A stretch of 64,000 bases of DNA, from positions 753 through 64,752 of the forward strand of contig MHZT01000043.1 in assembly GCA_001828855.1 (NCBI GenBank), given 5' to 3'. Each line of letters starts with the position of its first letter. The stretch's first letter is position 1. Below, in pieces: positions 1 through 64,000 of this stretch. Made by a program: the position numbers and the translations under genes. Source of the DNA: Rhodobacterales bacterium RIFCSPHIGHO2_02_FULL_62_130 (lineage in GTDB: Bacteria; Pseudomonadota; Alphaproteobacteria; Rhodobacterales; Rhodobacteraceae). Under the pieces are notes generated by a model. That model was not told the DNA's origin. It saw nothing but the letters and a program-made list of their open reading frames with translations, and did no database searches.

Positions 1-474
1 GATGGCAAGGGATTGCCTCTCACCGCCGGACAAACCGCCGACCAGACGGTCGCCGTCGGTGATGCGGGTGATGCCAAGGCGCTGCACGGCGTCCACCGCA
101 ATTGCGTTGGCCTTCTTGCGGTCGTAGATCTTGAACGGTCCCCAGCCTTTGGTCGGTTCGACCCCTACGAAAAAGCTGCGCCCGATCGACATCAGCGGGA
201 AGGTTCCGCCGAACTGGTGAACCGTGGCGATACCGTGGTCTGCGGCCTCGCGGGGGCTGGCGAATTTCACCGGCCTGCCGTCTATCTCGATGCTGCCAGA
301 GCTGGGTTGATGCACGCCCGACAGCAGCCGGATCACGGTGGATTTGCCTGCACCGTTGTCGCCCAGCAGGCACAGCACCTCGCCCGCGCGCAGATCAAGG
401 CTGATGTCGTGCAGAACGTCGATGGGGCCGAAGGATTTGTTGACGCCTTTCAGGCTCAGGATCGGGGCGGTCAT
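1..474 (-). CDS. Sugar ABC transporter ATP-binding protein (first 158 codons; 3' end outside window)
   Basis: The reverse frame is open to the window edge. The ATG at 474-472 overlaps the permease stop (ATGA). My translation reads MTAPILSLKGVNKSFGPIDVLHDISL...GDNGAGKST (Walker A)...LSGGERQ (ABC signature). It is absent from the ORF track because it has no stop inside the window. Confidence 0.85.
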   Translation of the reverse strand, partial: MTAPILSLKGVNKSFGPIDVLHDISLDLRAGEVLCLLGDNGAGKSTVIRLLSGVHQPSSGSIEIDGRPVKFASPREAADHGIATVHQFGGTFPLMSIGRSFFVGVEPTKGWGPFKIYDRKKANAIAVDAVQRLGITRITDGDRLVGGLSGGERQSLAI

Positions 475-1481
475 GCCTTGGCACCTTTCTTCTTCGGCGC
501 ATAAGACAGCGCCATCTTGCGGAAAGTGTTGTTCATCAGGACCGCCAGCAGCAGCAACACTCCGATGATCAGACTGGCCCAGTTGGCGTCAAATGGGGTG
601 TAGTAGATGCCTTGGCTGACCACAGCGAAAGTCAGTGTGCCAAGGATAATCCCGACAACCGACCCGTAGCCGCCGGTCAGCAGCACACCGCCAACCACCA
701 CCGAGATGATCGAGTTGAAGATATAGGACTGCCCTGCCGACACTTGGGCCGAATTGTACAGGATGGCCTGGCTCACGCCGACAAAGGTGGCGCTGGCACC
801 ACTGCACATGAACAGCAGGATCGTCATGCGGTCGGTCGGGATACCGGCGTTGCGCGCCGAAACCTTATCGCCGCCCATCGCGAAGATCCAGTTGCCAAAG
901 CGGGTGAAGTGCAGCACGAACCCCCAGACCAGCGCCGCACCGATCCACCACAGGATGGTGACCTGAAACACCCCGCCAATGAAGCGCCCCAACAGCCATT
1001 TCGCCTCGGGTCCGGCCTTGAGCGGCACCGATGTCGTTCCTGTGACCAGCACCGACAGGCCCAGCGTCAGACCTGCCACCGCAAAAAGCGTGCCTAGGGT
1101 CACGATAAAGCTGGGCACAGCGGTGCGCACAACCAACAGGCCGTTAATCAGCCCGACAAACGCCCCCAAGGCCAAGGCGGTCCCGATGCCCACCACAATG
1201 GGCAACTGGAAATATCCGGACATGATGGCCACCGTCATGGACCCGGCAGGCACCAGCGAGCCGATGGAAATGTCCAACTCTCCGGCGATCATCAGCAAGC
1301 CGATGGGGATGGCGATGATGCCCAATGCCGCTGCGACGTTCAGCCAAGACGCGGCACCGCTGACCGAGGCAAAGCTGGTGCCGCCAAAGACGGTGAAAAA
1401 GCCAAAGACGGCAGCAAGGCCAAGGAAAGATCCGGTCTCGGGGCGACGCAACAGCGGGCCGATGGAAAATGGGGTGGTCAT
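471..1481 (-). CDS. Sugar (ribose/fructose-type) ABC transporter permease
   Basis: The product is a multi-span hydrophobic protein. I chose the internal ATG at 1481 (MTTPFSIGPLLRRPETGSFLGLAAVFGFF...) over the 1577 ORF start. It lies between the binding-protein and ATPase genes. Confidence 0.85.
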   Translation of the reverse strand: MTTPFSIGPLLRRPETGSFLGLAAVFGFFTVFGGTSFASVSGAASWLNVAAALGIIAIPIGLLMIAGELDISIGSLVPAGSMTVAIMSGYFQLPIVVGIGTALALGAFVGLINGLLVVRTAVPSFIVTLGTLFAVAGLTLGLSVLVTGTTSVPLKAGPEAKWLLGRFIGGVFQVTILWWIGAALVWGFVLHFTRFGNWIFAMGGDKVSARNAGIPTDRMTILLFMCSGASATFVGVSQAILYNSAQVSAGQSYIFNSIISVVVGGVLLTGGYGSVVGIILGTLTFAVVSQGIYYTPFDANWASLIIGVLLLLAVLMNNTFRKMALSYAPKKKGAKA

Positions 1482-1601
1482 ATTGGGAATCCCGTCGATG
1501 CCGATCCGAACTATGGCCTCTGCGGGTGCTGGCCTCTGGATCGATGCGTGGAAGTGTCCGGCCCCGCTAGGGAGCAACGGGGCCGGACGGCGGGTCAGGG
1601 C

Positions 1602-2582
1602 TTAGCGGAAGCCAGCCGCAGCACCGGCGATGGTGGCGTCGACGTTAGCAGCATCCACAATCCCCGGCCCGGTCAGCACCGGAGCGGTGGCGATTGCGGT
1701 GCCAAAGCTGGCGTAGGCATCCGACATCGACACGGCGAGGAAGCCTTGCAGCCACGGCTGCTGGTCCACTGCGAACAGCTGGGTGCTGGCCTTGATGCGA
1801 TCCAGACCGGCGCTGTCCATGTCAAACGAGGCCAAAGCGACTTTGCCGGTCAATGAGGCTTGCTCGATCCCGATGGCTGCCGAATTGGCATCCGCGGCCG
1901 AAATGGTCACCACGCCGTTGATGGTCGCGTCTTTCATCAGCGTCGCTTTGATAGCTTCGGCTACAGCCGTTGGATCGCCAAAGGACGACGCAGGCAGCGG
2001 CAGTTGGGTGGAAACGCCGCCCTCGGCGGTGATGCCATCCGACACGCCTTTGCAGCGGTCTTCCAGATTCTGCGCGCCCGGAACGGTGTTGACGCAGATC
2101 ACATTCTTGAAGCCGTGGCTGCCGAAATAGGCCCCAGCCGCAAGACCGGCCGGATATTCTTCGTTGCCGATGTAGTTGATCGCGCCCAGTTCCTTGGCTT
2201 TGTCGGCACCGCCAGAGTTATACAGCATGACCGGAATACCGGCGTCCATCGCGGCCTTGATCGCCTCGTCCTGCGTGTCCGGCACCCAGTTCGGCACGGC
2301 GATGACTGTCGCCCCTTGGGAAATCGCTGTCCGCACCAGATTGGCCGCGTCGCCGCCGATGTTGTCATAGTTCTGCAACATCAGATAGTTGACGGTACCA
2401 CCATGGGCCGCAACCACAAGAGTGGCATCATCAATGCCTTTCTTGACCTTCGCAAAGAACGGGTCATCCGCTTTGCCGCCCACGACGGCGATGCTGACGC
2501 CTTCGGCCAGTGCCGCAGAGGCCGTCAGGGCCAGAACCGATGCCATCAGCACGGATTTCAGGGAAAGTTTTGGGAATGTCAT
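1602..2582 (-). CDS. Sugar ABC transporter periplasmic substrate-binding protein
   Basis: It has a signal peptide (MTFPKLSLKSVLMASVLALTASAALA) followed by a periplasmic-binding-protein type I-like sequence (VVGGKADDPFFAKVKKGIDDA). It is the first gene of the binding-protein/permease/ATPase operon. Confidence 0.85.
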   Translation of the reverse strand: MTFPKLSLKSVLMASVLALTASAALAEGVSIAVVGGKADDPFFAKVKKGIDDATLVVAAHGGTVNYLMLQNYDNIGGDAANLVRTAISQGATVIAVPNWVPDTQDEAIKAAMDAGIPVMLYNSGGADKAKELGAINYIGNEEYPAGLAAGAYFGSHGFKNVICVNTVPGAQNLEDRCKGVSDGITAEGGVSTQLPLPASSFGDPTAVAEAIKATLMKDATINGVVTISAADANSAAIGIEQASLTGKVALASFDMDSAGLDRIKASTQLFAVDQQPWLQGFLAVSMSDAYASFGTAIATAPVLTGPGIVDAANVDATIAGAAAGFR

Positions 2583-2687
2583 TGTCGCGTCTCCTCCGAG
2601 TTGCCGCCAGTTCAGGCGGATTTTGGTTTTGGGGTCGTTGGGGTGCTGCGAAACTCCTCCTATCGCAGCGCCTTTCGGGTGCGGGCG

Positions 2688-3701
2688 CTATCGGCCCGAA
2701 TTCGCTTTGGCATTGGCCTTTTCGCGGGTGCGTTTGTAACGCGCCTCCATTTTGGCTTCGCCTTCGGCTGTGCCGTCGTGCCACGTGCCGAACCATTGAT
2801 CGAAGGGGACCATCCCATCGGAATAGTTCACTTCGAAATACTTGTGGTGCAAGTAGTGGGAATAGGCGTGGGTGCCGATGGCGGCCTCTCCGGCCTCAAT
2901 CTTGTCAAAGCCGATATGGCCCACGACCGCGCCGGTGCCGGTGACTTGCAGGTGATACAGCATCAGCAAGGGATGCGACGGCAGCACCAGATGGATCAAG
3001 ATGTCTGACCAATAGAGCAGATGTTCCACCGGATGCATCGACAGGCTGGACCACGGGCTGGGGTTGATCGAATTGTGGTGAACCGAGTGGACGTATTTGT
3101 ACAGAAACGGCGTGTGGATCAGCCGGTGGATGCAGAAGAAATGCGCCTCGTGGAACAACGGAATGATGGCGAACATCGCGATCAGCAGCCACGGGTGTTC
3201 TTCCAGCGTCGTCCACGGACCCCATCCATGCGCCCATGCGTAAAGCATCCCGACCTCGTATGCGGTCCAGATCGGCACGCCGGTGCCAAAGCTGCGGATC
3301 ATGTTGTCGATGTTCTGGCTGCCGAACATGAACACGTCGGATTTCTTATCCGCCGGGAACAGCCCGTTGAACTTGAACCGGTTGCCTTGCGACCGTTTGA
3401 CGTAAAGCCGCAGCTCCATCGCGCCATAGAAGGCGAAGACCAGTACCGCGTTGCGGACAAGGATAAAGGCGATCCACGTCCAGTCCAGCGTTTGCAGGGT
3501 AGCCTTCGAAGGGGTCATATAGAACCAGATCACCGCCGCGAAGGCCATGAACAGGGCGTTCCATGGCACGATATAATTGGGCAGCCAGCGTAACAGTTTC
3601 AGCGGCTGTGGCGGCCAGACGATGATCGGTGCTACTGCGAGCGGTGTGTTCGGCGCGTAATCGCCGCGCTTGTTACGCTTGCCAAATTTCAGATCGTCCA
3701 T
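2688..3701 (-). CDS. Fatty acid hydroxylase / sterol desaturase family membrane di-iron enzyme
   Basis: Histidine boxes are present: HRLIH, HSVHH and HYLHHKY. Hydrophobic segments are also present. The start was set at ATG 3701 (MDDLKFGKRNK...); the longer ORF extension to 3857 looks non-coding. Confidence 0.7.
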   Translation of the reverse strand: MDDLKFGKRNKRGDYAPNTPLAVAPIIVWPPQPLKLLRWLPNYIVPWNALFMAFAAVIWFYMTPSKATLQTLDWTWIAFILVRNAVLVFAFYGAMELRLYVKRSQGNRFKFNGLFPADKKSDVFMFGSQNIDNMIRSFGTGVPIWTAYEVGMLYAWAHGWGPWTTLEEHPWLLIAMFAIIPLFHEAHFFCIHRLIHTPFLYKYVHSVHHNSINPSPWSSLSMHPVEHLLYWSDILIHLVLPSHPLLMLYHLQVTGTGAVVGHIGFDKIEAGEAAIGTHAYSHYLHHKYFEVNYSDGMVPFDQWFGTWHDGTAEGEAKMEARYKRTREKANAKANSGR

Positions 3702-3876
3702 CCCATCCCCCCACCGGTTTACGCGGTGCCTTGGTGCATCCTGCCCGCTGGCTTTGCGCCGTGGCGGGTTGCGCTGTTTTAGAACCGCTTGACAAATTGT
3801 CGCATCGGATTGTTGATTGAAAACCATCAGCTGATGATCCGCGCGCAAATAGATCACCCTCTAAATCCATGGAACC

Positions 3877-4923
3877 ATGATAAAAAATACCAAAAGCCCA
3901 CGCATAACTTTGCATGATGTTGCCCGGTTGGCCGGTGTTGGCAGCGCCACCGTGGATCGTGTGATCAACGAACGTGGCAATGTTTCCGATGATGTGCGCC
4001 AACAGGTTCTGAAGGCGGCGCGTGATTTGGGGCTGAAACGGCTGTTGCCAGACAGCCATCACCGTATGGTCCGAATCAATGTGATTCTTGCTCGTCCCGA
4101 ACTGCCGCTGATCCACCGCATGGGGATCGAGTTTCGCCGTCTGTCTCACCGTTTGGATCATTCGGTGTCGATCCATCGCACCACTCTGGAGGACGAAAAT
4201 CCCACCACGATCGCCGAAGCCCTGCTGCGTAGCCCCTGCGATGCGGCGGTCGTTTATGCTCAGGACCACCCGTTGATCCGCGACGCCATTGCCGAACTTG
4301 CAGCGCGCGAAAGGCCAGTGGTCACGATGATCTCGGATCTGCCCGGCTCGGCGAGGCTGGCCTATGCGGGAACGGATCACATCAAGGCAGGGCGCTCGGC
4401 GGGCTACTTTTTGTCTCGGATGGCGCGCCCCGGCCCGGTGATTGTGCTGTGCAACCATCTGGGGTTTCAATCCCATGCGGACCGGGTTCGCGGGCTGACC
4501 GACAATCTGGCCAGCTTTGGACAGGGCTTTGACGTGGTGCGGATCGTCGAGGGCGGCGATGACGCCGTGAGGTCTGAAGTGCGCCTGAAGGACGCCTTTC
4601 GCGCCCATCCTGATGCTGTAGCGGTCTACAACGTTGGCGCTGCCAATCGCGGCGTCGTCGCCGCGATCCGGGCGGGGCTGCTGTCGCAACCGCCGGTGTT
4701 CATCGGGCATGAACTGACGGCGTTTACATGGGAGTCTTTGCGTGCCGGTCTGATGACTCTGACCATCGATCAAAGCCCTGAATTACAGGCACAATTCGCC
4801 ATTGACGTGGTGTTGAACCACTTCAATTTTGCGGGTGCCACGCATGTTGCGCCACCCTATGCATCGACGGTTCCCATCGTGCTTTACGGGCCGGAAAACC
4901 TACCCGACAAGGTACCGGACTAA
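3877..4923 (+). CDS. LacI family transcriptional regulator
   Basis: The N-terminal HTH reads ITLHDVARLAGVGSATVDRVINERGNVS and is followed by a periplasmic-binding-like effector domain. Confidence 0.9.
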   Translation: MIKNTKSPRITLHDVARLAGVGSATVDRVINERGNVSDDVRQQVLKAARDLGLKRLLPDSHHRMVRINVILARPELPLIHRMGIEFRRLSHRLDHSVSIHRTTLEDENPTTIAEALLRSPCDAAVVYAQDHPLIRDAIAELAARERPVVTMISDLPGSARLAYAGTDHIKAGRSAGYFLSRMARPGPVIVLCNHLGFQSHADRVRGLTDNLASFGQGFDVVRIVEGGDDAVRSEVRLKDAFRAHPDAVAVYNVGAANRGVVAAIRAGLLSQPPVFIGHELTAFTWESLRAGLMTLTIDQSPELQAQFAIDVVLNHFNFAGATHVAPPYASTVPIVLYGPENLPDKVPD

Positions 4924-5642
4924 GCTTTTGCTGCGGGCACTGCTCCGGCCTGTTCGGCAAGCCAGACTGCCATGCTTTGGCGCAGGGCCGGCGCGTCCTG
5001 TGGGATATATCCGCGAGGGTCAGCACCGAATATACCATGCAGGCTGTGGCTGGTCGCGTGGCGCTGCGGGCCAAAAGGGTCTTCGCCCGCCTCGCCCGGA
5101 TTGGCAGGCGGCAACAGTGACATATCCAGCGTTTGCGGCTGATACGCTGCCAAAAGCGTTGTCTCGAAGCGTCCAGCATGGTCCGGCGGCAAAGGTGAGG
5201 TGGCGTTACCATTGACACCAAAAGCCAAGACCCCGAGCGCGCTGCTTTGCGCGTTCCAATCGCTGGCCAGCCCGGCAATCATCTCAAGCTGTTCATCGGC
5301 GAAATGACCCGTGAACAGAATGACCTGCCTGACCTCAAACGCCTGCAACCGCGTCAGTGTCTGCCATAACAGCGCGATCAATGCAGATGTGTCTGGCATC
5401 ATCACCGTCCACGGATAGGCACCATGTCCGCCACCCGTGCCCCACCACAGCGGCGGATAGACCAGCCCACCCGCGATTTCGGCGGCATCCAGACACAACC
5501 CATGCGCCTGCAAGCCGTCCAAGCCGACCGGTAAGTGGTGGCTGTGATATTCAATCGTACCCAAAGGCAGCCAGACCCTAGGGCAACGGGCCATCTCGGC
5601 GGCAATCTGGCCGGGGCGCAGCAGTTCCAGTTGCTTTGTCAT
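4920..5642 (-). CDS. Creatininase-family amidohydrolase
   Basis: It shows creatininase-like motifs (LPLGTIEYHSHHLPVGLDG, FTGHF). ATG 5642 is preferred because AGGA lies 5 nt upstream. Its 3' end overlaps the LacI stop convergently by 4 nt. Confidence 0.7.
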   Translation of the reverse strand: MTKQLELLRPGQIAAEMARCPRVWLPLGTIEYHSHHLPVGLDGLQAHGLCLDAAEIAGGLVYPPLWWGTGGGHGAYPWTVMMPDTSALIALLWQTLTRLQAFEVRQVILFTGHFADEQLEMIAGLASDWNAQSSALGVLAFGVNGNATSPLPPDHAGRFETTLLAAYQPQTLDMSLLPPANPGEAGEDPFGPQRHATSHSLHGIFGADPRGYIPQDAPALRQSMAVWLAEQAGAVPAAKA

Positions 5643-5649
5643 TGGCATC

Positions 5650-6621
5650 CTACTGGTAAAAGTTGCGGGGCCATACATGGGCCGCCAGCGCCACCTTCAA
5701 CTCTGCCGGAAACGGCGCGCCATCGCTGTAGATCACATTCATATCCACCTGTTCGGGGTTCAGCATGCCCGGAATGACGCAAGACAGCTCGGGGCAGGAC
5801 AGCACATAACGCATCGCCGCCTCGGCCAATGTCGGATAGTATGGCGCGCAAAGCGCTTTCAGCGACCGCACCCTTGCCAGCGTTTCCGCAAAGCGATCTC
5901 CGCGGAAAAGCTGCGCGGGAACAGAACCTGGCGCAAAGCTGGCATAGGTAGGCTCGTCCCAATGCCCCACCAGCGACCCTGAATCCAAAGGCACCCGCGC
6001 GATGAAGCCCTGCGTGCCCGCGCCCGCCCGAAACAAGTCCCCGGCTGGCCGCTGTTCAAACAGGTTCAGCACCACCTGCTGGCTGGCCACCAACCCCAGT
6101 CGCGCCAGATCAACGCCATCGGCAGGGCGATAATCGCGGATCGAGACGCCGATCTGATCAATCTTGCCCTCGACCCGCAGCGCGTTCAGCGTCTCCAGCC
6201 AGTCTAGTTCATAAAGCCCCGAAGCCATCCAGGAATGGAGTTGGAACAGGTCAATCCGATCAACCTGCAACCGCCGCAGCGCGCTGTCGACCATCTTGCG
6301 CAAATACCACGCCGGATAGCGCCCACGCATCTGCGGAGCCTCGTCATCGGGAGCAGGCCATTCGACCGGCTGCGCTTTGGTGGCCACGTAAATCTTGTGC
6401 CCCGACCATTGACGCAGCGCCCGCCCGATCACCTCTTCAGAATGACCGTTGCCATAGATATGGGCCGTGTCCACCAGATTGACCCCACGATCAAACGCAT
6501 GGTGCAAGGTGCGGATCGACGCATCATCATCCACCGCCCCCCAATCCCCGCCCAATTGCCACGCGCCAAAGGCGATCTCGCTGACCTGCCAGCCAGTTCG
6601 GCCAAATCGTCGGTATTGCAT
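5650..6621 (-). CDS. Aldo/keto reductase
   Basis: The sequence MQYRRFGRTGWQVSEIAFGAWQLGGDWG...DTAHIYGNGHSEE is typical of AKR proteins. The true ATG is at 6621 with GGAGG 5 nt upstream; the codon at 6624 is TTG. Confidence 0.9.
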   Translation of the reverse strand: MQYRRFGRTGWQVSEIAFGAWQLGGDWGAVDDDASIRTLHHAFDRGVNLVDTAHIYGNGHSEEVIGRALRQWSGHKIYVATKAQPVEWPAPDDEAPQMRGRYPAWYLRKMVDSALRRLQVDRIDLFQLHSWMASGLYELDWLETLNALRVEGKIDQIGVSIRDYRPADGVDLARLGLVASQQVVLNLFEQRPAGDLFRAGAGTQGFIARVPLDSGSLVGHWDEPTYASFAPGSVPAQLFRGDRFAETLARVRSLKALCAPYYPTLAEAAMRYVLSCPELSCVIPGMLNPEQVDMNVIYSDGAPFPAELKVALAAHVWPRNFYQ

Positions 6622-7068
6622 CAAACCCTCCTGCTCGCGGGGGCACTGTAAAGCGGCGCGTCAGGGGGGAAAGTGTGATCCTGATGGTTTTCAATCTTGA
6701 AATGAGTTCGATGGCACCACATTCCAAGGCTGCCCCTGCTTTGATGCAAGCAAAGCTGGAAGTTGTTCACTGAAAAGGCATCAACGAATGACTGTTTTGG
6801 CAGTTTTCTTAATAGTGAAAGTGGTAGATCCATTGGCCGCTTTCCGCCCTTCGTGCATGTGAGGACGTGATCGGGGCAAAGCGGACGTTCATAGGCCCGG
6901 TGACGGCTCCGTTGAGCAAATGTACTCGGGCGCTAGAACGGCCCTTTGCGGACTGTCGACAATCCACGCGCTGACGTCTGCTTTCCTGTGCTTTGTTTGG
7001 AAGCCGCGCTCATAAGGGTGGCAATCGGAGCGCAAAACCGCCCGAGCCACGGGCGGTGGAGGGGAGCG

Positions 7069-8016
7069 TCAATTGGTAGGACTCCGTCGCCATTCCGAGG
7101 GGGCCACGCCAAACTTGGCCTTGAACAGCCTTGAAAACTGCGCCTGATCGCAGAAGCCGAGGCGGTATGAAATCTCGGCCATCGACAGCGCGGGCGAGGA
7201 CAGGATCAGTTCCTTTGCCGCTATCAACCGTTCATCCCGAATGAACTGGGAAACGGTCTGGTTCGTGTCGCCGAAAAGTTCGTGCAGATAGCGCTTCGAG
7301 ATGCCACAGGCTTCGGCTACGAATTCGGGCGACAGGGTGGGGTTGGACAAGTGCTTGCGGATCACCTGTTCCGCCCGCCGCAGATGTCCGGCCCGCACTG
7401 AGGTGCGCACTTGATGGTCGTCTGTCGCAGATTCGTCGAGCACGAGGGCAAGGACATCGACGATCTGCCGACCGAGGATGTCAGCAGCACGCCCCGCCGA
7501 CAGGGGCAGCGAATGCAGCTGATGCATCATCGAAGTGAAGAGCGACGGAAGACCGCTGCCCGAGTCGATCGTCCTTGCACAGAACCTATCGGGATCGCGG
7601 ACCTTCTCGGCCAGTGACTTCTTGCTGATCTTCAGGACACTCAGCTCGTTCGCCGTGTCATAGGAAAAGCGGTAGGGTTCGTCACCGCGTTCAAGGATGA
7701 AACCGCCGGGGTCGCAGCGGATCTCGCGTCCCATCTGCTTGAACTCGACCGGGCTCAGGCGGGGGACGGTGATCAGGTATTCCTCTTCGCGCGTGTGCGA
7801 AATGTGCGTCGGCCTGCGTTCGTATTGCAGCGGTTCCGTCGCCAGCCGCGACAGCGACACATTTCCCATCTGCCGCTTTTCTAGCGTGCCCGAAAAGGCG
7901 GCCGCGTCGCGAAAGGTCAATTGCAGGGGAAAGTAGGTTTCGCCGATCACGCGTGTCCAATGTGCCGAACGCTGGTTCGGCAGGATCTGCGTGGTGTTGT
8001 GCGCGACGATTTCCAT
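7069..8016 (-). CDS. AraC family transcriptional regulator
   Basis: It has a C-terminal double HTH (LSPEFVAEACGISKRYLHELF ... MAEISYRLGFCDQAQFSRLFKAKFG). ATG 8016 is preceded by GGAGAGG; the track start at 8031 is TTG. Confidence 0.85.
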   Translation of the reverse strand: MEIVAHNTTQILPNQRSAHWTRVIGETYFPLQLTFRDAAAFSGTLEKRQMGNVSLSRLATEPLQYERRPTHISHTREEEYLITVPRLSPVEFKQMGREIRCDPGGFILERGDEPYRFSYDTANELSVLKISKKSLAEKVRDPDRFCARTIDSGSGLPSLFTSMMHQLHSLPLSAGRAADILGRQIVDVLALVLDESATDDHQVRTSVRAGHLRRAEQVIRKHLSNPTLSPEFVAEACGISKRYLHELFGDTNQTVSQFIRDERLIAAKELILSSPALSMAEISYRLGFCDQAQFSRLFKAKFGVAPSEWRRSPTN

Positions 8017-8111
8017 GCGCCCTCTCCCCAAAGCGCTGCTTTAGAAGCGGTAGGGCCGAAACCGCATCGTATCAAGTCTTATCAATCCGACCGGCCCCCG
8101 CGGTGCGCCCT

Positions 8112-8141
8112 GCGTCAAGGCTTTGCGCGCCCAGCGTCAAG
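8112..8141. promoter_or_regulatory. Direct repeat GCGTCAAG x2 (22-bp period) between the AraC gene and hyuB; candidate AraC-type operator
   Basis: GCGTCAAG occurs at 8112-8119 and again at 8134-8141, in the divergent intergenic region. Confidence 0.25.
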
Positions 8142-8319
8142 CGCGGCCTGCGGATTGCACGGAGATGCAAAGGATCATGCCCCGCGCTGCAAGAATGCGG
8201 CGCGGATTTCCGCCAGTCTTCCGGAATGACGAGAGGCTGGAAAACAGTCCGGGTTCAGGGGGTCATCTGCAACGCTTCCTGCGATCCGGCGCCGTTTTCC
8301 CATCCGGGGAGGAACAAGG

Positions 8320-10068
8320 ATGACCAAACGCAATGTGGACCCGATCACGCTTTCGGTCGTGCGGGGCGTGCTGGAAACCACACAGCGCGAGATGACCCTG
8401 ACGCTGGAACAGACGGCACGGTCTTCGGTGTTCAATCTGGCGCATGACTATTCGACCGCGCTGTTCAACCACACGCCAGAGATGATCCTGCAGGGGCAGG
8501 ATATCCCGATACATCTGGGCAGCCTGATCCCAGCGATGAAGTCGGTCGCCAATTTCTTCGAAGGCGACATCCACGAAGGCGACCTGATCCTTCACAATGA
8601 CCCCGCCTATGGCGGCAGCCACATCATCGACACCTGCATGTACATGCCCGTGTTCCATGAGGGCGAGCTGGTCTTCTGGACGGTCTGCAAGGGCCACCTG
8701 ACCGATATCGGCGGTCCGGTTCCGGCGGGCTACAACCCCAATGCGACCGAGATTTTCGCCGAAGGCCTGCGCATCCCGCCGGTCAAATTGTGGGATCGTG
8801 GCCGGCCGCGCAAGGACGTGATGAACCTGCTTCTGACCAACATGCGCGCCCGCCGCGATCAGGAAGGCGACTTTAACGCGCTCATCGGGGCCTGCCAGGT
8901 GGGCGCGCGCAATCTGGTCAATCTAATGAAGAAATACGGCAAGGATGTCGTGCAGGACTGCATCGCCGAACTGCTCGACATGGCCGAAGCGCATATGCGC
9001 AAGCTGATCTCGGACGTGCCGGACGGCACCTATACCGGCACCGCCATCCTTGAAGATGCAGGCCACGGCTACGGTGATTTCGAGATCACGGCGACCGTGA
9101 CGGTCAAGGGCGACGGCTGCCACATCGCCATCTCAAGCCCGCCGCAGATCCCCTATTTCATCAACAGCTACGAAGGGAACAGCCATTCTGGCGTCTATCT
9201 GGGGCTGATGATGTTCGCCCAGTTGCCGCCACCCTACAACGAAGGGCTGTACCGCTGCGTGACGACCGACATGGGGCCGAAGGGCACGCTCTGCAACGCG
9301 AAGTCCCCCGCGCCGCATATGAACTGCACCACGACCCCGATGGAGACGCTGACCGATGCTGTGCGTCTGGCCTTTGAACAGGCGGCACCGGCCAAGGTTT
9401 CGGCCAGCTGGGGCCATGCCAACGGCTGCAACATCGCCGGTTGGGACAAGCGCCATGACGAGGAATATGTGACCATGGTTCTGGCCTCGGTCATCTCGGG
9501 CGCCGGCGCCACGGCCAGCCAGGACGGCTGGCATGCCTGCGGGCCGGAATGCTGCTTTGGCGCGCTGACCTCGGGCGATATCGAGATGCTGGAGCACAGC
9601 TATCCGATCATCATTCACCGCTATGGTCTGATGGAGGACAGCGGCGGCGCGGGCAAGAATCGCGGCGGTTCCGGCACCTGCTGGGAGGTGGAGCCGCTGG
9701 ATACGCCGATGACGCTCATCACCTTTGGCGAAGGGCGGCGCATTCCGGCGATGGGCGCGGCCGGGGCGAAATCGGCCATGGTGCAGCCCAAGGTCGGCCG
9801 TCTGGAAGTGACGCGCAACGGCCAGACCCAGATCATCACCGAAAACGTCATCGAAACCATCCAGCCCGGCGAGCGGGCCGCCAACAAGAACCCCGGCGGC
9901 GGCGGCTATGGCAACCCGTTTGAGCGTGACGTGCAGAAGGTGGTCGAAGATGTGCGCAACGGTCTGGTCAGCCTTGACGGCGCGCGGCTGGATTACGGTG
10001 TGGTCATCACCGACCGCGACAGCCTGACCGTCGATCACGCGGCCACCGCGAAACTGCGCGCCGCCTGA
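8320..10068 (+). CDS. hyuB: Hydantoinase B / oxoprolinase family protein
   Basis: The N-terminus MTKRNVDPITLSVVRGVLETTQREMTLTLEQTARSSVFNLAHDYSTALF is typical of HyuB. The length is 582 aa. GGGGAGGAA lies upstream of the ATG. Confidence 0.9.
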   Translation: MTKRNVDPITLSVVRGVLETTQREMTLTLEQTARSSVFNLAHDYSTALFNHTPEMILQGQDIPIHLGSLIPAMKSVANFFEGDIHEGDLILHNDPAYGGSHIIDTCMYMPVFHEGELVFWTVCKGHLTDIGGPVPAGYNPNATEIFAEGLRIPPVKLWDRGRPRKDVMNLLLTNMRARRDQEGDFNALIGACQVGARNLVNLMKKYGKDVVQDCIAELLDMAEAHMRKLISDVPDGTYTGTAILEDAGHGYGDFEITATVTVKGDGCHIAISSPPQIPYFINSYEGNSHSGVYLGLMMFAQLPPPYNEGLYRCVTTDMGPKGTLCNAKSPAPHMNCTTTPMETLTDAVRLAFEQAAPAKVSASWGHANGCNIAGWDKRHDEEYVTMVLASVISGAGATASQDGWHACGPECCFGALTSGDIEMLEHSYPIIIHRYGLMEDSGGAGKNRGGSGTCWEVEPLDTPMTLITFGEGRRIPAMGAAGAKSAMVQPKVGRLEVTRNGQTQIITENVIETIQPGERAANKNPGGGGYGNPFERDVQKVVEDVRNGLVSLDGARLDYGVVITDRDSLTVDHAATAKLRAA

Positions 10069-10152
10069 TCCCCTTCCCACTCCGTTTTCCCCGAGGTCCG
10101 GGGGGCGCCCTGCCCCCCCGCCCGACCCCGGCTTCCCGAAAGGACGCATCCC

Positions 10153-12276
10153 ATGCAGAACCAATATCGCCTTGGCATCGACGCTGGCGGCACCTTCACC
10201 GACCTCATTCTGGCAGACCGCAAGGGCGGCGTGCGCATCTTCAAGGCGCTGTCCACCCCCACCGACCCGACGGCGGCCATCCGCAACGGGCTGAAGCTGA
10301 TTCAGGAAGAAACCGGCCTGTCGCCGCAGGCCATCGTCTCGAACGCCGATCTGTGCATCAACGGCACCACGGTGGGGCTGAACGCGCTGATCACCCATAA
10401 CGGCGCGAAAACCGGCCTGATCGCCACCCGTGGGCATGAGGACAGCATCGAAATCCGTCTGGGCCACAAGGAGGACGGCTATCGCTATGACCCGGAATAT
10501 CCGCCGGCCACCATGCTGGTTCCGCGCTATCTGCGCCGGGGCGTGGCCGAACGGGTGCTGTCGAACGGCACCGTCCACACCCCCCTGAACGAAGAGGACG
10601 TGCGCGAGGCCTGCCGCCACTTCATCCGCGAAGGCGTTGAATCGGTGGCGATTTCCTTTGTCTGGTCGGTGCTGCATCCCGAACACGAACTGCGCGCCGG
10701 CGAGATCGTGCGCGAGATGATGCCGAATGTCCGCCTGACCATCGGCAGCCAGCTATATCCGCAGGTGCGCGAATACACCCGTACCTCGACTGCCATCGTG
10801 AACGCCTATCTTGCCCCCATCCTGCAGCGCTATGTCGAGGCGGTGGATGCCTATTTCCAATCGCTCGGCGCGCGCCATCCGGTGCGCTATTTCCAGTCGA
10901 ACGGCGGGCTGGCGCTGGGCCGGGTGGTGTCCGACCAGTCGGTTTACGCCATCAACTCCGGCCCCGCCTCGGCCCCGCAAGCCGCGCTGTGGCTGGGCGA
11001 GCCCTGGGGGATGAAGGACATCATCACCGTCGACATGGGCGGCACCTCGTTCGACATCACGCTGACCCGCGATGGCCGGGCGAACGTGTCGAAGAACATT
11101 GATTTCCTGCGCTATCGCATCGGCATTCCGATGATCCAGGTGGAAACGCTGGGTGCGGGGGGCGGGTCGATCGGCTGGATCGACAGCATGGGCCTTCTGC
11201 AGATGGGCCCGCAATCGGCGGGGTCGGAACCGGGGCCGGCCTGCTATGATCAGGGCGGAGAAAAGCCCACCACAACGGATGCCAACCTTGTTCTGGGCTA
11301 TCTCAATCCCGATGGTCTGGTGGGTGGCCGCCTGCCGCTGAACGTCGAAAAGGCCCGCCGCGCGATCAAGACCCATCTGGCCGACCCGCTGGGCATCAGC
11401 GTGGAAAAGGCCGCCTATGGCATGTTCACCATCGTCAATAACAACATGGTGAACGCCATTCGCCGGGTGTCGGTGGAGCGCGGCTATGACCCGCGCGATT
11501 TCGTGCTGAACTGCGCGGGCGGGGCGACGGCGGCGCATATCACGGCGCTGGCCCGTGAAATGGGCATCCGCAAGGTGCTGATTTCCAAGCTTGCCTCGGG
11601 GCTGTGCGCCTTTGGCCAGATCCTGTCGGATGTGAAATACAACTACATGGCCCCCGTCGCCGCGCGTCTGGAAGGGGCCGACTCTGCCGCCCGCCTGAAC
11701 CGCCTGTTCGGAGAGTTGGAAGGGCGCGGCCGGGCCGACCTGATGGCCGATGGCTTTACGGATGACCGCATCTCGGTCCGGCGCAGCCTTGACATGCGCT
11801 ATGTCGGGCAGGTGCATGAATGCACCGTGGACATCGAACCCTTCGAGATCACGGAAGCCGCGCTGGAACGCCTGAAGGCCGCGTTCCACGCCCGTCACGA
11901 AGAACTCTACACTTATTCCGAACCGCATAGCGCGGTTGAGGTGGTGAACGTCGAAAGCGCGATCACCGGCGCGGTGGACAAGCCTGGACGGATGGCATCG
12001 GCCCCCGGCAAGGGCGCGCATTCCGCGCTGAAGGGCACGCGCGAGATGATCTTCACCGCCGATGGTATCCCGCATGAAACGCCCGTCTATGACGGCGCGC
12101 TGCTGGGCGCGGGCGACCGCATCACCGGTCCCGCCGTGATCCAGGAAGTGACGACGACCATCGTGATCGAACCGGGCTGGATGGCCGAACTGGATGCCTC
12201 GGCGGTCTATGTGCTGACGATGGCTGCCGATCCTGCGATCCAGCAGCGGGCCGCGCGCGCGGTCGAGGTGGCCTGA
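10153..12276 (+). CDS. hyuA: Hydantoinase A / oxoprolinase family protein
   Basis: It begins YRLGIDAGGTFTDLILAD (ASKHA-fold N-terminus). The length is 707 aa and it is adjacent to hyuB. Confidence 0.9.
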   Translation: MQNQYRLGIDAGGTFTDLILADRKGGVRIFKALSTPTDPTAAIRNGLKLIQEETGLSPQAIVSNADLCINGTTVGLNALITHNGAKTGLIATRGHEDSIEIRLGHKEDGYRYDPEYPPATMLVPRYLRRGVAERVLSNGTVHTPLNEEDVREACRHFIREGVESVAISFVWSVLHPEHELRAGEIVREMMPNVRLTIGSQLYPQVREYTRTSTAIVNAYLAPILQRYVEAVDAYFQSLGARHPVRYFQSNGGLALGRVVSDQSVYAINSGPASAPQAALWLGEPWGMKDIITVDMGGTSFDITLTRDGRANVSKNIDFLRYRIGIPMIQVETLGAGGGSIGWIDSMGLLQMGPQSAGSEPGPACYDQGGEKPTTTDANLVLGYLNPDGLVGGRLPLNVEKARRAIKTHLADPLGISVEKAAYGMFTIVNNNMVNAIRRVSVERGYDPRDFVLNCAGGATAAHITALAREMGIRKVLISKLASGLCAFGQILSDVKYNYMAPVAARLEGADSAARLNRLFGELEGRGRADLMADGFTDDRISVRRSLDMRYVGQVHECTVDIEPFEITEAALERLKAAFHARHEELYTYSEPHSAVEVVNVESAITGAVDKPGRMASAPGKGAHSALKGTREMIFTADGIPHETPVYDGALLGAGDRITGPAVIQEVTTTIVIEPGWMAELDASAVYVLTMAADPAIQQRAARAVEVA

Positions 12277-12277
12277 C

Positions 12278-13003
12278 ATGGCGTTGGCGCTGGAACAGGT
12301 GGGGGTCGCCTTCGGTGGCTTCCGCGCGCTGACTGGCGTTTCGCTGTCGGTTGGCGCGGGCGATGTCGTCGGGCTGATCGGTCCAAACGGTGCGGGCAAG
12401 ACCACCTGCATTAATGTCCTGACCGGCTTCCAGCGCCCGTCAAGCGGGCGGGTCCTTCTGGAGGGGCGGGACGTTTCGGCGCTGCCCGCCCACCGCCTGC
12501 GCCGCGCCGGTGTGGCGCGCACCTTTCAGGCCGGTCGCCTCTTCGGCGGTCTGGACGTGCTGGACAATCTGGCCTGCACCGGCATCGGCCTTGGCCTGCG
12601 CCGGGCCGAGGCGGAGCGGCGGGCAAGCGATCTGCTGGGCTGGATGGGGATTGCCCCGCTCGAAAGCCGTCCTGCCGCCGGATTGCCCTATACCGACGAA
12701 CGGCGCGTGGCCATCGCCCGCGCCCTGATGGGCGATCCCGCCTACCTGCTGCTCGACGAACCCGCCGCCGGCATGTCCGAGGCAGAGGCAAACGATCTGG
12801 CCGCCCTGATCCGCCGCATCGCCCATGACCGCGGCATCGGCTGCCTGCTGATCGAACACAATGTCGGACTTGTCCTGTCGGTCTGTTCCGATGTCGTCGT
12901 GCTGGATGGCGGGCGCGTCATCGAACATGGTGACCGGAGCGTGATCCTCGGCTCCGGCGCCGTGCGCGAGGCCTATCTCGGCGCCCATGCGGAGGCCGCG
13001 TGA
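12278..13003 (+). CDS. Branched-chain amino acid-type ABC transporter ATP-binding protein (LivG-like)
   Basis: It has Walker A GPNGAGKTT, a signature region, and LLLDEPAAGM (Walker B). Confidence 0.85.
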   Translation: MALALEQVGVAFGGFRALTGVSLSVGAGDVVGLIGPNGAGKTTCINVLTGFQRPSSGRVLLEGRDVSALPAHRLRRAGVARTFQAGRLFGGLDVLDNLACTGIGLGLRRAEAERRASDLLGWMGIAPLESRPAAGLPYTDERRVAIARALMGDPAYLLLDEPAAGMSEAEANDLAALIRRIAHDRGIGCLLIEHNVGLVLSVCSDVVVLDGGRVIEHGDRSVILGSGAVREAYLGAHAEAA

Positions 13004-13722
13004 TGGCCAAGTTGGGCATCTTCGACCTTGCGGTGCGCTACGGCAAGCTGACCGCCATTGCGGACCTTTCCTTCATAGTGGCCGAAGGGGAACGCGTCTT
13101 CGTCTCGGGTCCGAACGGGGCGGGGAAATCTTCGCTTCTGTCCGCAATCGCAGGGTCCGTTCGTACGGCGCATGGCCGGATCGAGATGGACGGCGATATC
13201 CTGTCTGGCCTTGGGCCAGAGGCCATCGCGCGGCGTGGCCTGTCCATGGTGCCCGAAGGGCGTCGCATCTTTTCTGGCCTGAGCGTGCTGGAAAACCTGA
13301 CCGTCGGCACCGGCATGCGGCGTGACCGCGGCGCGGTGGCAGATGATCTGGAAACCGTCTTCACCGCCTTCCCCATCCTGCGCGAACGGGCAAAAGCGAA
13401 TGCGGGTGCCTTGTCGGGCGGGCAGCAGCAGATGCTGGCCATCGCCCGCGCGTTGATGACGAACCCCAAGGTCATGCTGGTGGACGAACCGTCCCTCGGC
13501 CTCGCCCCCAAGGTGGTGGACGAGGTCTATGACCGTCTCTGCCAGCTTCAGGCCCTGCGCGGGCTGACCTTGGTGATCGTCGAACAATCTTCGGCCCGCG
13601 CGGCACGGGTGGGGGGGCGGATGCTCCTGATGCGGGGCGGGCGGATCGTGGCCGATGGCGACGCAACCGAATTCGCAGCCCGCGACCTGTTGACGGAAGC
13701 CTATTTCGGAGGTGCGGCATGA
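13003..13722 (+). CDS. Branched-chain amino acid-type ABC transporter ATP-binding protein (LivF-like)
   Basis: It has GPNGAGKSS, LSGGQQQMLAIARAL and MLVDEPSLGLAP. The start is ATG 13003 (TGATG overlap) or GTG 13000. Confidence 0.85.
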   Translation: MAKLGIFDLAVRYGKLTAIADLSFIVAEGERVFVSGPNGAGKSSLLSAIAGSVRTAHGRIEMDGDILSGLGPEAIARRGLSMVPEGRRIFSGLSVLENLTVGTGMRRDRGAVADDLETVFTAFPILRERAKANAGALSGGQQQMLAIARALMTNPKVMLVDEPSLGLAPKVVDEVYDRLCQLQALRGLTLVIVEQSSARAARVGGRMLLMRGGRIVADGDATEFAARDLLTEAYFGGAA

Positions 13723-14627
13723 GCCTGCAATTGCTGTTCGACGCTCTGGCGCTGGGGGGCATCTACGCCATCGCCGCGCTGGGCATAGCCCTGATCTTCG
13801 GGGTGATGCGTCTGGTCAACTTCGCGCATGGCCAGTTCATCGCCTGCGCGGTCTTCGCGCTGATCGTCCCTTCGACGGATGCGCTGGCCGTGCTGGGGCT
13901 GGGTGCGCTACCCGCGCCGGTGCTGGTGCCGCTGATCCTGCTGATCGGGGCAGGGCTGGCCGTGGCTGCCGAGGCGCTGGTCTTCCGTCCCATGCGCAAC
14001 GCGTCACCCGTGGCGCTGATGGTGGGCAGTTTCGCGCTGGGCGTTGCGTTGCAGAACCTGCTCCTGGTGCTTTACGGCGGACGTCCCAAGGCGGTCAGCC
14101 TTTGGGCGGAACTGGGCCAGCCCGTGCAGGTGGCCACGGCCTCTGTCCCGCTGCTGCAACTGATCGTCATCGCGGCAGTGGCCGTGATCCTTGCAGGGCT
14201 TGCACTGATGCTGCGCAAGTCGCGGCTGGGTCTGGAAATGCGCGCCGCGGCCGAGGATTTCACCATGGCGCGGATGCTGGGCGTCCGGTCGAACCGCGTG
14301 ATTTCGGGCGCCTTCGCGCTGTCGGGGGCCTTGGCCGCCGTGGTGGCGCTGGTCCTTGTGGCACAGACCGGCGTGGCCGATGTCCGCATGGGCGGGCAGA
14401 TCATGCTGGTGGCCTTCATCGCCACGGTCGTGGGCGGCATGGGCAGCCTGTCGGGCGGGGTGGCGGCGGGGCTGGGCATCGGCGCGGCCTCGGCCCTGTT
14501 GCAGGCGGGACTGCCCGCCGATGCGCGGCCGTTCCGTGACGCCTTCCTCTATGGCGGGGTCATCCTTGTCCTCCTCTTCCGGCCGCAGGGCCTATTCGCC
14601 CCCGTCGGGGCCAAGCCGAGGGTCTGA
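13719..14627 (+). CDS. Branched-chain amino acid ABC transporter permease (LivH-like)
   Basis: The product is a hydrophobic 302-aa protein. The N-terminus LQLLFDALALGGIYAIAALGIALIFG is typical of LivH. Its start overlaps the upstream stop (ATGA). Confidence 0.85.
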   Translation: MSLQLLFDALALGGIYAIAALGIALIFGVMRLVNFAHGQFIACAVFALIVPSTDALAVLGLGALPAPVLVPLILLIGAGLAVAAEALVFRPMRNASPVALMVGSFALGVALQNLLLVLYGGRPKAVSLWAELGQPVQVATASVPLLQLIVIAAVAVILAGLALMLRKSRLGLEMRAAAEDFTMARMLGVRSNRVISGAFALSGALAAVVALVLVAQTGVADVRMGGQIMLVAFIATVVGGMGSLSGGVAAGLGIGAASALLQAGLPADARPFRDAFLYGGVILVLLFRPQGLFAPVGAKPRV

Positions 14628-14630
14628 TCC

Positions 14631-15683
14631 ATGACCAGCCAACACACGATCCGCCGCCGTATGGCGGCCACCACACCGGTCCTTCTGGCGCTGATCCTGC
14701 TGGCCTTCGTCCTTGCCGCGCTGGCGTTGGGCGACCGCGCCATCGCCCGCATGGCCGCCGAGACGCTGATCCACGTCACGATGGTCGTGGGCTTCTGGGT
14801 CTTTGTCGGCAATTCGGGCGTCGTCAGCTTCGGCCATGCCGCCTTTGGCTGCATCGGCGCTTACGTTTCGGCATGGCTGACCCTGCGGCCCGACATGAAG
14901 GCAACCCTGCTTCCGGGTCTGCCCGAGATGATCGCCGCGGCGGATTGGCCGGTTCTTCCTGCCGCCCTTGCCGGCGGCGGGGCGGCCGCGCTGGTCGCGC
15001 TGGTGACGGGTGCGGCGATCCTGCGCCTGTCGGGGATCGCGGCGTCCATCGCCACCTTCGCCTTCCTTGCGATGGTCAACACGATCTGGGCGAACTGGAC
15101 GCCAGTGACGGGGGGGACGTCTTCGGTCGTGGGTCTTGATCGCTACGTGACCCCGTGGGTCGCGCTGGGCTGGGCCGTTCTGGCGATCACGGTTGCTGCG
15201 GTCCATGCGGCATCGGCCTCGGGCCTTGCCCTGCGGGCCACGCGTGAGGACGAGGTGGCCGCCGCCGCGTCCGGCATCGACCGCTACCGCCACCGCCTGC
15301 TCGCCTTCACCCTGTCGGCCTTCTTTTGCGGGGCAGGGGGCGCGCTGATGGGGCATTTCATCGGCGTGATCAATCCCGACGGCTTCTACCTGAGCCTGAC
15401 CTTCCTGATGCTGGCCATGCTGGTCATCGGCGGGGTGGGGTCGCTGTCGGGTGCCGTGATGGGCGTGCTGGCACTCTCCATCGCGGTCGAGGCGCTTGTC
15501 CGGCTGGAAAAGGGCGTGACGGTCGGTGCCGCGACCTTTGCCCTGCCCCCCGGCAGCCAAGAGATCATCCTCGCCGTCGCCATGATCCTGATCCTGATCT
15601 TCCGTCCCGCAGGCCTGATGGCCGGACGCGAGGTGATGCTGCCTGCCCGCTGGGTCGCGGGTCGGGCGTCGCGTGAAACCTGA
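14631..15683 (+). CDS. Branched-chain amino acid ABC transporter permease (LivM-like)
   Basis: The product is a hydrophobic 350-aa protein and is the second permease of the operon. Confidence 0.8.
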   Translation: MTSQHTIRRRMAATTPVLLALILLAFVLAALALGDRAIARMAAETLIHVTMVVGFWVFVGNSGVVSFGHAAFGCIGAYVSAWLTLRPDMKATLLPGLPEMIAAADWPVLPAALAGGGAAALVALVTGAAILRLSGIAASIATFAFLAMVNTIWANWTPVTGGTSSVVGLDRYVTPWVALGWAVLAITVAAVHAASASGLALRATREDEVAAAASGIDRYRHRLLAFTLSAFFCGAGGALMGHFIGVINPDGFYLSLTFLMLAMLVIGGVGSLSGAVMGVLALSIAVEALVRLEKGVTVGAATFALPPGSQEIILAVAMILILIFRPAGLMAGREVMLPARWVAGRASRET

Positions 15684-15709
15684 AAGACCCGACCAACAGG
15701 AGTTAACTG

Positions 15710-16888
15710 ATGAAGAGACTAGCAAGCCATGTCGTGGCATTGACCCTGCTTGCGCCGCCGGTGCTGGCGCAGGAAGACCTGACCGTGGGCTTCGCCATCG
15801 CCAAATCCGGCTGGATGGAAGCCTATGACACCCCCGCCGCCACCGCCGCCATGATCCGGATCGAAGAGATCAACGCGGCAGGCGGTCTGCTTGGCCGTCA
15901 GATCAAGGTGGTCGAAGCCGACACCCGCACCGACCGCGCCGAAAGCGCCAAGGCGGGGCTGGACGTGCTGGATCAGGGGGCCGAGATGATGGTCGTGTCT
16001 TGCGACTACGACTTCGGCGCCCCCGCCGCGCTGGTGGCCGAAGGCGAAGGGATGAATAGCTTCTTCCTCTGCGCCGAGGACGTGAAGGCAGGCATCCAGG
16101 GCGTCGGCCCCAACAGCTTCTCCTCGTCGGTTCTTGCGCCCGTGCAGGGTGCCACCATGGCCGAATGGGCCCATGCCAAGCGCGAGGCGCGCACCGCCTA
16201 TGTGCTTGAAGATACCTTCATCGAATACAATAAGGGTATCTGCACCGGCTTCAACTGGATGTTCCCGCAGCTTGACGGCGCGCAGATCGTCGGCAGCGAT
16301 ACGTTCAAGAACGACGACGCCTCGATCGCCAGCCAGATCACCCGCATCAAGGAACTGCCCGAGCAGCCTGATGTGATCATGCTCTGCTCGTTCATGCCCG
16401 GTGCTGCGGCGGCGGTGCGCCAGTTGCGCGCCGCAGGGATCAATTCACTGATCCTGAACGGATCGGCAGTCGATGGCTCCTACTGGCTTGAGGCGACGCC
16501 TGATCTTTCGGGCTTCGTCGTGCCGGTGCAGGGCTCCATCTATGGTGATGACCCCCGGCCCGAGGTGGAGGCCTTCAACAAGGCCTACGAGGCCAAGACC
16601 GGCAGCCGCCCCGCCAGCCAATATGCCTATCCGGGCTATGTGCTGATCGACCTCTGGGCCAAGGCCGTCGAACGGGCGGGCACGGTTGAAGGTGCGGCGG
16701 TGACGGCCGAGCTGGAAAAGATGCGTGACGAACCCACCGCTTTCGGCCCGCGCACCTTCACCTCTGAACTGCACCACCAGAATACCGCGCTGATGCAGAT
16801 CATCGAAATCACCGGCGGCAAGCCCGCGCGGGTGGATGAATGGCGCATCTCGCAGCCGGTTCCGCTGGACGTGCTGATGAAGAAGTGA
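15710..16888 (+). CDS. ABC transporter substrate-binding protein (Leu/Ile/Val-binding family fold)
   Basis: It has a signal peptide (MKRLASHVVALTLLAPPVLAQ). The length is 392 aa and it is the last gene of the transporter operon. Confidence 0.8.
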   Translation: MKRLASHVVALTLLAPPVLAQEDLTVGFAIAKSGWMEAYDTPAATAAMIRIEEINAAGGLLGRQIKVVEADTRTDRAESAKAGLDVLDQGAEMMVVSCDYDFGAPAALVAEGEGMNSFFLCAEDVKAGIQGVGPNSFSSSVLAPVQGATMAEWAHAKREARTAYVLEDTFIEYNKGICTGFNWMFPQLDGAQIVGSDTFKNDDASIASQITRIKELPEQPDVIMLCSFMPGAAAAVRQLRAAGINSLILNGSAVDGSYWLEATPDLSGFVVPVQGSIYGDDPRPEVEAFNKAYEAKTGSRPASQYAYPGYVLIDLWAKAVERAGTVEGAAVTAELEKMRDEPTAFGPRTFTSELHHQNTALMQIIEITGGKPARVDEWRISQPVPLDVLMKK

Positions 16889-16923
16889 CGCCCGTCACGG
16901 GGCAAGGTCAAGGGCAAGGGCAG

Positions 16924-16949
16924 GGGCGCGGTCCGGCAGGGCCGCGCCC
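16924..16949. terminator. GC-rich hairpin between convergent genes (bidirectional terminator candidate)
   Basis: The hairpin is GGGCGCGGTCC-ggca-GGGCCGCGCCC, an 11-bp stem with one mismatch. It lies between the stop at 16888 (+) and the stop at 16956 (-). Confidence 0.5.
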
Positions 16950-16955
16950 TTGGCG

Positions 16956-17543
16956 TTACAGGTAGGGCGGAGTGCAGGCCGAGACGACCACCGCCTCGCG
17001 GTCGCCCACGTTGCGGAAGCGGTGGGGCTGGGTGGAGTCGAAAAGGTAGCTGTCCCCCGCCTTCAGCACGGCGGATTGATCGCCCACCGTGACCTCGATC
17101 TCGCCCGCGATGACGACCCCGCCTTCATGCGAGACATGCTCCAGCATCTGCGCGCCGGTATCGGCCCCGGGTTCGTAGCGTTCGTACAGGATTTGCAGGT
17201 TGTGCGCCTTGGCATCGCCTACCTGTTGCAGCGTCATCTTCCCGCGCGGATCGTCCAGCGTCGAATAAAGCCGCGTGGTCAGGTCCCGCAATTCATGCGG
17301 CTTGAAAAAGACCGACTGGCTGACAGGGGCGTCGGGTTCGAAAAACTCCGACATCGTGACGGAAAGACCGCCCAATATCTTGCGCAAGGATGCAACCGAG
17401 GGGTTGGATCGGTTGGTTTCGATCATCGAAATCTGCCCATGCGGCACACCCGAAGCTTCGACCAGTTGCCGCTGCGACAGCCCTGCGGCTTGGCGCATCT
17501 GCTTCAGTCGTTCGCCTACGTTGAAATCCTGCATGGCTGTCAT
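16956..17543 (-). CDS. XRE-family HTH + cupin domain transcriptional regulator
   Basis: The HTH is GERLKQMRQAAGLSQRQLVEASGVPHGQISMIETN, followed by a C-terminal cupin (GDSYLFDSTQPHRFRNVGD). The start is ATG 17543 or 17534. Confidence 0.8.
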   Translation of the reverse strand: MTAMQDFNVGERLKQMRQAAGLSQRQLVEASGVPHGQISMIETNRSNPSVASLRKILGGLSVTMSEFFEPDAPVSQSVFFKPHELRDLTTRLYSTLDDPRGKMTLQQVGDAKAHNLQILYERYEPGADTGAQMLEHVSHEGGVVIAGEIEVTVGDQSAVLKAGDSYLFDSTQPHRFRNVGDREAVVVSACTPPYL

Positions 17544-17682
17544 CCTGCCCTTTCGGGAACCATAGGGCTTGGTCGCGGAGCGCACAATCTTTTGTCGGCG
17601 CGTGCGCAGCATATCAAGACGCGTTGCTCAAAATAATGCGCAATGCTACCCCTGATCCAGCCAATGTTCCAGGAGCACCGCC

Positions 17683-18978
17683 ATGACCGAATCCGCCCGG
17701 CTGTCCGCCCGAAAATCCGCCGCCGTCGCCCGTGGCGTCGCCACCCGCGGCATCTATGCCGCCCGCGCCGAGAATGCCGAACTCTGGGATGCCGAAGGGC
17801 GGCGCTTCATCGACTTCGCGGCGGGGATCGCGGTGAACAACACAGGCCACCGCCATCCGCGCGTCATGGCGGCGGTCGCCGAGCAGGCGCAGGCCTTTAC
17901 CCACACCTGCTTCCACGTCGCGCCCTATGAAGGCTACATCGCGCTGGCCGAACGGCTGAACGCGGCGACGCCGGGGGATTTCGAAAAGAAGACCATGCTC
18001 GTCACCACGGGGGCCGAGGCGGTGGAGAACGCCATCAAGATGGCCCGCGCCTATACCGGACGGTCGGGCGTGATCTCGTTCTCGGGCGCGTTCCACGGGC
18101 GCACGCTTCTGGGTATAGCTTTGACCGGCAAGGTCGCGCCCTACAAGAAGGGCTTCGGCGCGATGCCGCCCGAAATCGTCCACGCCCCTTTCCCGAATGC
18201 TTTCCACGGCGTGACCGAGGCCGATGCGCTGGAGCAGCTTGAACGCCTGTTCGCCTCGTCCGTCGATCCGGAACGGGTGGCCGCCATCATCATCGAACCG
18301 GTGCAGGGCGAGGGCGGTTTCAACATCGCGCCTGCGGGTTTCCTGCGCGCCCTGCGCGACATCTGCGACCGTCACGGCATCGTGCTGATCGCTGACGAGG
18401 TTCAGGCAGGCATGGCGCGCACGGGCCGTATGTTCGGCTTCGACCATTCCGGTGTGTTGCCCGATCTGGTGACCATGGCCAAGGGTCTGGCCGGTGGTTT
18501 CCCGCTGTCTGCCGTCACGGGGCGGGCCGAGATCGTGGACGCGCCAAATCCGGGCGGTGTCGGCGGCACCTATGCGGGCAACCCGCTGGCGGTTGCGGCG
18601 GCCCATGCGGTGCTGGACGTGATCCGTGACGAAGACCTCTGCGCCCGCGCGGCCGAGATCGGCGAGGTGATCCGCGCCCGTTTGACCCAGATCGCTGCGC
18701 AGCAGGGGATGGAATGCATCGGTGACGTGCGCGGGCTGGGGGCGATGAACGCGCTGGAACTGGTCACCAGCCGCACGGGCAACGCGCCCGACGCCGCCCT
18801 GACCGCCGCCGTCGTGGCCGAGGCCGAGGCGCGTGGTCTGATCCTGCTGTCCTGCGGTACGCGCTACAACGTCATCCGCCTGTTGCCCCCGCTGACCATT
18901 CCGATGGAGCAGTTGCACGAGGCGCTGGATATCCTTGAAGCCTCGATCGAGGCCGCGGTGATGAAGAAGGCCGCCTGA
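17683..18978 (+). CDS. gabT: 4-aminobutyrate aminotransferase-type class III aminotransferase
   Basis: The length is 431 aa. Supporting motifs are FIDFAAGIAVNNTGHRHP, LIADEVQAGMARTG and MAKGLAGGFPLSAV (PLP-lysine region). Confidence 0.8.
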   Translation: MTESARLSARKSAAVARGVATRGIYAARAENAELWDAEGRRFIDFAAGIAVNNTGHRHPRVMAAVAEQAQAFTHTCFHVAPYEGYIALAERLNAATPGDFEKKTMLVTTGAEAVENAIKMARAYTGRSGVISFSGAFHGRTLLGIALTGKVAPYKKGFGAMPPEIVHAPFPNAFHGVTEADALEQLERLFASSVDPERVAAIIIEPVQGEGGFNIAPAGFLRALRDICDRHGIVLIADEVQAGMARTGRMFGFDHSGVLPDLVTMAKGLAGGFPLSAVTGRAEIVDAPNPGGVGGTYAGNPLAVAAAHAVLDVIRDEDLCARAAEIGEVIRARLTQIAAQQGMECIGDVRGLGAMNALELVTSRTGNAPDAALTAAVVAEAEARGLILLSCGTRYNVIRLLPPLTIPMEQLHEALDILEASIEAAVMKKAA

Positions 18979-19009
18979 GCCACCTTTTCCCGCTGATCAC
19001 ATCGACGCT

Positions 19010-19028
19010 CCTGCCCGTTGCGGGCAGG
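19010..19028 (+). terminator. Hairpin downstream of gabT (weak terminator/attenuator candidate)
   Basis: The hairpin is CCTGCCCG-ttg-CGGGCAGG, an 8-bp perfect stem. No T-tract follows it. Confidence 0.3.
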
Positions 19029-19061
19029 GGGCACCCCCGTGCTGGCCCAAGGATTGCGATC

Positions 19062-20501
19062 ATGCCCGACGCGCATCTGAACCTGATCGACGGCACGTGG
19101 ATGCCGGGCGACCACCTGACCGAAAACCGCAACCCGTCCGACCTGTCTGATCTGATCGGCCATTACGCCGCCGGAACCGCCGATGACGTCGACCGCGCGG
19201 CGCAGGCGGCCACGGCGGCCTTGCCCGCATGGCAGGCCAAGGGTCCGCTGGCGCGGGCCGAGCTGTTGGACCGCATCGCCCGCCGCATCGAGGCCGAGGC
19301 TGATGTGATCGGGCGGATGCTGGCGCGGGAAGAGGGCAAGATCCTGCCCGAAGCGGTGGCCGAGGTGCGCCGCGCCGCCCAGATCTTCCGCTTCTTCGGT
19401 GGCGAGGCGCTGCGCAACGCGGGGGATGCCATCGCCTCGGTCCGGCCGGATGTGGACATTGCCGTGACGCGCGAACCCGTTGGCGTGGTCGGGCTGATCA
19501 CGCCGTGGAACTTCCCCGCCGCCATCCCGGCGTGGAAGGTCGCGCCCGCACTGGCCTATGGCAATGCGGTGATCCTGAAGCCTGCCGATCTGGTGCCCGG
19601 CACCGCGCATCTGCTGGCGCGCATCATCCATGAGGAAGGCTGTCCCGCCGGCATCTTCAACCTTGTGATGGGACCGGGGTCCGTGGTCGGTCACGCGCTT
19701 GTCCATCACCCGCTGGTCACGGCGATCTCTTTCACCGGATCGGTCGCCACGGGCCGCGCCATCGCCCGCAGCGCCGCCGAAGGGATGAAGAAGGTGCAGC
19801 TTGAAATGGGCGGCAAGAACCCCATGGTCGTGCTGGACGATGCCGACATGGACATCGCGGTTCCGGCCTGTCTGAACGGAGCCTTCTTTTCGACCGGGCA
19901 ACGCTGCACCGCCTCGTCCCGGCTGATCGTGCAGTCGGGCATCCACGACGCCTTCGTCGCCCGCCTGACCTAGGCGATGCAGAAGCTGCGCGTCGGCCCT
20001 GCCCTGGCCGCTGACAGCCAGATCGGCCCCGTCGCATCGGCCGCGCAGTTGCGGGGCAATCTTGACTATGTTGCCCTTGCCCGCGCGGAAGGGTGCGAGG
20101 TGATCGGCGGCGACACCATCAACGGTCCGACCGACGGTTTCTTCCAGCGCCCCGCGCTGTTCCTGAACGCGCGGAACGACATGCGCGTGTCGCGCGAGGA
20201 AATCTTCGGCCCCTGCGCCGCCGTCATCCGCGTGAGCAGCTTCGACGAAGCCCTTGCCGCGGCGAATGACACCGAATTCGGCCTGTCTGCCGGTATCTGC
20301 ACCGCCTCGCTGAAGCACGCCCGCGCCTTCCGGCAGGGGGCGAAGGCGGGGATGGTCATGGTCAACCTGCCCACGGCAGGGGTCGATTTCCACGTGCCTT
20401 TCGGCGGCACGAAGGGCAGCTCGCACGGCCCGCGCGAACAGGGTCGCCACGCGGCCGAGTTCTTCACCACCATCAAGACCAGCTACAGCTTCGCGGGTTA
20501 G
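19062..20501 (+). pseudogene. NAD(P)-dependent aldehyde dehydrogenase interrupted by one in-frame TAG (19971-19973)
   Basis: Track ORFs 19062-19973 and 19977-20501 are in the same frame (both coordinates are divisible by 3). Together they give a 479-codon ALDH with QLEMGGKNP, FFSTGQRCTASSRLIV and EEIFGPCAAV. The stop sits in ...FVARLT*AMQKLRVGPAL. Confidence 0.8.
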
Positions 20502-20504
20502 GCC

Positions 20505-21614
20505 ATGCAGAAATCCCTGATCCTGACCATCAACCCCGGCACGACCACCACCCGCATCGGCCTTTTCCTGCCTGAAGGCGCCGAGGTTCAGCCCGTGCTG
20601 GACGAAACGATAGACCATGATGAAACGGTCATGGCGGGTTTCGACGGGATCGCCGCGCAACTGCCCTTCCGGGCGCATGCGGTGCAAGAGTTCATCGACG
20701 CCATTCCGGGCGGGGTTCGGCTGGCTGCCGTGGCGGGGCGGGGCGGGATGCTGTCGCCCGTGCCTGCGGGGGTGATCGCCGTCGATGACGGGCTGGTGGA
20801 CTTCGCGCTGCACCGCCCCGTGCATCATCATGCCTCGAACCTGGGCGCGCCGCTGGCGCAGCGGATCGCGGCGGCGGCGGGTTGTCCGGCCTTTGTCGTC
20901 GATCCCGTCTCGGTGGATGAACTGCCCCCCGTGGCGCGTGTGTCGGGCTGTCCCGACATCCCGCGCTTTTCCTTTGTCCATGCGCTGAACATCCGCGCCT
21001 GCGGGCGGCGGCTGGCGGCGCGTCTGGGCAAGCCCTTCGATGAAATGGATGCTATCGTCGCGCATATGGGCGCGGGCATTTCGGTCGCTGCGATCCGCAA
21101 GGGGCGGATCGTGGACAGCACCAACCGGATGGAGAACTCGCCCTTCTCGCCGGAACGGGCAGGCGGGCTGCCGCCCATGCCACTGATCGACCTGTGCTAT
21201 TCGGGCCGCTTCACCAAGGATGCGTTGAAGCGGCGGCTTTACGGGCAGGGTGGCGTTTACGCCTATCTCGGCACCAAGGACATGCGCCGGGTCGAGGCGA
21301 TGATCGACGCGGGCGATGCCAAGGCGAAACTGGTCTGGGAGGCGATGGTCTACCAGATCGGCAAGGCCATCGGCAGCATGGCCGCTGTTCTGGATTTCCG
21401 TCCCGACGGGATCATCCTGACCGGCGGCATGGCGCATTCGCAGCGCCTGACCGGGGCACTGACCGACCAGATCGGTGGCTTTGCTCCGGTCAGCCTCTAT
21501 CCCGGCAGCCAAGAAAGCGAAGCACTCGCCGCCGGTGCCGCCCGTGTACTGGCTGGCGCGGAAGAGGCCCGCGTCTGGCCCGTCACCCCCGAGGTGGAGG
21601 AGATGCCGTGGTGA
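20505..21614 (+). CDS. buk: Butyrate kinase
   Basis: Motifs LILTINPGTTTTRIGLF, HHASNLGAPLA, FVVDPVSVDE, IVAHMGAGISVAA, FSPERAGGLP and YPGSQESEAL match the butyrate kinase pattern. Confidence 0.85.
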   Translation: MQKSLILTINPGTTTTRIGLFLPEGAEVQPVLDETIDHDETVMAGFDGIAAQLPFRAHAVQEFIDAIPGGVRLAAVAGRGGMLSPVPAGVIAVDDGLVDFALHRPVHHHASNLGAPLAQRIAAAAGCPAFVVDPVSVDELPPVARVSGCPDIPRFSFVHALNIRACGRRLAARLGKPFDEMDAIVAHMGAGISVAAIRKGRIVDSTNRMENSPFSPERAGGLPPMPLIDLCYSGRFTKDALKRRLYGQGGVYAYLGTKDMRRVEAMIDAGDAKAKLVWEAMVYQIGKAIGSMAAVLDFRPDGIILTGGMAHSQRLTGALTDQIGGFAPVSLYPGSQESEALAAGAARVLAGAEEARVWPVTPEVEEMPW

Positions 21615-22525
21615 TCCGCAGCTTCGCCGAACTTGATGCCGTGATGGCGGAACGCCCGCCGCTGCACCCTGCCGTCGCCGGTGCCAACGATCCCGCCACC
21701 CTGACCGCGCTGGCCGACGCGCTTGCAGCAGGGCGCATCGCGGGCGCGGTTCTGGCAGGCGATGCCGAGACGATCACCCGCCTACTTCCTGAGCCGCTGG
21801 TCGGCAAGGTCGTCATCCGCTCCGCGCGTGACGCGACCGAGGCCGCCGCCCTTGCGGTCGCCGCGATCCGCGCGGGCGAGGCAGATGTGCTGGTCAAGGG
21901 CAGTGTGGACAGCGCCGCCTATCTGCGCGCCGTGGTGGCACGCGAAACAGGCCTTCGCGCTTCCGACGTACTGTCGAACGTCACGCTGGCCGAAATGCCT
22001 TCGGTCCCGCGCCTGATCGGGGCGACGGACAACGGAATTGTCGTGAAGCCGACGCTGGACCAGAAACACGCGATCCTGCGCAATGCGCTGCCACTTTTCG
22101 CGGGTCTGGGCGTCGCGCCCATGCGGGTGGCGGCCATTGCGGCATCCGAAAAGGTCCATCCGTCGCAACCTGCCACCACCGATGCGGCAGTCCTGCGCGA
22201 CGAATGGGGCACGGGCGACGGGTCTGTTCTGGTCGATGGGCCCTTCGGCTATGACGTGGCCCTGTCGCCCGCAGCGGCGGCGAAGAAGGGCTTTGCCGCG
22301 TCGCCTGTCGCTGGGCAGGCCGACCTGATCCTGTTCCCGTCCATCGAGGCGGGCAATGCCACGGTCAAAGCCTGGAAACTGCACGGTCAGGCTCGCACGG
22401 CCAGCATCGTCATGGGCGCGCGGATGCCTGTCCTGCTCAACTCCCGCGCCGACGGTCCGGAACAGCGGCGGCTGGGCCTTTTACTGGCCGCTGCCGTTCT
22501 GGCGGGGCAGGGGGGCAGGCCATGA
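21608..22525 (+). CDS. ptb: Phosphate butyryltransferase / phosphate acyltransferase
   Basis: A GTG start at 21608 or 21611 overlaps the buk stop. Supporting sequence: VVIRSFAELD...GEADVLVKGSV...ILFPSIEAGNATVKAW. The track's long 5' extension from 21194 overlaps buk and was discarded. Confidence 0.75.
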   Translation: MVIRSFAELDAVMAERPPLHPAVAGANDPATLTALADALAAGRIAGAVLAGDAETITRLLPEPLVGKVVIRSARDATEAAALAVAAIRAGEADVLVKGSVDSAAYLRAVVARETGLRASDVLSNVTLAEMPSVPRLIGATDNGIVVKPTLDQKHAILRNALPLFAGLGVAPMRVAAIAASEKVHPSQPATTDAAVLRDEWGTGDGSVLVDGPFGYDVALSPAAAAKKGFAASPVAGQADLILFPSIEAGNATVKAWKLHGQARTASIVMGARMPVLLNSRADGPEQRRLGLLLAAAVLAGQGGRP

Positions 22526-23397
22526 CCGTGCAAAGCGTGGGCGTCGTGGGCGCAGGGCAGATGGGTAACGGCATCGCCCATGTCTTCGCCCTGGCAGGCT
22601 ATGACGTGCTTCTGAACGACATCGCCCAGACCAGCCTGGACAAGGCGCTGGCCTCCATCGACCGCAACATCGAACGGCAAGTCTCGCGCGGCAAGGTCAC
22701 GGCGGACGAGAAGGCCGCCGCCCTCTCCCGTATCCGCACCACGCTGAAGCTCGCCGACCTCGGCGCAACCGACCTGATCATCGAGGCCGCGACCGAACGC
22801 GAAACGGTCAAGCAGGCGATCTTCGAAGACCTCCTGCCCCACCTCAAACCGCACACGATCCTGACGTCGAACACCTCTTCCATCTCCATCACCCGACTCG
22901 CCTCGCGCACGGACCGTCCGGAAAAATTCATGGGTTTCCACTTCATGAACCCCGTCCCGGTCATGCAACTGGTGGAACTGATCCGTGGCATCGCCACCGA
23001 TCAGGAAACGTGGGACACCCTGCACGACGTGGTGCGCAAACTGGGCAAGACCGCCGCCAGCGCCGAAGACTTCCCCGCCTTCATCGTCAACCGCATCCTG
23101 ATGCCCATGATCAACGAGGCGGTCTATACGCTCTATGAAGGCGTGGGTTCGGTGAAATCCATCGACGAGTCGCTGAAACTCGGCGCGAACCACCCGATGG
23201 GGCCGCTGGAACTTGCGGATTTCATCGGACTGGACACCTGCCTTGCCATCATGAACGTCCTGCATGACGGTCTGGCGGATACCAAATACCGCCCCTGCCC
23301 CCTCCTGACGAAATATGTAGAGGCAGGCTGGCTCGGCCGCAAGACGCAACGGGGGTTCTACGACTACCGCGGCGAAGTCCCCCTTCCTACCAGATGA
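22522..23397 (+). CDS. hbd: 3-hydroxybutyryl-CoA dehydrogenase
   Basis: It has a Rossmann motif [21 protein letters not shown]. The length is 291 aa. Its start overlaps the ptb stop (ATGA). Confidence 0.9.
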
Positions 23398-23410
23398 ACG
23401 GAGAAGCGCG

Positions 23411-24172
23411 ATGAAGGTCCTTGTGCCTGTCAAACGTGTGATCGACTACAACGTGAAGGTCCGCGTCAAGGCGGACGGATCGGGCGTCGATCTGGCCAAC
23501 GTGAAAATGTCGATGAACCCCTTTGACGAAATCGCCGTGGAAGAGGCGATCCGGCTCAAGGAAAAGGGCATCGCGACCGAGGTCGTCGTCGTCTCCATCG
23601 GCGTAAAGCAGGCGCAGGAAACCCTGCGCACCGCGCTCGCGATGGGCGCCGACCGCGCGATCCTGATCGAAGCCGCAGCCGACGTGCATACCGACATCGA
23701 ACCCCTCGCCGTGGCGAAACTGCTGGCAGGTGTCGTCAAGGAAGAAGGCCCCGGCCTCGTCCTCTGCGGCAAGCAGGCGATCGACAATGACATGAACGCC
23801 ACCGGCCAGATGCTTTCGGCGCTGCTCGGCTGGTCGCAGGCGACCTTCGCCTCGGAACTCAGCGTCGAAGGCGACACCGCAAAGGTCACGCGCGAAGTCG
23901 ACGGCGGCCTCCAGACCATCGCGGTCAAGATGCCCGCCATCGTCTCCGTGGACCTGCGCCTGAACGAACCGCGCTATGCGTCGCTTCCGAACATCATGAA
24001 GGCCAAGGCAAAACCGCTCGCGACCAAGACCCCCGCCGATTACGGCGTGGACGTCGCCCCGCGCCTCTCGGTCGTCAAGACCGTCGAACCGGCAGGCCGC
24101 AAGGCCGGCGTGAAGGTGGGTTCGGTCGACGAACTCATCGCGAAACTCAAAGACGAAGCGGGGGTGATCTGA
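23411..24172 (+). CDS. etfB: Electron transfer flavoprotein beta subunit
   Basis: The N-terminus [46 protein letters not shown] is a canonical EtfB N-terminus. Confidence 0.95.
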
Positions 24173-25095
24173 TGGCCGTTCTTCTTCTCGCCGATGTGAA
24201 TGATGGCGCTCTGGCAACCGACGCCGTCGCCAAGACGCTGGCCGCGGTGAAGGGTCTGGGCGAAGTCCACGTCCTCGTCGCTGGCACCTCTGCCGCCGCC
24301 GCGGCCGAGGCTGCGAAACTCGACGGCGCATCCAAGGTGCTGCACGCCGATGACGCCGCCTATGACCACGGCATGGCCGAACCCACCGCCGCGCTGATCG
24401 TGTCGCTGGCGGGTGGCTACAGCCACATCGCCGCCGCCGCGACCGCATTCTCCAAGAACGTGCTGCCCCGCGCTGCCGCGCTGCTGGATGTCATGGTGAT
24501 CTCGGACGTGACCGCTGTCGTGGATGCCGACACCTTCGAACGCCCCATCTACGCAGGCAACGCGATCCAGACGGTGAAATCCTCTGACGCCAAGAAGGTG
24601 CTGACCGTCCGCACCGCCTCCTTCAACGCCGTCGCGAACTCCGGTTCCGCCGCCGTCGAAAAGGTCGCGGCCGCCGCTGACGGATCGCTGTCGAAATGGG
24701 TCGAAGACAAGGTCGCCGCCTCCGACCGCCCCGAACTCACCTCCGCAGGCATCGTCGTCTCGGGCGGTCGCGGCGTGGGCTCGCAGGCGGACTTCGCCCT
24801 GATCGAAAAGCTCGCCGACAAGCTCGGCGCAGCCGTCGGTGCGTCCCGCGCTGCCGTCGACTCAGGCTATGCCCCGAACGACTGGCAGGTCGGCCAGACC
24901 GGCAAGGTCGTCGCCCCGCAGCTTTACGTCGCCGTGGGCATCTCGGGCGCGATCCAGCATCTTGCGGGGATGAAGGACTCAAAGGTCATCGTCGCCATCA
25001 ACAAGGACGAAGAAGCCCCGATCTTCCAGGTGGCCGATTACGGTCTTGTCGGCGATCTGTTCACGCTGGTGCCTGAGTTGATCGACCGTATCTGA
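24172..25095 (+). CDS. etfA: Electron transfer flavoprotein alpha subunit
   Basis: It has a C-terminal FAD-binding region ([45 protein letters not shown]). Its start overlaps the etfB stop by 1 nt. Confidence 0.95.
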
Positions 25096-25139
25096 ATTGG
25101 CGGCCCACCCCTCCTCCAAGACGGAAGAGGCTGCCAACA

Positions 25140-25164
25140 GGGTCCCCGCAATCTGCGGGGACCC
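25140..25164 (+). terminator. Perfect 11-bp hairpin after etfA
   Basis: The hairpin is GGGTCCCCGCA-atc-TGCGGGGACCC, 45 nt downstream of the etfA stop. Confidence 0.55.
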
Positions 25165-25191
25165 ACCCTTCAATCTTGTGGAGAAAACAGA

Positions 25192-26622
25192 ATGCTCGCC
25201 ATGAACGAACCCAGTTTCCGCGAATCTGTCGATCTGATGTTCAACCGGGCTGTGCGGCTGATGGACCTGTCGCCGGGGCTGGAACAGAAGATCCGTGTCT
25301 GCAACTCCACCTATACCGTCCGGTTCGGGGTGCGCCTGCGCGGCAAGATCGAGACCTTCACCGGCTACCGTTCGGTCCATTCCGAACACATGGAACCGGT
25401 GAAGGGCGGCATCCGCTACGCCCTTTCTGTAAATCAGGACGAGGTGGAGGCGCTGGCGGCGCTGATGACCTACAAATGCGCGCTGGTCGAAACCCCTTTC
25501 GGCGGATCGAAGGGGGGCCTCTGCATCGACCCGCGGGCATGGGACGAGCACGAACTGGAACAGATCACCCGCCGCTTCGCCTATGAGCTGATCAAGCGCG
25601 ACCTGATCCATCCGGCGCAGAACGTTCCCGCCCCCGACATGGGCACGGGTGAACGCGAGATGGCGTGGATCGCCGACCAGTATGCGCGGATGAACACGAC
25701 GGACATCAACGCCAAGGCCTGCGTCACTGGCAAGCCGACCCATGTGGGCGGCATCCAGGGCCGTTTGGAGGCAACGGGGCGCGGGGTGCAATACGCGCTG
25801 CGCGAATTCTTCCGACATCCAGAGGACGTCGCGAAGGCGCAGCTGTCAGGCGGTCCGGAGGACAAGCGCGTCGTCGTGCAGGGTCTGGGCAATGTGGGCT
25901 ATCACGCCGCCAAGTTCCTGTCTCAAGAGGATGGCTGCATCATCACCGCCATCATCGAACGCGACGGCGCGCTGGTCAGCGACGCGGGATTGGACGTCGA
26001 GGCGGTCAAGCAGCACCTTGCCGCGACGGGCGGCCTGAAGGGCTTTGCGGGGGCCGATTTCATCGCCGATGGCAAATCGGTGCTGGAAGGGGATTGCGAC
26101 ATCCTGATCCCTGCCGCGATGGAGGGCGTGATCCATCTGGGCAATGCCGACCGCATCCGCGCGCCCCTGATCGTCGAGGCCGCGAACGGCCCGATCACCT
26201 ATGGTGCGGACGAAATCCTTCGGAAGAAAGGATGCATCATCATTCCCGACATGTTTGCCAACGCGGGTGGCGTGACGGTCAGCTACTTCGAATGGGTCAA
26301 AAACCTGTCGCATATCCGTTTCGGCCGCATGCAGCGCCGGGCCGAGGAGGCCCGTTCGCGCCTGCTGGTGGATGAGCTGGAGCGACTGTCGGCCGATCAG
26401 GCGCTGGGCTGGACGCTGACCGCCGATTTCAAGGACCGCTTCCTGACCGGATCGGACGAACTGGCGCTGGTGCGGTCGGGCTTGGACGACACGATGCGGA
26501 CTGCCTATCAGTCGATCCGTGAGGTCTGGCACGCCCGCCCCGAAGTCCCCGACCTTCGCGTGGCTGCCTACATCACCGCCATCGACCGCGTCGCAAAGAC
26601 CTACCGCAGCAAGGGGCTGTGA
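25192..26622 (+). CDS. Glu/Leu/Phe/Val dehydrogenase family protein (glutamate dehydrogenase-like)
   Basis: The length is 476 aa. It has the catalytic-lysine region FGGSKGG and an NAD(P) Rossmann motif VVVQGLGNVGYHAAKFL. Confidence 0.85.
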   Translation: MLAMNEPSFRESVDLMFNRAVRLMDLSPGLEQKIRVCNSTYTVRFGVRLRGKIETFTGYRSVHSEHMEPVKGGIRYALSVNQDEVEALAALMTYKCALVETPFGGSKGGLCIDPRAWDEHELEQITRRFAYELIKRDLIHPAQNVPAPDMGTGEREMAWIADQYARMNTTDINAKACVTGKPTHVGGIQGRLEATGRGVQYALREFFRHPEDVAKAQLSGGPEDKRVVVQGLGNVGYHAAKFLSQEDGCIITAIIERDGALVSDAGLDVEAVKQHLAATGGLKGFAGADFIADGKSVLEGDCDILIPAAMEGVIHLGNADRIRAPLIVEAANGPITYGADEILRKKGCIIIPDMFANAGGVTVSYFEWVKNLSHIRFGRMQRRAEEARSRLLVDELERLSADQALGWTLTADFKDRFLTGSDELALVRSGLDDTMRTAYQSIREVWHARPEVPDLRVAAYITAIDRVAKTYRSKGL

Positions 26623-26895
26623 AGACACCGATCTGTGTCCCGCTTAGGGATCAAAAGCTTGCCTATCGACGTCGTGGCATTGAAGCGTCCGCTTTCCGCC
26701 CGTGTCGCCGTCTAGCACGCTTGCGGCCCGAAGCGGACGGTCAGACCTCTTCGCGTCATTCCGAAGAGCGGCCGTTCAATCTTCGTTCGGTGCCATCATC
26801 GATCCCGACACACTGCTTGTCGATGTCTGGGGACTGGCCCTGAAGACCGAAGGGGCGGGCGCGGCCGATCCGGAGATTGCGGACGCGAAATCCGG

Positions 26896-27360
26896 TCACT
26901 TCGGTGCCTCGAGCAGCAGCGCCATGATCTGCGCCCCGAGCGCCAGATCCGACACCTGCCCGAAGTGGCGCGCCCGCATTCGCCCCTGCCGGTCTATCAG
27001 CACCAGCGTCGGCGTGCCCTGCAGGCCCCAGGCTTCCATGGTGCTCGGCAGCGGACCGTCGCCGGGGGCGTCCACAGCGACCGGAAAGCGGATACGGTAT
27101 TCGTGCAGAAAGGCCCGCAGGGCGACCGGCGTCATGGCGGCGTGATGCTCGAAGACCGAATGCAGGCCGATCACTGCCACTTGCGCGGGGTCGAAGGTGG
27201 CGGCGATCCGTTGCGCCTGCGGCAGGCCGTGGCTGACGCAACCGGGGCAGAGCATCTGGAATACCTCGACCGCCAGCACCCGGTCCTTGAAATCGGCCAG
27301 CGACAGCGGCGTGTCGGCGTTCAGCCACTCGGCGGCGTGAAAAGGGACGGGTTCGGCCAT
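26896..27360 (-). CDS. TlpA/redoxin-like thiol-disulfide oxidoreductase
   Basis: The length is 154 aa. It has a CPGC active-site motif (VFQMLCPGCVSHG) in a thioredoxin-fold pattern. Confidence 0.7.
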   Translation of the reverse strand: MAEPVPFHAAEWLNADTPLSLADFKDRVLAVEVFQMLCPGCVSHGLPQAQRIAATFDPAQVAVIGLHSVFEHHAAMTPVALRAFLHEYRIRFPVAVDAPGDGPLPSTMEAWGLQGTPTLVLIDRQGRMRARHFGQVSDLALGAQIMALLLEAPK

Positions 27361-27409
27361 GTTTCCCTCCGGGGCTCGGGCGGCGACGCATGGCCGCCGC
27401 CCGAGGTTG

Positions 27410-28159
27410 TCAGTGGTTCACCCGGCCCGGCAGGCTCAGGTCCCCCGAAGCCACGTCGAACACATCGGTCACGCACAGAAGCGGCGCATGGATGTTGGCG
27501 TTCACCCGCAGCGCCGCCGTCACCCCGTCGTAGCGCGCCGCCTCGACCGCGCCGATGTCGGCGAACGGGACACGGACCGACAGGGTCTCGCCTGCAAAGA
27601 TCGGCGACCAGCCGGGGCTGTCGATCAGCAGCGGCAGGCCGGGCCAGGTCAGCGGCAGGGCTGGGGTGGTGCCGTCTGGGATGTCCATCACCTTCAGCGC
27701 GCCCGGCCCGCAGGCCTCGTCCGGGCCCAGCACCACCCAGTGGCTGTGCCAGATGCCGCCGTCGTCGTCGGTCCGCCCGGTGTTGCCCTCGTCGAACAGG
27801 GGCGTGTCGTCGAAATCCGGATGGATGGTGACGGCAAAGGCCAGTATCCCCGCGCCGGTCTCGAAGCCCACCACCGAAGGGTCAAGGCTGGTCGGCCAGA
27901 CGTAGGAGAAGACCGGCGCGCCGGCCAGCCCGCCGGCCGGGTCCGGCCCCGTTGCGCCCGGCGTGCCGGCGACCGACATTGTAAAGGTGGCGATCCGGCC
28001 CTCGGTGGTGATCGCGGCCGAAACGATGTCGAAATCAGCGTGCTCGGCAGTGCCGGTGGGCGCGACGATGCCGTGGGCATGATCGCCCTCGCCATGCGCC
28101 CAGGCCGTGGTCGTTGCAACCAGCAGCGCCGCGCTTGTCAGGATGGTCAGGTTCCGCAT
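27410..28159 (-). CDS. Secreted hypothetical protein with a His-rich mature N-terminus
   Basis: ATG 28159 gives MRNLTILTSAALLVATTTAWA|HGEGDHAHG..., a signal peptide followed by a His cluster. I recognise no family. Its start overlaps the upstream stop by 1 nt. Confidence 0.6.
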   Translation of the reverse strand: MRNLTILTSAALLVATTTAWAHGEGDHAHGIVAPTGTAEHADFDIVSAAITTEGRIATFTMSVAGTPGATGPDPAGGLAGAPVFSYVWPTSLDPSVVGFETGAGILAFAVTIHPDFDDTPLFDEGNTGRTDDDGGIWHSHWVVLGPDEACGPGALKVMDIPDGTTPALPLTWPGLPLLIDSPGWSPIFAGETLSVRVPFADIGAVEAARYDGVTAALRVNANIHAPLLCVTDVFDVASGDLSLPGRVNH

Positions 28160-28404
28160 CACACTGCCCCCCGCACATCGGCCAGCGATGCGCCGAAGTT
28201 GATGTGATAGGGCGCGCCGTCGATCACGAGGGCCGGGACCGAGGTGACCCCGGCGGCTTCGGCCTCTGCAATCCGGACCTTGTCGGCGCCGAGATGAACG
28301 ATCTCGACGGCATAGCGCCGCGGATCCAGCGCCTGCGCAACCTGCTGCTCGGCGGCAATGCAGACGGGGCAACCGGCATGGTAGAACGTGGCTTTCTGTG
28401 GCAT
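28159..28404 (-). CDS. Small thioredoxin/glutaredoxin-like protein (CPVC)
   Basis: The length is 81 aa. ATFYHAGCPVCIAAEQ lies at the N-terminus, and a VPALVIDG-type cis-Pro region is present. This is the small thioredoxin-fold architecture. Confidence 0.7.
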   Translation of the reverse strand: MPQKATFYHAGCPVCIAAEQQVAQALDPRRYAVEIVHLGADKVRIAEAEAAGVTSVPALVIDGAPYHINFGASLADVRGAV

Positions 28405-28493
28405 GGTGAAACGTCTCCTGTCTTTTCGCGAGGTGGGTCGGACATCAAGGACGCCTCGCCCGTTGCCGCGGGTGGGGCGTCCGGCATCACGGC

Positions 28494-29117
28494 TCAGGCC
28501 GCTTCGAACCGCCGCCAGATGGCGGCGGCGCTTTCGGCCGGGGCCGCTTCGTGTTCGCCGCAGTCAAGGCGCAGTTGCGCGTCCCCGAAGGCGGTGTCCA
28601 CAAAGGCGCAGTGATGCGGGCGGGCCGCATCGGCATGGGCATAGGGGCGGAAATGGGCGCAGGTCGCGCACATCCGTTGCACCGGGATCGCGCGAGCCTC
28701 CTGCAGGACGCGGATCAGGCGGGTGAGCACGCGCAGAAGCGACCCGGCCTCGGCCGCGGGCAGGTCCGACACGGCGGCTGTCAGGGCGTCAGACGCAGCC
28801 GCCAGCCGTTCGGCGATGGTCTGCCCTGCGGCGCTCAAGCCAACCCGCCGGGCCCGGCCGTCCTCGGGGTCGGGCTGCCGGATGACAAGGCCCTTGGCCG
28901 CAAGACTTGCCACCGAGTCGCTCAGGCTTGCCGCCGAAACCCCGAGGGCCGCGGCCAGATCGACCTGCCGAACGGGTCCGCGCCGGGAAAGATGGCCGAG
29001 GATTTCGGCCTGGGCGGGGTTCAGCCCTTCGGCCACCGCCGCCTGCCAGACCCCGGCCCGCCACAGCACGGCCAATCGGCCAAGGGCGAAGGCGATCTGA
29101 TCGGAAGGATCGGGCAT
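28494..29117 (-). CDS. MarR-family winged-helix regulator with a Cys/His-rich C-terminal extension
   Basis: The wHTH is AEILGHLSRRGPVRQVDLAAALGVSAASLSDSVASLAAKGLV. The C-terminal part reads CATCAHF...HHCAF...C, which could be a metal or redox sensor. Confidence 0.7.
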   Translation of the reverse strand: MPDPSDQIAFALGRLAVLWRAGVWQAAVAEGLNPAQAEILGHLSRRGPVRQVDLAAALGVSAASLSDSVASLAAKGLVIRQPDPEDGRARRVGLSAAGQTIAERLAAASDALTAAVSDLPAAEAGSLLRVLTRLIRVLQEARAIPVQRMCATCAHFRPYAHADAARPHHCAFVDTAFGDAQLRLDCGEHEAAPAESAAAIWRRFEAA

Positions 29118-29141
29118 GACGGTCCCCTGAGGGTGATTCGA

Positions 29142-29154
29142 TTAGGAATCCTAA
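29142..29154. promoter_or_regulatory. Palindrome TTAGGA-A-TCCTAA 25 nt upstream of the MarR start (candidate operator)
   Basis: A perfect 6-1-6 inverted repeat lies in an AT-richer patch (gattaggaatcctaactaaat). Confidence 0.4.
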
Positions 29155-29476
29155 CTAAATATGGGGCCTCGGTCAATGACCGCGCGGTCAGGAAGGCCGC
29201 TGCCAGTATCCGCCGCAGACCCGGACACTGCTGTCGATGTCCACGATCAAGCCGTTTCGCGGCTTCTTTATCGACACCACCCGGTGATGCCCGGGTTCCG
29301 GCAAACCGGCGGGACAGATTGTTCAAGTCCGGCTTTCGCAACTTGCTGCGAGCGCAATGCTGCGGGGTCACAGTCTCCTTCCCGCCCGGTGCCCCCACTC
29401 CTGGCCTGAAACGTGGTATCCTGTGGTGGTCGGCATGACCGAAGAAGGGTGGGCCGGGTGGACAGGAGGTATACTC

Positions 29477-30109
29477 ATGCCCGCCGAATTTCTCCCCGTC
29501 CTTCGGCCTGTCCGCGTCCCTTGGAACAAGGGCCGCATTATCGGTCAGAAGCGCCCGCTCCTGCCGCGGCATGTCTGGTCCATCCGGGTCCGCTTGGAGA
29601 TGGCAGGCAACCCGCGCGACCTTGCGCTGTTCAACATGGCCGTCGACAGCAAGCTTCGTGGATGCGACCTCGTCGCCCTCCGGGTCCGGGATGTGTTCGC
29701 CGCCGGGCGGGTCAAGGAGCGCGCCTCGATGATCCAGAGCAAGACGGGCAAGCCGGTCCGCTTCGAGATCACCGAAACGACACGGCTATCCCTCGAGCGA
29801 TGGATCCAGGACCCGGAGATGACCGGCCTCGAATTCCTGTGGCCTAGCCGGATCCATGGCAGCCCGCATCTGTCCACGCGTCAGTATGCGCGGATCGTCC
29901 GGGGCTGGGTGAAGTCGCTGGGCCTCGAACCAAGCGCCTACGGCACCCATTCCATGCGACGGACTAAGGTCGCACAGATCTACAAGAAGACCGGCAACTT
30001 GCGCGCGGTCCAACTGCTACTGGGGCACACGAAGATGGACAGCACCGTGCGTTACCTCGGCGTCGACATCGAGGATGCCCTGACGCTGTCAGAGGGCATC
30101 GATCTGTGA
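29477..30109 (+). CDS. Tyrosine-type site-specific recombinase/integrase (short form)
   Basis: The catalytic-domain pattern ...GTHSMRRTKVAQIYKKTGNLRAVQLLLGHTKMDSTVRYLG contains R, HxxR and Y. ATG 29477 is preceded by GGAGG. Confidence 0.85.
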   Translation: MPAEFLPVLRPVRVPWNKGRIIGQKRPLLPRHVWSIRVRLEMAGNPRDLALFNMAVDSKLRGCDLVALRVRDVFAAGRVKERASMIQSKTGKPVRFEITETTRLSLERWIQDPEMTGLEFLWPSRIHGSPHLSTRQYARIVRGWVKSLGLEPSAYGTHSMRRTKVAQIYKKTGNLRAVQLLLGHTKMDSTVRYLGVDIEDALTLSEGIDL

Positions 30110-30164
30110 GGCAGACGCGGCCAGCGCAAGCTGGCCGCGCTTGTCGCCCAAAGCGACATTGATC

Positions 30165-30197
30165 TTGACACACCCAGGATTAGTAGCTTAAAGCTAC
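30165..30197 (+). promoter_or_regulatory. Candidate TA promoter/operator: TTGACA (30165-30170) plus palindrome GTAGCTT-A-AAGCTAC (30183-30197)
   Basis: A perfect 7-1-7 palindrome ends 3 nt before the toxin ATG. A consensus -35 hexamer lies 12 nt upstream of the palindrome. Confidence 0.4.
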
Positions 30198-30200
30198 ATC

Positions 30201-30452
30201 ATGAAGCAGATCAGCTACACGAGGGCCGCGATCCGGGCGTTGCGCCGGATGCCCGCCAACACGGCCAGGCTGATCCAGTCCAAGATCGAGGCCTATGCGA
30301 CGGACCCGGCCTCACAGGGAAACAACGTGAAGTCCCTCAAGGGGCGAGAGGGGATCCGGCTGCGGGTCGGGGATTGGCGCGTGATCATGGATGACCAGGG
30401 CAATGTCTTGGCGGTTCTCGATATCGGCCCACGCGGCGACGTCTATGACTGA
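30201..30452 (+). CDS. RelE/ParE-superfamily toxin (HigB-like gene order)
   Basis: The length is 83 aa. The C-terminus ...LKGREGIRLRVGDWRVIMDDQGNVLAVLDIGPRGDVY is typical of RelE/ParE proteins. Confidence 0.8.
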   Translation: MKQISYTRAAIRALRRMPANTARLIQSKIEAYATDPASQGNNVKSLKGREGIRLRVGDWRVIMDDQGNVLAVLDIGPRGDVYD

Positions 30453-30463
30453 AAGGGAATGAC

Positions 30464-30808
30464 ATGAACGAGATGGTGACCATCCCGCGCGAGGAATACG
30501 ATCGCCTTCGGGCCGCAGCCGAGGATCTGGCCGATCTCCAGAGCTATGATCGGGCAAAGGCCGCCCTGGCGGCAGGGGCGGAGGAACTGATCCCCGGCGA
30601 TTACGCGAACCGGTTGCTCGATGGGGAAAGCCCGCTGCGCGTCTACCGGAACCTGCGTGGCTTGACCCAGGCCGCCTTGGCCGAGAAGGCCGGGGTCAAC
30701 CGCGTGACCGTGGCCGAGATCGAGACCGGACGCAAACAGGGCTCGATCGCAACCTTGCGCGCCATGGCGGGCGTCCTCGACGTCACGCTGGACGATCTGA
30801 CGGAGTAG
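30464..30808 (+). CDS. XRE-family HTH antitoxin
   Basis: The length is 114 aa with a C-terminal HTH (LRGLTQAALAEKAGVNRVTVAEIETGRK). It starts 11 nt after the toxin stop. Confidence 0.8.
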   Translation: MNEMVTIPREEYDRLRAAAEDLADLQSYDRAKAALAAGAEELIPGDYANRLLDGESPLRVYRNLRGLTQAALAEKAGVNRVTVAEIETGRKQGSIATLRAMAGVLDVTLDDLTE

Positions 30809-30955
30809 TCGCGGCGGAAAGCGGTCGTTCGCACCTGGAATACCTGTGCGTTCAAAAGCACCTTCGCCCAGCGATGGTGGATCCAACGCGCTGCTGGTCC
30901 GACCCTCTGAAAGTCTGACGAGCACCAGAGCAGGCTCAACGACATCGGCGGTGGG

Positions 30956-31786
30956 CTATGGAATGTCTGCGAGCGGATAGCCCCAAGCGCCTTCCCATCC
31001 GCAGGCTCTCGCTGCGCAGAAGGCCGCATATTGGAGAACCTCTTCTGGAGTATTACCGCGCAATCTTGCCACAAGGTAGCCCGCGATGAAGGCATCGCCA
31101 GCGCCCATGGTATCGACCACCGTGGCGGGCACAATTGGTTGTTCGATGCGGGTCTGACCCTTGGCCCAGACAGCCCCCTTGTCGCCGCGCGTCACGCAGA
31201 CGGTGTCCGGTCCAAGGTCGAGGACCCGCGCGATCAGCTCTGACACTGCCGCGTCGGCCAGCCCTGCTCCTGACAGGAAAGCTGTCGAGACATGCGGACA
31301 AACCTGCGCCAGATAGGCCGGGTCGTGCAGAGTGGAGAAATCGAACGACACCTCGTGCGCGGCGGCACGGATGCGAGGTAGTTCCGGTTCGAGATAGCTG
31401 AAGCAGCTGGAATGGACATGGCCCATGGTGGCGATCAGCGCCAGGTCGTCCTCGTCCATCCTGAGCATCACCTTGCGCCGGATTCCGCCCCGGTTCGATG
31501 AAACGAAAACCCGGTCGCCATCGGCGTCATGCGTGACTTGCGCCTTGCCATTCGGTCCTTCTACCCGGCGCAGATGGGCGGTCGAGAGGCCTTCGGCAGC
31601 CATGCAGGCGCGGACGTGATCGCCTTCACGGTCATTGCCGACGATGCCCATATAGGCCACATCGGCCAACCCGAAGCGGCGGGCCAGAACGGCCACGTTC
31701 AGCGCGTTGCCGCCGGGGAAGAACTCACCTCGGTCAAGGTAGAGGTCGACGACGTTGTCGCCGATGCAGAGAAGTCCGTCGGTCAT
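30956..31786 (-). CDS. PfkB-family sugar kinase, fructoselysine/fructosamine 6-kinase-like
   Basis: ATG 31786 gives MTDGLLCIGDNVVDLY...GGNALNVAV...DTMGAGDAFIAGYL (PfkB signature). The length is 276 aa. The track's long 5' extension was discarded. Confidence 0.75.
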   Translation of the reverse strand: MTDGLLCIGDNVVDLYLDRGEFFPGGNALNVAVLARRFGLADVAYMGIVGNDREGDHVRACMAAEGLSTAHLRRVEGPNGKAQVTHDADGDRVFVSSNRGGIRRKVMLRMDEDDLALIATMGHVHSSCFSYLEPELPRIRAAAHEVSFDFSTLHDPAYLAQVCPHVSTAFLSGAGLADAAVSELIARVLDLGPDTVCVTRGDKGAVWAKGQTRIEQPIVPATVVDTMGAGDAFIAGYLVARLRGNTPEEVLQYAAFCAARACGWEGAWGYPLADIP

Positions 31787-31836
31787 GCTCGCTCCGTCCT
31801 TGAGGGGGCAGGACTGGCCTGCCCCCGGAACTCTCG

Positions 31837-32826
31837 TCAATAATCCATCTTCCACATGTAGCGCCGCACTGTGAGCGGATGGCCGCGGCTGTCGGCCAGC
31901 TTGTCGCAATAGACGCGCAGGAGCGTGCCGAAGGCCATGTGTTCGACATGCTCCACCACTTCGGGATCGATCACGCCCAGACCCAGTTCCTCGGCGCAGA
32001 GCGTGGTCACGCGCTGGCTGTACTTTGTCACGAAATCCAGCCCCCGGTCGTCCATCTTGCGGCTGGCACCCAGGCCGCGCAGCACGATGAAGGGCACGTC
32101 GAAATCGGTGATCTCGAAGGGTCCGTGGAAGTATTCGCCCGCGTGGATGCCGGCGGAATGGATCCACTGCATCTCCTGGAAGATGCAGATCGCGTACGAG
32201 TAGGCCGTGGCATAGTTGGCCCCGGCACCCATCGTGTAGATCACCGGCTCGCGTTTCATGGCTTCGGCGAAGGTGGCGATGCGGTCTGTGTGGGCGGCGA
32301 TGGCGGTGTCGATCAGGGCCGGAAGGGCGGTCAGTGCCTTTTCCACCTTTTGCGCCAGTGGGTTCGCTTCGCGCACGCCCATGATGCCGAAGGTCAGTCG
32401 GGCCATGACGGCGGGGGAATGGTCGGGCGCAAAGGTCTTGGGCGCGTGGGTGTAATAGACTGGGAACTCGACCGCTTCATCCAGCGGGCTGCCGGGCAGA
32501 TTGGTCAGCGCGATGGTTAGCGCGCCCTTGGCACGGGCGAAGCGCGCCGCCTCGACCGTTTCCGGCGTGGTGCCGGAGTGCGAACACAGGATCACAGCCG
32601 AGGTTGGCCCCAGCCGTGCCGGGTTGCGGGCCATGAACTCGGCGGCGTTCAACGCGTGGCCGGCGATGGTTTTTGCGTGACGGTCGACCGCATACTGATT
32701 CGGCAGCATAAGCGCATAAGATCCGCCACAGGCGACGAAGTAGATTTCGGTCAACTCGGGCCGTGCCTTTGCGGCGGCCAATGCGGCGGCGATCTGCGCC
32801 TCGGTCGGGAAGGGTTTGTCGGTCAT
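31837..32826 (-). CDS. SIS-domain protein, fructosamine-6-phosphate deglycase-like (FrlB-like)
   Basis: The length is 329 aa. Motifs YFVACGGSYA and VILCSHSGTTPET indicate tandem SIS domains. Confidence 0.7.
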   Translation of the reverse strand: MTDKPFPTEAQIAAALAAAKARPELTEIYFVACGGSYALMLPNQYAVDRHAKTIAGHALNAAEFMARNPARLGPTSAVILCSHSGTTPETVEAARFARAKGALTIALTNLPGSPLDEAVEFPVYYTHAPKTFAPDHSPAVMARLTFGIMGVREANPLAQKVEKALTALPALIDTAIAAHTDRIATFAEAMKREPVIYTMGAGANYATAYSYAICIFQEMQWIHSAGIHAGEYFHGPFEITDFDVPFIVLRGLGASRKMDDRGLDFVTKYSQRVTTLCAEELGLGVIDPEVVEHVEHMAFGTLLRVYCDKLADSRGHPLTVRRYMWKMDY

Positions 32827-32905
32827 CTGGTCCTCTCATCAGGCAAGGTTGGGCCGGTCCCGGAAACGGCGTTCCGGGGGCGGCAGGTCGGCAATGGGTC
32901 GGGCG

Positions 32906-33712
32906 CTACTGGGGAAAGCCCCCCGGATGGCCGCAGCATGCGGCAGCGCAGGTGTGGCCCGCTGCCATGGCCATGGGCACGTCGGCCCCGTTCAGACGCG
33001 CGGCGAGAAAACCCGCGATATAGGCATCGCCCGCGCCGGTGGTATCTACCGGGCTGATCCGTGGCGCCTCGGCGCGCCAGGTCTGGCCGCCGATCAGGGC
33101 AAGGCTGCCCCGCGCGCCCAGGGTCACGACGGCACCCTTCGCGCCCTGCGCCACCAGGTCGGCCGCGCGGGATTCAGCCCGGTCGGCCTGATCTTCGGGC
33201 AGCGAGGCGAAGGCGATGGCCAGCCCCTCGACCCCCAGATCCTCCGGGGCGGCATTCACCGAGACATCCTGCGACAGGCTGACCCCGTCGCGCGCCAGAA
33301 CCCGGCGCGCATGGCCGCCGTCCTGCAGCCAGCCGATATGGACATGGCGGGCCGCCTTGAGCGTACGCAGACGCGCGGCATCGGGCACCCAGCCCGCGCA
33401 AGCCCCGAAATCCTCGGTCAGGATGGTGCGGTTTCCGTCGGGGGCAACGTTCAGACGCGTGACCGACGTTGCCGACCCCCGTCTATCGGCGAGAGAGACA
33501 TCCACACCCTTTGCAGCCACTGCGGACAGCACCCGGTCGCCGTCGGCTTCTCCTGTCGGGCCGACCGAGCCGCAATAGGCCGTGCGAAGGCCCAGCATCG
33601 CCGCCTGCACCGCGACGTTCACCGCGTTGCCCCCGACGAGGTCGGCCGTCACCGCGCCGGTCAGCCGGTCGATGCAGTTGTCACCAAGGGCTATCAGGTC
33701 GAACGCGGTCAT
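32906..33712 (-). CDS. PfkB-family sugar kinase (second copy)
   Basis: Supporting sequence: MTAFDLIALGDNCIDRL...GGNAVNVAV...DTTGAGDAYIAGFL. Its start overlaps the oxidoreductase stop (ATGA). Confidence 0.75.
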   Translation of the reverse strand: MTAFDLIALGDNCIDRLTGAVTADLVGGNAVNVAVQAAMLGLRTAYCGSVGPTGEADGDRVLSAVAAKGVDVSLADRRGSATSVTRLNVAPDGNRTILTEDFGACAGWVPDAARLRTLKAARHVHIGWLQDGGHARRVLARDGVSLSQDVSVNAAPEDLGVEGLAIAFASLPEDQADRAESRAADLVAQGAKGAVVTLGARGSLALIGGQTWRAEAPRISPVDTTGAGDAYIAGFLAARLNGADVPMAMAAGHTCAAACCGHPGGFPQ

Positions 33713-35010
33713 CCGATCGTCGCCCCACGCGATGCCATGTTGTCTTTCAAATCATGCCAGGCAAGGACCGGGCGGCGATACCAGGTCTGACCGTGGAAGA
33801 AGGGGCGCGTTTCCAGTTCCAGCCCGTCAAGGGCCGTCTCGCCGCCCTTGCCCAGCATCTTCTGCGCCAGCTTCATCCCGAGGTAGGACGACATGGCAAC
33901 GCCGGTGCCGTTGTAGCCGATGGCATAGCCCATGCGCCCGTGCATCCCGACATGCGGCAGGTGGCTGAAGGTCGCACCGACCCAGCCGGTCCAGACATGG
34001 GCGATCTTCACGCCCTCCAGCTGCGGGAAAAGCCGCAGGATGTTGCGGCGCACGCGCGGCAGGCAGGCCGCGACGTTGTTCACGTCCACCGGAACCACCG
34101 TTCCGATCATCACCCGGTCGCCATCGGGCGAGGGCCGGTGATAGGTCACGTTCATCCGCGTGTCATAGACCATCGAGGCCCGGGGGTAGAGCGCACGCAC
34201 CGCCGCCGGGTCCATCGCTTCGGTCGCTGTCACCACCGAGGCCAGCGAGACCACCCGCCGCCGCATCCAGCGCGAGGCGCCGTCGGTGTAGCCGTCGGTC
34301 GCCATCACCAGATGCGCTGCGCGCACTGCTCGGTCTCCGGCCAGGCAGGTGATGTGATCGACATGATCCTCGATCTTCGAGACTCGGGTATGCGGTACGA
34401 AGCGCACGCCAGCCGCAAGGCAAAGCCGAACCAGTTCGGCGACCAGACGGCCGGGATGCAGGCTGGCCCAGTCGGGCAGATGCACGCCGCCATGAAACTG
34501 TGGCGAGGCGACGAAGTCGCTGACGCGGGCCTTCGGGATCTCCTCGCCCTCGACCCCAAGGCGGGCGTTCTGGCGCAGGAAGTGGCGCAGCCCCTCCATC
34601 CGGTCAGGCCGGTGCGCGCCGATGAAATGGCCGCAGACGCTGTAGTTGCAGGCGATACCTTCCTCCGCCACGAAGGACCGCAGGTGACGATGCGCTTCGA
34701 TCCCTGTCGACAGGATGCGGCGGGCTCGATCCTCACCGTATTTCTTGATGAAGTCGTCGAGGTCTGGCTTCATTTCCGAGGAAACCTGCCCGCCGTTCCG
34801 GGTGGAGCAGCCCCACCCGATCTCGCGAGCGTCGCAGATCACGACCTGTCGCCCACCGCGCGCCAGATGCAGCGCGGTGTGCAGGCCGGTGAAGCCCGAG
34901 CCTACCACCAGCACATCCTCGCGCGGCTCTACCTGCGCAGGCGGCACCGGTGGCAAGGCCATTTCGGCCCGCCAGAGGGGGGTGTCGCTGTGTCCTTGGA
35001 AGGCATCCAT
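33709..35010 (-). CDS. FAD-dependent oxidoreductase (DAO/amadoriase/opine-oxidase-like)
   Basis: It has the dinucleotide-binding motif DVLVVGSGFTGLHTALHLARGG. The length is 433 aa from ATG 35010, which lies directly after the upstream stop. Confidence 0.75.
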   Translation of the reverse strand: MDAFQGHSDTPLWRAEMALPPVPPAQVEPREDVLVVGSGFTGLHTALHLARGGRQVVICDAREIGWGCSTRNGGQVSSEMKPDLDDFIKKYGEDRARRILSTGIEAHRHLRSFVAEEGIACNYSVCGHFIGAHRPDRMEGLRHFLRQNARLGVEGEEIPKARVSDFVASPQFHGGVHLPDWASLHPGRLVAELVRLCLAAGVRFVPHTRVSKIEDHVDHITCLAGDRAVRAAHLVMATDGYTDGASRWMRRRVVSLASVVTATEAMDPAAVRALYPRASMVYDTRMNVTYHRPSPDGDRVMIGTVVPVDVNNVAACLPRVRRNILRLFPQLEGVKIAHVWTGWVGATFSHLPHVGMHGRMGYAIGYNGTGVAMSSYLGMKLAQKMLGKGGETALDGLELETRPFFHGQTWYRRPVLAWHDLKDNMASRGATIG

Positions 35011-35011
35011 C

Positions 35012-36031
35012 TCAGTAGGCCACGCGCTTGTAGTAACGGCGCGTGACCAGCGGATGGTCGCGCATGACCTCAAGATGCGCCGAAAGCCGCTCCAGCACGG
35101 TTGCGAGAAGCGCCGGGGCCAGCAGCGCCCGCAGGTCCGGCGAAAGGCCGGTGGTCGCAAGATCGCGGGTATCCAGCACCGTCAGCTTGTCGGTATAGCC
35201 CTTGGCAAAGGCGATCACGCGGTCGGTCAACGGGCGGGTTTCATCCTCGCCCGCGAAGACCACGACCGAGACGCCTTTCTCCACCAGCTCCAGCGTGCCG
35301 TGGAAGAAGTCCGAGGCATGGACCGGCCGGGTGCGGATCCACTGCATCTCTTCCAGGATGCACATGCCGTAGTAATAGGCCTCGGGCCAGGCGGCGCCCG
35401 ATCCGGTGATGATGTGCCAGCCATCAGCCGCAATCGCCCGCGCCAGCGCATCGGCGCGCGACTCGAACGCCTGTTTCACTGCAAGAAGCTGCTGGGGAAG
35501 TCCGGCCAGTTCAGCGATGATCCGGTCATAGTCCGACCGCTCGCCCCGTGCCTGCATTGCGGCCAGGGCCGCGACCAGCGACGTGACGTAGAACATCTCG
35601 CACGAGGTATCATCCTCGGCAAAGTTGACGAAACTGTGGTCGGCCCCCTTGGCCAGCGGCGTCTCGGCGTGGCCGGTGATCGAGATCACGGTGGCCCCGC
35701 GTGCCTTCACATAGTCCATCGCCGCGATGCTTTCCTTCGTGGTGCCCGACAGCGACGGCATGACGACCACCGACTTCGGCCCCAGCGCCACATGACCGGT
35801 CAGCACAATCTCGGCGCAAAGGACGTTGTGGCAGGGGAGCTTTGAGGCCCGGCGCATCAGGTCGGCCGCGGGCTGCATCAGGATGCCCGCCCCACCCGAG
35901 CCCATGAAGAACAGGCTGTCGGCCCCTTCAGCCACCAGCCGTCCGACCAGTGCGCCAAGGTCGCGGGCAATGGTCACGGTTCCGGTCTGGATGCGCAGGA
36001 AGCGGGCGGGATCGAAGTTCAGCATGGTCAT
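35012..36031 (-). CDS. SIS-domain protein (second FrlB/GlmS-isomerase-like copy)
   Basis: The length is 339 aa. Motifs FFMGSGGAG and VVMPSLSGTTKES indicate SIS domains. Confidence 0.7.
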   Translation of the reverse strand: MTMLNFDPARFLRIQTGTVTIARDLGALVGRLVAEGADSLFFMGSGGAGILMQPAADLMRRASKLPCHNVLCAEIVLTGHVALGPKSVVVMPSLSGTTKESIAAMDYVKARGATVISITGHAETPLAKGADHSFVNFAEDDTSCEMFYVTSLVAALAAMQARGERSDYDRIIAELAGLPQQLLAVKQAFESRADALARAIAADGWHIITGSGAAWPEAYYYGMCILEEMQWIRTRPVHASDFFHGTLELVEKGVSVVVFAGEDETRPLTDRVIAFAKGYTDKLTVLDTRDLATTGLSPDLRALLAPALLATVLERLSAHLEVMRDHPLVTRRYYKRVAY

Positions 36032-36056
36032 TCCTTTCGAGAACCAGTTGGGCGGA

Positions 36057-37133
36057 TCAGAGCCGAAGGCCGCTGTCGCCAGAGAAGAGGTGTGCGCGGC
36101 CCGGCTGGGGCTGCACTGTCAGACCGCCGTCGGTGGCGAAGTCATGTTCGCCGTCCAGCTGCACGGTCACGGGCTGGCCGTCGGCAAGGCGGGCATAAGC
36201 ATAGGTCACCCCGCCAAGCCGTTCGCTGGCCTGTACCTGCACCGATGCTCCGGGTCCGGCCGCAAGATGCTCGGGCCGGATGCCAAGCGTGACCTCAGCG
36301 CCCACGGCCGGCAGATGATCCACGGTCACGTCGCAAAGCAGACCTGCGGCATCGACGCGGGCGCGGCCGGCCTCGATCGCCACCACGCGGGCTTTCAACA
36401 GGTTCATCTTCGGGCTGCCGATGAAGCCCGCGACGAAGGTGTTGGCCGGGCGGCGGTAGATTTCCAGCGGTGCGCCGATCTGTTCGACCAGCCCGTCACG
36501 GAGGACGACAATCTTGTCGGCCAGCGTCATCGCCTCGATCTGGTCGTGCGTGACGTAGACCATGGTCGCCTGCAATTCGCGGTGCAGCTGTGCCAGTTCG
36601 ATCCGCATCTGCAGCCGCAGGCTGGCGTCAAGGTTCGACAGCGGTTCGTCAAACAGAAAGACCTTGGGGTTGCGCACGATGGCACGGCCGATGGCGACGC
36701 GCTGGCGCTGGCCGCCGGACAGCTCCTTCGGCAGCCGCTTCATCAGGGGGCCAAGTTGCAGGATTTCCGCCGCACGCGCGATCTTGCGGGCGGCCTCGTC
36801 CTTCGGCGTCTTCGCGACCTTCAGCGCGAAGCCCATGTTCTGTTCAACGGTCTTGTGCGGGTAAAGTGCGTAGGACTGGAACACCATCGCGATGCCCCGA
36901 TCGGCTGGGCGCACATCGTTCATCCGCTGGCCGTCGATCACCAGATCTCCCCGGCTGATCGTCTCCAGCCCCGCGATCATCCGCAGAAGCGTGGACTTGC
37001 CGCAGCCCGACGGGCCGACGATCACCACGAACTCCCGTTCGGCGATGTCGATGTCGATGCCGCGCACGGCCTCATAGGTGCCGTAGCGTTTGGCGATACC
37101 CTTGATCTGCATGTAGGACATGGACGAGCTCAT
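36057..37133 (-). CDS. Carbohydrate ABC transporter ATP-binding protein (UgpC/MalK-like)
   Basis: ATG 37133 overlaps the permease stop. Supporting motifs are GPSGCGKSTLLRMIAGLE, LSGGQRQRVAIGRA and FLFDEPLSNLD. Confidence 0.9.
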   Translation of the reverse strand: MSSSMSYMQIKGIAKRYGTYEAVRGIDIDIAEREFVVIVGPSGCGKSTLLRMIAGLETISRGDLVIDGQRMNDVRPADRGIAMVFQSYALYPHKTVEQNMGFALKVAKTPKDEAARKIARAAEILQLGPLMKRLPKELSGGQRQRVAIGRAIVRNPKVFLFDEPLSNLDASLRLQMRIELAQLHRELQATMVYVTHDQIEAMTLADKIVVLRDGLVEQIGAPLEIYRRPANTFVAGFIGSPKMNLLKARVVAIEAGRARVDAAGLLCDVTVDHLPAVGAEVTLGIRPEHLAAGPGASVQVQASERLGGVTYAYARLADGQPVTVQLDGEHDFATDGGLTVQPQPGRAHLFSGDSGLRL

Positions 37134-37972
37134 TTGACGGCGCCGCTGGTCAGACCGCCGACGAACTGGCGCTGCATGACCAGGAAGGTCGCAAGGATGG
37201 GAAGGATCGACAGGGCGAGGCCAGCCATCAGCACGCCCCAATCGGCGCGCAGGGCGACGGCAAAACTCATCACGCCGATGGTCACGGTCTTGACGGAGTC
37301 GCTTTCGACGAAGGTCAGCGCGAAGATAAACTCGTTCCAGACCCGCATCGCCGAGATCAGGCCGGCCGAAGCGAGGATCGGGCGACAAAGCGGCAGGTAG
37401 ACCTCGGCAAAGATGCGCGCCTCGCCCGCGCCGTCCATCAGCGCCGCCTCGCGCAGCTCACCCGGGATGCCGGTCATGTAGGCGCGGATCAGGAATGTGG
37501 TGAAGGGCAGGCCGAAGGCCACGTTGGGCAGGATCAGCGCGAAATAGGTGTTATAAAGCCCGGTCTCGGCCATCACGCGGAAGAGCGGGATCAGACTGAC
37601 CTCGGGCGGCAGGATCGCGCCCCCCAGGATCAGCGTGTAGATCGCGGCCTTGGCCCGGAAGTTCAGGACGACCAGCGCGTAAGCTGCCATCGTGGCCAGC
37701 GCCAACTCGATCACGACAGTGGCCGTCGTGACGATCAGCGAGTTCAGCAGGTAGCGCGAGATGCCGTAATTCCAGGCGGTCGAGAAGTTCTCCCAGTGCC
37801 AGACCTTCGGCAGGCCCCAGGTGGCGGCGAACATGTCGTTGGTGGTTTTGAAGGCGTTCAGGAACAGCCAGACCATTGGATAGACGCAGACCACCGCCAG
37901 TGTCAGGAACACGGCCCAGAGGAGGACGCGGTTCAGCACGGCAAGGACGGGAATGGAACGCGCGGCGGCCAT
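37130..37972 (-). CDS. Carbohydrate ABC transporter permease (MalG-like)
   Basis: The length is 280 aa. It has an EAA-loop region (EAALMDGAGEARIF) and multiple TM segments. Confidence 0.85.
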   Translation of the reverse strand: MAAARSIPVLAVLNRVLLWAVFLTLAVVCVYPMVWLFLNAFKTTNDMFAATWGLPKVWHWENFSTAWNYGISRYLLNSLIVTTATVVIELALATMAAYALVVLNFRAKAAIYTLILGGAILPPEVSLIPLFRVMAETGLYNTYFALILPNVAFGLPFTTFLIRAYMTGIPGELREAALMDGAGEARIFAEVYLPLCRPILASAGLISAMRVWNEFIFALTFVESDSVKTVTIGVMSFAVALRADWGVLMAGLALSILPILATFLVMQRQFVGGLTSGAVK

Positions 37973-37973
37973 G

Positions 37974-38876
37974 TCAGCGGTCCTTCTGCAGCTTGATCTG
38001 CACCAGACCGATGGTCAGCGCGATGAAGAAGATCACCGTGGCGATGGTTGACGAATATCCGATCATGTCGTCGCGGAAGGCGGCACGGTACATCATGGTG
38101 CCCAGCACCTCGGAGGAATGGTTCGGGCCGCCAGCCGTCATCACCCAGACGATGTCGAACACCTTGAGCGAGCCGAGGATGGTGATGATGGTGACGATCA
38201 GGATCGTCTCGCGCACGCCGGGGACGGTAATGTGCCAGAACTGCTGGATGCCCGAGGCGCCGTCGATCTCCATCGCCTCGTAAAGATCGCGCGGCACGGC
38301 GCGGATGGCGACCATGAAAAGGGCCATGATGTAGCCGGTCCACTGCCACTGGCTGACGAAGATCACCGCGAAGATGGCGGTATCCGGCTCGCCCAGCCAG
38401 GCCTTGGACCAGCTGGCCAGCCCGGTCTCCCAAAGGATCTGGTCGATCAGGCCGGTGGTCGGCGTGAGGAGGAGCTGCCAGACCAGACCAACGACGACCA
38501 CGGGAAGAATCGACGGCAGGAACAGCGCGGTCCGGAACAGGTTGGCCGAGAAGTCAGGGAAGATCCGCGCCTCCAGCACGGCGGCCAGCACCAGCGCAAT
38601 GCCGACCTGACAGGAGACCGAGATCACCGCGTAGATCGCATTGTTGGTCAGCGCGGTCATGAATTTTGGATCGTTCCACAGGCGCAGGTAGTTGTCGAAG
38701 CCGACAAAGTCCCAGTCCAGCGACATGGCCGAGAAGGAGAACATGCTGAAGCGGATGTTCGTCAGCGCCGGTCCGTAGACAAAGATCACCAGGAACAGCA
38801 GTGCCGGGGCGACCCAAAGCCAGCCCTGCAGGCTTTGCCGCCACGTCGCTCGGTTATGATCGGACCTGTCGGTCAT
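37974..38876 (-). CDS. Carbohydrate ABC transporter permease (MalF-like)
   Basis: The length is 300 aa. It has an EAA-loop region (YEAMEIDGASGIQQF) and multiple TM segments. Confidence 0.85.
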   Translation of the reverse strand: MTDRSDHNRATWRQSLQGWLWVAPALLFLVIFVYGPALTNIRFSMFSFSAMSLDWDFVGFDNYLRLWNDPKFMTALTNNAIYAVISVSCQVGIALVLAAVLEARIFPDFSANLFRTALFLPSILPVVVVGLVWQLLLTPTTGLIDQILWETGLASWSKAWLGEPDTAIFAVIFVSQWQWTGYIMALFMVAIRAVPRDLYEAMEIDGASGIQQFWHITVPGVRETILIVTIITILGSLKVFDIVWVMTAGGPNHSSEVLGTMMYRAAFRDDMIGYSSTIATVIFFIALTIGLVQIKLQKDR

Positions 38877-38951
38877 CGGTCAGTCCTGTGGGAGAGGGGG
38901 AAATGGGCCGGGCGACCTGCTGGTCGCCCGGCGTCGGTCCAGCGTGGGAGC

Positions 38952-40226
38952 TTACCGCTGGGCCAGCGTTTCCTTGGCCGCGGCGCGCACCTTTTCCATC
39001 ACGGCTTCCGGCGTCTCATCACCCGACAGAAGGCCCTGTCCCGCGGCGAGGATCACGTTGGCCGAGGCGGTGTCCATGTCCGTGTCCAGCCAGAGCGCCA
39101 TCCCGGCGGCATCTTCAAGCGCCTTGAGGCCCGCAAGAGTTTCCGGCGTGGTGGTCGCTTCCGTGACCGACCCAATCACCGCGGACGTCATCCCAGTCGT
39201 CGACACATACTTTGCCGCTTGTTCCGGCGAGGTGATGAAGTTCAAGAATGCCAGCGCCTCGTCAGGATGCTCTGTCTTGGACGAGATCAGGAATCCGTCC
39301 GGCGCCCCGGTCAAAAGGTCGTTGCGGCCCGCGGCACCTTCCATCGGCGGCATCGGGAAGAAGCCCCACCCCTGTTCGGCCACCGGGGTGTCGGCCAGCA
39401 TGTAGAACTCGACCAGCTCGAGATAGACCATCGCCGACCGGCCGGCGATGAACGCACCCCGCGCTTGCTGATGCGAGATCGCGTTGGCGCCGTTGTTGAA
39501 ATAGCCCTTGTCGCCGAAGGATTTGTACAGCGCCAAAGCCTCGACATAGCCGGGATGTGTGTAAAGCTGGTCAGCCGGAGCGAGCAGTTGATAGTCGGCC
39601 TGACGCACGTCGTCGGGAACCATCTTGGCGAAAAGGTCGCCGATGTAATGCGTTGCCGCCCAAGGCGCCTGGTTGCCGTAGGCGATCGGCACTTCACCCG
39701 CCGCCAAGAGCGCGTCGTTAAGCGCAATGAACTCGGCGAAAGTGGTCGGCACGGCCAGCCCGTGCTTTTCGAAGATCGCCTTGTTGTAGATCATGTATTT
39801 GCTGTCGACGTTCACCGGAATGCCGAACTGCTTGCCCTCGAACTGGAACGGCTCCAGCGAGGCGGCGGCGAACCGGCCCTGCCATTCCGGGCCCTTCAGC
39901 GCCTCGGTCAGGTCCAGCGTGCGGCCTTCGCGGGCGAACTTGCGGCCGAACTCGCCCGACCAGGAAAAGTAGATGTCCGGCACCTGGTCCGAGGCCATCA
40001 GCACCCGGATCTTGTCCTTGTAGGGTTCATCCGCGACGGCCTCCATCACGATGTCGATCGAGGGGTTGGCGGCTTCGAATTCGGCCACGGCGGCGTCGAA
40101 GTAGGCCATGTTCTCAGGCTCGGGGAACTTGTGCAGGAAACTGACCACGGTCTTGTCCTGGGCCAGCCCCGGCAGCGATGCCAGGATGCCGGTCGCCAGT
40201 GCGGTCACGGCGAGAAGGTGCTTCAT
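38952..40226 (-). CDS. Extracellular solute-binding protein (family 1, sugar-type)
   Basis: It has a signal peptide (MKHLLAVTALATGILASLPGLAQ). The length is 424 aa and it is the first gene of the 9-gene operon. Confidence 0.85.
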   Translation of the reverse strand: MKHLLAVTALATGILASLPGLAQDKTVVSFLHKFPEPENMAYFDAAVAEFEAANPSIDIVMEAVADEPYKDKIRVLMASDQVPDIYFSWSGEFGRKFAREGRTLDLTEALKGPEWQGRFAAASLEPFQFEGKQFGIPVNVDSKYMIYNKAIFEKHGLAVPTTFAEFIALNDALLAAGEVPIAYGNQAPWAATHYIGDLFAKMVPDDVRQADYQLLAPADQLYTHPGYVEALALYKSFGDKGYFNNGANAISHQQARGAFIAGRSAMVYLELVEFYMLADTPVAEQGWGFFPMPPMEGAAGRNDLLTGAPDGFLISSKTEHPDEALAFLNFITSPEQAAKYVSTTGMTSAVIGSVTEATTTPETLAGLKALEDAAGMALWLDTDMDTASANVILAAGQGLLSGDETPEAVMEKVRAAAKETLAQR

Positions 40227-40254
40227 CGAACTCTCCCTTGTTGGTTGACCGGAC

Positions 40255-40497
40255 TATACCAGTTTGCCCGGTTTGGTTAGCATTGGTATAATAGTTTCCA
40301 TACCAAGTGGACCAAGGCAACGGTTTTCTTGCCGAAGTCGGCGAATTCCCATGCTGCGCTGCGGCGTGACAGGGAAGAAGGTGGCTTTTCGTTTGCCCCG
40401 CGCGGAACATTGGTATAGTAATTTGGGCAAGTGGCCCCTGCTACCGGCGGAAAATCGGGCCGATTTCAACGCTTGCCCTGCTGTCGGTGTATACCAA
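40255..40497. promoter_or_regulatory. Array of five TTGGTATA/TATACCAA half-sites in the divergent region (candidate GntR/HutC operators)
   Basis: The sites are TATACCAG at 40255-40262, TTGGTATA at 40283-40290, ATACCAA at 40300-40306, TTGGTATA at 40410-40417 and TATACCAA at 40490-40497. The sites at 40283 and 40300 form an inverted repeat. Confidence 0.55.
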
Positions 40498-41298
40498 ATG
40501 CCCATCCCAGCCTTCATAAGCCAGGAACAGCGCCCCGGGTCGGCGCTGGCCCGGGTGCACTTGCTTTTGCGCAATCTCATGCTGGAAACCGGCATGTCGC
40601 ACGGCGACCGCATTCCATCCGAGCGCGAACTGGCCGAGCGATTCGGAATATCGCGCATGACAGTGCGCAAGGCGCTGAACCAGCTTGTTGACGCGGGGCA
40701 TCTGGAACGCCGCGGCACGGCAGGCACGTTCTTGCCCGAACCCGCAGTCGTGCGGCCGCTGTCCAAGCGGGTCTCGACGGCGATCTCGGAAGTCGTGGGC
40801 CAGGCCGGTCATAAACCCGGCGCGCGCCTTCTATTCTTCGAGCAGGCGCAGGCCGATGCAAATATCGCGCGCCGGCTGCACCTAGACGAAGGCGCACCGG
40901 TCATCGTGATCAAGCGGCTTCGACTGTCGGACGCAGTGCCCTTCTGCGTCGAAACCAGCTACTTGCCGCAGCACCGCGTTCCCGGACTGGTCGCCGCCGA
41001 TGTTTTCGCCGCGCCATCGCTTTACGCCCTTTTGCGCGAACGCTTTGGCATGACCTTTGCGACCTCGGACTTCCACGTGAGCGTTGCCGCCGCCCCAGAA
41101 ATCGAGGCAGATCTTCTTGGCCTTGCCCCGGGGGTTGGTGCCCTTGCCATGCGCTCGACTGTCTATGACCGCGACGGTCAACCGGCCGAATTCTTAATTT
41201 CCTGGAACCACCCCAACCGCGTAGCGTTCGAATCTCTGCGCGATGATGCAGGCCCGGTAAAGAGCGTTTTCACCGACTGGGCGAGTCCAACGCCGTGA
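40498..41298 (+). CDS. GntR/HutC-family transcriptional regulator (wHTH + UTRA-like domain)
   Basis: ATG 40498 starts the gene. The HTH is GDRIPSERELAERFGISRMTVRKALNQLVDAGHLERRGTAGTF. The length is 266 aa. Confidence 0.85.
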   Translation: MPIPAFISQEQRPGSALARVHLLLRNLMLETGMSHGDRIPSERELAERFGISRMTVRKALNQLVDAGHLERRGTAGTFLPEPAVVRPLSKRVSTAISEVVGQAGHKPGARLLFFEQAQADANIARRLHLDEGAPVIVIKRLRLSDAVPFCVETSYLPQHRVPGLVAADVFAAPSLYALLRERFGMTFATSDFHVSVAAAPEIEADLLGLAPGVGALAMRSTVYDRDGQPAEFLISWNHPNRVAFESLRDDAGPVKSVFTDWASPTP

Positions 41299-41331
41299 AG
41301 GCATGACAGCGAAAAGCAACTGTCCGCTTTG

Positions 41332-41497
41332 GGCCGAGGCTGTGTGAAAACTCCAATTTCGAGCATCTATGAAGAACAGTCTCCTCATGAGCCCGTCCGT
41401 GACGGCCCGCGCGGGAACGAAAGTTCGCAGTCACGCCTGCAGGAGAACGTCGTTCTGCTCCGACAATGCTGGACCGAGTTTTCACACAGCCTCGGCC
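41332..41497. repeat. Perfect 22-bp inverted repeat pair flanking 122 bp (MITE-like or large stem-loop)
   Basis: GGCCGAGGCTGTGTGAAAACTC at 41332-41353 is the exact reverse complement of the sequence at 41476-41497. It lies between the GntR stop and the coupling-protein stop. Confidence 0.7.
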
Positions 41498-41546
41498 GAA
41501 GCCTGCCCATAAGAGGATGCGGCGCGGGTCAGCAACTAAGTACTCG

Positions 41547-43391
41547 TCAGACCCGAGCGGGCACCTTCCTTCTGCGCTTGGCGCTCTTCGCAATTTCCTG
41601 AAACACCCGTGCCGCTTCTCCGAAGACCTCGGCATCTGCCTGTCCGGCGGACGCAGCCAACCCTGACAGCTTTCCGACAGGCGCAAGCCTGCTATCCGCC
41701 CCGCCCGTTTGTATTGTCGGCAGCGCCTTCCCCTTCCGTGCTCGATCAATCGGACCAAAGTGCCGATCCTCATAGTATCGGATGTGTCGCGCCCGGATCG
41801 GATACTGTCCCTCGGGCAGCACCAGCACCTCATCCAGCGGAAACCGCAGCACCTCGTTCGCCGAAATCAACGGCCGCTCCTCGGAACGCCTGCTGACGTT
41901 CGCGCTATCTTCGAGCGCCCGAACCCGCGACTGGCTTTCGGTCACGGCGGTGATGGTGGATCGGCCCAAGGCATTCGAGAGGACCTCGGCGGTCCGGTCA
42001 TCCTGCGGCGTCATATAAATCTGCACACCGGCCCCGCCCTGCAGGGACCTCCGCCCAGTTTCGCCATAGATGTCATCGAGGCCAGGAATGGTTTGGGAGA
42101 TGATGAAGAACCGGCCGCCGAAGCTGCGAATGGTCTTGATGGAAGAGAGGACAAGCGGCTGACGGCCAAGCTGGTCGAACTCGTCCATCAGGAACATGAC
42201 AGCATGGGGTTCATCATGCCCCGGCTCCCTGCGCTGCAGCGAGGCGATGGCATCCGCGAAGAGCAGACGGACGAGGGGGGCCAGGGTTTTCAGGTGCTCG
42301 GGCTGGACGACGATGTAGAGGCTTTGGGGGTCGCGGCGGAAGGTTGAGAAGTCGAAGTCGCTGGCCGAGGTCACGCGGTCTACCGCCGGGTCGTTCCAAA
42401 GCTCGAGACCGGAGCCTTGGATGACCGACACATAAGCCCCGAGGGTCTTTTCCGGGACGTCGGCCATTTCGAGAAACGTGCGGGAGACGATCGGGATGTT
42501 CGTGGTCTCGGCAATGGCCGTGTAGCTCTTCTTCTTGTCACCGCCACCAGCCATGATTTCACCGGCAAAGCCCAAAGTCGGGCGGCGCTGTTCAATGGCG
42601 TAGAGGCATGAGGCGATGAAGAGCCGCTTGCCCGCGTTGAAGAAGCTCTGGGCGCTTTCGCCTTCCGGGATGAGGAAGAGGTCGGCCATCGAGTTCAGCG
42701 CGGTGTACTGACGCTCGGCGGAGGGCAGGGCGGCGATCCGTGCGAGGGGGTTGAAGCGGTGCGACCCCCGATCTTCGTCGAAGGGCGAGAAGTACCAGAT
42801 ACCGTTCTTGAGCCCGTGCTTGCGATGGATGGAGGTCTTGGCGAAGTTCTCGCCCTTCACGTCGAGGATGATCGCCGAGCCCGAGAAGTGGAGGAGGTTC
42901 GGGATGACGAAGCCGACGCCTTTCCCGCGGCCGGTCGGCGCGATCATCATCGCGTGCGGGAAGCGGTCCGGCGGCGCCATCACAAAGGGCGCATCGGAAT
43001 TCGGGAGGCCGAGCTTGCCGAAGAGGAAGCCGTTCTGATCGTGGGTTCCGACCATGCGGTTGCGCTTCAACTCGCGGCGTGACTGGAAATGCGCATCGTC
43101 ATACTGGTTGAGACGGCCGCGATGGACCCCGGCCAGACCAACCAGCGTCAAGGCGACAGTCACGGCACCTGTGATGATCAGCGCACCCTGCAGAACCGAT
43201 GGCCGGGCGGCGAGGTCGGCCCAGGCATAGCGCAGGAACCAGGGGCCCATAGGGCTAAGCGTATCGAGGCTCTCCCGGAAGGCAGTAATCACATAGATCG
43301 TCGCCAGCATGCCGCCGATGTAGAGGCCGGTCAGCAGGCCAAGGAGCAGCGCCAGCGGATACCGCCATGCGGTGTCGAGGTTCGAAAGCAT
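41547..43391 (-). CDS. virD4: Type IV secretion coupling protein (VirD4/TraG family)
   Basis: It has N-terminal TM segments, Walker A APTGRGKGVGFVIPNLL, and FLMDEFDQLG (Walker B). The length is 614 aa from ATG 43391. Confidence 0.9.
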   Translation of the reverse strand: MLSNLDTAWRYPLALLLGLLTGLYIGGMLATIYVITAFRESLDTLSPMGPWFLRYAWADLAARPSVLQGALIITGAVTVALTLVGLAGVHRGRLNQYDDAHFQSRRELKRNRMVGTHDQNGFLFGKLGLPNSDAPFVMAPPDRFPHAMMIAPTGRGKGVGFVIPNLLHFSGSAIILDVKGENFAKTSIHRKHGLKNGIWYFSPFDEDRGSHRFNPLARIAALPSAERQYTALNSMADLFLIPEGESAQSFFNAGKRLFIASCLYAIEQRRPTLGFAGEIMAGGGDKKKSYTAIAETTNIPIVSRTFLEMADVPEKTLGAYVSVIQGSGLELWNDPAVDRVTSASDFDFSTFRRDPQSLYIVVQPEHLKTLAPLVRLLFADAIASLQRREPGHDEPHAVMFLMDEFDQLGRQPLVLSSIKTIRSFGGRFFIISQTIPGLDDIYGETGRRSLQGGAGVQIYMTPQDDRTAEVLSNALGRSTITAVTESQSRVRALEDSANVSRRSEERPLISANEVLRFPLDEVLVLPEGQYPIRARHIRYYEDRHFGPIDRARKGKALPTIQTGGADSRLAPVGKLSGLAASAGQADAEVFGEAARVFQEIAKSAKRRRKVPARV

Positions 43392-43401
43392 GGGACTGTC
43401 C

Positions 43402-45279
43402 TCAGAGTTCGTGGCCGGTGTCGCGTTCGACGGCGCGGTCGCGCTGCCCCAGTTCTGCGGCGCGATGCTGCGCCCGTGCCAGATCTGCCCAAGGTCCGAC
43501 CTCGCTCGATTGACCGAGGTCGCCCTCGTTCTTAAGTTCATGGGCGACGGCGGCCCGGAGTGCCGGATCTCGGACCTGTTCGTTGAGCGGGGCGAAATCG
43601 CCGGACCGAACGCGGTCGAGATCCTCGGGTTTCAGGGTATCATGGAGGCGGTCGACGATGGCTTCCAGCGCGGGCACCTCGGACAGCTTCATGTGGCGAT
43701 CGGCGCTCAGCAACTGGTCGCGCGCGATGGCCTCGGTCAGTTCCGGCGCGAGGTTGAAGGAGGCGACTTCTGCGCGAACTTCCTCACCTAGGGCGCGCTC
43801 CGTTTCCATCCAGAACACCTTTTGCATCGTGTTCGGCTGTTCAGTGATCCAGCTTGCCCGCTGACCTTCGCTGCGATCGGCCAAACTGAAGCGGGCGACC
43901 ATTTCCTCGACGGACGTGCCGGCTATGCGAAGCTCATCTTCCCGGATCGAGAACAGCGCCGTCAGCCGTTCGCCGATCTCGTCGCGAACATGTGCAAGGG
44001 TCGTGCGTAGACCTTCATCGAGGGTAACCCCCTCGGTCTGGCCCTGCTCCAGCCGCGCCAGCGAGGCGAGGGTCGGATTGTGATAGGGATCGGTGTTCCG
44101 ATCAGCAACCTGCGCATGCTCTGCCAGGAGGACGCTTTCTGGTGCGAGTTTCAGCGAGGCGCGCGCCTGCTCGGCAAAGCTTCGTTCAAGATCGACCCGC
44201 TCGGCCGAGGGTTCCATGGCACGGATCGCCTCCCAAGCTTCGGTGGCCGAAGCGATCATCTCGCTGCGCGCAGCCTCAACCCGTGCGGCGGGATCCCCTT
44301 CGGCATGAAGCGAGTGATCGGGCATCAGGGGAACTCCTTGTCTGAGAGCGGCGGCAGAAGCGCCAAGCGCTCGGGCCAGCCGGGAAAGGTAGGAAGAGGT
44401 GCCCGCCTCGGCGCCGGTTGTAGCGGCAAGACCAGCAAGGTCACCCAAGGTTTCGTATTCGCGAGCAAAGCCCTGCATCGCGGCGAGCCGTCGGCTCCGC
44501 TCCCCATCGGAAAGCGGCGGCGGGGCAGGGGGCGTGGCCTTGCCGCCCTCTCGCGACGCACGCAGCTCGGACTGGCGCGGCGGGTTCTCGATGATGCCGC
44601 GGGAAAGGCGCGACGAGGCGAGGATGTTCAGCCCATGCGACTGGCTGATCTCGGCGTGAAGTTCACGCATCACATCGAAGTTCAGCGCGGCATGGCGACA
44701 GATCGATAGGAAGCGGCCTTCCTCGATGCCATGCTTGTCGACCACGAAATGCGCATGCAGATGGTCGGTGTCCTTGTGAAGGGCAGCGACATAGCGCCAA
44801 GCATCCCCATACTCACCGGACCCGAACACGGCCTGACCCCATTCCCGGGCGATCACCTCAGCGTGCTCGGCGTCCACCCCCCGCGGAAAACTCAGAACGA
44901 TATGATCGGCGTGTCCCCGGCGTGGCGCACCTATCCAGGTCGAGGACCAGGTGTCCGCCGTCCGCTCCGTTCGCGCAGGATCAAAGTCACGCTCGTAGCC
45001 CGCCAGATTGCACCAGGTGCTCTGCACCCCCTCTTCCCGGGCCACATAGTCGAGAAGGCGCTTCAGCTCCTGCGGGGTGCGGGCACTCCCACCAGCGATG
45101 CGTTTGACGACCGACTGCCAGCCGCGTGGCCCACTCGCGTTGCGCAGAAGCGCCCGAGTCTGACGTTCTTTCCTGGTTCCGAGCCGGGACGATGAGCCGT
45201 CGCCACCGCCCCGCCCACGACGACGGTCGTCGAGAACATGACCGAGAACCAGATCCTCGACGGAAGGTGACCGGGTCAT
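43402..45279 (-). CDS. Relaxase/mobilization nuclease (VirD2/MobA-like HUH relaxase)
   Basis: It has the histidine triad HKDTDHLHAHFVV and an N-terminal relaxase domain (HIVLSFP). Its start overlaps the MobC stop (ATGA). Confidence 0.85.
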   Translation of the reverse strand: MTRSPSVEDLVLGHVLDDRRRGRGGGDGSSSRLGTRKERQTRALLRNASGPRGWQSVVKRIAGGSARTPQELKRLLDYVAREEGVQSTWCNLAGYERDFDPARTERTADTWSSTWIGAPRRGHADHIVLSFPRGVDAEHAEVIAREWGQAVFGSGEYGDAWRYVAALHKDTDHLHAHFVVDKHGIEEGRFLSICRHAALNFDVMRELHAEISQSHGLNILASSRLSRGIIENPPRQSELRASREGGKATPPAPPPLSDGERSRRLAAMQGFAREYETLGDLAGLAATTGAEAGTSSYLSRLARALGASAAALRQGVPLMPDHSLHAEGDPAARVEAARSEMIASATEAWEAIRAMEPSAERVDLERSFAEQARASLKLAPESVLLAEHAQVADRNTDPYHNPTLASLARLEQGQTEGVTLDEGLRTTLAHVRDEIGERLTALFSIREDELRIAGTSVEEMVARFSLADRSEGQRASWITEQPNTMQKVFWMETERALGEEVRAEVASFNLAPELTEAIARDQLLSADRHMKLSEVPALEAIVDRLHDTLKPEDLDRVRSGDFAPLNEQVRDPALRAAVAHELKNEGDLGQSSEVGPWADLARAQHRAAELGQRDRAVERDTGHEL

Positions 45280-45839
45280 TTCGGCAGCTCGGCAGACGCG
45301 TCAGTGGCGGGAACAAAGGAAGTGGCTTGTTCGCCAAGTCCCTGCTTGGCCCTCAGCGCCGAGAGGAGATGGACCACCTCTTCAACAAGGTCATCGACCC
45401 GCACCCCGACCTTTCGCACCAGGGCGGCATCGCGGGCGTTCCAGGTCAGACGGCCAACCGCGCCCAGACGGGCGATCTGGTTGAGGTTGTTGCCGATGGC
45501 CGACAACTCTCGCCTGGCTGCAGCGATGGCATCCAGCTCGTCTGCCTGGATGGCCAGACGATCGCTTGCCTGTCTGACCAGATGCCGGACTGCCTCGGAA
45601 ACCGTCAGACCGCTTGCCTCGGCAACCGCCTGAAAGGCTGCATGCTCGTCTTCCGTGATGCGGATGTTCAGCTTCACCGAAAGCCGCCGCACCTCCTTCC
45701 GGTCAAGGCTGCCCTTGATCCGTGACAGCGCCTGGCGGGAGCGGCCCATGGACCTCGCAACGGCCGCGACGCTCTCGCCAGCGAGGAGCCGCGCCGTGAT
45801 ACCGGCAGTCTCGGCAGAGGTCAGGCGTGAGCGTGGCAT
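45276..45839 (-). CDS. mobC: MobC-family relaxosome accessory protein with N-terminal HTH
   Basis: The motif LSAIGNNLNQIARLGA is typical of MobC. The N-terminal HTH is ESVAAVARSMGRSRQALSRI. Confidence 0.8.
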   Translation of the reverse strand: MPRSRLTSAETAGITARLLAGESVAAVARSMGRSRQALSRIKGSLDRKEVRRLSVKLNIRITEDEHAAFQAVAEASGLTVSEAVRHLVRQASDRLAIQADELDAIAAARRELSAIGNNLNQIARLGAVGRLTWNARDAALVRKVGVRVDDLVEEVVHLLSALRAKQGLGEQATSFVPATDASAELPK

Positions 45840-45910
45840 TGCATCATTACATGTGTTTTGAGGTCATCGCGCATCATGTACCACACACCACCGTTCCTGC
45901 CAACCGTCCT

Positions 45911-45970
45911 CACCGGCCGGTTTCCGCTCCTCTGAAGAGGGGCCCGCGTGCGGAAACCGGACAGCCGGTG
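45911..45970. other. Candidate oriT inverted repeat upstream of mobC
   Basis: CACCGGCCGGTTTCCGC (45911-45927) pairs with GCGGAAACCG-gaca-GCCGGTG (45950-45970), giving 17 bp with a 4-nt bulge. It lies 72-130 bp upstream of mobC. I could not identify a nic site. Confidence 0.35.
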
Positions 45971-46300
45971 AGGACTCAATATGGCGTCAGGGGTCGGCGG
46001 CTTGCCCGCCGACTGCGTCCCTGCGCCCCGGCCGTCAGGCCTCCGTGCAACGCGAGACCAAAGTGGTCGAGCGCCTTGAAACCTTGGGCTTTGCAGAAGT
46101 GTCCGGTCCCTCCATGAGGGCTGTTGGGACGGGCACGACAGTCTGAAGGAAGGGCTGCCCGGGAAGAGAAGGGGGGCCGGGGAAGGGGCCTCAAGATGCT
46201 TCAAGGCCTGCCCATTGCGGAAGATGGCCGACGATGAATGGCTTTGGGCATGAAGCCACAGGCTGGATCGGCGTAGCGTCAACCCGTCACTAGGCGAACT

Positions 46301-46467
46301 GGCAAGCAGGCCGACAGGCAAGCAGGCAGATTGTCCGGCATGCATCCGGTTGGCGGGTCATATTCGGGATCGTCCCTAGACAGAGGCCTGATGTCACCCT
46401 GCCTTCGGATCAGCCGTGCGGACAGGTTCCAACGCAGGCATGCGGCCTGTCACCTATGCAGGCATGC
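46301..46467. repeat. Short iteron-like direct repeats upstream of parA
   Basis: GGCAAGCAGGC occurs at 46301-46311 and 46317-46327. GCAGGCATGC occurs at 46434-46443 and 46458-46467. GCATGC/ATGCAT palindromes lie at about 46338-46346. Confidence 0.45.
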
Positions 46468-46806
46468 AGACATGCAAACCGTCATACGGGCCGGAAGGCA
46501 GATAGCCTCGATTGCGGCTAGGCCGAAGGAGTGCTCGGACGCCGCGCCGCAGCATCACGGCTGCGGGAATCCTTAGGAAACATGAAGGCTTCGGCGGTGT
46601 GTTACAACTTCCAGCACATGCCATTTGACGTTTCTGCAACCTTATGCCTAAACGGCGCACCGCACGTCGGTCGGATTAGTGACGCCTTTACAATGGCTTC
46701 GCTGGGTCTTGGCTTGCCCGCGGTGCACTGCCTTCCGCAGCGTCATGAAAGAACGCCGGGCGTCGGTGCAAGGGGTATCGAGTACCATTTGTGGAGGCGT
46801 CATTTC

Positions 46807-47571
46807 ATGCAAGTCATTACCATCGTGCAGACCAAGGGCGGCTCGGGCAAGACCACGACCGCCATGCTTCTCGCATCTGCAGCACTGAACCTCGGGCGCA
46901 GCGTCACCCTGCTCGACGGTGATGTGAACGCTCAACTCGGCCGTTGGCGCGACAGTTTCGAACTGGCCACGTGGGAGAGTGCGCAAAAGCCCGACTGGCC
47001 GGAGAGTCTGGCGATCCTCTCGCCACCGGAAAGTGTTGAAGGGCTTCTGTCGCTCCTCGAGGCCGAGGAAGCGCGCGGCGTCGATCTCGTCGTGATCGAC
47101 ACCCGGCCTGGCACCCACACCGACACCGAGGACTTCTGCCTGATCTCCGATCTGGTGCTGATCCCAGCCCGCCCCGTCTACGCCGAATGGGAAATGACCC
47201 ATCGCGCCGTCCTCTGGATGGACGACCTCCGCGCCTCGATTGCCGAGGGCGAGCGGTTCCCGGCGGTTAGGGTCCTCGTCATGGACGCGGGGCCGAAGAT
47301 CATCGACGCGGCAACCCGGGAAGGGGGAATGGCTCAACTGCCAAAGCGCGACCGGGACGTGCTGCAAGAGATCCTGAGTCTCGACCATCTCGACGTTATC
47401 GTTCCGCATTCGAGGATCCTCGAACAACTTGGCTATCACGGCCCCCTTGGACCGGCGGCCCGCGCCAACGCCAAAGCACCCGGCGGTCGGCTGGTGGCGG
47501 ACGCCATCACACGCCAGCTTGAAGTTGCGGAACTTGTGCTGACCGGGATCGACGAGGTGATCCCTGCATGA
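46807..47571 (+). CDS. parA: ParA/MinD-like partition ATPase
   Basis: ATG 46807 gives MQVITIVQTKGGSGKTTTAMLLA (deviant Walker A). The length is 254 aa. Confidence 0.85.
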   Translation: MQVITIVQTKGGSGKTTTAMLLASAALNLGRSVTLLDGDVNAQLGRWRDSFELATWESAQKPDWPESLAILSPPESVEGLLSLLEAEEARGVDLVVIDTRPGTHTDTEDFCLISDLVLIPARPVYAEWEMTHRAVLWMDDLRASIAEGERFPAVRVLVMDAGPKIIDAATREGGMAQLPKRDRDVLQEILSLDHLDVIVPHSRILEQLGYHGPLGPAARANAKAPGGRLVADAITRQLEVAELVLTGIDEVIPA

Positions 47572-48242
47572 GCCGTTTCCGCCTTCCTGCACGTGTCGCA
47601 CCCTCCCCGGCGGCGGAAGAACCGGGCCTGCAGAATTCCGCCGCACGGTTGCGGTCATCGCGCGAGGTGCAGGCGCGCATTCTTGCAGAACGGCGTGCGC
47701 CGGAGCAGGGAGGAAATGTCGAGGGCGTCAAGGCCCAGCTTCCCGACATGACGACGGAGCACTTGGCCGACCCGGAGTTTGCCGGGAAGAGGGAAGGGGA
47801 GAGTCGTCAGCCGCAGTCCCCCGCTTCGCCGCCCGAATGTGCTGCCAGTGGGTTGGCGAAGCCCCGGAAAGAGAAGCTGGTGGTCCTCTTTCGGCTGCCG
47901 TTGGCAGCCGAGAAGCAGCTTGAGCAGATCCCGGGCGCGGGCGACGTGACCCCAGCCTACATGCTGCGCGCCTTTGCCAAGGAAGCGCGGGCCGAACTGC
48001 GGCGGCTCTTGGCGGAAGATGATCTTGCGCCGCATGTCGACGAGGCGAAGCGCATCTTCGCCATGGCAGCAACGGACATGGCGGTCGGCGAGCCGATGAC
48101 CGTCTACGCCCAAGGCTCCGCGATCCGGGCTATGCATGCGGCACTTGATGACCCATGGCTGATCGAGCCCCGGGCGACGATCGTTGGTGCCTTCCTCGCC
48201 GCAATCGCGTCGCAGCTCATCGAGGCGCGACGCGTCAGGTAG
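47568..48242 (+). CDS. Hypothetical protein translationally coupled to parA (possible partition adaptor)
   Basis: Its start overlaps the parA stop (ATGA). The length is 224 aa. I recognise no motif. Confidence 0.5.
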   Translation: MSRFRLPARVAPSPAAEEPGLQNSAARLRSSREVQARILAERRAPEQGGNVEGVKAQLPDMTTEHLADPEFAGKREGESRQPQSPASPPECAASGLAKPRKEKLVVLFRLPLAAEKQLEQIPGAGDVTPAYMLRAFAKEARAELRRLLAEDDLAPHVDEAKRIFAMAATDMAVGEPMTVYAQGSAIRAMHAALDDPWLIEPRATIVGAFLAAIASQLIEARRVR

Positions 48243-48281
48243 ACCTCACCCATGCAACAAAAATCGATGAGCTGCCTGCGG

Positions 48282-48707
48282 TTACTCGCAGGCAAGATCG
48301 GGCAGCGGCGCTGTCTTGAAGGTCAGGCTGTCAGCGCTGGTGACCATTGCGAACTCGCCGCCCGTGCGGAAGGTTGCCACCATTTTCGACCAGTCCGCTG
48401 CGTCAACCGATGCCTGTGCGGCGATGCCGTTCTTGACCGGCAGGCGGGCCTGCTCGCCCGACTTTGCGAGAACAACGACCATGTTTGGTGCGGCGTCTTT
48501 GTCGAAGCGGACCACGAGCGCGCCGTTGGGCGTTGGCCCGAAGACGCGATCCGGATCGCAGACAAGCCGCACTTCACCCGCCTCGCTGGTGAGCGCGTAG
48601 GTCGGAAGGCCACGCTCGACACCGACCGTCCAGGCGTCAAGCGCGTGGACAGGAACAGACATCGCCGCAAGCGCGGAAACAGCCAGAACGGGGGACAGAA
48701 CATGCAT
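48282..48707 (-). CDS. Small secreted hypothetical protein
   Basis: ATG 48707 gives MHVLSPVLAVSALAAMSVPVHA|LDAW (signal peptide). The length is 141 aa. The long track extension was discarded. Confidence 0.5.
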   Translation of the reverse strand: MHVLSPVLAVSALAAMSVPVHALDAWTVGVERGLPTYALTSEAGEVRLVCDPDRVFGPTPNGALVVRFDKDAAPNMVVVLAKSGEQARLPVKNGIAAQASVDAADWSKMVATFRTGGEFAMVTSADSLTFKTAPLPDLACE

Positions 48708-49139
48708 CGACAGGAAAGCCTTTCGTGGTTCGCGTGGCGACAGCAAAGCACCACTTCTGATGTCGGTAGATATGTTCTGATGGCGCCCCTGTCCATGACC
48801 GCAAGCCATGAGCGAATGACCGGAGGCCGGAATGGATGACGTCGTTAGACCCAGCTCCAAAAGCCCGACAATCGATCGTCGGCTGTGGCGTATCGACCGT
48901 GGAGACCGGGAACTCGTCGCGGAGCGGCATCGCACCGCCAGCGGTCGGTTCAGAACCGTGTGGCTGGTCCCGGAGGAAACCCTGCGTGGCGTCCTCTGGG
49001 TCGAGGTTATCGAAGGAACCCCAGCCGGTCCGTCGCTATGACCCATCAGCTGTCTGAATCGGACCGCCCGGATCGATTCAGAAATGCAATTGGACTTGGA
49101 GAGCGGCAAGGCGGAGTCTCTGCGGGGGGGAGGACCACC

Positions 49140-49400
49140 ATGGCTCTGGCACATCTGCACCGCATCGACCCTGAGGCCAACATGGCGCGGTTCTACTGCA
49201 TCGATGTTGGGGCGACGCTGTTAGGAGACGTCTCCGTCTTGCGGACCTGGGGCCGGATCGGAACGCATGGACGGACAAGACTCGAGACTTGCGCCACCGT
49301 GGAAGAAGCGGAGAGGGCAGCATCTCAAACCCTTCGACAGAAGATGCGGCGGGGCTATCTGCCTGCCGGCCAAATGCTGCCGCCAGACCTTGCGCTGTGA
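49140..49400 (+). CDS. WGR-domain protein
   Basis: The sequence HLHRIDPEANMARFYCIDVGATLLGDVSVLRTWGRIGTHGRTRLETCATVEEAERAASQTLRQKMRRGY matches the WGR pattern. GGAGG lies 7 nt upstream of ATG 49140. Confidence 0.7.
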   Translation: MALAHLHRIDPEANMARFYCIDVGATLLGDVSVLRTWGRIGTHGRTRLETCATVEEAERAASQTLRQKMRRGYLPAGQMLPPDLAL

Positions 49401-49406
49401 GATCTG

Positions 49407-49769
49407 TTAGGCCTTACGCTGAAGCCTGCCATCCAGCTCGGCACCGACCTCGATGGCGATCCGCTCATGGGTGACGTCGGCCTGCACGACCGCACTCGGC
49501 GCGAGCTGAACGCTTCGCGCTGAGACCGTGCCGGAGACCGCCCCAAGCACGACGAGGTCGTGGGCGACGATGGAACCTTCAACACGACCTGAACCAGCCA
49601 CGGTGATTTCCGGCGCCCGCAATGAGCCAATTACGTTGCCTCGCACCTCGATCGGTCCACTGGAGGTGGCATCGCCTTCGACCACAAGGTCCTGCGCGAA
49701 GACGCTGCGGCGAGCGTTCGAACTGGCCGGGTCCGGCCAACTGTCGAGGTCGCCATTTGGGGTCTTCAT
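49407..49769 (-). CDS. Bactofilin-family (polymer-forming cytoskeletal) protein
   Basis: It shows beta-helix repeats (VVEGDATSSGPIEVRGNVIGSLRAPEITVAGSGRVEGSIVAHDLVVLGAVSGTV). The length is 120 aa. Confidence 0.7.
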   Translation of the reverse strand: MKTPNGDLDSWPDPASSNARRSVFAQDLVVEGDATSSGPIEVRGNVIGSLRAPEITVAGSGRVEGSIVAHDLVVLGAVSGTVSARSVQLAPSAVVQADVTHERIAIEVGAELDGRLQRKA

Positions 49770-50332
49770 CTTGGTGCCGCCTCAGCTCAACTTCGTGCCG
49801 CACGACTGGACCAGAAGCGAAACGAAAGGGCAACGCGCGGCGCCGTTATCGGCGAAGAAGCGCGAAAGTACTCGGCGTTGCACAACTCGTCCGGCAAAGA
49901 TCGTCTGCCGGTCGTCCCTCATGAGCTATAGATTTTGCGTCTATCGCTCATGCGAGACCTTCAGACGGTTGGTTGGTGTGGTCCACTGTTGGAACGATGA
50001 CAATGAACGGCTAGGGTATTCCGGTGAACTTCCGGCGGGGGTCGTGATGATGAAACACGAGGAGCGTGATAGCTTGGCCGATATCGCCTTCAATTTCAGG
50101 CATGAGCATGTCGAAGGCGAGATGCAGCGGCGACTCGCTCTTCCCTTTGATGCCTGGGAACCGATCGGCAGGGGAGAGTCCATAACAACAAGAGCTCGGG
50201 CTCATCTTGCCCGCGTTGCCGGATTCGGCAACGGAGACATGGACTGATACGTCCGGGTCGAACCCACTGGCCGACCGCGACCTTGTCGTCCCAACTGTCC
50301 AGATCCCAGGCGTGACCGGTGGTCCGGCTGCT

Positions 50333-50386
50333 AAATGGGTGTAATTGGGTTCCGAATTGGGTTGCAGGAAATGGGTGTTATTGGGT
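50333..50386 (+). repeat. 18-bp direct repeat AAATGGGTGTWATTGGGT x2 just upstream of the Fic gene (candidate operator)
   Basis: The copies at 50333-50350 and 50369-50386 match at 17 of 18 positions. Extra ATTGGGT/ATTGGAT copies lie between and after them. The patch is AT-rich. Confidence 0.5.
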
Positions 50387-50398
50387 ATAAAATTGGAT

Positions 50399-51448
50399 AT
50401 GATCCAAACTCAGACGCTCCGCATCACCCCGACCTTTCTCTCGATCATCGCCGAGATCGACGAGTTCAAAGGCGCATGGCGCGCACTCGGAAGCCTCGCC
50501 CCCGAGCGTCTGTCCGCCTTACGCCGCGTCGCCACCATCGAGAGCATCGGCTCTTCGACACGCATCGAGGGAAGCCGGCTCTCCGATAAGGAGGTTCAGC
50601 GTCTGCTCTCCAATCTCGACATCCAGACCTTCTCGACCCGGGACGAAGAGGAGGTCGCTGGCTACGCTCAGGTCATGGACACAGTCTTCGCCTCGTGGCG
50701 CGACATCGATGTGACCGAGAACCATATCCGCCAGTTACACCGGGACCTCCTGCGGCACAGCAGCAAAGACCAGCGACATAGGGGGGCCTGGAAGACCGCG
50801 CCAAACTCGATCGCAGCTTTCGACGAGGCAGGGCGGCAACTTGGCGTGGTGTTTGAGACCGCCAGCCCCTTTGACACGCCGGGCCGCATGGCTGAACTGA
50901 TCGACTGGTACAACGCCGCCACCCAGGACCATGATCTGCATCCGCTGCTACTGATCGGAATCTTCGTCGTGGTATTTCTCGAAATCCATCCGTTCCAGGA
51001 CGGCAACGGTCGTCTCAGCCGGATCCTGACCACCTTGCTGCTTTTGCGCTCAGGCTATGCCTATGTCCCGTACTCATCCCTCGAAAGCGTGATCGAGCAA
51101 AGCAAAGAGGCCTATTACCTGGCACTTCGGCAGACCCAGGGGACGATCAGGTCCGACACTCCGGACTGGGGTCCCTGGCTCGGCTTCTTCCTGTCTGCAC
51201 TACAGCGCCAGATGCTTCGATTGCGCGCGAAAGTTGAGCGTGAACGGCTGTTGATGGGCAGCCTGCCGGAAGTTTCCGCGCAGCTTCTCGACCTCGTGCG
51301 CGATCATGGTCGCCTGACAATCGGCGACGCCGAGCGCCTGACCGGCCAGAATCGCAACACGCTGAAACAGCACTTCCGCACACTTGTCGCGGATGGCCAC
51401 CTGAGCCTGAACGGGGCCGGGAGGGGGGCCTGGTATTCACTCCGATAA
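50399..51448 (+). CDS. Fic-family protein with N-terminal inhibitory motif and C-terminal winged helix
   Basis: It has the Fic motif HPFQDGNGRLSR, an inhibitory-helix-type motif STRIEG ([ST]xxxE[GN]), and a C-terminal wHTH-like tail. Confidence 0.85.
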   Translation: MIQTQTLRITPTFLSIIAEIDEFKGAWRALGSLAPERLSALRRVATIESIGSSTRIEGSRLSDKEVQRLLSNLDIQTFSTRDEEEVAGYAQVMDTVFASWRDIDVTENHIRQLHRDLLRHSSKDQRHRGAWKTAPNSIAAFDEAGRQLGVVFETASPFDTPGRMAELIDWYNAATQDHDLHPLLLIGIFVVVFLEIHPFQDGNGRLSRILTTLLLLRSGYAYVPYSSLESVIEQSKEAYYLALRQTQGTIRSDTPDWGPWLGFFLSALQRQMLRLRAKVERERLLMGSLPEVSAQLLDLVRDHGRLTIGDAERLTGQNRNTLKQHFRTLVADGHLSLNGAGRGAWYSLR

Positions 51449-51589
51449 TTTTGATTATGTAATATAAAAGACGCGCCGGGCGTGAAAGATGACGTCTACG
51501 TCCTCGACCGAGTGGACACCTTGCAACTGAATACGTTGCCCTTCAGTGGGGTACGAGATCTGCTCAGTCCCGACACTCTTGCCAATTGC

Positions 51590-52147
51590 TCAGTCCTGGA
51601 CAGGCGAGCGCCTGATGGACATAGTCCATGCAACGTTAGTGGACTCTTCTAGAAAAAGGATTGCGTCAAACGAAGCTAGTTGCGCCCCGCGTTCGCTTGC
51701 ATAGGTCCGCTTGGAGAACCGCTTGTATCCAGTGCTTGGCCTTTGAATAAGACCATGCCATCTACCGTCACGCTCGAAGATGGTGACGTGAAAACCACGT
51801 TCACTGATAACCAAATTGCCCTGTCGCGACCGGCGCCATGCCTTGCGGTCAGGCCAACCAGCACGCCGCCGGGCCGCATTCTTCATCAACGCTTCGCGCC
51901 GCCGAGCGCGTTCGACATCCTGTTCCATATGGCCGGCGCATATGCAGCCGCAGTGCAGAATTTCGGGAAAGTCCGGGTGCTGCATGGCATGGACATATCG
52001 AATGTCCTGCCGCTCGCACATCTCGCAAACGGCCGCAGGGGCGCCAAGGTCTTCGACACCGACACAGGTCCAGCCTTTGTGGGGAACGCCATGCATTGAC
52101 CATTTGCCAAAGCCGCCGACGCCAGGAGCCTCGTCAAGTTCGGTCAT
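51590..52147 (-). CDS. Hypothetical Cys/His-rich protein, third gene of the XRE-ImmA operon
   Basis: The length is 185 aa. It contains CEMCERQDIRYVHAMQHPDFPEILHCGCICAGH (putative Zn site). The C-terminal half (GFHVTIFERDGRWHGLIQ...) could be a small DNA-binding fold. Its start overlaps the ImmA stop (ATGA). Confidence 0.55.
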   Translation of the reverse strand: MTELDEAPGVGGFGKWSMHGVPHKGWTCVGVEDLGAPAAVCEMCERQDIRYVHAMQHPDFPEILHCGCICAGHMEQDVERARRREALMKNAARRRAGWPDRKAWRRSRQGNLVISERGFHVTIFERDGRWHGLIQRPSTGYKRFSKRTYASERGAQLASFDAILFLEESTNVAWTMSIRRSPVQD

Positions 52148-53043
52148 CGACGAAAGCGTGGCGTCCAGCGCGCCTCCATGCCTTCGTCGGACTCTTCAAA
52201 TTCGTCGGCATCCTCGTAGGTGTCGTCGACGATCTGCGCACAGGAAAGAACGGTCAACACGCGGTCGTAGCGGCCGAGATCGACGACTTGTTCGACCGTG
52301 CGCACGGTGCGATCCCCACCGAACCAGTCGAGAATATCGGTCTCGATTTCTTCGCGGCGGCCTTGCCGTTCGGCGGCTGGCCGTGCGGCGACCGATGCGG
52401 TGAGCGTGCCCGTCGGCAGAGCTGCGCCCTTGCGGAGCCAGTTCTGGCCCTTCAGCTGCTTCAAGGCCTCGGATTTGAAGCAGTAGTCAACCCGGCCCTG
52501 ACGGCTGACGACGATGGCGGCGGCATCGTCGGTCTCGTTAATGTACCGGATGGCAGATGCCGTGAGCGAGGCTTTTGCCTCGCTGCGGATTGCCTCCACA
52601 CTCGGCAACCCTTCTCGCGCCCGTCTCAAGATCGGGCGAATTAGCGAGGTCGGCATCAGAAGGCCTGCCGAAAAATAGTCTGCCTCCCGTTCGTAGGGTT
52701 CCTCCGAGACGAACCCGGCCCTTGAACGATGCACTCCGCGGTCGAAGGGGATATGGTCGAGATGCCCATCGACAAAATAGTGCCCGAATTCATGGCCGAT
52801 GCTGAACCGCTCGAAGCCCTCGTTGTCGGTGTGGGTGGCGTACATGATGCCGAACTGATCGCCGTAGCGCATCAGCATGCCCGAGACACCCTCGGCCCTG
52901 CGGTCCATTTCACGCAGATGGATGCCGACAGCCTGAGCCAAAGCGTCCAGATCGACCGGAAGCGTCAACAGTCCGTGTTCCTGGAGCACGAGTTCGGCTC
53001 GGCGCATAAGCTGCTTTTGTTTCAGATCGGGGTTGCCGGTCAT
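52144..53043 (-). CDS. ImmA/IrrE-family zinc metallopeptidase (CapP-like)
   Basis: It has the HExxH motif in SIGHEFGHYFVDGH. The length is 299 aa. Its start overlaps the XRE stop (ATGA). Confidence 0.8.
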   Translation of the reverse strand: MTGNPDLKQKQLMRRAELVLQEHGLLTLPVDLDALAQAVGIHLREMDRRAEGVSGMLMRYGDQFGIMYATHTDNEGFERFSIGHEFGHYFVDGHLDHIPFDRGVHRSRAGFVSEEPYEREADYFSAGLLMPTSLIRPILRRAREGLPSVEAIRSEAKASLTASAIRYINETDDAAAIVVSRQGRVDYCFKSEALKQLKGQNWLRKGAALPTGTLTASVAARPAAERQGRREEIETDILDWFGGDRTVRTVEQVVDLGRYDRVLTVLSCAQIVDDTYEDADEFEESDEGMEARWTPRFRR

Positions 53044-53402
53044 TTCTTCCCGGCTTCCCTGTCATGCTTCTCGGCTAGGAAGCGCATGAAGTCGGCGGCC
53101 TGCCGTCGATTCTCGTCGTTGAGCTTCTGCATGTCGCGGTAAAGCGGATCGGCCTCGGCCGCGCCCTCGGGATTGTCTGTGCGCCCAAGCAGGAAATCTG
53201 TGGTCACGGAGAGTGCGTTGGCCAGTTTGCGGAGGCTATCGAATGACGGCTTGCGGGTACCGGCCTCGAAATGTGCGATGGAGCTGGGCGGCAGGCCGCT
53301 GTCCTTGGCGAGGGCGGCTTGGCTCATCTGGCGCAGGCTCTCTCGCGCAGCGCGCAGTCGTTCCCTGAAGATATCCGATGGCTTCTCGTGTTCAATGGTC
53401 AT
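53040..53402 (-). CDS. XRE-family HTH repressor (CapH/ImmR-like)
   Basis: ATG 53402 starts the gene. The HTH is LRQMSQAALAKDSGLPPSSIAHFEAGTRKPSFDSLRKLANAL. The length is 120 aa. Confidence 0.8.
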   Translation of the reverse strand: MTIEHEKPSDIFRERLRAARESLRQMSQAALAKDSGLPPSSIAHFEAGTRKPSFDSLRKLANALSVTTDFLLGRTDNPEGAAEADPLYRDMQKLNDENRRQAADFMRFLAEKHDREAGKK

Positions 53403-53423
53403 GGCGTTTTCGACATGTTGATA

Positions 53424-53473
53424 TTGACGTCTTGCGAACGTCCCCCTATATTCCCGACATACATGGCATGTCG
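53424..53473 (+). promoter_or_regulatory. Sigma70-like promoter TTGACG-17-TATATT with downstream operator palindrome CGACAT-N7-ATGTCG
   Basis: The -35 is at 53424-53429, the -10 at 53447-53452 and the palindrome at 53455-53473. A third CGACATG copy lies at 53411-53417. AGGAGG at 53513-53518 precedes ATG 53524. Confidence 0.6.
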
Positions 53474-53523
53474 AGGCCGCCAATGGCAAGGGCCTCACTG
53501 CCTAACAGGCATAGGAGGCCAAT

Positions 53524-54018
53524 ATGGCAGCAGAGCAGAACGGACACGACAACGGTACCTTCCACATTAGCGTGGGCGATGCCGAGCTGAATTTCCGGCC
53601 GGTACAGATCGACGATCCGGTTCCGACCGGCCGGCAGATCCTCGAAGCCGCCGGCGTGCGCATCCCCGAGGAACATCTGGTGTTCCAGCTCCTGCGGGAC
53701 GGCGAGCTCGAAGAGCTGCGCCAGGACGAGACGACCGATCTGCGCGGCGGTCGGGCTGAGCGCTTCCTGATCTTTCCGGGGGCCGAGTCCTTTCGGATCG
53801 AACTGGACGGCCAGGTGCTGGAATGGGGTGCCTGCGCGATCAGCGGGCGGGTGTTGAAGACGATCGCAAAGGTCGATCCGAAGACCTACGGCGTCTGGCT
53901 TGAAGTGCGCGGCGCCGAGGATCGGCCGATCGGCGACACCGAGCTGGTGCGGCTCGATGGCAAGGGGCTGGAACGCTTCTTCACGGGCATCAGCCAGACT
54001 ACGGAGGGTGGGGCATGA
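53524..54018 (+). CDS. Tandem beta-grasp (multiubiquitin-type) ubiquitin-like protein ending ...TTEGG-A
   Basis: The length is 164 aa, with two repeats of a roughly 70-aa Ub-like pattern. The C-terminus has a di-glycine followed by a single Ala. Confidence 0.75.
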   Translation: MAAEQNGHDNGTFHISVGDAELNFRPVQIDDPVPTGRQILEAAGVRIPEEHLVFQLLRDGELEELRQDETTDLRGGRAERFLIFPGAESFRIELDGQVLEWGACAISGRVLKTIAKVDPKTYGVWLEVRGAEDRPIGDTELVRLDGKGLERFFTGISQTTEGGA

Positions 54019-54395
54019 GCTTCCTCCCGACAGCCGACCGGCGCTATCTTGAGGAGCGGGGGCTGGCCTTCCGGGAAGTGGACGATGGCGGCCGGAAGGG
54101 CGTCATCCTTCCCGGCTTCGCCCTGCCGGCGGCGAAATTTCAGGTTGTCGAAGCCGATATCCTGATCCTCCTTCCGTGCGGCTATCCCGACACGGCGCCA
54201 GACATGTTCTACGCGCTGCCCTGGCTGAGCCTCGTGCGATCCAGCCGCTATCCCAACTGCGCGGATCAGCCCCAGCAGTTTGAGAGTCAAAATTGGCAGC
54301 GCTGGTCCCGACATAATAATAACTGGCGGCCGGGCATCGACGGCATCTGGACCATGCTCAAGCGGGTCGAACAGGCGCTGCAGGAGGCCGCGTGA
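54015..54395 (+). CDS. Prokaryotic E2/UBC-like protein
   Basis: The length is 126 aa. LLPCGYPDTAPDMFY...RYPNC resembles the UBC YPxxPP ... HPN...C layout. Its start overlaps the Ubl stop (ATGA). Confidence 0.7.
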   Translation: MSFLPTADRRYLEERGLAFREVDDGGRKGVILPGFALPAAKFQVVEADILILLPCGYPDTAPDMFYALPWLSLVRSSRYPNCADQPQQFESQNWQRWSRHNNNWRPGIDGIWTMLKRVEQALQEAA

Positions 54396-55792
54396 TGCAG
54401 ATTGATGTGACTCTGCAGGCGCGTCATGCAACGGCGCTGCGCGAATTGCTCCAGCGTCCGGACGGGATCGAGGCCGCGGCCTATGTCATGTTTGGGCGCA
54501 ACGTCGTCGGGATTGACCCGTGGTCCCGTCGCCGGCGGCTTCGGCTGGTTTCTCATCAAGTCGTTCCGGTGCCGGCGGGCGACGAGATTTCGGCGAGCCC
54601 CCGCCATGTTACCTGGTCGACTGCAACCTTCGTCAGTCTGTGTCGGCAGGCGGCCTACCGGGGTCTAGTGCCAGCGATCGTGCACAGCCATCCTGCCGGC
54701 ATGCGGGCCTTTTCGCGGCAGGACGACGTCAACGAGCGCGATCTCTACCGGTTGCTGCGCAACCGTAACGGTACTGACGCGATTATGGCGAGCGTGTTGC
54801 TCGCCGGCGACGATCATTTCATGGCGCGTGCCTGGTTCGATGACAAGGAACCGGTCGCGGCCGAAATCGTTCGGAGCATCGGCTCCCGGCTGCTCCATTT
54901 CGGCGGCGAGTCCGGCGCCTCGAACGCGGCACTGGTGCGGCAAGCACTGTTGTTCGGCGAAGCGGTTAACAACCGTCTAGCATCGATGCGGGTAGGCATC
55001 GTCGGCTGCGGAGGCACAGGCAGCGCCACGGCGATGCTGTTGGCCCGGCTCGGCGTCGGTCAGCTCGCCTTGTTTGACGACGATATCGTCGAAATTTCCA
55101 ATCTGAATCGCCTCCATGGCGCGCGCCGGGCGGATGCCGACGCCATGCGGCCAAAGGTCGAGGTGCTCGCGCGCGAGATCACGGAATTGGGCCTCGGCGT
55201 GCGTGTCCACACCCATCGCGGCTGGATCGAGAATGAAGCCGCGCGGGATGCGCTCAAGGCCTGCGACGTGATCTTCGGCTGCACGGATGACCATGCAGGC
55301 CGGCTGTTTCTCAATCGCTTTTCGCATTTCTATCTGATCCCGGTCATCGACATGGGACTTGCCATCGAGCCGGCGTCGGCTGACATGCGGGACATGTCGG
55401 CGCGGGTCACTGTGCTTACGCCGGGCGCACCCTGCCTCTCCTGCCGGGGCGTTGTCGACCCCAAAGCCGCGAGCGAGGAGGCGCTGCGTCGGGCAGCGCC
55501 GGAAGAATACGAGCGACAGAAGCGCGAGGCCTATGTCCGCGGCGGTCAGAATCCGGCGCCGGCCGTGGTGACCTTTACGACCGAAACTGCGACGCTCGCC
55601 GTCAATGAGCTGCTGCAGGGCCTGACCGACTATCGCGGGGAAGGGGGCTGGGCCTGGGAGCGTGTTCGGCGGCTGGACCGCGGCATCGAGCGGAAGCGCG
55701 GCGCTATCCGGTCACCGCACTGTCCGATTTGCGCGCGCGAGGACTATTGGGGCCGGGGCGACATGGACCCCTTCATGGATCGGATCGGCTGA
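54392..55792 (+). CDS. JAB/JAMM peptidase - ThiF/E1 adenylyltransferase fusion
   Basis: The JAMM motif is an exact HxHx7Sx2D match (HSHPAGMRAFSRQD). The E1 Rossmann motif is GIVGCGGTGS, followed by NLNR. Zn-site pairs CLSC and CPIC are present. The start is GTG 54392 or ATG 54395 and overlaps the E2 stop. Confidence 0.85.
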   Translation: MMQIDVTLQARHATALRELLQRPDGIEAAAYVMFGRNVVGIDPWSRRRRLRLVSHQVVPVPAGDEISASPRHVTWSTATFVSLCRQAAYRGLVPAIVHSHPAGMRAFSRQDDVNERDLYRLLRNRNGTDAIMASVLLAGDDHFMARAWFDDKEPVAAEIVRSIGSRLLHFGGESGASNAALVRQALLFGEAVNNRLASMRVGIVGCGGTGSATAMLLARLGVGQLALFDDDIVEISNLNRLHGARRADADAMRPKVEVLAREITELGLGVRVHTHRGWIENEAARDALKACDVIFGCTDDHAGRLFLNRFSHFYLIPVIDMGLAIEPASADMRDMSARVTVLTPGAPCLSCRGVVDPKAASEEALRRAAPEEYERQKREAYVRGGQNPAPAVVTFTTETATLAVNELLQGLTDYRGEGGWAWERVRRLDRGIERKRGAIRSPHCPICAREDYWGRGDMDPFMDRIG

Positions 55793-56190
55793 TGCGCATC
55801 TTTAGCCACCTTTGCCGCTGGACTGCCGAGCGGTGCCGGTTGATCGGTCGCACCGATCTGGTCGCGCGGGTCAGCCCCCGGCATCCATCACCGGACCAGC
55901 TCCAGACGGGGTCACTGGTCGTCGTGCGTGATGGCACCCTCGATAAATGGGCCTGTTTCCGCTGTCCGGGAGGGTGCGGCGAGAAGATTCAGCTCTCCCT
56001 GAACCAGGCGCGGCGACCCCGTTGGGCGGTGCGTTTCGACTGGCTGCTGCGGCCGACCATCGAACCCTCAGTGCGCCAGCTCAATGCCTGCCGCTGCCAC
56101 TTCTGGGTCAAGCGGGGCCAAGTCCATTGGTGTCACGATAGCGGTCACCGTCAGGTGCCGAAACGGACCAACGGCGCGTGGGGACGTTGA
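55792..56190 (+). CDS. Cys-rich DUF6527-like protein (putative zinc-binding partner of the Ubl system)
   Basis: ATG 55792 shares one nucleotide with the E1 stop (TGATG). The sequence reads CFRCPGGCGEKIQLSL...PTIEPSV...CRCHFWVKRGQVHWC. Confidence 0.65.
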   Translation: MRIFSHLCRWTAERCRLIGRTDLVARVSPRHPSPDQLQTGSLVVVRDGTLDKWACFRCPGGCGEKIQLSLNQARRPRWAVRFDWLLRPTIEPSVRQLNACRCHFWVKRGQVHWCHDSGHRQVPKRTNGAWGR

Positions 56191-57086
56191 TAGACCCCGA
56201 GAGTGAGCGCCTGGTAGCTGTTGCTGAAACTCTCGAAGCGGAAGACGTGGGCATCGCCATTGTCGTCGGTGAGCACAATTTCGGCTTCGCCGAGCGGACC
56301 GGCCCGACGTGGCTGGCAATAGCCGGAGACGAGCTCGAAAACCTCGACTTCGTCGACCCCGCTGAAGCCGGCGGCAAAGGCCGGCGAGCGCACCAAATGT
56401 TCGCAGGGAGTGGCCGCATCGAAATCGGCCGATCGACGCACCGGGTGCGGATGGTCGGAAATCATGCCGACAATCGGTACAGACGCGCCCCAAGTCTCAA
56501 TAGAGCGCCAAAATGTCGTGGTGTAGGTGTTGCCAAAGACCGGCTTGAGCGCGCGCACGGCTTCGATGGAGGGTGCGTGGTCGCGGGCTTCGACGGTGAA
56601 GCGGTCCCGGAGGAAAAGCAGTCGACTGGCCGCGAAATTGGCTTCGGCCTCAACTTGGTCATGGCAGTTCTGGTTCAGGGTGAAGCGATCGTCGCCGAGC
56701 ATAGCCCCTTCATGCCAGGGGATGATACTGTGGCCGATCTCGTGCGCCTCGTGCCAGCGGTGCTTCAGTTCGGGTTGCGACTGATCGAGCAGAATACGCT
56801 TGTTGTCAGGTAGATAGAGTGCCCGCAAATCGAATTTGGCGACAGCCTCGAAGAAGAGCATAGGACGCCGGATGATCTGCTTGCTCGCCATGCGCATGCG
56901 GCTGATAACCTCATCAGCAAGCGAGGGATCGTCTTTCCGGAAATAGGTCAGATCGAGCGACAGCAGATCGCGGACGACCCGGAGGTCGAGCGGTGGTTCG
57001 GGATTCCCGAGACGCGCCAAGACGCGCTCGACGCGTTCGTCGATTTCCTGCTGTGTTTTGCGTCTCAGGATGTAGTTCCGAGCCAT
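56151..57086 (-). CDS. ImmA/IrrE-like zinc metallopeptidase (second copy)
   Basis: The HExxH motif lies in WHEAHEIGHSIIPWHEG. ATG 57086 is preferred with GGGGAA upstream; the 57092 codon is TTG. Its 3' end overlaps the DUF6527-like gene by 40 bp convergently. Confidence 0.7.
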   Translation of the reverse strand: MARNYILRRKTQQEIDERVERVLARLGNPEPPLDLRVVRDLLSLDLTYFRKDDPSLADEVISRMRMASKQIIRRPMLFFEAVAKFDLRALYLPDNKRILLDQSQPELKHRWHEAHEIGHSIIPWHEGAMLGDDRFTLNQNCHDQVEAEANFAASRLLFLRDRFTVEARDHAPSIEAVRALKPVFGNTYTTTFWRSIETWGASVPIVGMISDHPHPVRRSADFDAATPCEHLVRSPAFAAGFSGVDEVEVFELVSGYCQPRRAGPLGEAEIVLTDDNGDAHVFRFESFSNSYQALTLGVYQRPHAPLVRFGT

Positions 57087-57115
57087 CGTCAATTCCCCAG
57101 GCCGCCGGCCGCCCG

Positions 57116-57610
57116 TTACTTCGCCTTGTCGCGCAGAACGGAAACGAGGCCGTCAAAGGCGGCCTGCTCCTCGGCTGTCAGGGCTGTGATGGCCGTAGAC
57201 CGTGCCGCATAACGGACAGCTTCCTCCATGGCATGTGTGTCCTTCGGCGAAGCCAGCCCCGCCAGCTCCATCAGTCGAGCCTGCGATACATCGAAGACCT
57301 CGGACAGCCGCCAGATCGTGCGCAGCTCCGGCTCGTGACCGCCGTCCTGCTCGATGCTCATCAGCTCGCCGACCTCGATATGGGCGTCATCGGCGAGCTT
57401 TTCGATCGACCAGCCACGCTGGCGACGCGCCATGTTGACAAAGCGGGCGAAGGCCAGACGGGTTTCTTCGCCGCGGAGCCAAAAGGTTTCGTCCGGCACA
57501 TGGGGACGGGCGGAAAGGGGGCCTGCGCCGGGCGTCGACGTCTCATCGAGCGCCGCCCTGGCGAGGGCCCAGTCAGCAGTCGTGCTGTAGGTCATTGCGC
57601 TTCTCCTCAT
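57116..57610 (-). CDS. XRE-family HTH protein (second copy)
   Basis: The HTH region is FVNMARRQRGWSIEKLADDAHIEVGELMSIEQDG. Its start overlaps the GNAT stop (ATGA). Confidence 0.7.
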   Translation of the reverse strand: MRRSAMTYSTTADWALARAALDETSTPGAGPLSARPHVPDETFWLRGEETRLAFARFVNMARRQRGWSIEKLADDAHIEVGELMSIEQDGGHEPELRTIWRLSEVFDVSQARLMELAGLASPKDTHAMEEAVRYAARSTAITALTAEEQAAFDGLVSVLRDKAK

Positions 57611-58230
57611 AAGAACGTCCTGGCTCGCTCCGTCGTGATCTCGAAATAGGGTAGCAGCCCACGATATTCATTCGGATTGGTGCCAAGATTGATGAAGCCG
57701 CAGCGCTCGTAGAAGGTGACCGCCTGCGGCAAGGAATGAAGGCCGACACGACCGTGGAAGCCTTCGTCGAAGCTCCTCTGGATTGCGGTTCGGATTAGCA
57801 CCTGACCAATGCCGCGATAAAGCGGTGGATCGGCATAGGGTTCGTTCCAGTTCCAGGGAGCGATTTCGAGGTAGTCGACATAAACCAGCGGCTTGCCCAT
57901 CTGATCGTCGAGGCGCGCCATGCGGCTCGCCAGATCGAGCCGCATCATGCCCTGGGTCACATCCCGGCATACGACGCTGTAACCCGTGTGGCCGAGCAGT
58001 CCGCGCACTTCGTCGATCTTTGCGCGCCAGTCCCAATGCCAGCTCTGCGGCCAGTCGAGACCCTGCCGGGTTACCCCATTGTCGGCAAGCCGCCGGAGAT
58101 AGCCCTCCAGGGTTCTTCGCCACTGGAATTGCCAATCCAACAGCTGTCGTTCGCCGATCGTATCGAGCAATTCAGCCTCAACTGGCTGCCGTGAGGACAC
58201 ATCAATGATAAAGACGGAATACGATGTCAT
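57607..58230 (-). CDS. GNAT-family N-acetyltransferase
   Basis: ATG 58230 overlaps the RHH stop. The region VYVDYLEIAPWN...YRGIGQVLIRTAIQRSFDEGFHGRVGLHSLPQAVTFYERCGF is acetyl-CoA binding-like. The length is 207 aa. Confidence 0.7.
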   Translation of the reverse strand: MTSYSVFIIDVSSRQPVEAELLDTIGERQLLDWQFQWRRTLEGYLRRLADNGVTRQGLDWPQSWHWDWRAKIDEVRGLLGHTGYSVVCRDVTQGMMRLDLASRMARLDDQMGKPLVYVDYLEIAPWNWNEPYADPPLYRGIGQVLIRTAIQRSFDEGFHGRVGLHSLPQAVTFYERCGFINLGTNPNEYRGLLPYFEITTERARTFL

Positions 58231-58436
58231 AGCATCATGATCTCCGACTTCTCTCTGGTCTGGTCGTCCTCGAAGTATAGCTTGCCGCCACGCTCCACCC
58301 GGGTGTCGATCATCTGGTAAAGTCGCAGCGCCTGCCGCATCAGGCCGGTCTTGCTGAGATCCTTCTTGGCGCACAAGGCCTCTAGGGCGCTCATCTCAGC
58401 CTCCGTGAGGTTGAGCGTCATGGTCTTCTTGCTCAT
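58227..58436 (-). CDS. Ribbon-helix-helix (CopG/Arc-like) protein
   Basis: ATG 58436 is preceded by GAGGA with 5-nt spacing. The sequence MSKKTMTLNLTEAEMSALEALCAKKDLSKTGLMRQALRLY fits a beta-strand, helix, helix pattern. The length is 69 aa. Confidence 0.65.
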   Translation of the reverse strand: MSKKTMTLNLTEAEMSALEALCAKKDLSKTGLMRQALRLYQMIDTRVERGGKLYFEDDQTREKSEIMML

Positions 58437-58460
58437 GTCGATCCTCATTGAACGCATGTT

Positions 58461-58513
58461 TTCTAGCTGTTTCGCATTCATCTGTCAAGTAAAGAATAGC
58501 TAAAACATAGCTA
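58461..58513 (-). promoter_or_regulatory. Promoter TTGACA-17-TAGAAA with ATAGCTA tandem repeats (candidate RHH operator)
   Basis: On the minus strand the -35 is at 58488-58483 and the -10 at 58465-58460. ATAGCTA occurs at 58496-58502 and 58507-58513 (11-bp period). TAGCT at 58464-58468 overlaps the -10. Confidence 0.5.
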
Positions 58514-58595
58514 CTATCTATCGGCCGCAACTGCGTCGGACAATTCAAAGCCCGGCGGGTTTCCGCGCCGGGCCCGAGAGGGGAGACCCCGTTCA

Positions 58596-59000
58596 TCAGA
58601 ACGGGATTTCGTCGTCGCGATCGACCAGTTCGGGAGCATCGCCCTCGGTCGCCTTGGGGCGGCTGAGGAAGTCGACCTTCTCGGCAATGATTTCGCAGCC
58701 GTAGCGGTCGACGCCCGCCGCATCGGTCCACTTCGTGTAGTGGATGCGGCCCTGGACCAGGACCTTCATGCCCTTCTCGCAGTTCTCGGCGACCGACTTG
58801 CCGAGCCCGTTGAAGCATGTGATGCGATGCCATTCGGTGTCCATCACACGGTAGCCGTGCTCGTCGCGGACCGCGCGGTCTTCCGAGAGGCGGGGGCGCG
58901 AGGTGGCGAGGGTGAAGTGGGTGATCTTCGTGCCGCCTTGCGTGGTGCGGGCTTCCGGGGCCTGACCGATGTTGCCGGCGAGGATGACGATGTTCTGCAT
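58596..59000 (-). CDS. ssb: Single-stranded DNA-binding protein (short, mobile-element type)
   Basis: It begins MQNIVILAGNIGQAPEARTTQGGTKITHFTLATS (OB fold) and ends in the acidic tail DRDDEIPF. The length is 134 aa. Confidence 0.9.
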   Translation of the reverse strand: MQNIVILAGNIGQAPEARTTQGGTKITHFTLATSRPRLSEDRAVRDEHGYRVMDTEWHRITCFNGLGKSVAENCEKGMKVLVQGRIHYTKWTDAAGVDRYGCEIIAEKVDFLSRPKATEGDAPELVDRDDEIPF

Positions 59001-59427
59001 GGTGGTTCTCCTAGATTTCGCTGAAGGGACCATCCCTTCGACAAGACCCGTCAGAAGCCTGTCGGGAGACGTCCGCACGGCTGGGCCATGGACCAGACGG
59101 AAACCCCCGAGGGCCCGGGGTGGCGCGGGCAGGACGCTTTGCGGCCAACACGGCCAGGGCAGGAGTTGGGGTTGCGGGCAGGAAACCGAACAGACTTAGG
59201 GGATTGTCAGTCGAAGGGGAGGTGCCTCAGCCGGATCACAGGGGGAGAAACCCAAGCAGACACGCTCAGACCGATCTCCTCCGGCAATGTCAGGCCCAGG
59301 AGGAACCATCCCGGGAATGGAGCATGGGATCACCACGCCCCCTACCCAAGCCCCCTGCCCCGCTCGTCTCCTGCCGCGCGGGCTCGGCACGACTACGCCT
59401 GCGGTATTGAATCAACCGGAGCACCCG

Positions 59428-59748
59428 ATGCCTGATTTCAACCTGGCGGCCATGTCGCTCGCAGAACTGCGCGATTTGCAGAAGTCCGTGGCCAAGGCCA
59501 TTTCCACCTTCGAAGTACGGCAAAAGGCGGAGGCCCGCGAAAAGGTCGAGATGCTCGCCAAAGAGCTCGGCTTCACTCTTGCCGAACTGGCAGGACTGGG
59601 GGAGCCGAAACGCAAGCGGTCGCCCTCGACTAAAACCTTCCGACATCCGGAGAACCCGACCCTCACCTGGTCCGGGCGGGGACGCAAGCCGGGCTGGTTT
59701 GCCGCCCATGTCGATCCAGGCAATAACCCCGATGACCTGCTCGGCTGA
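59428..59748 (+). CDS. H-NS-family nucleoid-associated protein
   Basis: It has an N-terminal coiled coil (MSLAELRDLQKSVAKAISTFEVRQKAEAREK) and a C-terminal DNA-binding loop TWSGRGRKPGW. The length is 106 aa. Confidence 0.8.
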   Translation: MPDFNLAAMSLAELRDLQKSVAKAISTFEVRQKAEAREKVEMLAKELGFTLAELAGLGEPKRKRSPSTKTFRHPENPTLTWSGRGRKPGWFAAHVDPGNNPDDLLG

Positions 59749-60115
59749 ACGCGGGGAACGGGGGCGGTCGGACTACCCCCAAAGATATGCCTCCCCCGTT
59801 TGAAAGAATTGCTGACAACGCGTCGGCGCGGTGTCTATTTCATTCCAGCCGACGGACAACTGAAATGCTTGGAGGGGTGAAGTCTGGCGGCTTCAGAGTG
59901 AGCCTCGGCCCCCAACCAAACTGAAAGGGCGTAAACCAACCGCAGAGCACAACAAATAGCGCAAATCTCACTAGGATGCCTATATCTTGGCACTTTGGGC
60001 GCGCCAGACTCAGACTTGATGTGTGACCCGCCCGTGCGCTCCCTTGCTTTACGCAAAAAAATGGCATATCTTTCCTTCATAACGCAATCACAGAATCGCG
60101 CGAACGGGTGCTCGA

Positions 60116-60817
60116 ATGGCAGACTTCGATTGGAAACATCTTCTGAAACGCGGCCTGATCCTCGCGTTGGAGGATCGGACGCGGGCGGAAACGTTGAAGG
60201 CTTCCCTGCTGGTGCGCGACCATGCTGGGCTGGACAAGAAGCGCGCGCGCGAACTCGAAGGCCAGGCGCGTTTTCGGATGGTGGAGCAAGGCTTCGAAGA
60301 GGTCTGCGTCCTTTTCGGCGGTCAGCCGCTTGTTGGTGGTGTCATCCCGAACAGCAGCCTGAAGATCTTCCAGCCGTTCATGCGGTTCGGCGGTGATGGC
60401 CCGGGTGTCATCTTTGGCCTCGCCGCGATGCCCGAACGCAGCAAGTTGCCGAACAAGAACCGTTCCCGTCTGGCCGGTGTGACGCTGAACTTCAATCTGA
60501 CCCCAAGTTTTGACTTCGACGGCAGCGGCCCGAAGCCCGGGGATATCTTCGTCCTCTTCTTGGTTGCACGTGACCGCGAACAGTCTGGCAAACTGGATGA
60601 GATTGCGATTGGCGTGATTGATGCGATCTACGAGCAGTTTCTGTTTTACGAACGCCTTGACAAGTTCCTTGCTGATGATGCCGATGCCGCTGAACCGGTC
60701 CCCGCTTCGATTGTGTCGCCGTCCGAGACCGGGCTGGTGCGCTTGAAGGCGAAGGTGAAACCGTTTGTCCCCCCCGAGTCGCCGCCGGAGGTGGACGACG
60801 AAACAGGGAAGGCATGA
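60116..60817 (+). CDS. Hypothetical protein (no recognisable family)
   Basis: The length is 233 aa. It is a clean ORF in a lower-GC block, 32 nt upstream of the HTH-ImmA fusion gene. The C-terminal tail is acidic and Pro-rich. Confidence 0.5.
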   Translation: MADFDWKHLLKRGLILALEDRTRAETLKASLLVRDHAGLDKKRARELEGQARFRMVEQGFEEVCVLFGGQPLVGGVIPNSSLKIFQPFMRFGGDGPGVIFGLAAMPERSKLPNKNRSRLAGVTLNFNLTPSFDFDGSGPKPGDIFVLFLVARDREQSGKLDEIAIGVIDAIYEQFLFYERLDKFLADDADAAEPVPASIVSPSETGLVRLKAKVKPFVPPESPPEVDDETGKA

Positions 60818-60849
60818 TCGGTTTCTTGCGATACCGGCGGGAGGATTGA

Positions 60850-62049
60850 ATGCGCGTAGGAACGCCTGGCTTCGTGCCAGAACGCCTAGCGGAAGTGCGG
60901 GCTGCTCGGCGAATTTTGAGCATGAAGGAGCTTGCACAAATGATTGGGGTTTCACCCAGTGCAGTGTCACGCTGGGAAAGCGGCACCCATGCTCCCGATG
61001 CAGAGGCGCTCACCGCCCTGGCGCGTGAACTTCGTGTGCGTAGGGAGTATTTTCTGCGACCTGTCCATACCAGTGAACACCCGATGTTTTCTCGCTCGCT
61101 CTCCAGTGCCCTGAAGCGCGACACGTCGTACCAGGACGGCCAGATGCAGTGGCTGCAGGAGATCTCTGCGGTCTTGCAGCATTATGTGGATTTTCCGGCG
61201 GTCGACATTCCTGATGTCATGAAGGGTCTAGCCTATCGCCAACTGCGTGATGAAGACATCGAGGGCATCGCACAGGAATTGCGATCCCATTGGCGGCTTG
61301 GCCAAGGTCCGATCATCGACATGGTGGCGTTGCTTGAACGAGTCGGCTGTGTGGTTGGCTCCATCGAGATGGGAACGTCGAAGCTGGACGGGCTATGCAG
61401 CTGGTCACTGGGTGACGAACGCCCGCATATCATGCTCGCGACTGACAAGATGTCCCTGCCTCGTCGTCAAATGGACGCCGCACACGAACTTGGTCATGCG
61501 ATCCTGCACAAGGGGGTTAGGCACGAAGAGCTGAAGTCCGATCTCAAAGAGATCGAACGTCAGGCTTTCCGTTTTGCCAGTGCATTCCTAATGCCCGAGA
61601 CGACCTTCGTGCATGAAGTGCAGCATTATTCTTTGGCAGGGCTCCTGTCCGTAAAAGAGCGGTGGCGGGTTTCAGTGAAGGCGCAAATCAGGCGGCTTCT
61701 GGACCTCGAAGTCATCCCGGAGCACTACGGCACGCAGCTCTACAAGAGCTATTCAGCGAACGGCTGGAACAAGGTGGAGCCGCTGGATCGCGAGTGGCCA
61801 GTTCCCGAGCCGGCGGTCTTGCGCAACGCGCTTAGCCTGATCGTCGAATCCGGAACTCGGACCAAGGAAGATTTGCTTGCCGTCGAGTTCACAATGCATC
61901 CAGGCGACATCGAGAACCTGACCGGGCTTCCACCAGGGTGGTTCAACCGGCAAGAAGCTAGCGTTGTCCAACTATCGTTGAAGCAGGATGCCGCGAAGCC
62001 GCATAGTGACGCTCCTGCAGGAGAAGTCGTACCGTTCGCCCGGCGCTGA
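60850..62049 (+). CDS. XRE HTH - ImmA/IrrE metallopeptidase fusion protein
   Basis: The N-terminal HTH is MKELAQMIGVSPSAVSRWESGTHAP. The HExxH motif lies in AAHELGHAILH. GGGAGG lies upstream of ATG 60850. The length is 399 aa. Confidence 0.8.
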   Translation: MRVGTPGFVPERLAEVRAARRILSMKELAQMIGVSPSAVSRWESGTHAPDAEALTALARELRVRREYFLRPVHTSEHPMFSRSLSSALKRDTSYQDGQMQWLQEISAVLQHYVDFPAVDIPDVMKGLAYRQLRDEDIEGIAQELRSHWRLGQGPIIDMVALLERVGCVVGSIEMGTSKLDGLCSWSLGDERPHIMLATDKMSLPRRQMDAAHELGHAILHKGVRHEELKSDLKEIERQAFRFASAFLMPETTFVHEVQHYSLAGLLSVKERWRVSVKAQIRRLLDLEVIPEHYGTQLYKSYSANGWNKVEPLDREWPVPEPAVLRNALSLIVESGTRTKEDLLAVEFTMHPGDIENLTGLPPGWFNRQEASVVQLSLKQDAAKPHSDAPAGEVVPFARR

Positions 62050-62072
62050 TCTTCTAACTGAGAGAAGGGGGC

Positions 62073-63008
62073 TCACGCCCCCTTCTCGAATCTCATGACC
62101 GGGATGCCCAGCTTCTTGGCCTTGTCAGCGAGGTTCTCCTGAATGCCGTTGCCCGGGAAAACGAGGACGCCCACGGGCAGGACATCCAGCATGGCGTCGT
62201 TGCGCTTGAAGGGTGCGGCCTTGGCGTGCTTGGTCCAGTCCGGCTTGAAGGCCACCTGCGTCACGCCCCGGGCATCGGCCCATTTGGCGGCGATGAGTTC
62301 GGCGCCCTTCACGCCACCACCGTGGAGAAGGACCATGTCGGGATACTTGGTCCGGACCTGATCGAGCTTGCCCCAGATCAGGCGGTGATCGTTGAAGTCG
62401 GTCCCACCGGTGAGGGCAACCTTGGGACCAGCGGGGAGCATCACCTCGGTCTCGGCACGACGCTTGGCGGCCAGGAAGTCGCGGCTGTCGATCAGGGCGG
62501 CGGTCAGGTGCTGATGGTTCACCTTTGAGCCGGTGCGGGGCCGCCAGGTCGAGCCTGTGTGGTGCCAGAACTCGGAGGCGGCGTGATCGCGCATCATGTC
62601 CATGCAGTTCCGCCGTTCGGTGAGGGTCAGGCCCTCGGCCGTCAGACGCTCAAGTTCGGTGGATTTCACCTCGGAGCCGTCCTGCTCGCGCTGAAGGCGG
62701 CGCTGCGCCTGCTCATTGTCGTCGAGCGACCGTTCGATCCGGGCGGTGGCGCGGTGGAAGAGGTTGACCTGGCCCCAGAGCACTTCTTCGAGGTCGGGTT
62801 CCATGCGGGTGTCGGCCAGGCTCGCGACGAGGGCGTCGAAGATATCGGCGACGGCACCCCGGAGGCGGTCTGCGTCGGGCATCGGGCGGGGATCGGGCTC
62901 GTCTTCGAAGGGGCGGTAGCCGTAGAGCTGCAGCTCCTCCAGCGCATGGGCCGTCTGGGATGCGGTGTGGGCGGGTTCATACGCGTCGTCGTGGGTGTGG
63001 ATCGTCAT
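62073..63008 (-). CDS. DUF2493/SLOG-domain protein with N-terminal extension
   Basis: The C-terminal region VALTGGTDFNDHRLIWGKLDQVRTKYPDMVLLHGGGVKGAELIAAKWADARGV...FKRND matches the DUF2493 pattern that I recall as common on alphaproteobacterial plasmids and ICEs. Confidence 0.65.
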   Translation of the reverse strand: MTIHTHDDAYEPAHTASQTAHALEELQLYGYRPFEDEPDPRPMPDADRLRGAVADIFDALVASLADTRMEPDLEEVLWGQVNLFHRATARIERSLDDNEQAQRRLQREQDGSEVKSTELERLTAEGLTLTERRNCMDMMRDHAASEFWHHTGSTWRPRTGSKVNHQHLTAALIDSRDFLAAKRRAETEVMLPAGPKVALTGGTDFNDHRLIWGKLDQVRTKYPDMVLLHGGGVKGAELIAAKWADARGVTQVAFKPDWTKHAKAAPFKRNDAMLDVLPVGVLVFPGNGIQENLADKAKKLGIPVMRFEKGA

Positions 63009-63371
63009 CGGTTCTTGCCTCCGGGCCTGTCTGGTCCGCGCGTCATCCCGCGCGGCCTTCATGGGCTGCGGAAGCCGTCACGGGGGACGCCCCTTCACCC
63101 CCTTTCGGGGCCGGAACGCATGTGGAGGAGTACGGGGGGCGGCTGATTTGCTTCGCGATGCAAAGGCGGCTCTGCCGCCGGCGGAAATCAGTCGCTCCCC
63201 GTCCTTGAAGGGGCGGCCTCTTTGACGGCCGCCTGCCCATCTCTTGAAGGCCGCTCGGGGGCCGGGTGGATGAGATTGCCCGGGAAGAGGCAAAAGGCGA
63301 CAATCCACAGCCACGACAGGACTGCAGGACCCCTGCCCCGCTGTCCCCGACCGCCCCCGGCGTGATGCTGC

Positions 63372-64000
63372 TCAGCCTGACAGGCGCTTCCGATCCTCGA
63401 GCCCGATCTGCTCTGCCAGATGTTGGCGCAGTGCCTCCTTGCTGTTCGCCCGGAGATCATCGTTGAAATCCCCAAGCTGCGGTTCCAGCACCCGAACGGC
63501 AATCCCAACCTCAGTGGCTCTGGCGTTCAACCTCTCTGCCGCACGTTGCCCCGCCGGATCGCGGTCGATAGCGATGTAGAGGCGCTGCACTCCCTCCGGC
63601 AGCAGGACCGCCCCAAGGTGACTGGACGACAGCGCCGCCCAGACGGGAAGGTCCGGCATTGCCTCGACAAGGGACAGCATGGTCTCGATGCCCTCACCGA
63701 CCACGAGGATGTCGTCATGCGGGGTCAGCTTGACGGCATTGCCGAGGAGGTGACCCATGGCACGCCGCTGCGTCTCGACAGCCGCCTTCCCCTGTCCGTC
63801 AGGTGCCAGCCAGGTGCGATGCACGCCCTGCAAGGCCCCTGCCCCATCGGTGACCGCCGCGATCAACGCCGGTCTGGGCAGGCTTCGGGTCTGGCCCTCA
63901 TCCCGATGCCAGCACTTCGGGTGGAAGCGCAGGGCGCTCATCATGCCGCCTCGGGTCAGGCCCCGGGAGCGGAGGTAGGTGTCGGCAAGCGTGCCAGCGA
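63372..64000 (-). CDS. Toprim-domain protein (5' end beyond window)
   Basis: The frame stays open upstream of the track Met (...AGTLADTYLRSRGLTRGGMMSALRFHP...). The Toprim-like core is ILVVGEGIETMLS ... YIAIDRDPAGQ. Confidence 0.65.
   Translation of the reverse strand, partial: AGTLADTYLRSRGLTRGGMMSALRFHPKCWHRDEGQTRSLPRPALIAAVTDGAGALQGVHRTWLAPDGQGKAAVETQRRAMGHLLGNAVKLTPHDDILVVGEGIETMLSLVEAMPDLPVWAALSSSHLGAVLLPEGVQRLYIAIDRDPAGQRAAERLNARATEVGIAVRVLEPQLGDFNDDLRANSKEALRQHLAEQIGLEDRKRLSG

What the first reader, a model, noticed from the sequence alone, without database searches (positions are those of the whole stretch)
51590..53523. CapH/CapP-like XRE + ImmA/IrrE pair divergent from the Ubl operon, with a readable promoter/operator and an extra Zn-finger gene
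Seen: a three-gene minus-strand operon with ATGA overlaps lies head-to-head with the Ubl operon across 121 bp. It encodes a 120-aa XRE protein, a 299-aa HEFGH metallopeptidase and a 185-aa Cys/His-rich protein. On the Ubl side there is a near-consensus promoter, TTGACG-17nt-TATATT. Immediately downstream lies the palindrome CGACAT-N7-ATGTCG at 53455-53473. A third CGACATG copy sits next to the XRE start codon. This geometry fits a repressor occluding both divergent promoters. Established: XRE repressor plus ImmA/IrrE protease pairs act as damage- or ssDNA-triggered derepression switches. Examples are ImmR/ImmA of ICEBs1, DdrO/IrrE, and CapH/CapP upstream of CBASS and other defence operons. Inference: the Ubl operon is probably kept silent and induced by proteolysis of the XRE protein. 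That supports a stress- or infection-responsive role. The third gene is not part of the classical pair and is unexplained.
Basis: partly seen in the sequence, partly recalled or inferred. Interest (0 to 1): 0.7.

Follow-up and report, generated by a model that had tools for sequence, protein, structure and literature searches.

The report
CapH/CapP damage switch on a Bub operon
This is a real but already-described kind of switch: a repressor and its protease that probably keep a bacterial ubiquitin-like (Bub) defence operon silent until DNA is damaged, here with two clear repressor-binding sites and an extra, uncharacterised zinc-protein gene that has joined the regulator operon.

Summary
The XRE protein and the HEFGH peptidase are sequence-level members of the CapH/CapP family (PADLOC capH 2e-26; capP 2.5e-61 full length; best PDB hit CapP 7t5t). 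The divergent operon is a Bub (6E/DUF6527) ubiquitination-like operon. This pairing is published: Lau et al. 2022 noted it, and Corbett-lab work in 2024 counts CapH+CapP at 168 of 544 Bub operons.

Two things go beyond the literature I could read. One lies on the capH start codon. The other begins 15 bp after the -10. They sit 66-68 bp apart and bracket the promoter, with an extra half-site at the predicted transcription start. The same layout recurs in CBASS-linked CapH/CapP loci from Acinetobacter, Burkholderia, Agrobacterium and metagenomes.

Second, the third gene belongs to a large unannotated family (about 2,600 clusters). Its members are usually found beside, or fused to, Gabija GajB-type helicases, and often beside small WGR-domain genes. 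It follows capP only in one Paracoccaceae clade and was lost at least twice there.

Verdict: a new member of a known kind, of moderate-to-low interest. The third-gene family is the open question.

The parts
53040..53402 (-). capH: 120-aa XRE-family repressor with an N-terminal HTH and a C-terminal helical oligomerisation region. The candidate CapP cleavage site is PLY88|R89.
   Evidence: Pfam HTH_3 4.5e-14. PADLOC capH 2e-26 over 3-102 of 103 profile positions. The HTH region from the GLP motif to the FD motif (about residues 36-55) is nearly unchanged in relatives 68% identical overall (P39 and I42 vary), and DP(L/I)YRD is conserved. The cleavage site is inferred by analogy with F82|R83 of E. 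coli CapH.
52144..53043 (-). capP: 299-aa ImmA/IrrE-type Zn metallopeptidase (HEFGH at residues 84-88) with a CapP-type C-terminal region, no cysteine-switch Cys, and an acidic C-terminal tail.
   Evidence: Pfam Peptidase_M78 9.8e-11. PADLOC capP 2.5e-61 over 3-240 of 242 profile positions. The only PDB hit is 7t5t 'CapP', E 4.8e-10, aligned over residues 8-266. The only cysteines are C188 and C268. dN/dS is 0.08-0.31.
51590..52147 (-). Third gene: 185-aa protein with an N-terminal Zn-binding domain (C28, C41-x2-C44, C68/C70, H53, H57), a long basic helix, and a C-terminal four-strand-plus-helix domain. It belongs to a large unannotated family.
   Evidence: There is an ATGA overlap with capP. 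No Pfam, PADLOC, PHROGs or NCBIfam hit. 663 homologues and 2577 clusters at 50% identity. AF2 pLDDT 89.7. No significant Foldseek match. dN/dS 0.08-0.33. Family members are fused to UvrD/GajB-type helicase, RNase H and (weakly, Pfam Toprim_2 E 0.0011, below the curated cut-off) a Toprim-like region, and have GajA/GajB and WGR neighbours.
53400..53417 (.). Operator O_A: CATGGCG-TTTT-CGACATG, an 18-bp palindrome. Its left CATG contains the capH start codon, and it ends 6 bp before the -35 of the Bub promoter.
   Evidence: It is the only zero-mismatch match to CATGNCGNNNNCGNCATG in the window. A site with 0-2 mismatches sits at the same position in all 13 other CapH loci examined, including CBASS loci. 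Its position matches the 22-bp CapH-binding site upstream of the -35 reported for E. coli MS115-1.
53424..53452 (+). Bub operon promoter: -35 TTGACG (53424-53429), 17-nt spacer, -10 TATATT (53447-53452). The predicted transcription start is about 53459.
   Evidence: 10 of 12 consensus positions. Both hexamers are conserved while the spacer is not. The transcription start is inferred, not mapped.
53455..53460 (.).
   Evidence: A half-site at the same N7 offset is found in the Bub relatives and in CBASS loci (AGACAT, AGACAG). In L096 it covaries with its partner (CGCCAT-N7-ATGGCG).
53467..53484 (.). Operator O_B: CATGTCG-AGGC-CGCCAAT, with 2 mismatches to the 18-bp consensus, starting 67 bp after O_A and lying at about +8 to +26 of the Bub transcript.
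   Evidence: The O_A to O_B start-to-start spacing is 66-68 bp in every locus examined, even though the intervening sequence is unrelated. In L096 O_B is a perfect palindrome, CATGGCGAACCCGCCATG.
53445..53474 (-). Candidate capH promoter (inference only): -35 TCGACA (53474-53469, inside O_B), 18-nt spacer, -10 TATAGG (53450-53445, back-to-back with the Bub -10).
   Evidence: Read from the sequence. Analogous elements read by eye in the sequences printed: TCGACA-N18-TATAAT in L099, TCGACA-N18-TATACT in L101, and TCGACA-N19-TATAGG in L095. The CC of CCTATA is invariant across the Bub clade. The consensus scan did not call this promoter.
53524..56190 (+). Regulated Bub (6E/DUF6527) operon: BubA Multi_ubiq 53524-54018, BubB Prok-E2_E 54015-54395, BubCD JAB-ThiF 54392-55792, BubE DUF6527 55729-56190.
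   Evidence: Pfam hits: 2.5e-35, 2.1e-49, 8.1e-41 (ThiF) with 5.6e-08 (Prok-JAB), and 4.7e-25. The operon type is described in PMC11601596.

Best explanation
The genes at 53040-53402 and 52144-53043 are a CapH/CapP module. CapH is an XRE-type repressor. CapP is the ImmA/IrrE-type metallopeptidase that cleaves it. Together they control the divergent Bub (bacterial ubiquitination-like, 6E/DUF6527) operon.

Inferred mechanism. CapH oligomers occupy two 18-bp palindromes, O_A at 53400-53417 and O_B at 53467-53484, plus a half-site at the transcription start (53455-60). These sites bracket the -35 and -10 of the Bub promoter, so the promoter is shut. They also overlap the capH start codon and the probable capH promoter, so capH-capP-gene3 would be autoregulated. 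DNA damage or infection produces single-stranded DNA, which activates CapP. CapP then cuts CapH in the first helix of its C-terminal oligomerisation domain, probably at Y88|R89. DNA binding is lost and both transcription units are derepressed.

The third gene (51590-52147) is not part of the classical switch. It is a stand-alone member of a large unannotated family of zinc-binding proteins. The fusions and neighbours of that family (UvrD/GajB helicases, RNase H, a weak Toprim-like match, WGR) point to nucleic-acid binding. In one Paracoccaceae lineage it was captured at the 3' end of the capHP operon, so it would be co-induced with Bub.

What is shown: family membership, gene order, conservation of the sites, and the distribution of the third gene. 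What is inferred: binding, cleavage, the inducing signal, and the role of the third gene.
For: Family membership:
- PADLOC capH 2e-26 and capP 2.5e-61, both essentially full length.
- The only PDB hit of the peptidase is CapP 7t5t, aligned over 8-266.
- HEFGH at residues 84-88.

Organisation:
- capH then capP, divergent from the target operon, which is the arrangement described for CapH/CapP.
- The pair travels with Bub in Jiella, Tabrizicola, Paracoccus and metagenome loci.
- Published association: 168 of 544 Bub operons.

Operators:
- The repeats, -35 and -10 are invariant while the spacer is not.
- In L096 both arms changed together to CGCCAT/ATGGCG.
- At one fixed position a match of at most 2 mismatches in 12 specified bases has a chance of about 4e-5 (my own calculation).
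- O_A is in the same place as the experimentally bound 22-bp site of E. coli CapH, and E. coli CapH forms a dimer-of-dimers tetramer.
- The CapH HTH region is nearly unchanged where the half-site is unchanged.

Third gene:
- capP lies directly upstream in only 4 of the 80 genome loci holding a family member.
- It is reduced to a remnant in L093 and L094 and truncated in Jiella, while capHP-Bub stays intact or largely so.
- It is under purifying selection where it is present.
- Fusions and GajA/GajB/WGR neighbours.
Against: - No experiment bears on this locus.
- The published CapH work reports one 22-bp site, not two. It found tetramerisation dispensable for repression in cells, so the two-site or looping picture may overstate what is needed.
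- O_B in this window has 2 mismatches and a 1-nt irregularity in its right arm.
- The 67-bp spacing is about 6.4 helical turns, which is not an integral number. It may reflect only fixed promoter geometry.
- No capH promoter was called by the consensus scan, and capH has no visible Shine-Dalgarno sequence.
- CapP here lacks the cysteine switch, as do about two thirds of CBASS CapPs, so how it is kept inactive is unknown.
- Bub operons have not been shown to protect against phage.
- For the third gene, a second independent adjacency to a Bub operon (L055) argues that the link to Bub may not be accidental.
Confidence: 0.7

Rival explanations
1. The third gene is an integral third component of the regulatory switch. 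For example, it could be a nucleic-acid sensor or adaptor that presents ssDNA or DNA ends to CapP, or that modulates CapH cleavage. In that case this clade would have a three-protein CapH/CapP/X switch.
For: It is translationally coupled to capP by an ATGA overlap, and this overlap is conserved in L002, L011 and L014. It is under purifying selection equal to that of capP. The family's fusions to helicase and RNase H, a weak Toprim-like match, and its WGR neighbours, point to nucleic-acid recognition. CapP is activated by ssDNA.
Against: capP lies directly upstream in only 4 of 80 genome loci with a family member. None of the CBASS-linked or other CapP loci examined has it. It decayed in L093 and L094 and in Jiella while capH and capP stayed intact.
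Confidence: 0.15
2. The third gene works with the Bub pathway itself, for example as an E3-like or substrate-recruiting zinc-finger adaptor, or as a conjugation target, rather than with the regulator.
For: There are two independent adjacencies to Bub operons in different positions. One is after capP in the type I-like Paracoccaceae clade. The other is 63 bp after bubE in a type II Bub operon of Sulfuricaulis, L055, where the Bub proteins are only about 32% identical. Bub operons have no known E3.
Against: About 75 of the 80 loci have no Bub operon. The dominant partners are GajB-type helicases and WGR genes. The gene was lost from Bub loci that otherwise look intact (L093, L094). No RING-like or E3-like structural match was found.
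Confidence: 0.1
3. The XRE/peptidase pair is an ImmR/ImmA-type immunity module of the surrounding conjugative element. On this view it controls excision or transfer, and its position next to the Bub operon is incidental.
For: The window looks like a conjugative-element accessory or leading region, with SSB, an H-NS-like gene, Toprim and a ParA-like gene. It carries two further XRE/M78 modules within 10 kb. The best PDB hit of the HTH domain alone is an ICEBs1-type Xre regulator.
Against: The peptidase matches the CapP profile over its full length, whereas the other M78 gene in the window matches only the peptidase core. The pair and the Bub operon move together as a unit into different surroundings (L013, L014, L093 and L094 lack the neighbouring modules). 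The shared promoter region has the same operator layout as CBASS-linked CapH loci.
Confidence: 0.05
4. The repeats in the intergenic region are chance or mere promoter-sequence features and are not repressor-binding sites.
For: A perfect 6-bp inverted repeat is expected in 29% of shuffled 121-bp sequences. TCGACAT is common throughout this GC-rich window.
Against: The repeats are invariant where the neighbouring spacer has diverged. The same two-site layout, at the same spacing, occurs in independent CBASS promoters with otherwise unrelated sequence. The arms show compensatory change in L096.
Confidence: 0.03

Closest known systems
CapH/CapP of CBASS (E. coli MS115-1 and Thauera sp. K11; Lau et al. 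2022, bioRxiv 10.1101/2022.04.27.489752; PDB 7t5t, 7t5u)
   Same: - Gene order capH then capP, divergent from the regulated operon.
- An XRE HTH with a C-terminal helical domain.
- An HExxH peptidase with a CapP-type C-terminal region.
- An operator immediately upstream of the -35.
- A conserved aromatic-Arg motif where E. coli CapH is cut.
- Direct relatives with about 60% CapH identity sit on type III CBASS operons and have the same operator layout.
   Different: - The target is a Bub operon, not CBASS.
- The switch loop has no cysteine.
- CapP carries an acidic 30-residue C-terminal tail.
- A second operator downstream of the -10 and an extra half-site are evident here and in the CBASS relatives, but are not described in the paper text I could read.
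- A third gene is appended to the operon.
CapH+CapP-associated Bub (6E/DUF6527) operons (PMC11601596 and PMC11601603, 2024)
   Same: A Bub operon with a JAB-E1 fusion and BubE/DUF6527, regulated by a divergent CapH+CapP pair. This describes 31% of the 544 catalogued Bub operons.
   Different: BubA (Multi_ubiq) and BubB (Prok-E2_E) are separate, overlapping ORFs here, whereas the type I definition has a BubAB fusion. The extra gene after capP is not mentioned. I could not check whether this operon is in their Table S1, because the supplement is not held.
ImmR/ImmA of ICEBs1 and DdrO/IrrE of Deinococcus
   Same: The same logic applies: an XRE repressor is inactivated by a cognate M78 metallopeptidase on DNA damage.
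   Different: These are different sub-families. IrrE and ImmA did not appear as PDB hits at E <= 0.01, and only CapP did. They regulate a mobile element or a chromosomal damage regulon, not a defence-type operon.
Gabija (GajA/GajB) loci carrying a homologue of the third gene
   Same: The third-gene family is encoded directly after GajB (L008, L060, L074), convergent with GajB (L018 and relatives), or fused to a GajB-like helicase (P0171).
   Different: There is no Gabija gene in this window. Here the gene rides on capHP instead.

Membership tests
CapH (XRE-family repressor of CapH/CapP modules) | N-terminal XRE/Cro-type HTH domain | tested here: met
   Pfam HTH_3 4.5e-14 over residues 16-71. 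PADLOC capH 2e-26 covering 3-102 of 103 profile positions.
CapH (XRE-family repressor of CapH/CapP modules) | C-terminal helical dimerisation/tetramerisation domain containing the CapP cleavage site (F82|R83 in E. coli) | tested here: inconclusive
   The capH profile match extends through the C-terminal region. A conserved P(L/I)Y88-R89-D motif sits at the equivalent place. Oligomeric state and cleavage were not testable.
CapH (XRE-family repressor of CapH/CapP modules) | Binds the promoter region shared with the regulated operon | not testable with these tools
   Indirect support only. Conserved palindromic sites lie on the capH start codon and around the transcription start, and O_A lies where the E. 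coli CapH site lies, upstream of the -35.
CapP (ImmA/IrrE-type metallopeptidase of CapH/CapP modules) | Zn metallopeptidase domain with HExxH | tested here: met
   HEFGH at residues 84-88. Pfam Peptidase_M78 9.8e-11.
CapP (ImmA/IrrE-type metallopeptidase of CapH/CapP modules) | Central helical domain plus C-terminal GAF domain after the peptidase domain | tested here: met
   This rests on sequence only. The alignment to Thauera CapP 7t5t runs from residue 8 to 266, matching chain residues 13-274 of 291. The PADLOC capP profile is covered over 3-240 of 242 positions. No structure was predicted.
CapP (ImmA/IrrE-type metallopeptidase of CapH/CapP modules) | Internal cysteine-switch loop (present in only about 33% of CBASS CapPs, so not obligatory) | tested here: not met
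   Thauera C113 aligns to FDRGV, and there is no Cys before residue 188. A loop of similar length is present.
CapP (ImmA/IrrE-type metallopeptidase of CapH/CapP modules) | ssDNA-stimulated cleavage of the cognate CapH | not testable with these tools
   Needs biochemistry.
CapH/CapP module | capH then capP, upstream of and divergent from the regulated defence-type operon | tested here: met
   The arrangement is as described.
Bub operon, type I (6E.1) | [quoted passage not shown] | tested here: met
   Prok-JAB plus ThiF in one 466-aa protein, and DUF6527 at 4.7e-25.
Bub operon, type I (6E.1) | Ubl-E2 fusion protein (BubAB) | tested here: not met
   Multi_ubiq (53524-54018) and Prok-E2_E (54015-54395) are separate ORFs with a 4-bp overlap, here and in all close relatives.
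Third gene: any described protein family | Significant match to a curated family or a solved or predicted structure | tested here: not met
   No hit in Pfam, PADLOC, PHROGs or NCBIfam. PDB profile search best E 0.74. Foldseek best E 0.24 against PDB and 0.011 against BFVD.

The most novel reading that the evidence does not exclude
The third gene represents an undescribed, widespread family (about 2,600 clusters at 50% identity) of small zinc-binding proteins. On this reading they act as nucleic-acid-sensing accessory modules for defence systems. They are chiefly partners of, or N-terminal fusions to, Gabija GajB-type helicases. In this lineage one has been plugged into the DNA-damage-responsive CapH/CapP switch of a Bub operon. 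There it would help generate, recognise or respond to the DNA signal that triggers the system. A lesser novelty is that CapH/CapP modules in general use a conserved two-operator layout, 67 bp apart and bracketing the promoter, matched to the CapH tetramer.
Probability: 0.25. Interest if true: 0.6.

Novelty: new member of a known kind. Interest (0 to 1): 0.33.

Why it matters
The core of the finding, a CapH/CapP switch on a ubiquitin-like operon, is already in the literature. It adds one more example, in a variant with unfused BubA and BubB on a Paracoccaceae mobile element.

Two by-products are useful. [quoted passage not shown] This would let CapH regulons be predicted from sequence, and it would explain why CapH is a tetramer.

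Second, there is a large unannotated protein family tied by gene fusion and neighbourhood to Gabija helicases and other defence genes. It is a candidate new accessory component of bacterial immunity.

Tried and rejected
- I looked for the third protein in Pfam, PADLOC, PHROGs and NCBIfam and found nothing.
- A PDB sequence-profile search gave only a meaningless E 0.74 hit.
- Foldseek with a confident AF2 model gave no significant match in PDB or BFVD. The weak resemblances (MmoD, PUR-alpha, Sub1/PC4, DUF1508/YegP-like phage proteins) were not strong enough to use.
- One homologue carries the UniRef label 'HNH endonuclease'. I considered this and set it aside, because no HNH family or structure matched.
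- I considered the GTG start at 53498 for capH (152 aa). I rejected it because homologues and the family profiles begin at the ATG at 53402, and the extension would run across the conserved promoter.
- Counting TCGACAT or the degenerate palindromes across the whole window was uninformative, because the heptamer is common in coding sequence.
- A hairpin pair GAGGCC/GGCCTC/GAGGCC that could sequester the bubA ribosome-binding site is not conserved in L013 or L014. I dropped it.
- I tried to check the published Bub catalogue (Table S1) for this operon, but the supplement is not held.
- Literature searches for a Gabija/WGR link or for further CapH operator work found nothing relevant.
- The published version of Lau et al. 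(PMC9670203) is not held, so I used the preprint.
Full report
**1. What is in the sequence**

- Three minus-strand ORFs lie at 53040-53402 (120 aa), 52144-53043 (299 aa) and 51590-52147 (185 aa).
- Both junctions are ATGA overlaps, reading TCAT on the + strand at 53040-43 and 52144-47.
- The first ORF starts 121 bp from the ATG of a plus-strand operon.
- That operon encodes Multi_ubiq (53524-54018), Prok-E2_E (54015-54395), a JAB-ThiF fusion (54392-55792) and DUF6527 (55729-56190).
- The promoter-like site TTGACG-17-TATATT is at 53424-53452 and matches 10 of 12 consensus positions.
- The perfect palindrome CGACAT-N7-ATGTCG is at 53455-53473, and CGACATG is at 53411-53417.

Taken alone, the palindrome is weak evidence. 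29% of shuffled 121-mers contain a perfect 6-bp inverted repeat, and 4% contain one plus a third half-site copy.

**2. Identity of the pair**

The 120-aa protein matches the PADLOC capH profile almost end to end (2e-26). The 299-aa protein matches capP over 3-240 of 242 profile positions (2.5e-61). The only PDB sequence the peptidase finds is Thauera CapP (7t5t), aligned from residue 8 to 266. That span covers the peptidase domain and the C-terminal region beyond it. HEFGH is at residues 84-88.

The cysteine of the 'cysteine switch' is absent, because C113 of Thauera CapP aligns to FDRGV. This is also true of about two thirds of CBASS-linked CapPs. Gene order and divergent orientation are those that define CapH/CapP modules. 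By contrast, the second M78 peptidase in the window (56151-57092) matches only the peptidase core of the capP profile.

**3. This association is already known**

- The plus-strand operon is a Bub operon (formerly 6E/DUF6527). The Corbett laboratory showed these to be conjugation systems that work through oxyester intermediates, with BubE (DUF6527) acting as a serine protease (PMC11601596).
- The same paper states that 168 of 544 Bub operons (31%) carry a CapH+CapP pair.
- Type II Bil operons carry the pair too.

**4. The operator, re-read**

I aligned the intergenic region with relatives whose proteins are about 70% identical (L013, L014). The 17-nt spacer between -35 and -10 is scrambled. In contrast, TTCGACAT beside the capH ATG, the -35, CCTATA, the palindrome, a TGGCAAGG block (TGGCAAGGG in most loci) and the ribosome-binding site remain unchanged.

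More distant CapH relatives, about 60% identical, turned out to sit on CBASS operons: a type III operon in L095 and a cyclase-led operon, cut off by the contig end, in L096. That pattern is two 18-bp palindromes of consensus CATGnCG-N4-CGnCATG.

In the window:
- O_A is CATGGCGTTTTCGACATG at 53400-53417. It has no mismatch and is unique in the 64 kb.
- O_B is CATGTCGAGGCCGCCAAT at 53467-53484, with two mismatches.
- O_A contains the capH start codon in its left CATG and ends 6 bp before the -35.
- O_B begins 15 bp after the -10.
- The start-to-start distance between the two sites is 67 bp.

The distance is 66-68 bp in every locus examined. These include Acinetobacter baumannii pWM98-2 and Burkholderia ambifaria pBMC401 (type III CBASS) and an Agrobacterium fabrum plasmid (type II CBASS).

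It always lies 7 nt before the ATGTCG of O_B and falls on the predicted transcription start. In L096 both members of that pair have changed together, to CGCCAT-N7-ATGGCG, and O_B there is a perfect CATGGCGAACCCGCCATG. At a fixed position, a match with at most 2 mismatches in 12 specified bases has a chance of about 4e-5 (my own calculation). Its recurrence in several unrelated promoters is therefore not accidental.

O_A lies where Lau et al. found the single 22-bp site that E. coli CapH binds, upstream of the -35. They also showed that CapH is a dimer of dimers. The CapH HTH region is nearly unchanged wherever the half-site is unchanged.

I also note a possible leftward capH promoter: TCGACA inside O_B, an 18-nt spacer, and TATAGG back-to-back with the Bub -10. 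Equivalents are visible in the CBASS loci. This is reading by eye and the consensus scan did not call it.

**5. Likely mechanism**

Shown: family membership, the layout, and conservation of the sites.

Inferred from the published biochemistry of E. coli and Thauera CapH/CapP:
- CapH occupies O_A, h1 and O_B. This closes the Bub promoter and limits its own operon.
- ssDNA arising from damage or infection activates CapP.
- CapP cuts CapH at the start of its C-terminal oligomerisation domain. The conserved P-L/I-Y88-R89-D motif corresponds to F82|R83 of E. coli CapH.
- Both transcription units are then derepressed.

The strict spacing could reflect a tetramer that bridges both sites, or it could reflect only fixed promoter geometry. 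At 67 bp the spacing is about 6.4 helical turns, and tetramerisation was dispensable in E. coli cells.

**6. The third gene**

It has no match in Pfam, PADLOC, PHROGs or NCBIfam. It is nevertheless a real, conserved gene:
- 663 homologues were found in the first search.
- 2577 clusters at 50% identity match in the exhaustive search.
- 435 loci were found among GTDB species genomes, spread across Proteobacteria, Acidobacteriota, Gemmatimonadota, Planctomycetota and others.
- dN/dS is 0.08-0.33, the same as capP.

AlphaFold gives a confident model (pLDDT 89.7). It has an N-terminal zinc-binding beta domain whose invariant or near-invariant residues include C28, C41, C44, C70, H53 and H57. A long basic helix follows, and then a four-strand-plus-helix domain. 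Foldseek finds nothing significant in PDB or BFVD.

Its link to capP is narrow:
- capP is directly upstream in only 4 of 80 genome loci, all in the closest Paracoccaceae relatives.
- In L093 and L094 only a remnant survives after an intact capP.
- In Jiella the homology breaks inside the gene.

Elsewhere the commonest upstream neighbour is a small WGR-domain gene, in 17 of 60 loci at a gap of 0-10 bp. Other neighbours are defence genes such as AbiE, TIR, STAND, HEPN, McrBC and BrxL.

The strongest signal is Gabija:
- GajA-GajB-gene3 with an ATGA overlap in Mesorhizobium (L008).
- GajB directly upstream in L060 and L074.
- GajB convergent after the WGR-gene3 pair in Rhodobacterales.
- 12 of 80 loci have a GajB-like helicase within 6 kb.
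- There are predicted fusions of the domain to a GajB-like UvrD helicase and to RNase H, and a weaker sign of a Toprim-like region in another.

The window itself has no Gabija genes. One further Bub link exists. In Sulfuricaulis (L055) a homologue sits 63 bp after bubE of a distantly related type II Bub operon, which has a sigma-like gene and an M78 peptidase divergent from it.

My reading is that the family is a nucleic-acid-binding accessory module of defence islands, and that this clade has placed a copy under CapH control. I cannot exclude a direct role in the switch or in Bub conjugation.

**7. Verdict**

This is a new member of a known kind.

The modest additions are a sharper, comparative operator model for CapH and the recognition that the 'extra Zn-finger gene' belongs to a large, uncharacterised family linked to Gabija and other defence genes. 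None of the mechanistic steps has been tested for this locus. Bub operons themselves have no demonstrated biological role yet.

Noticed in passing
window 56151-58481 (minus strand): A second XRE (57116-57610) and M78 peptidase (56151-57092) pair lies in one overlapping minus-strand array with an RHH protein (58227-58481) and a GNAT acetyltransferase (57607-58374), which looks like a TacAT-type toxin-antitoxin pair. The 3' end of the peptidase gene overlaps bubE by 40 bp, convergently. The array accompanies the Bub unit in Jiella, L002, L011, L012, L091 and L092, but is absent from L013, L014, L093 and L094.
   Followed up: partly
window 60116-62049 (+): A 399-aa XRE-M78 fusion matches PADLOC 'RmrA' at 5e-209. 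It is preceded by a 233-aa ORF with no family match. This makes three XRE/M78 modules within 10 kb.
   Followed up: no
window 53524-54395: BubA (Multi_ubiq) and BubB (E2) are separate ORFs with an ATGA overlap, unlike the fused BubAB that defines published type I Bub operons. BubA ends TTEG-GA here and TTEG-VA or TTEG-AA in relatives. This suggests that a two-residue tail is trimmed to expose the glycine.
   Followed up: partly
third-gene family: L008, L018, L030, L031, L033, L042, L060, L074; proteins P0171, P0178, P0198, P0130, P0163: The unannotated family of the third gene is repeatedly encoded next to Gabija GajB (and GajA). Predicted proteins fuse it to UvrD/GajB-like helicases and RNase H; one (P0163) has a weak Toprim-like match. 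In Rhodobacterales it forms a tight pair with a small WGR-domain gene.
   Followed up: partly
L055 992-6510 (Sulfuricaulis sp. MAG): A type II Bub operon (DUF6791-ThiF and DUF6527) has a divergent sigma-70-like gene, an unknown 134-aa ORF and an M78 peptidase. A homologue of the third gene lies 63 bp after bubE.
   Followed up: partly
window 52144-52240 (CapP residues 268-299): CapP ends in a strongly acidic tail, DDTYEDADEFEESDEGME...RFRR, which lies beyond the region aligned to Thauera CapP and is conserved in L093 and L094. I speculate that it could mimic ssDNA or autoinhibit.
   Followed up: no
window 48885-49400 (+): A WGR-domain gene (Pfam 5.9e-19), the family most often paired with the third gene elsewhere, lies 2.2 kb away. 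It is separated from the third gene by a bactofilin gene (49407-49769) and a Fic gene (50345-51448). In L012 no ORF of at least 70 aa was called between the WGR gene and the third gene, about 650 bp apart and convergent.
   Followed up: partly
L001 (Jiella pelagia plasmid NZ_CP114028) 6001-11700: The Jiella copy of the locus is decaying. The third gene is truncated, bubA is split into two annotated ORFs, bubE is unannotated, and the second M78 gene is frameshifted. IS elements lie nearby.
   Followed up: partly
window 53473-53520: GAGGCC (53473), GGCCTC (53491) and GAGGCC (53515, inside the bubA ribosome-binding site) could form two mutually exclusive hairpins in the bub 5' leader. They are not conserved in L013 or L014.
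   Followed up: partly
window 46531-47571 and 58596-63944: The surroundings look like the accessory or leading region of a conjugative element: a ParA-like ATPase, SSB (58596-59078), an H-NS-like gene (59287-59748), a YspA/SLOG-domain protein (62073-63062) and a Toprim/DUF7146 protein (63372-63944). The closest relatives are Paracoccaceae.
   Followed up: no

What the first reader, a model, noticed from the sequence alone, without database searches (positions are those of the whole stretch)
53524..56190. Compact four-gene ubiquitin-like conjugation operon (tandem-Ubl / E2 / JAB-E1 fusion / Cys-rich DUF6527-like) on a mobile island
Seen in the sequence: four genes are packed with overlapping stops and starts (ATGA at 54015, GTGATG at 54392, TGATG at 55790). 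A strong AGGAGG precedes the first gene. Gene 1 is a 164-aa protein with two ubiquitin-like beta-grasp repeats. It ends ...TTEGG-A, a di-glycine capped by one residue, which is the form expected of a precursor needing C-terminal processing. Gene 2 has a UBC-like YPxxAP ... YPN-C layout. Gene 3 fuses a JAMM peptidase with an intact HxHx7Sx2D motif to a ThiF/E1 domain (GCGGTGS, two CxxC pairs). Gene 4 is a small CxxCxxxC...CxC...C protein. From established knowledge: multiubiquitin + E2 + JAB + E1 neighbourhoods were predicted computationally in bacteria. Related Ubl pathways (CBASS Cap2/Cap3, Bil, Bub) have been tied to antiphage immunity. As far as I know, this particular architecture with a DUF6527-like partner has no assigned target, effector or phenotype. 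Inference: the element encodes everything needed to process, activate and conjugate a Ubl. The Zn-ribbon-like fourth protein could be an E3-like adaptor, a substrate or an effector.
Basis: partly seen in the sequence, partly recalled or inferred. Interest (0 to 1): 0.85.

Follow-up and report, generated by a model that had tools for sequence, protein, structure and literature searches.

The report
Type I Bub ubiquitin-like conjugation operon
The four genes are real and form a ubiquitin-like protein-tagging system, but it belongs to the already described bacterial "Bub" family, whose chemistry is known and whose biological role is still unknown, so this locus is an ordinary new member.

Summary
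Four translationally coupled genes at 53524-56190 match Pfam Multi_ubiq (two repeats), Prok-E2_E, Prok-JAB+ThiF and DUF6527, with E-values from 1e-8 to 1e-49. This is a Type I Bub operon (formerly "6E/DUF6527"; Ye, Gong, Chambers & Corbett, bioRxiv 2024.11.21.623953). The best solved-structure matches are Citrobacter BubCD and BubB.

That paper's Table S1 already lists this architecture: separate Ubl, separate E2, JAB-E1 fusion and DUF6527, often with CapH+CapP. CapH and CapP sit divergently upstream here.

- The E2 Cys in YPNC is not conserved. The invariant WSRH serine is the active residue, so the chemistry is oxyester.
- The conserved Ubl end is TTEG. The tail is therefore probably "GA", not "A" after a di-glycine.
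- DUF6527 (BubE) is a Ser/His protease that removes the Ubl, not an E3 or effector.

The target and phenotype remain unknown in the literature up to 2026. The locus lies in a defence-cargo slot of a Paracoccaceae mobilizable-plasmid backbone, next to SoFic and Rosmer. Verdict: new member of a known kind, low to moderate interest.

The parts
52144..53043 (-). capP: ssDNA-activated M78 (ImmA/IrrE) metallopeptidase, second gene of the divergent regulator pair
   Evidence: PADLOC capP 2.5e-61, covering 3-240 of the 242-position model. Pfam Peptidase_M78 9.8e-11. The HEFGH motif is present in the translation. Its start overlaps the capH stop at 53040-53043.
53040..53402 (-). capH: XRE-type HTH repressor, 120 aa from the ATG at 53402. 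The longer 152-aa ORF from the GTG at 53498 is probably not used.
   Evidence: PADLOC capH 2e-26, covering 3-102 of 103. Pfam HTH_3 6e-14. The orthologue in L004 and the annotated Jiella gene are 120 aa.
53403..53523 (.). Divergent control region. It holds a -35 box TTGACG (53424-53429), a -10 box TATATT (53447-53452), the palindrome CGACAT-N7-ATGTCG (53455-53473) as candidate CapH operator, a second CGACATG box (53411-53417), and the RBS AGGAGG (53513-53518).
   Evidence: The promoter scan gives 10 of 12 matches. Inverted repeats were found. The boxes and palindrome are conserved in 11 CapH/CapP-linked relatives down to about 45% CapP protein identity. Function as an operator is inferred, not shown.
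53524..54018 (+). bubA: Ubl precursor, 164 aa, two beta-grasp (Multi_ubiq) domains. The conserved terminus is T159-T160-E161-G162, followed by a G163-A164 tail.
   Evidence: Pfam Multi_ubiq 2.5e-35, 2 stretches. PDB matches 9d5b, 8u38 and 9cd2 (bacterial Ubl3 proteins) at 5e-28 to 1e-25, over residues 5-155. The TTEG terminus is conserved in 80 loci.
54015..54395 (+). bubB: stand-alone E2, family E, 126 aa. The proposed active site is S98 with H100 and D63. There is no conserved Cys.
   Evidence: Pfam Prok-E2_E 2.1e-49. PDB Citrobacter BubB (9eae) 1.2e-11, with an identical QRWSRH motif. D63, W97, S98, R99 and H100 are invariant in the 24 aligned homologues, and C82 is variable.
54392..55792 (+). 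bubCD: JAB/JAMM peptidase (about residues 1-170) fused to a ThiF-type E1 (about 180-465). Key residues are JAMM E26/H97/H99/S107/D110, the ATP loop G204-S210, R239, D298, crossover-loop Y380, and a Zn site at C347/C350/C443/C446.
   Evidence: Pfam ThiF 8.1e-41 and Prok-JAB 5.6e-8. PDB Citrobacter BubCD (9ea4) 1.1e-38 over residues 14-411. The listed residues are conserved in at least 97% of 73 orthologues, most of them in all 73.
55792..56190 (+). bubE: DUF6527 Ser/His peptidase with a Cys cluster, 132 aa. The dyad is S93/H103. The Cys residues are at 55, 58, 62, 100, 102 and 114.
   Evidence: Pfam DUF6527 3.3e-25, covering 1-63 of 63. S93 and H103 are invariant in 70 of 70 orthologues, with the same 10-residue spacing as Citrobacter S92/H102. 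No solved structure exists.

Best explanation
This is a Type I Bub (bacterial ubiquitination-like, formerly 6E.1/DUF6527) operon of the split BubA|BubB subtype. It is controlled by a divergent CapH+CapP pair and carried in the defence-cargo slot of a Paracoccaceae mobilizable or conjugative plasmid backbone.

Proposed course of events:
1. CapH binds the CGACAT-N7-ATGTCG palindrome just downstream of the -10 box and keeps the operon off. DNA damage or phage infection produces ssDNA, which activates CapP. CapP cleaves CapH and the operon is expressed. This step is inferred by homology.
2. BubA is made with a two-residue tail. The JAB domain of BubCD trims it after G162 (TTEG|GA). This is inferred from family conservation and from the Citrobacter cleavage site.
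3. The E1 domain adenylates G162 and forms a BubA~Y380 oxyester.
4. BubA passes to S98 of BubB as a second oxyester, assisted by H100 and D63. It then passes to lysines of targets that are still unknown.
5. BubE (S93/H103, Zn-bound) cleaves BubA-target conjugates and so acts as the negative regulator.

Steps 2 to 5 were shown biochemically for the Citrobacter homologue only. Here they rest on conservation of every catalytic residue.

The biological output is unknown. Antiphage or anti-plasmid defence, or a DNA-damage stress response, is suggested only by the regulators and the neighbouring genes.
For: - Family assignments come from Pfam.
- The best solved-structure matches are Citrobacter BubCD (1e-38) and BubB (1e-11), and bacterial Ubl3 proteins (5e-28).
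- The literature equates 6E/DUF6527 with Bub and describes the oxyester mechanism through E1 Tyr and E2 Ser, and BubE as a Ser/His protease.
- Table S1 lists 139 Type I operons. 33 of them lack the 'Ub+E2 fusion' comment, and many have CapP and CapH.
- All catalytic residues are conserved: E2 D63/S98/H100; JAMM E26/H97/H99/S107/D110, R239 and Y380 in 72-73 of 73; BubE S93/H103 in 70 of 70.
- The four-gene order recurs in nearly all of the 80 loci kept from 243 matching stretches in a scan of one genome per species. 72 are split and 8 are fused.
- CapH and CapP give full-length PADLOC matches. The CapH/CapP mechanism is described.
- The promoter and palindrome are conserved.
- The same slot in related plasmids holds type I R-M plus Shedu, or SIR2 plus a restriction enzyme. 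SoFic and Rosmer flank the locus.
Against: - Nothing here is experimental for this locus.
- The BubCD match to the characterised Citrobacter protein is remote (136 bits, E = 1e-38, over residues 14-411), so kinetics and specificity may differ.
- The main text of the Bub paper defines Type I by a BubAB fusion, which this locus lacks. The paper's own table nevertheless files split operons as Type I.
- The cleavage site (after G162 or after G163) is inferred, not measured.
- This clade's E1 keeps four conserved Cys residues, and Citrobacter lacks the first pair at the aligned position. I read them as a structural Zn site as in MoeB, ThiF and Uba5, but a catalytic role is not formally excluded.
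- No Bub operon has yet protected against any phage, so the defence role is only contextual.
Confidence: 0.87

Rival explanations
1. This is a canonical cysteine-thioester Ubl cascade. The E2 would use the Cys of YPNC, and the E1 would use one of its Cys residues.
For: C82 exists in the window's E2. The E1 has four conserved Cys residues, C347, C350, C443 and C446.
Against: C82 is not conserved: it is A, R, K, L, S or T in 24 aligned homologues. The aligned Citrobacter position has no Cys. The four E1 cysteines form the two CxxC pairs typical of the structural Zn site. There is no Cys between residues 351 and 442, which is the stretch containing Y380, the residue aligned with the Citrobacter crossover-loop Tyr. 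Published mutagenesis assigns catalysis to Tyr and Ser.
Confidence: 0.03
2. BubE (DUF6527) acts as an E3-like transferase, an adaptor or the effector, rather than or in addition to being a deconjugating protease.
For: The Bub paper itself says the Ser/His pair near the Ubl C-terminus could mean Ubl transfer or proteolysis. The in vitro protease activity was extremely weak, needing 48 h. No other E3 or effector is encoded in the operon.
Against: [quoted passage not shown] The dyad is invariant here.
Confidence: 0.08
3. This is a sulfur-carrier or cofactor-biosynthesis system: a ThiS/MoaD-like beta-grasp protein, a ThiF-like adenylase and a JAB trimming enzyme, as in CysO/Mec+. It would not be a protein-conjugation system.
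For: NCBIfam gives only generic ThiF and MoeB hits, all far below their cut-offs. JAB plus E1 plus beta-grasp sets do occur in sulfur transfer (own knowledge).
Against: A full-length E2 family E protein and DUF6527 are present. There is no rhodanese, cysteine desulfurase or biosynthetic neighbour. The closest solved relatives are Bub conjugation proteins. The locus is linked to CapH/CapP and to a defence island.
Confidence: 0.02
4. The locus is a decaying, non-functional remnant: a BubAB fusion broken by a frameshift.
For: The main text of the Bub paper says Type I operons encode a BubAB fusion. The Jiella pelagia plasmid copy has bubA annotated as two fragments.
Against: 72 of 80 related loci are split. 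There are 511 homologue clusters, and nearly all of the 120 listed are 125-127 aa. All ORFs and catalytic residues are intact. Copies about 98% identical occur in three other assemblies.
Confidence: 0.02

Closest known systems
Type I Bub operon (6E.1/DUF6527), e.g. Citrobacter sp. RHBSTW-00271 BubAB-BubCD-BubE (Ye et al., bioRxiv 10.1101/2024.11.21.623953; PDB 9ea4, 9eae)
   Same: It has the same four domain families in the same order and the same JAB-E1 fusion. The E2 motif QRWSRH is identical. The E1 crossover Tyr, the JAMM site and the BubE Ser/His dyad are conserved, and the operon is linked to CapH+CapP.
   Different: The Ubl and E2 are separate genes with an ATGA overlap, instead of a fusion. 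The Ubl has two rather than three beta-grasp domains. The E1 keeps a Cys4 Zn site, and Citrobacter lacks the first CxxC pair at the aligned position. Split-type operons are nevertheless already listed as Type I in the paper's Table S1.
Type II Bub (6E.2): BubA + BubBD (E2-E1 fusion) + BubE
   Same: It has a multi-ubiquitin Ubl and DUF6527, and uses oxyester chemistry. The Ubl of E. coli ZDHYS365 (9cd2) matches BubA at 1.3e-25.
   Different: Type II fuses E2 to E1, typically lacks JAB, and uses Ser+Lys+His in the E2. Here JAB is fused to the E1, and the E2 is free with Ser+His+Asp.
Bil (BilABCD) antiphage Ubl systems
   Same: Both have a Ubl, E2, JAB and E1, and both are conjugation systems found in defence contexts.
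   Different: Bil has a separate JAB, an E1 with an IAD-AAD-CYS architecture, catalytic cysteines, and no DUF6527. None of those features is present here.
Type II CBASS Cap2/Cap3
   Same: Both use an E1-type adenylation domain and a JAB peptidase. The PADLOC E1-E2 (Cap2) models hit only the ThiF core, residues about 190-310.
   Different: This locus has no CD-NTase, no E2-E1 fusion and no Ubl-less substrate. The PADLOC hits are partial.
CapH+CapP regulators (Lau et al., bioRxiv 10.1101/2022.04.27.489752)
   Same: Both proteins give full-length PADLOC matches. The pair is placed divergently upstream of the regulated operon, and a palindrome lies at the promoter.
   Different: An extra conserved Cys-rich ORF (51590-52147) is translationally coupled downstream of capP in this clade. 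Its function is unknown.

Membership tests
Type I Bub (6E.1/DUF6527) operon | A Ubl with beta-grasp (multi-ubiquitin) domain(s) ending in a conserved Gly | tested here: met
   Multi_ubiq 2.5e-35, two stretches. The TTEG terminus is conserved across 80 loci.
Type I Bub (6E.1/DUF6527) operon | An E2 of family E lacking a catalytic Cys, with invariant Ser + His + Asp | tested here: met
   Prok-E2_E 2.1e-49. S98, H100 and D63 are invariant and C82 is variable. The QRWSRH motif is identical to Citrobacter BubB.
Type I Bub (6E.1/DUF6527) operon | A JAB/JAMM peptidase fused to the N-terminus of a homodimeric-type E1 that has a crossover-loop Tyr and no catalytic Cys | tested here: met
   Prok-JAB plus ThiF in one ORF. 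The best PDB match is BubCD, 1e-38. JAMM residues, R239 and Y380 are invariant. There is no Cys between residues 351 and 442.
Type I Bub (6E.1/DUF6527) operon | A DUF6527 protein (BubE) with a Ser/His dyad and a Zn-binding Cys cluster | tested here: met
   DUF6527 3.3e-25. S93 and H103 are invariant in 70 of 70. C58 and C114 are conserved in 69 of 70, and C55, C62, C100 and C102 in 57 to 63 of 70.
Type I Bub (6E.1/DUF6527) operon | Ubl fused to E2 (BubAB), as stated in the paper's main text | tested here: not met
   The ORFs are separate with an ATGA overlap. The paper's Table S1 still classes split operons as Type I: 31 of the rows read carry separate Ubl and E2 gene IDs, and 33 of 139 rows lack the fusion comment. 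The fusion is therefore typical, not defining.
Type I Bub (6E.1/DUF6527) operon | ATP-dependent Ubl conjugation through oxyester intermediates, and BubE-dependent deconjugation | not testable with these tools
   This needs biochemistry. It has been shown only for the Citrobacter and E. coli ZDHYS365 systems.
CapH+CapP regulator pair | An HTH repressor plus an M78 metallopeptidase, adjacent and divergent from the regulated operon | tested here: met
   PADLOC capH 2e-26 (3-102 of 103) and capP 2.5e-61 (3-240 of 242). The 121-bp divergent intergenic region holds a promoter and a palindrome.
CapH+CapP regulator pair | ssDNA-stimulated cleavage of CapH by CapP, and derepression on DNA damage | not testable with these tools
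   This is known for E. coli MS115-1 CapH/CapP.
Bil (BilABCD) | A separate JAB, an E1 with IAD-AAD-CYS domains, an E2 with a catalytic Cys, and no DUF6527 | tested here: not met
   Here JAB is fused to a single-domain E1, no catalytic Cys is conserved, and DUF6527 is present.
Type II CBASS (Cap2/Cap3) | A CD-NTase plus a Cap2 E2-E1 fusion plus a Cap3 JAB | tested here: not met
   No CD-NTase is present in or beside the locus among the flanking ORFs scanned (41.5-64 kb). PADLOC E1-E2 models hit only the ThiF core.

The most novel reading that the evidence does not exclude
In the split-type Bub clade, the JAB domain may not be merely a precursor-trimming enzyme. 34 of 35 operons whose BubA already ends at the reactive TTEG keep a perfect JAMM site, so JAB may act as a second deconjugase or editing enzyme.

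The 6.5-kb module that moves between Paracoccaceae and Jiella plasmids (capP-capH-bubABCDE plus the convergent RHH-GNAT-HTH-M78 cassette) may also work as one unit. The GNAT/RHH pair would then supply the effector or a second damage-sensing input, which Bub operons otherwise appear to lack.
Probability: 0.12. Interest if true: 0.55.

Novelty: new member of a known kind. Interest (0 to 1): 0.25.

Why it matters
For the field, the locus adds little. Bub operons have been catalogued (544 operons), solved structurally and dissected biochemically.

Its modest value is contextual and comparative:
- It is an intact, CapH/CapP-controlled, split-type Bub on a plasmid. It sits in a slot where sister plasmids carry R-M, Shedu or SIR2 systems, and it lies beside SoFic and Rosmer. 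This strengthens the still unproven case that Bub is a defence or conflict system, and it offers a natural host and plasmid background in which to look for a phenotype.
- The survey of 80 loci shows that the reactive end is TTEG rather than GG.
- The same survey shows that fusion and fission of BubA and BubB occurred repeatedly.
- It also shows that JAB is retained where no trimming is needed. This bears on the published suggestion that JAB only processes BubAB.

Tried and rejected
- **PADLOC v2.0.0 on the four proteins.** Only partial Cap2-type E1 hits appeared. The 2023 release has no model that matched the Ubl, E2 or DUF6527 proteins, so this negative result says nothing.
- **NCBIfam.** It gave only generic ThiF and MoeB hits below their cut-offs.
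- **PDB sequence search with BubE.** Nothing was found, which agrees with the paper's statement that no structure exists.
- **Rfam at gathering thresholds and a tRNA scan over the whole window.** Both found nothing, so no tRNA integration site lies within the window.
- **The BubA|BubB split as a frameshift or sequencing artefact.** Rejected: 72 of 80 loci are split, and nearly all of the 120 listed E2 homologue clusters are 125-127 aa.
- **Programmed frameshifting at the ATGA junction.** I saw no slippery heptamer. Ordinary termination-reinitiation coupling is enough to explain the overlap.
- **Canonical Cys chemistry.** Rejected on conservation.
- **The RHH-GNAT-HTH-M78 cassette as a Bub-specific partner.** Rejected as specific. 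The same cassette sits divergently upstream of type III CBASS, of a CD-NTase+patatin CBASS and of other E1 operons.
- **Structure prediction and Foldseek.** Not run. Direct sequence matches to solved Bub structures already answer the membership question.
Full report
**Observation**

Four ORFs lie on the + strand exactly as described:
- 53524-54018, 164 aa.
- 54015-54395, 126 aa.
- 54392 or 54395 to 55792, 466 or 465 aa.
- 55792-56190, 132 aa.

The overlaps ATGA (54015), GTGATG (54392) and TGATG (55790) are real. AGGAGG lies at 53513-53518, 5 nt before the first ATG. Third-position GC of 0.76-0.80 against second-position GC of 0.43-0.49 marks these frames as coding.

Pfam gives Multi_ubiq (2.5e-35, two stretches), Prok-E2_E (2.1e-49, full length), Prok-JAB (5.6e-8) plus ThiF (8.1e-41), and DUF6527 (3.3e-25, full length). 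All are above the curated cut-offs.

**What it is**

The literature search on DUF6527 led directly to Ye, Gong, Chambers & Corbett (bioRxiv 10.1101/2024.11.21.623953). That paper renames the '6E/DUF6527' operons as Bub, for bacterial ubiquitination-like.
- Type II Bub has an E2-E1 fusion and no JAB.

The best solved-structure matches for the window's proteins are Citrobacter BubCD (9ea4, 1.1e-38, residues 14-411), Citrobacter BubB (9eae, 1.2e-11) and bacterial multi-ubiquitin Ubls (9d5b, 8u38, 9cd2; 5e-28 to 1e-25). BubE has no solved relative, as the paper also states.

The paper's main text says Type I operons encode a BubAB fusion. Its Table S1 is broader. It lists 139 Type I operons, of which 106 carry the 'Ub+E2 fusion' comment. 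In the part I read, 31 rows give separate Ubl and E2 gene IDs with 'DUB+E1 fusion', and many of those have CapP and CapH. Examples are Hyphomicrobium, Mesorhizobium, Bradyrhizobium, Bosea, Sphingopyxis and Rhizobium phaseoli. The exact architecture of this window is therefore already catalogued.

**Catalytic anatomy**

I aligned the window's proteins with homologues from two sources. The first was a protein search that returned 511 E2 clusters; nearly all of the 120 listed are 125-127 aa. The second was 80 genomic loci kept from 243 matching stretches in a scan of one genome per species.

- *E2.* The Cys of 'YPNC' (C82) is variable. D63 and the W97-S98-R99-H100 motif are invariant. The QRWSRH motif is identical in Citrobacter BubB, where S333 and H335 are catalytic and D299 is an invariant accompanying residue.
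- *E1.* The JAMM residues E26, H97, H99, S107 and D110, the adenylation residues (GCGGTGS loop, R239, D298) and Y380 are conserved in 72-73 of 73 orthologues. Y380 aligns with Citrobacter Y370, the oxyester-forming Tyr; the PDB chain numbering is offset by +2.
- *E1 cysteines.* The four conserved Cys residues (C347, C350, C443, C446) are the two CxxC pairs of a structural Zn site. No Cys lies between them.
- *BubE.* S93 and H103 are invariant in 70 of 70, with the same 10-residue spacing as Citrobacter S92/H102. A Cys cluster is conserved.

The locus thus carries every residue needed for the published oxyester mechanism, and no residue that would support a thioester mechanism.

**The Ubl C-terminus**

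The conserved end across the 80 loci is ...FFTG-x-x-x-TTEG.
- 72 loci are split and 8 are fused.
- 38 split loci stop exactly at the conserved TEG Gly (37 TTEG, 1 STEG), and bubB starts 2-6 nt later.
- Loci with an ATGA overlap carry 2-3 extra residues: GAA, GA, AA, VA or AG.
- Fused forms have a 0-3 residue linker, for example TEG-AE-APILP.

The window's '...TTEGGA' is therefore best read as TTEG plus a GA tail, a vestige of the fusion linker. The Citrobacter JAB domain cuts immediately after the conserved Gly, so the predicted mature end is G162. This is inference.

A by-product of this analysis concerns JAB. 34 of 35 operons whose BubA needs no trimming still have a perfect JAMM site. This argues against the paper's suggestion that JAB serves 'primarily or solely' to cleave BubAB.

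**Regulation**

Two genes lie divergently upstream.
- capH (53040-53402) matches PADLOC capH at 2e-26, full length.
- capP (52144-53043) matches PADLOC capP at 2.5e-61, full length.

The 121-bp intergenic region contains three elements:
- a promoter-like site, TTGACG-17-TATATT, at 53424-53452, matching 10 of 12 positions;
- the palindrome CGACAT-N7-ATGTCG at 53455-53473, directly after the -10 box;
- a further CGACATG box at 53411-53417.

These elements are conserved in 11 relatives linked to CapH/CapP.

CapH is a repressor that is cleaved by CapP once ssDNA has activated CapP. 31% of Bub operons carry this pair. Induction by DNA damage is therefore the likely control here. This is also inference.

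**Context**

The flanking genes are a T4SS coupling protein, ParA, bactofilin, Fic, SSB, H-NS, DUF2493/YAcAr and toprim.

The backbone matches mobilizable MOBP plasmids: Tabrizicola piscis at 92% and Neotabrizicola shimadae at 88%. In those plasmids the same slot, between the bactofilin/Fic side of the backbone and the DUF2493/toprim genes, carries other defence cargo. Neotabrizicola has type I R-M plus Shedu. T. piscis has SIR2 plus a restriction endonuclease.

In the window, the Fic protein scores as SoFic (2e-45), and 60116-62049 is a Rosmer system, with RmrT at 7e-100 and RmrA at 5e-209.

A 6.5-kb module (51982-58505) is 88% identical to part of a conjugative plasmid of Jiella pelagia (Hyphomicrobiales), where it sits beside an ISL3 transposase. 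Copies about 98% identical occur in Tabrizicola, Paracoccaceae and Erythrobacter MAGs.

More precisely, it is a defence-cargo slot of a plasmid backbone.

**Biological role**

The role is unknown. The Bub authors could not find phage protection.

**Verdict**

This is a correctly spotted, intact member of a known and recently characterised family. I rate it a new member of a known kind, with interest 0.25.

Noticed in passing
window 56151-58436 (- strand): A tight four-gene cassette: RHH (58227-58436), GNAT (57607-58230), XRE-HTH (57116-57610) and M78 peptidase (56151-57092). Here it lies convergent to bubE. In 12 other genome loci it lies divergently upstream of Bub, in the position CapH/CapP occupies here. 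A metagenome scan found at least 546 copies with the same gene order. They sit next to Bub, next to more distant Ubl/E1 operons, next to type III CBASS (SMODS+HORMA+AAA+SAVED) and next to a CD-NTase+patatin CBASS. It looks like a generic regulator cassette for immune operons, resembling CapH/CapP with an added RHH+GNAT pair. PADLOC and NCBIfam have no match for the GNAT or RHH proteins, and I found no paper in the held library linking CapH/CapP to a GNAT.
   Followed up: partly
window 50345-51448 (+): The Fic-domain protein scores as the SoFic defence protein (PADLOC 2e-45). A Fic gene sits at the same backbone position in the Neotabrizicola plasmid.
   Followed up: partly
window 60116-62049 (+): A complete Rosmer defence system: RmrT (60116-60817, PADLOC 7e-100) and RmrA (60850-62049, an HTH+M78 fusion, 5e-209).
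   Followed up: partly
window 51590-52147 (-): A 185-aa Cys-rich ORF (CxxC...C-x-C-x-C) whose start overlaps the capP stop (ATGA at 52144-52147). It is conserved downstream of capP in L001 and L002 (93-94%) and in Paracoccus loci L007 and L008 (76%). It has no Pfam, PADLOC or NCBIfam match. It may be a third gene of the regulator unit.
   Followed up: partly
80 genome loci L001-L080 (BubCD orthologues): 34 of 35 operons whose BubA ends exactly at the reactive TTEG, and so needs no trimming, keep an intact JAMM active site. This suggests a JAB role beyond precursor processing, contrary to the suggestion in the Bub paper.
   Followed up: partly
window 56151-56190: The 3' ends of bubE (+) and the M78 peptidase gene (-) overlap convergently by 40 nt. 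A similar overlap (31 nt) is seen in L001. No terminator-like site was found between them.
   Followed up: no
window 41000-64000 versus plasmids NZ_CP034329.1 and NZ_CP069371.1: The region between the bactofilin/Fic side of the backbone and the DUF2493/toprim genes behaves as a variable defence-cargo slot in a family of Paracoccaceae MOBP plasmids. It holds Bub plus Rosmer here, type I R-M plus Shedu plus RhuM in Neotabrizicola, and SIR2 plus a restriction endonuclease plus IS5 in Tabrizicola piscis.
   Followed up: partly
L081 (Jiella pelagia plasmid NZ_CP114028.1) 5536-6029: In the Jiella copy of the module, bubA is annotated as two overlapping multiubiquitin fragments, which probably reflects a frameshift. 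bubE is not in the plasmid gene table. This copy may be decaying, or the table may be incomplete.
   Followed up: no
window 29357-30109 (+): A phage-integrase-family (tyrosine recombinase) gene lies about 23 kb upstream, between metabolic and transport genes. There is no tRNA anywhere in the window.
   Followed up: no
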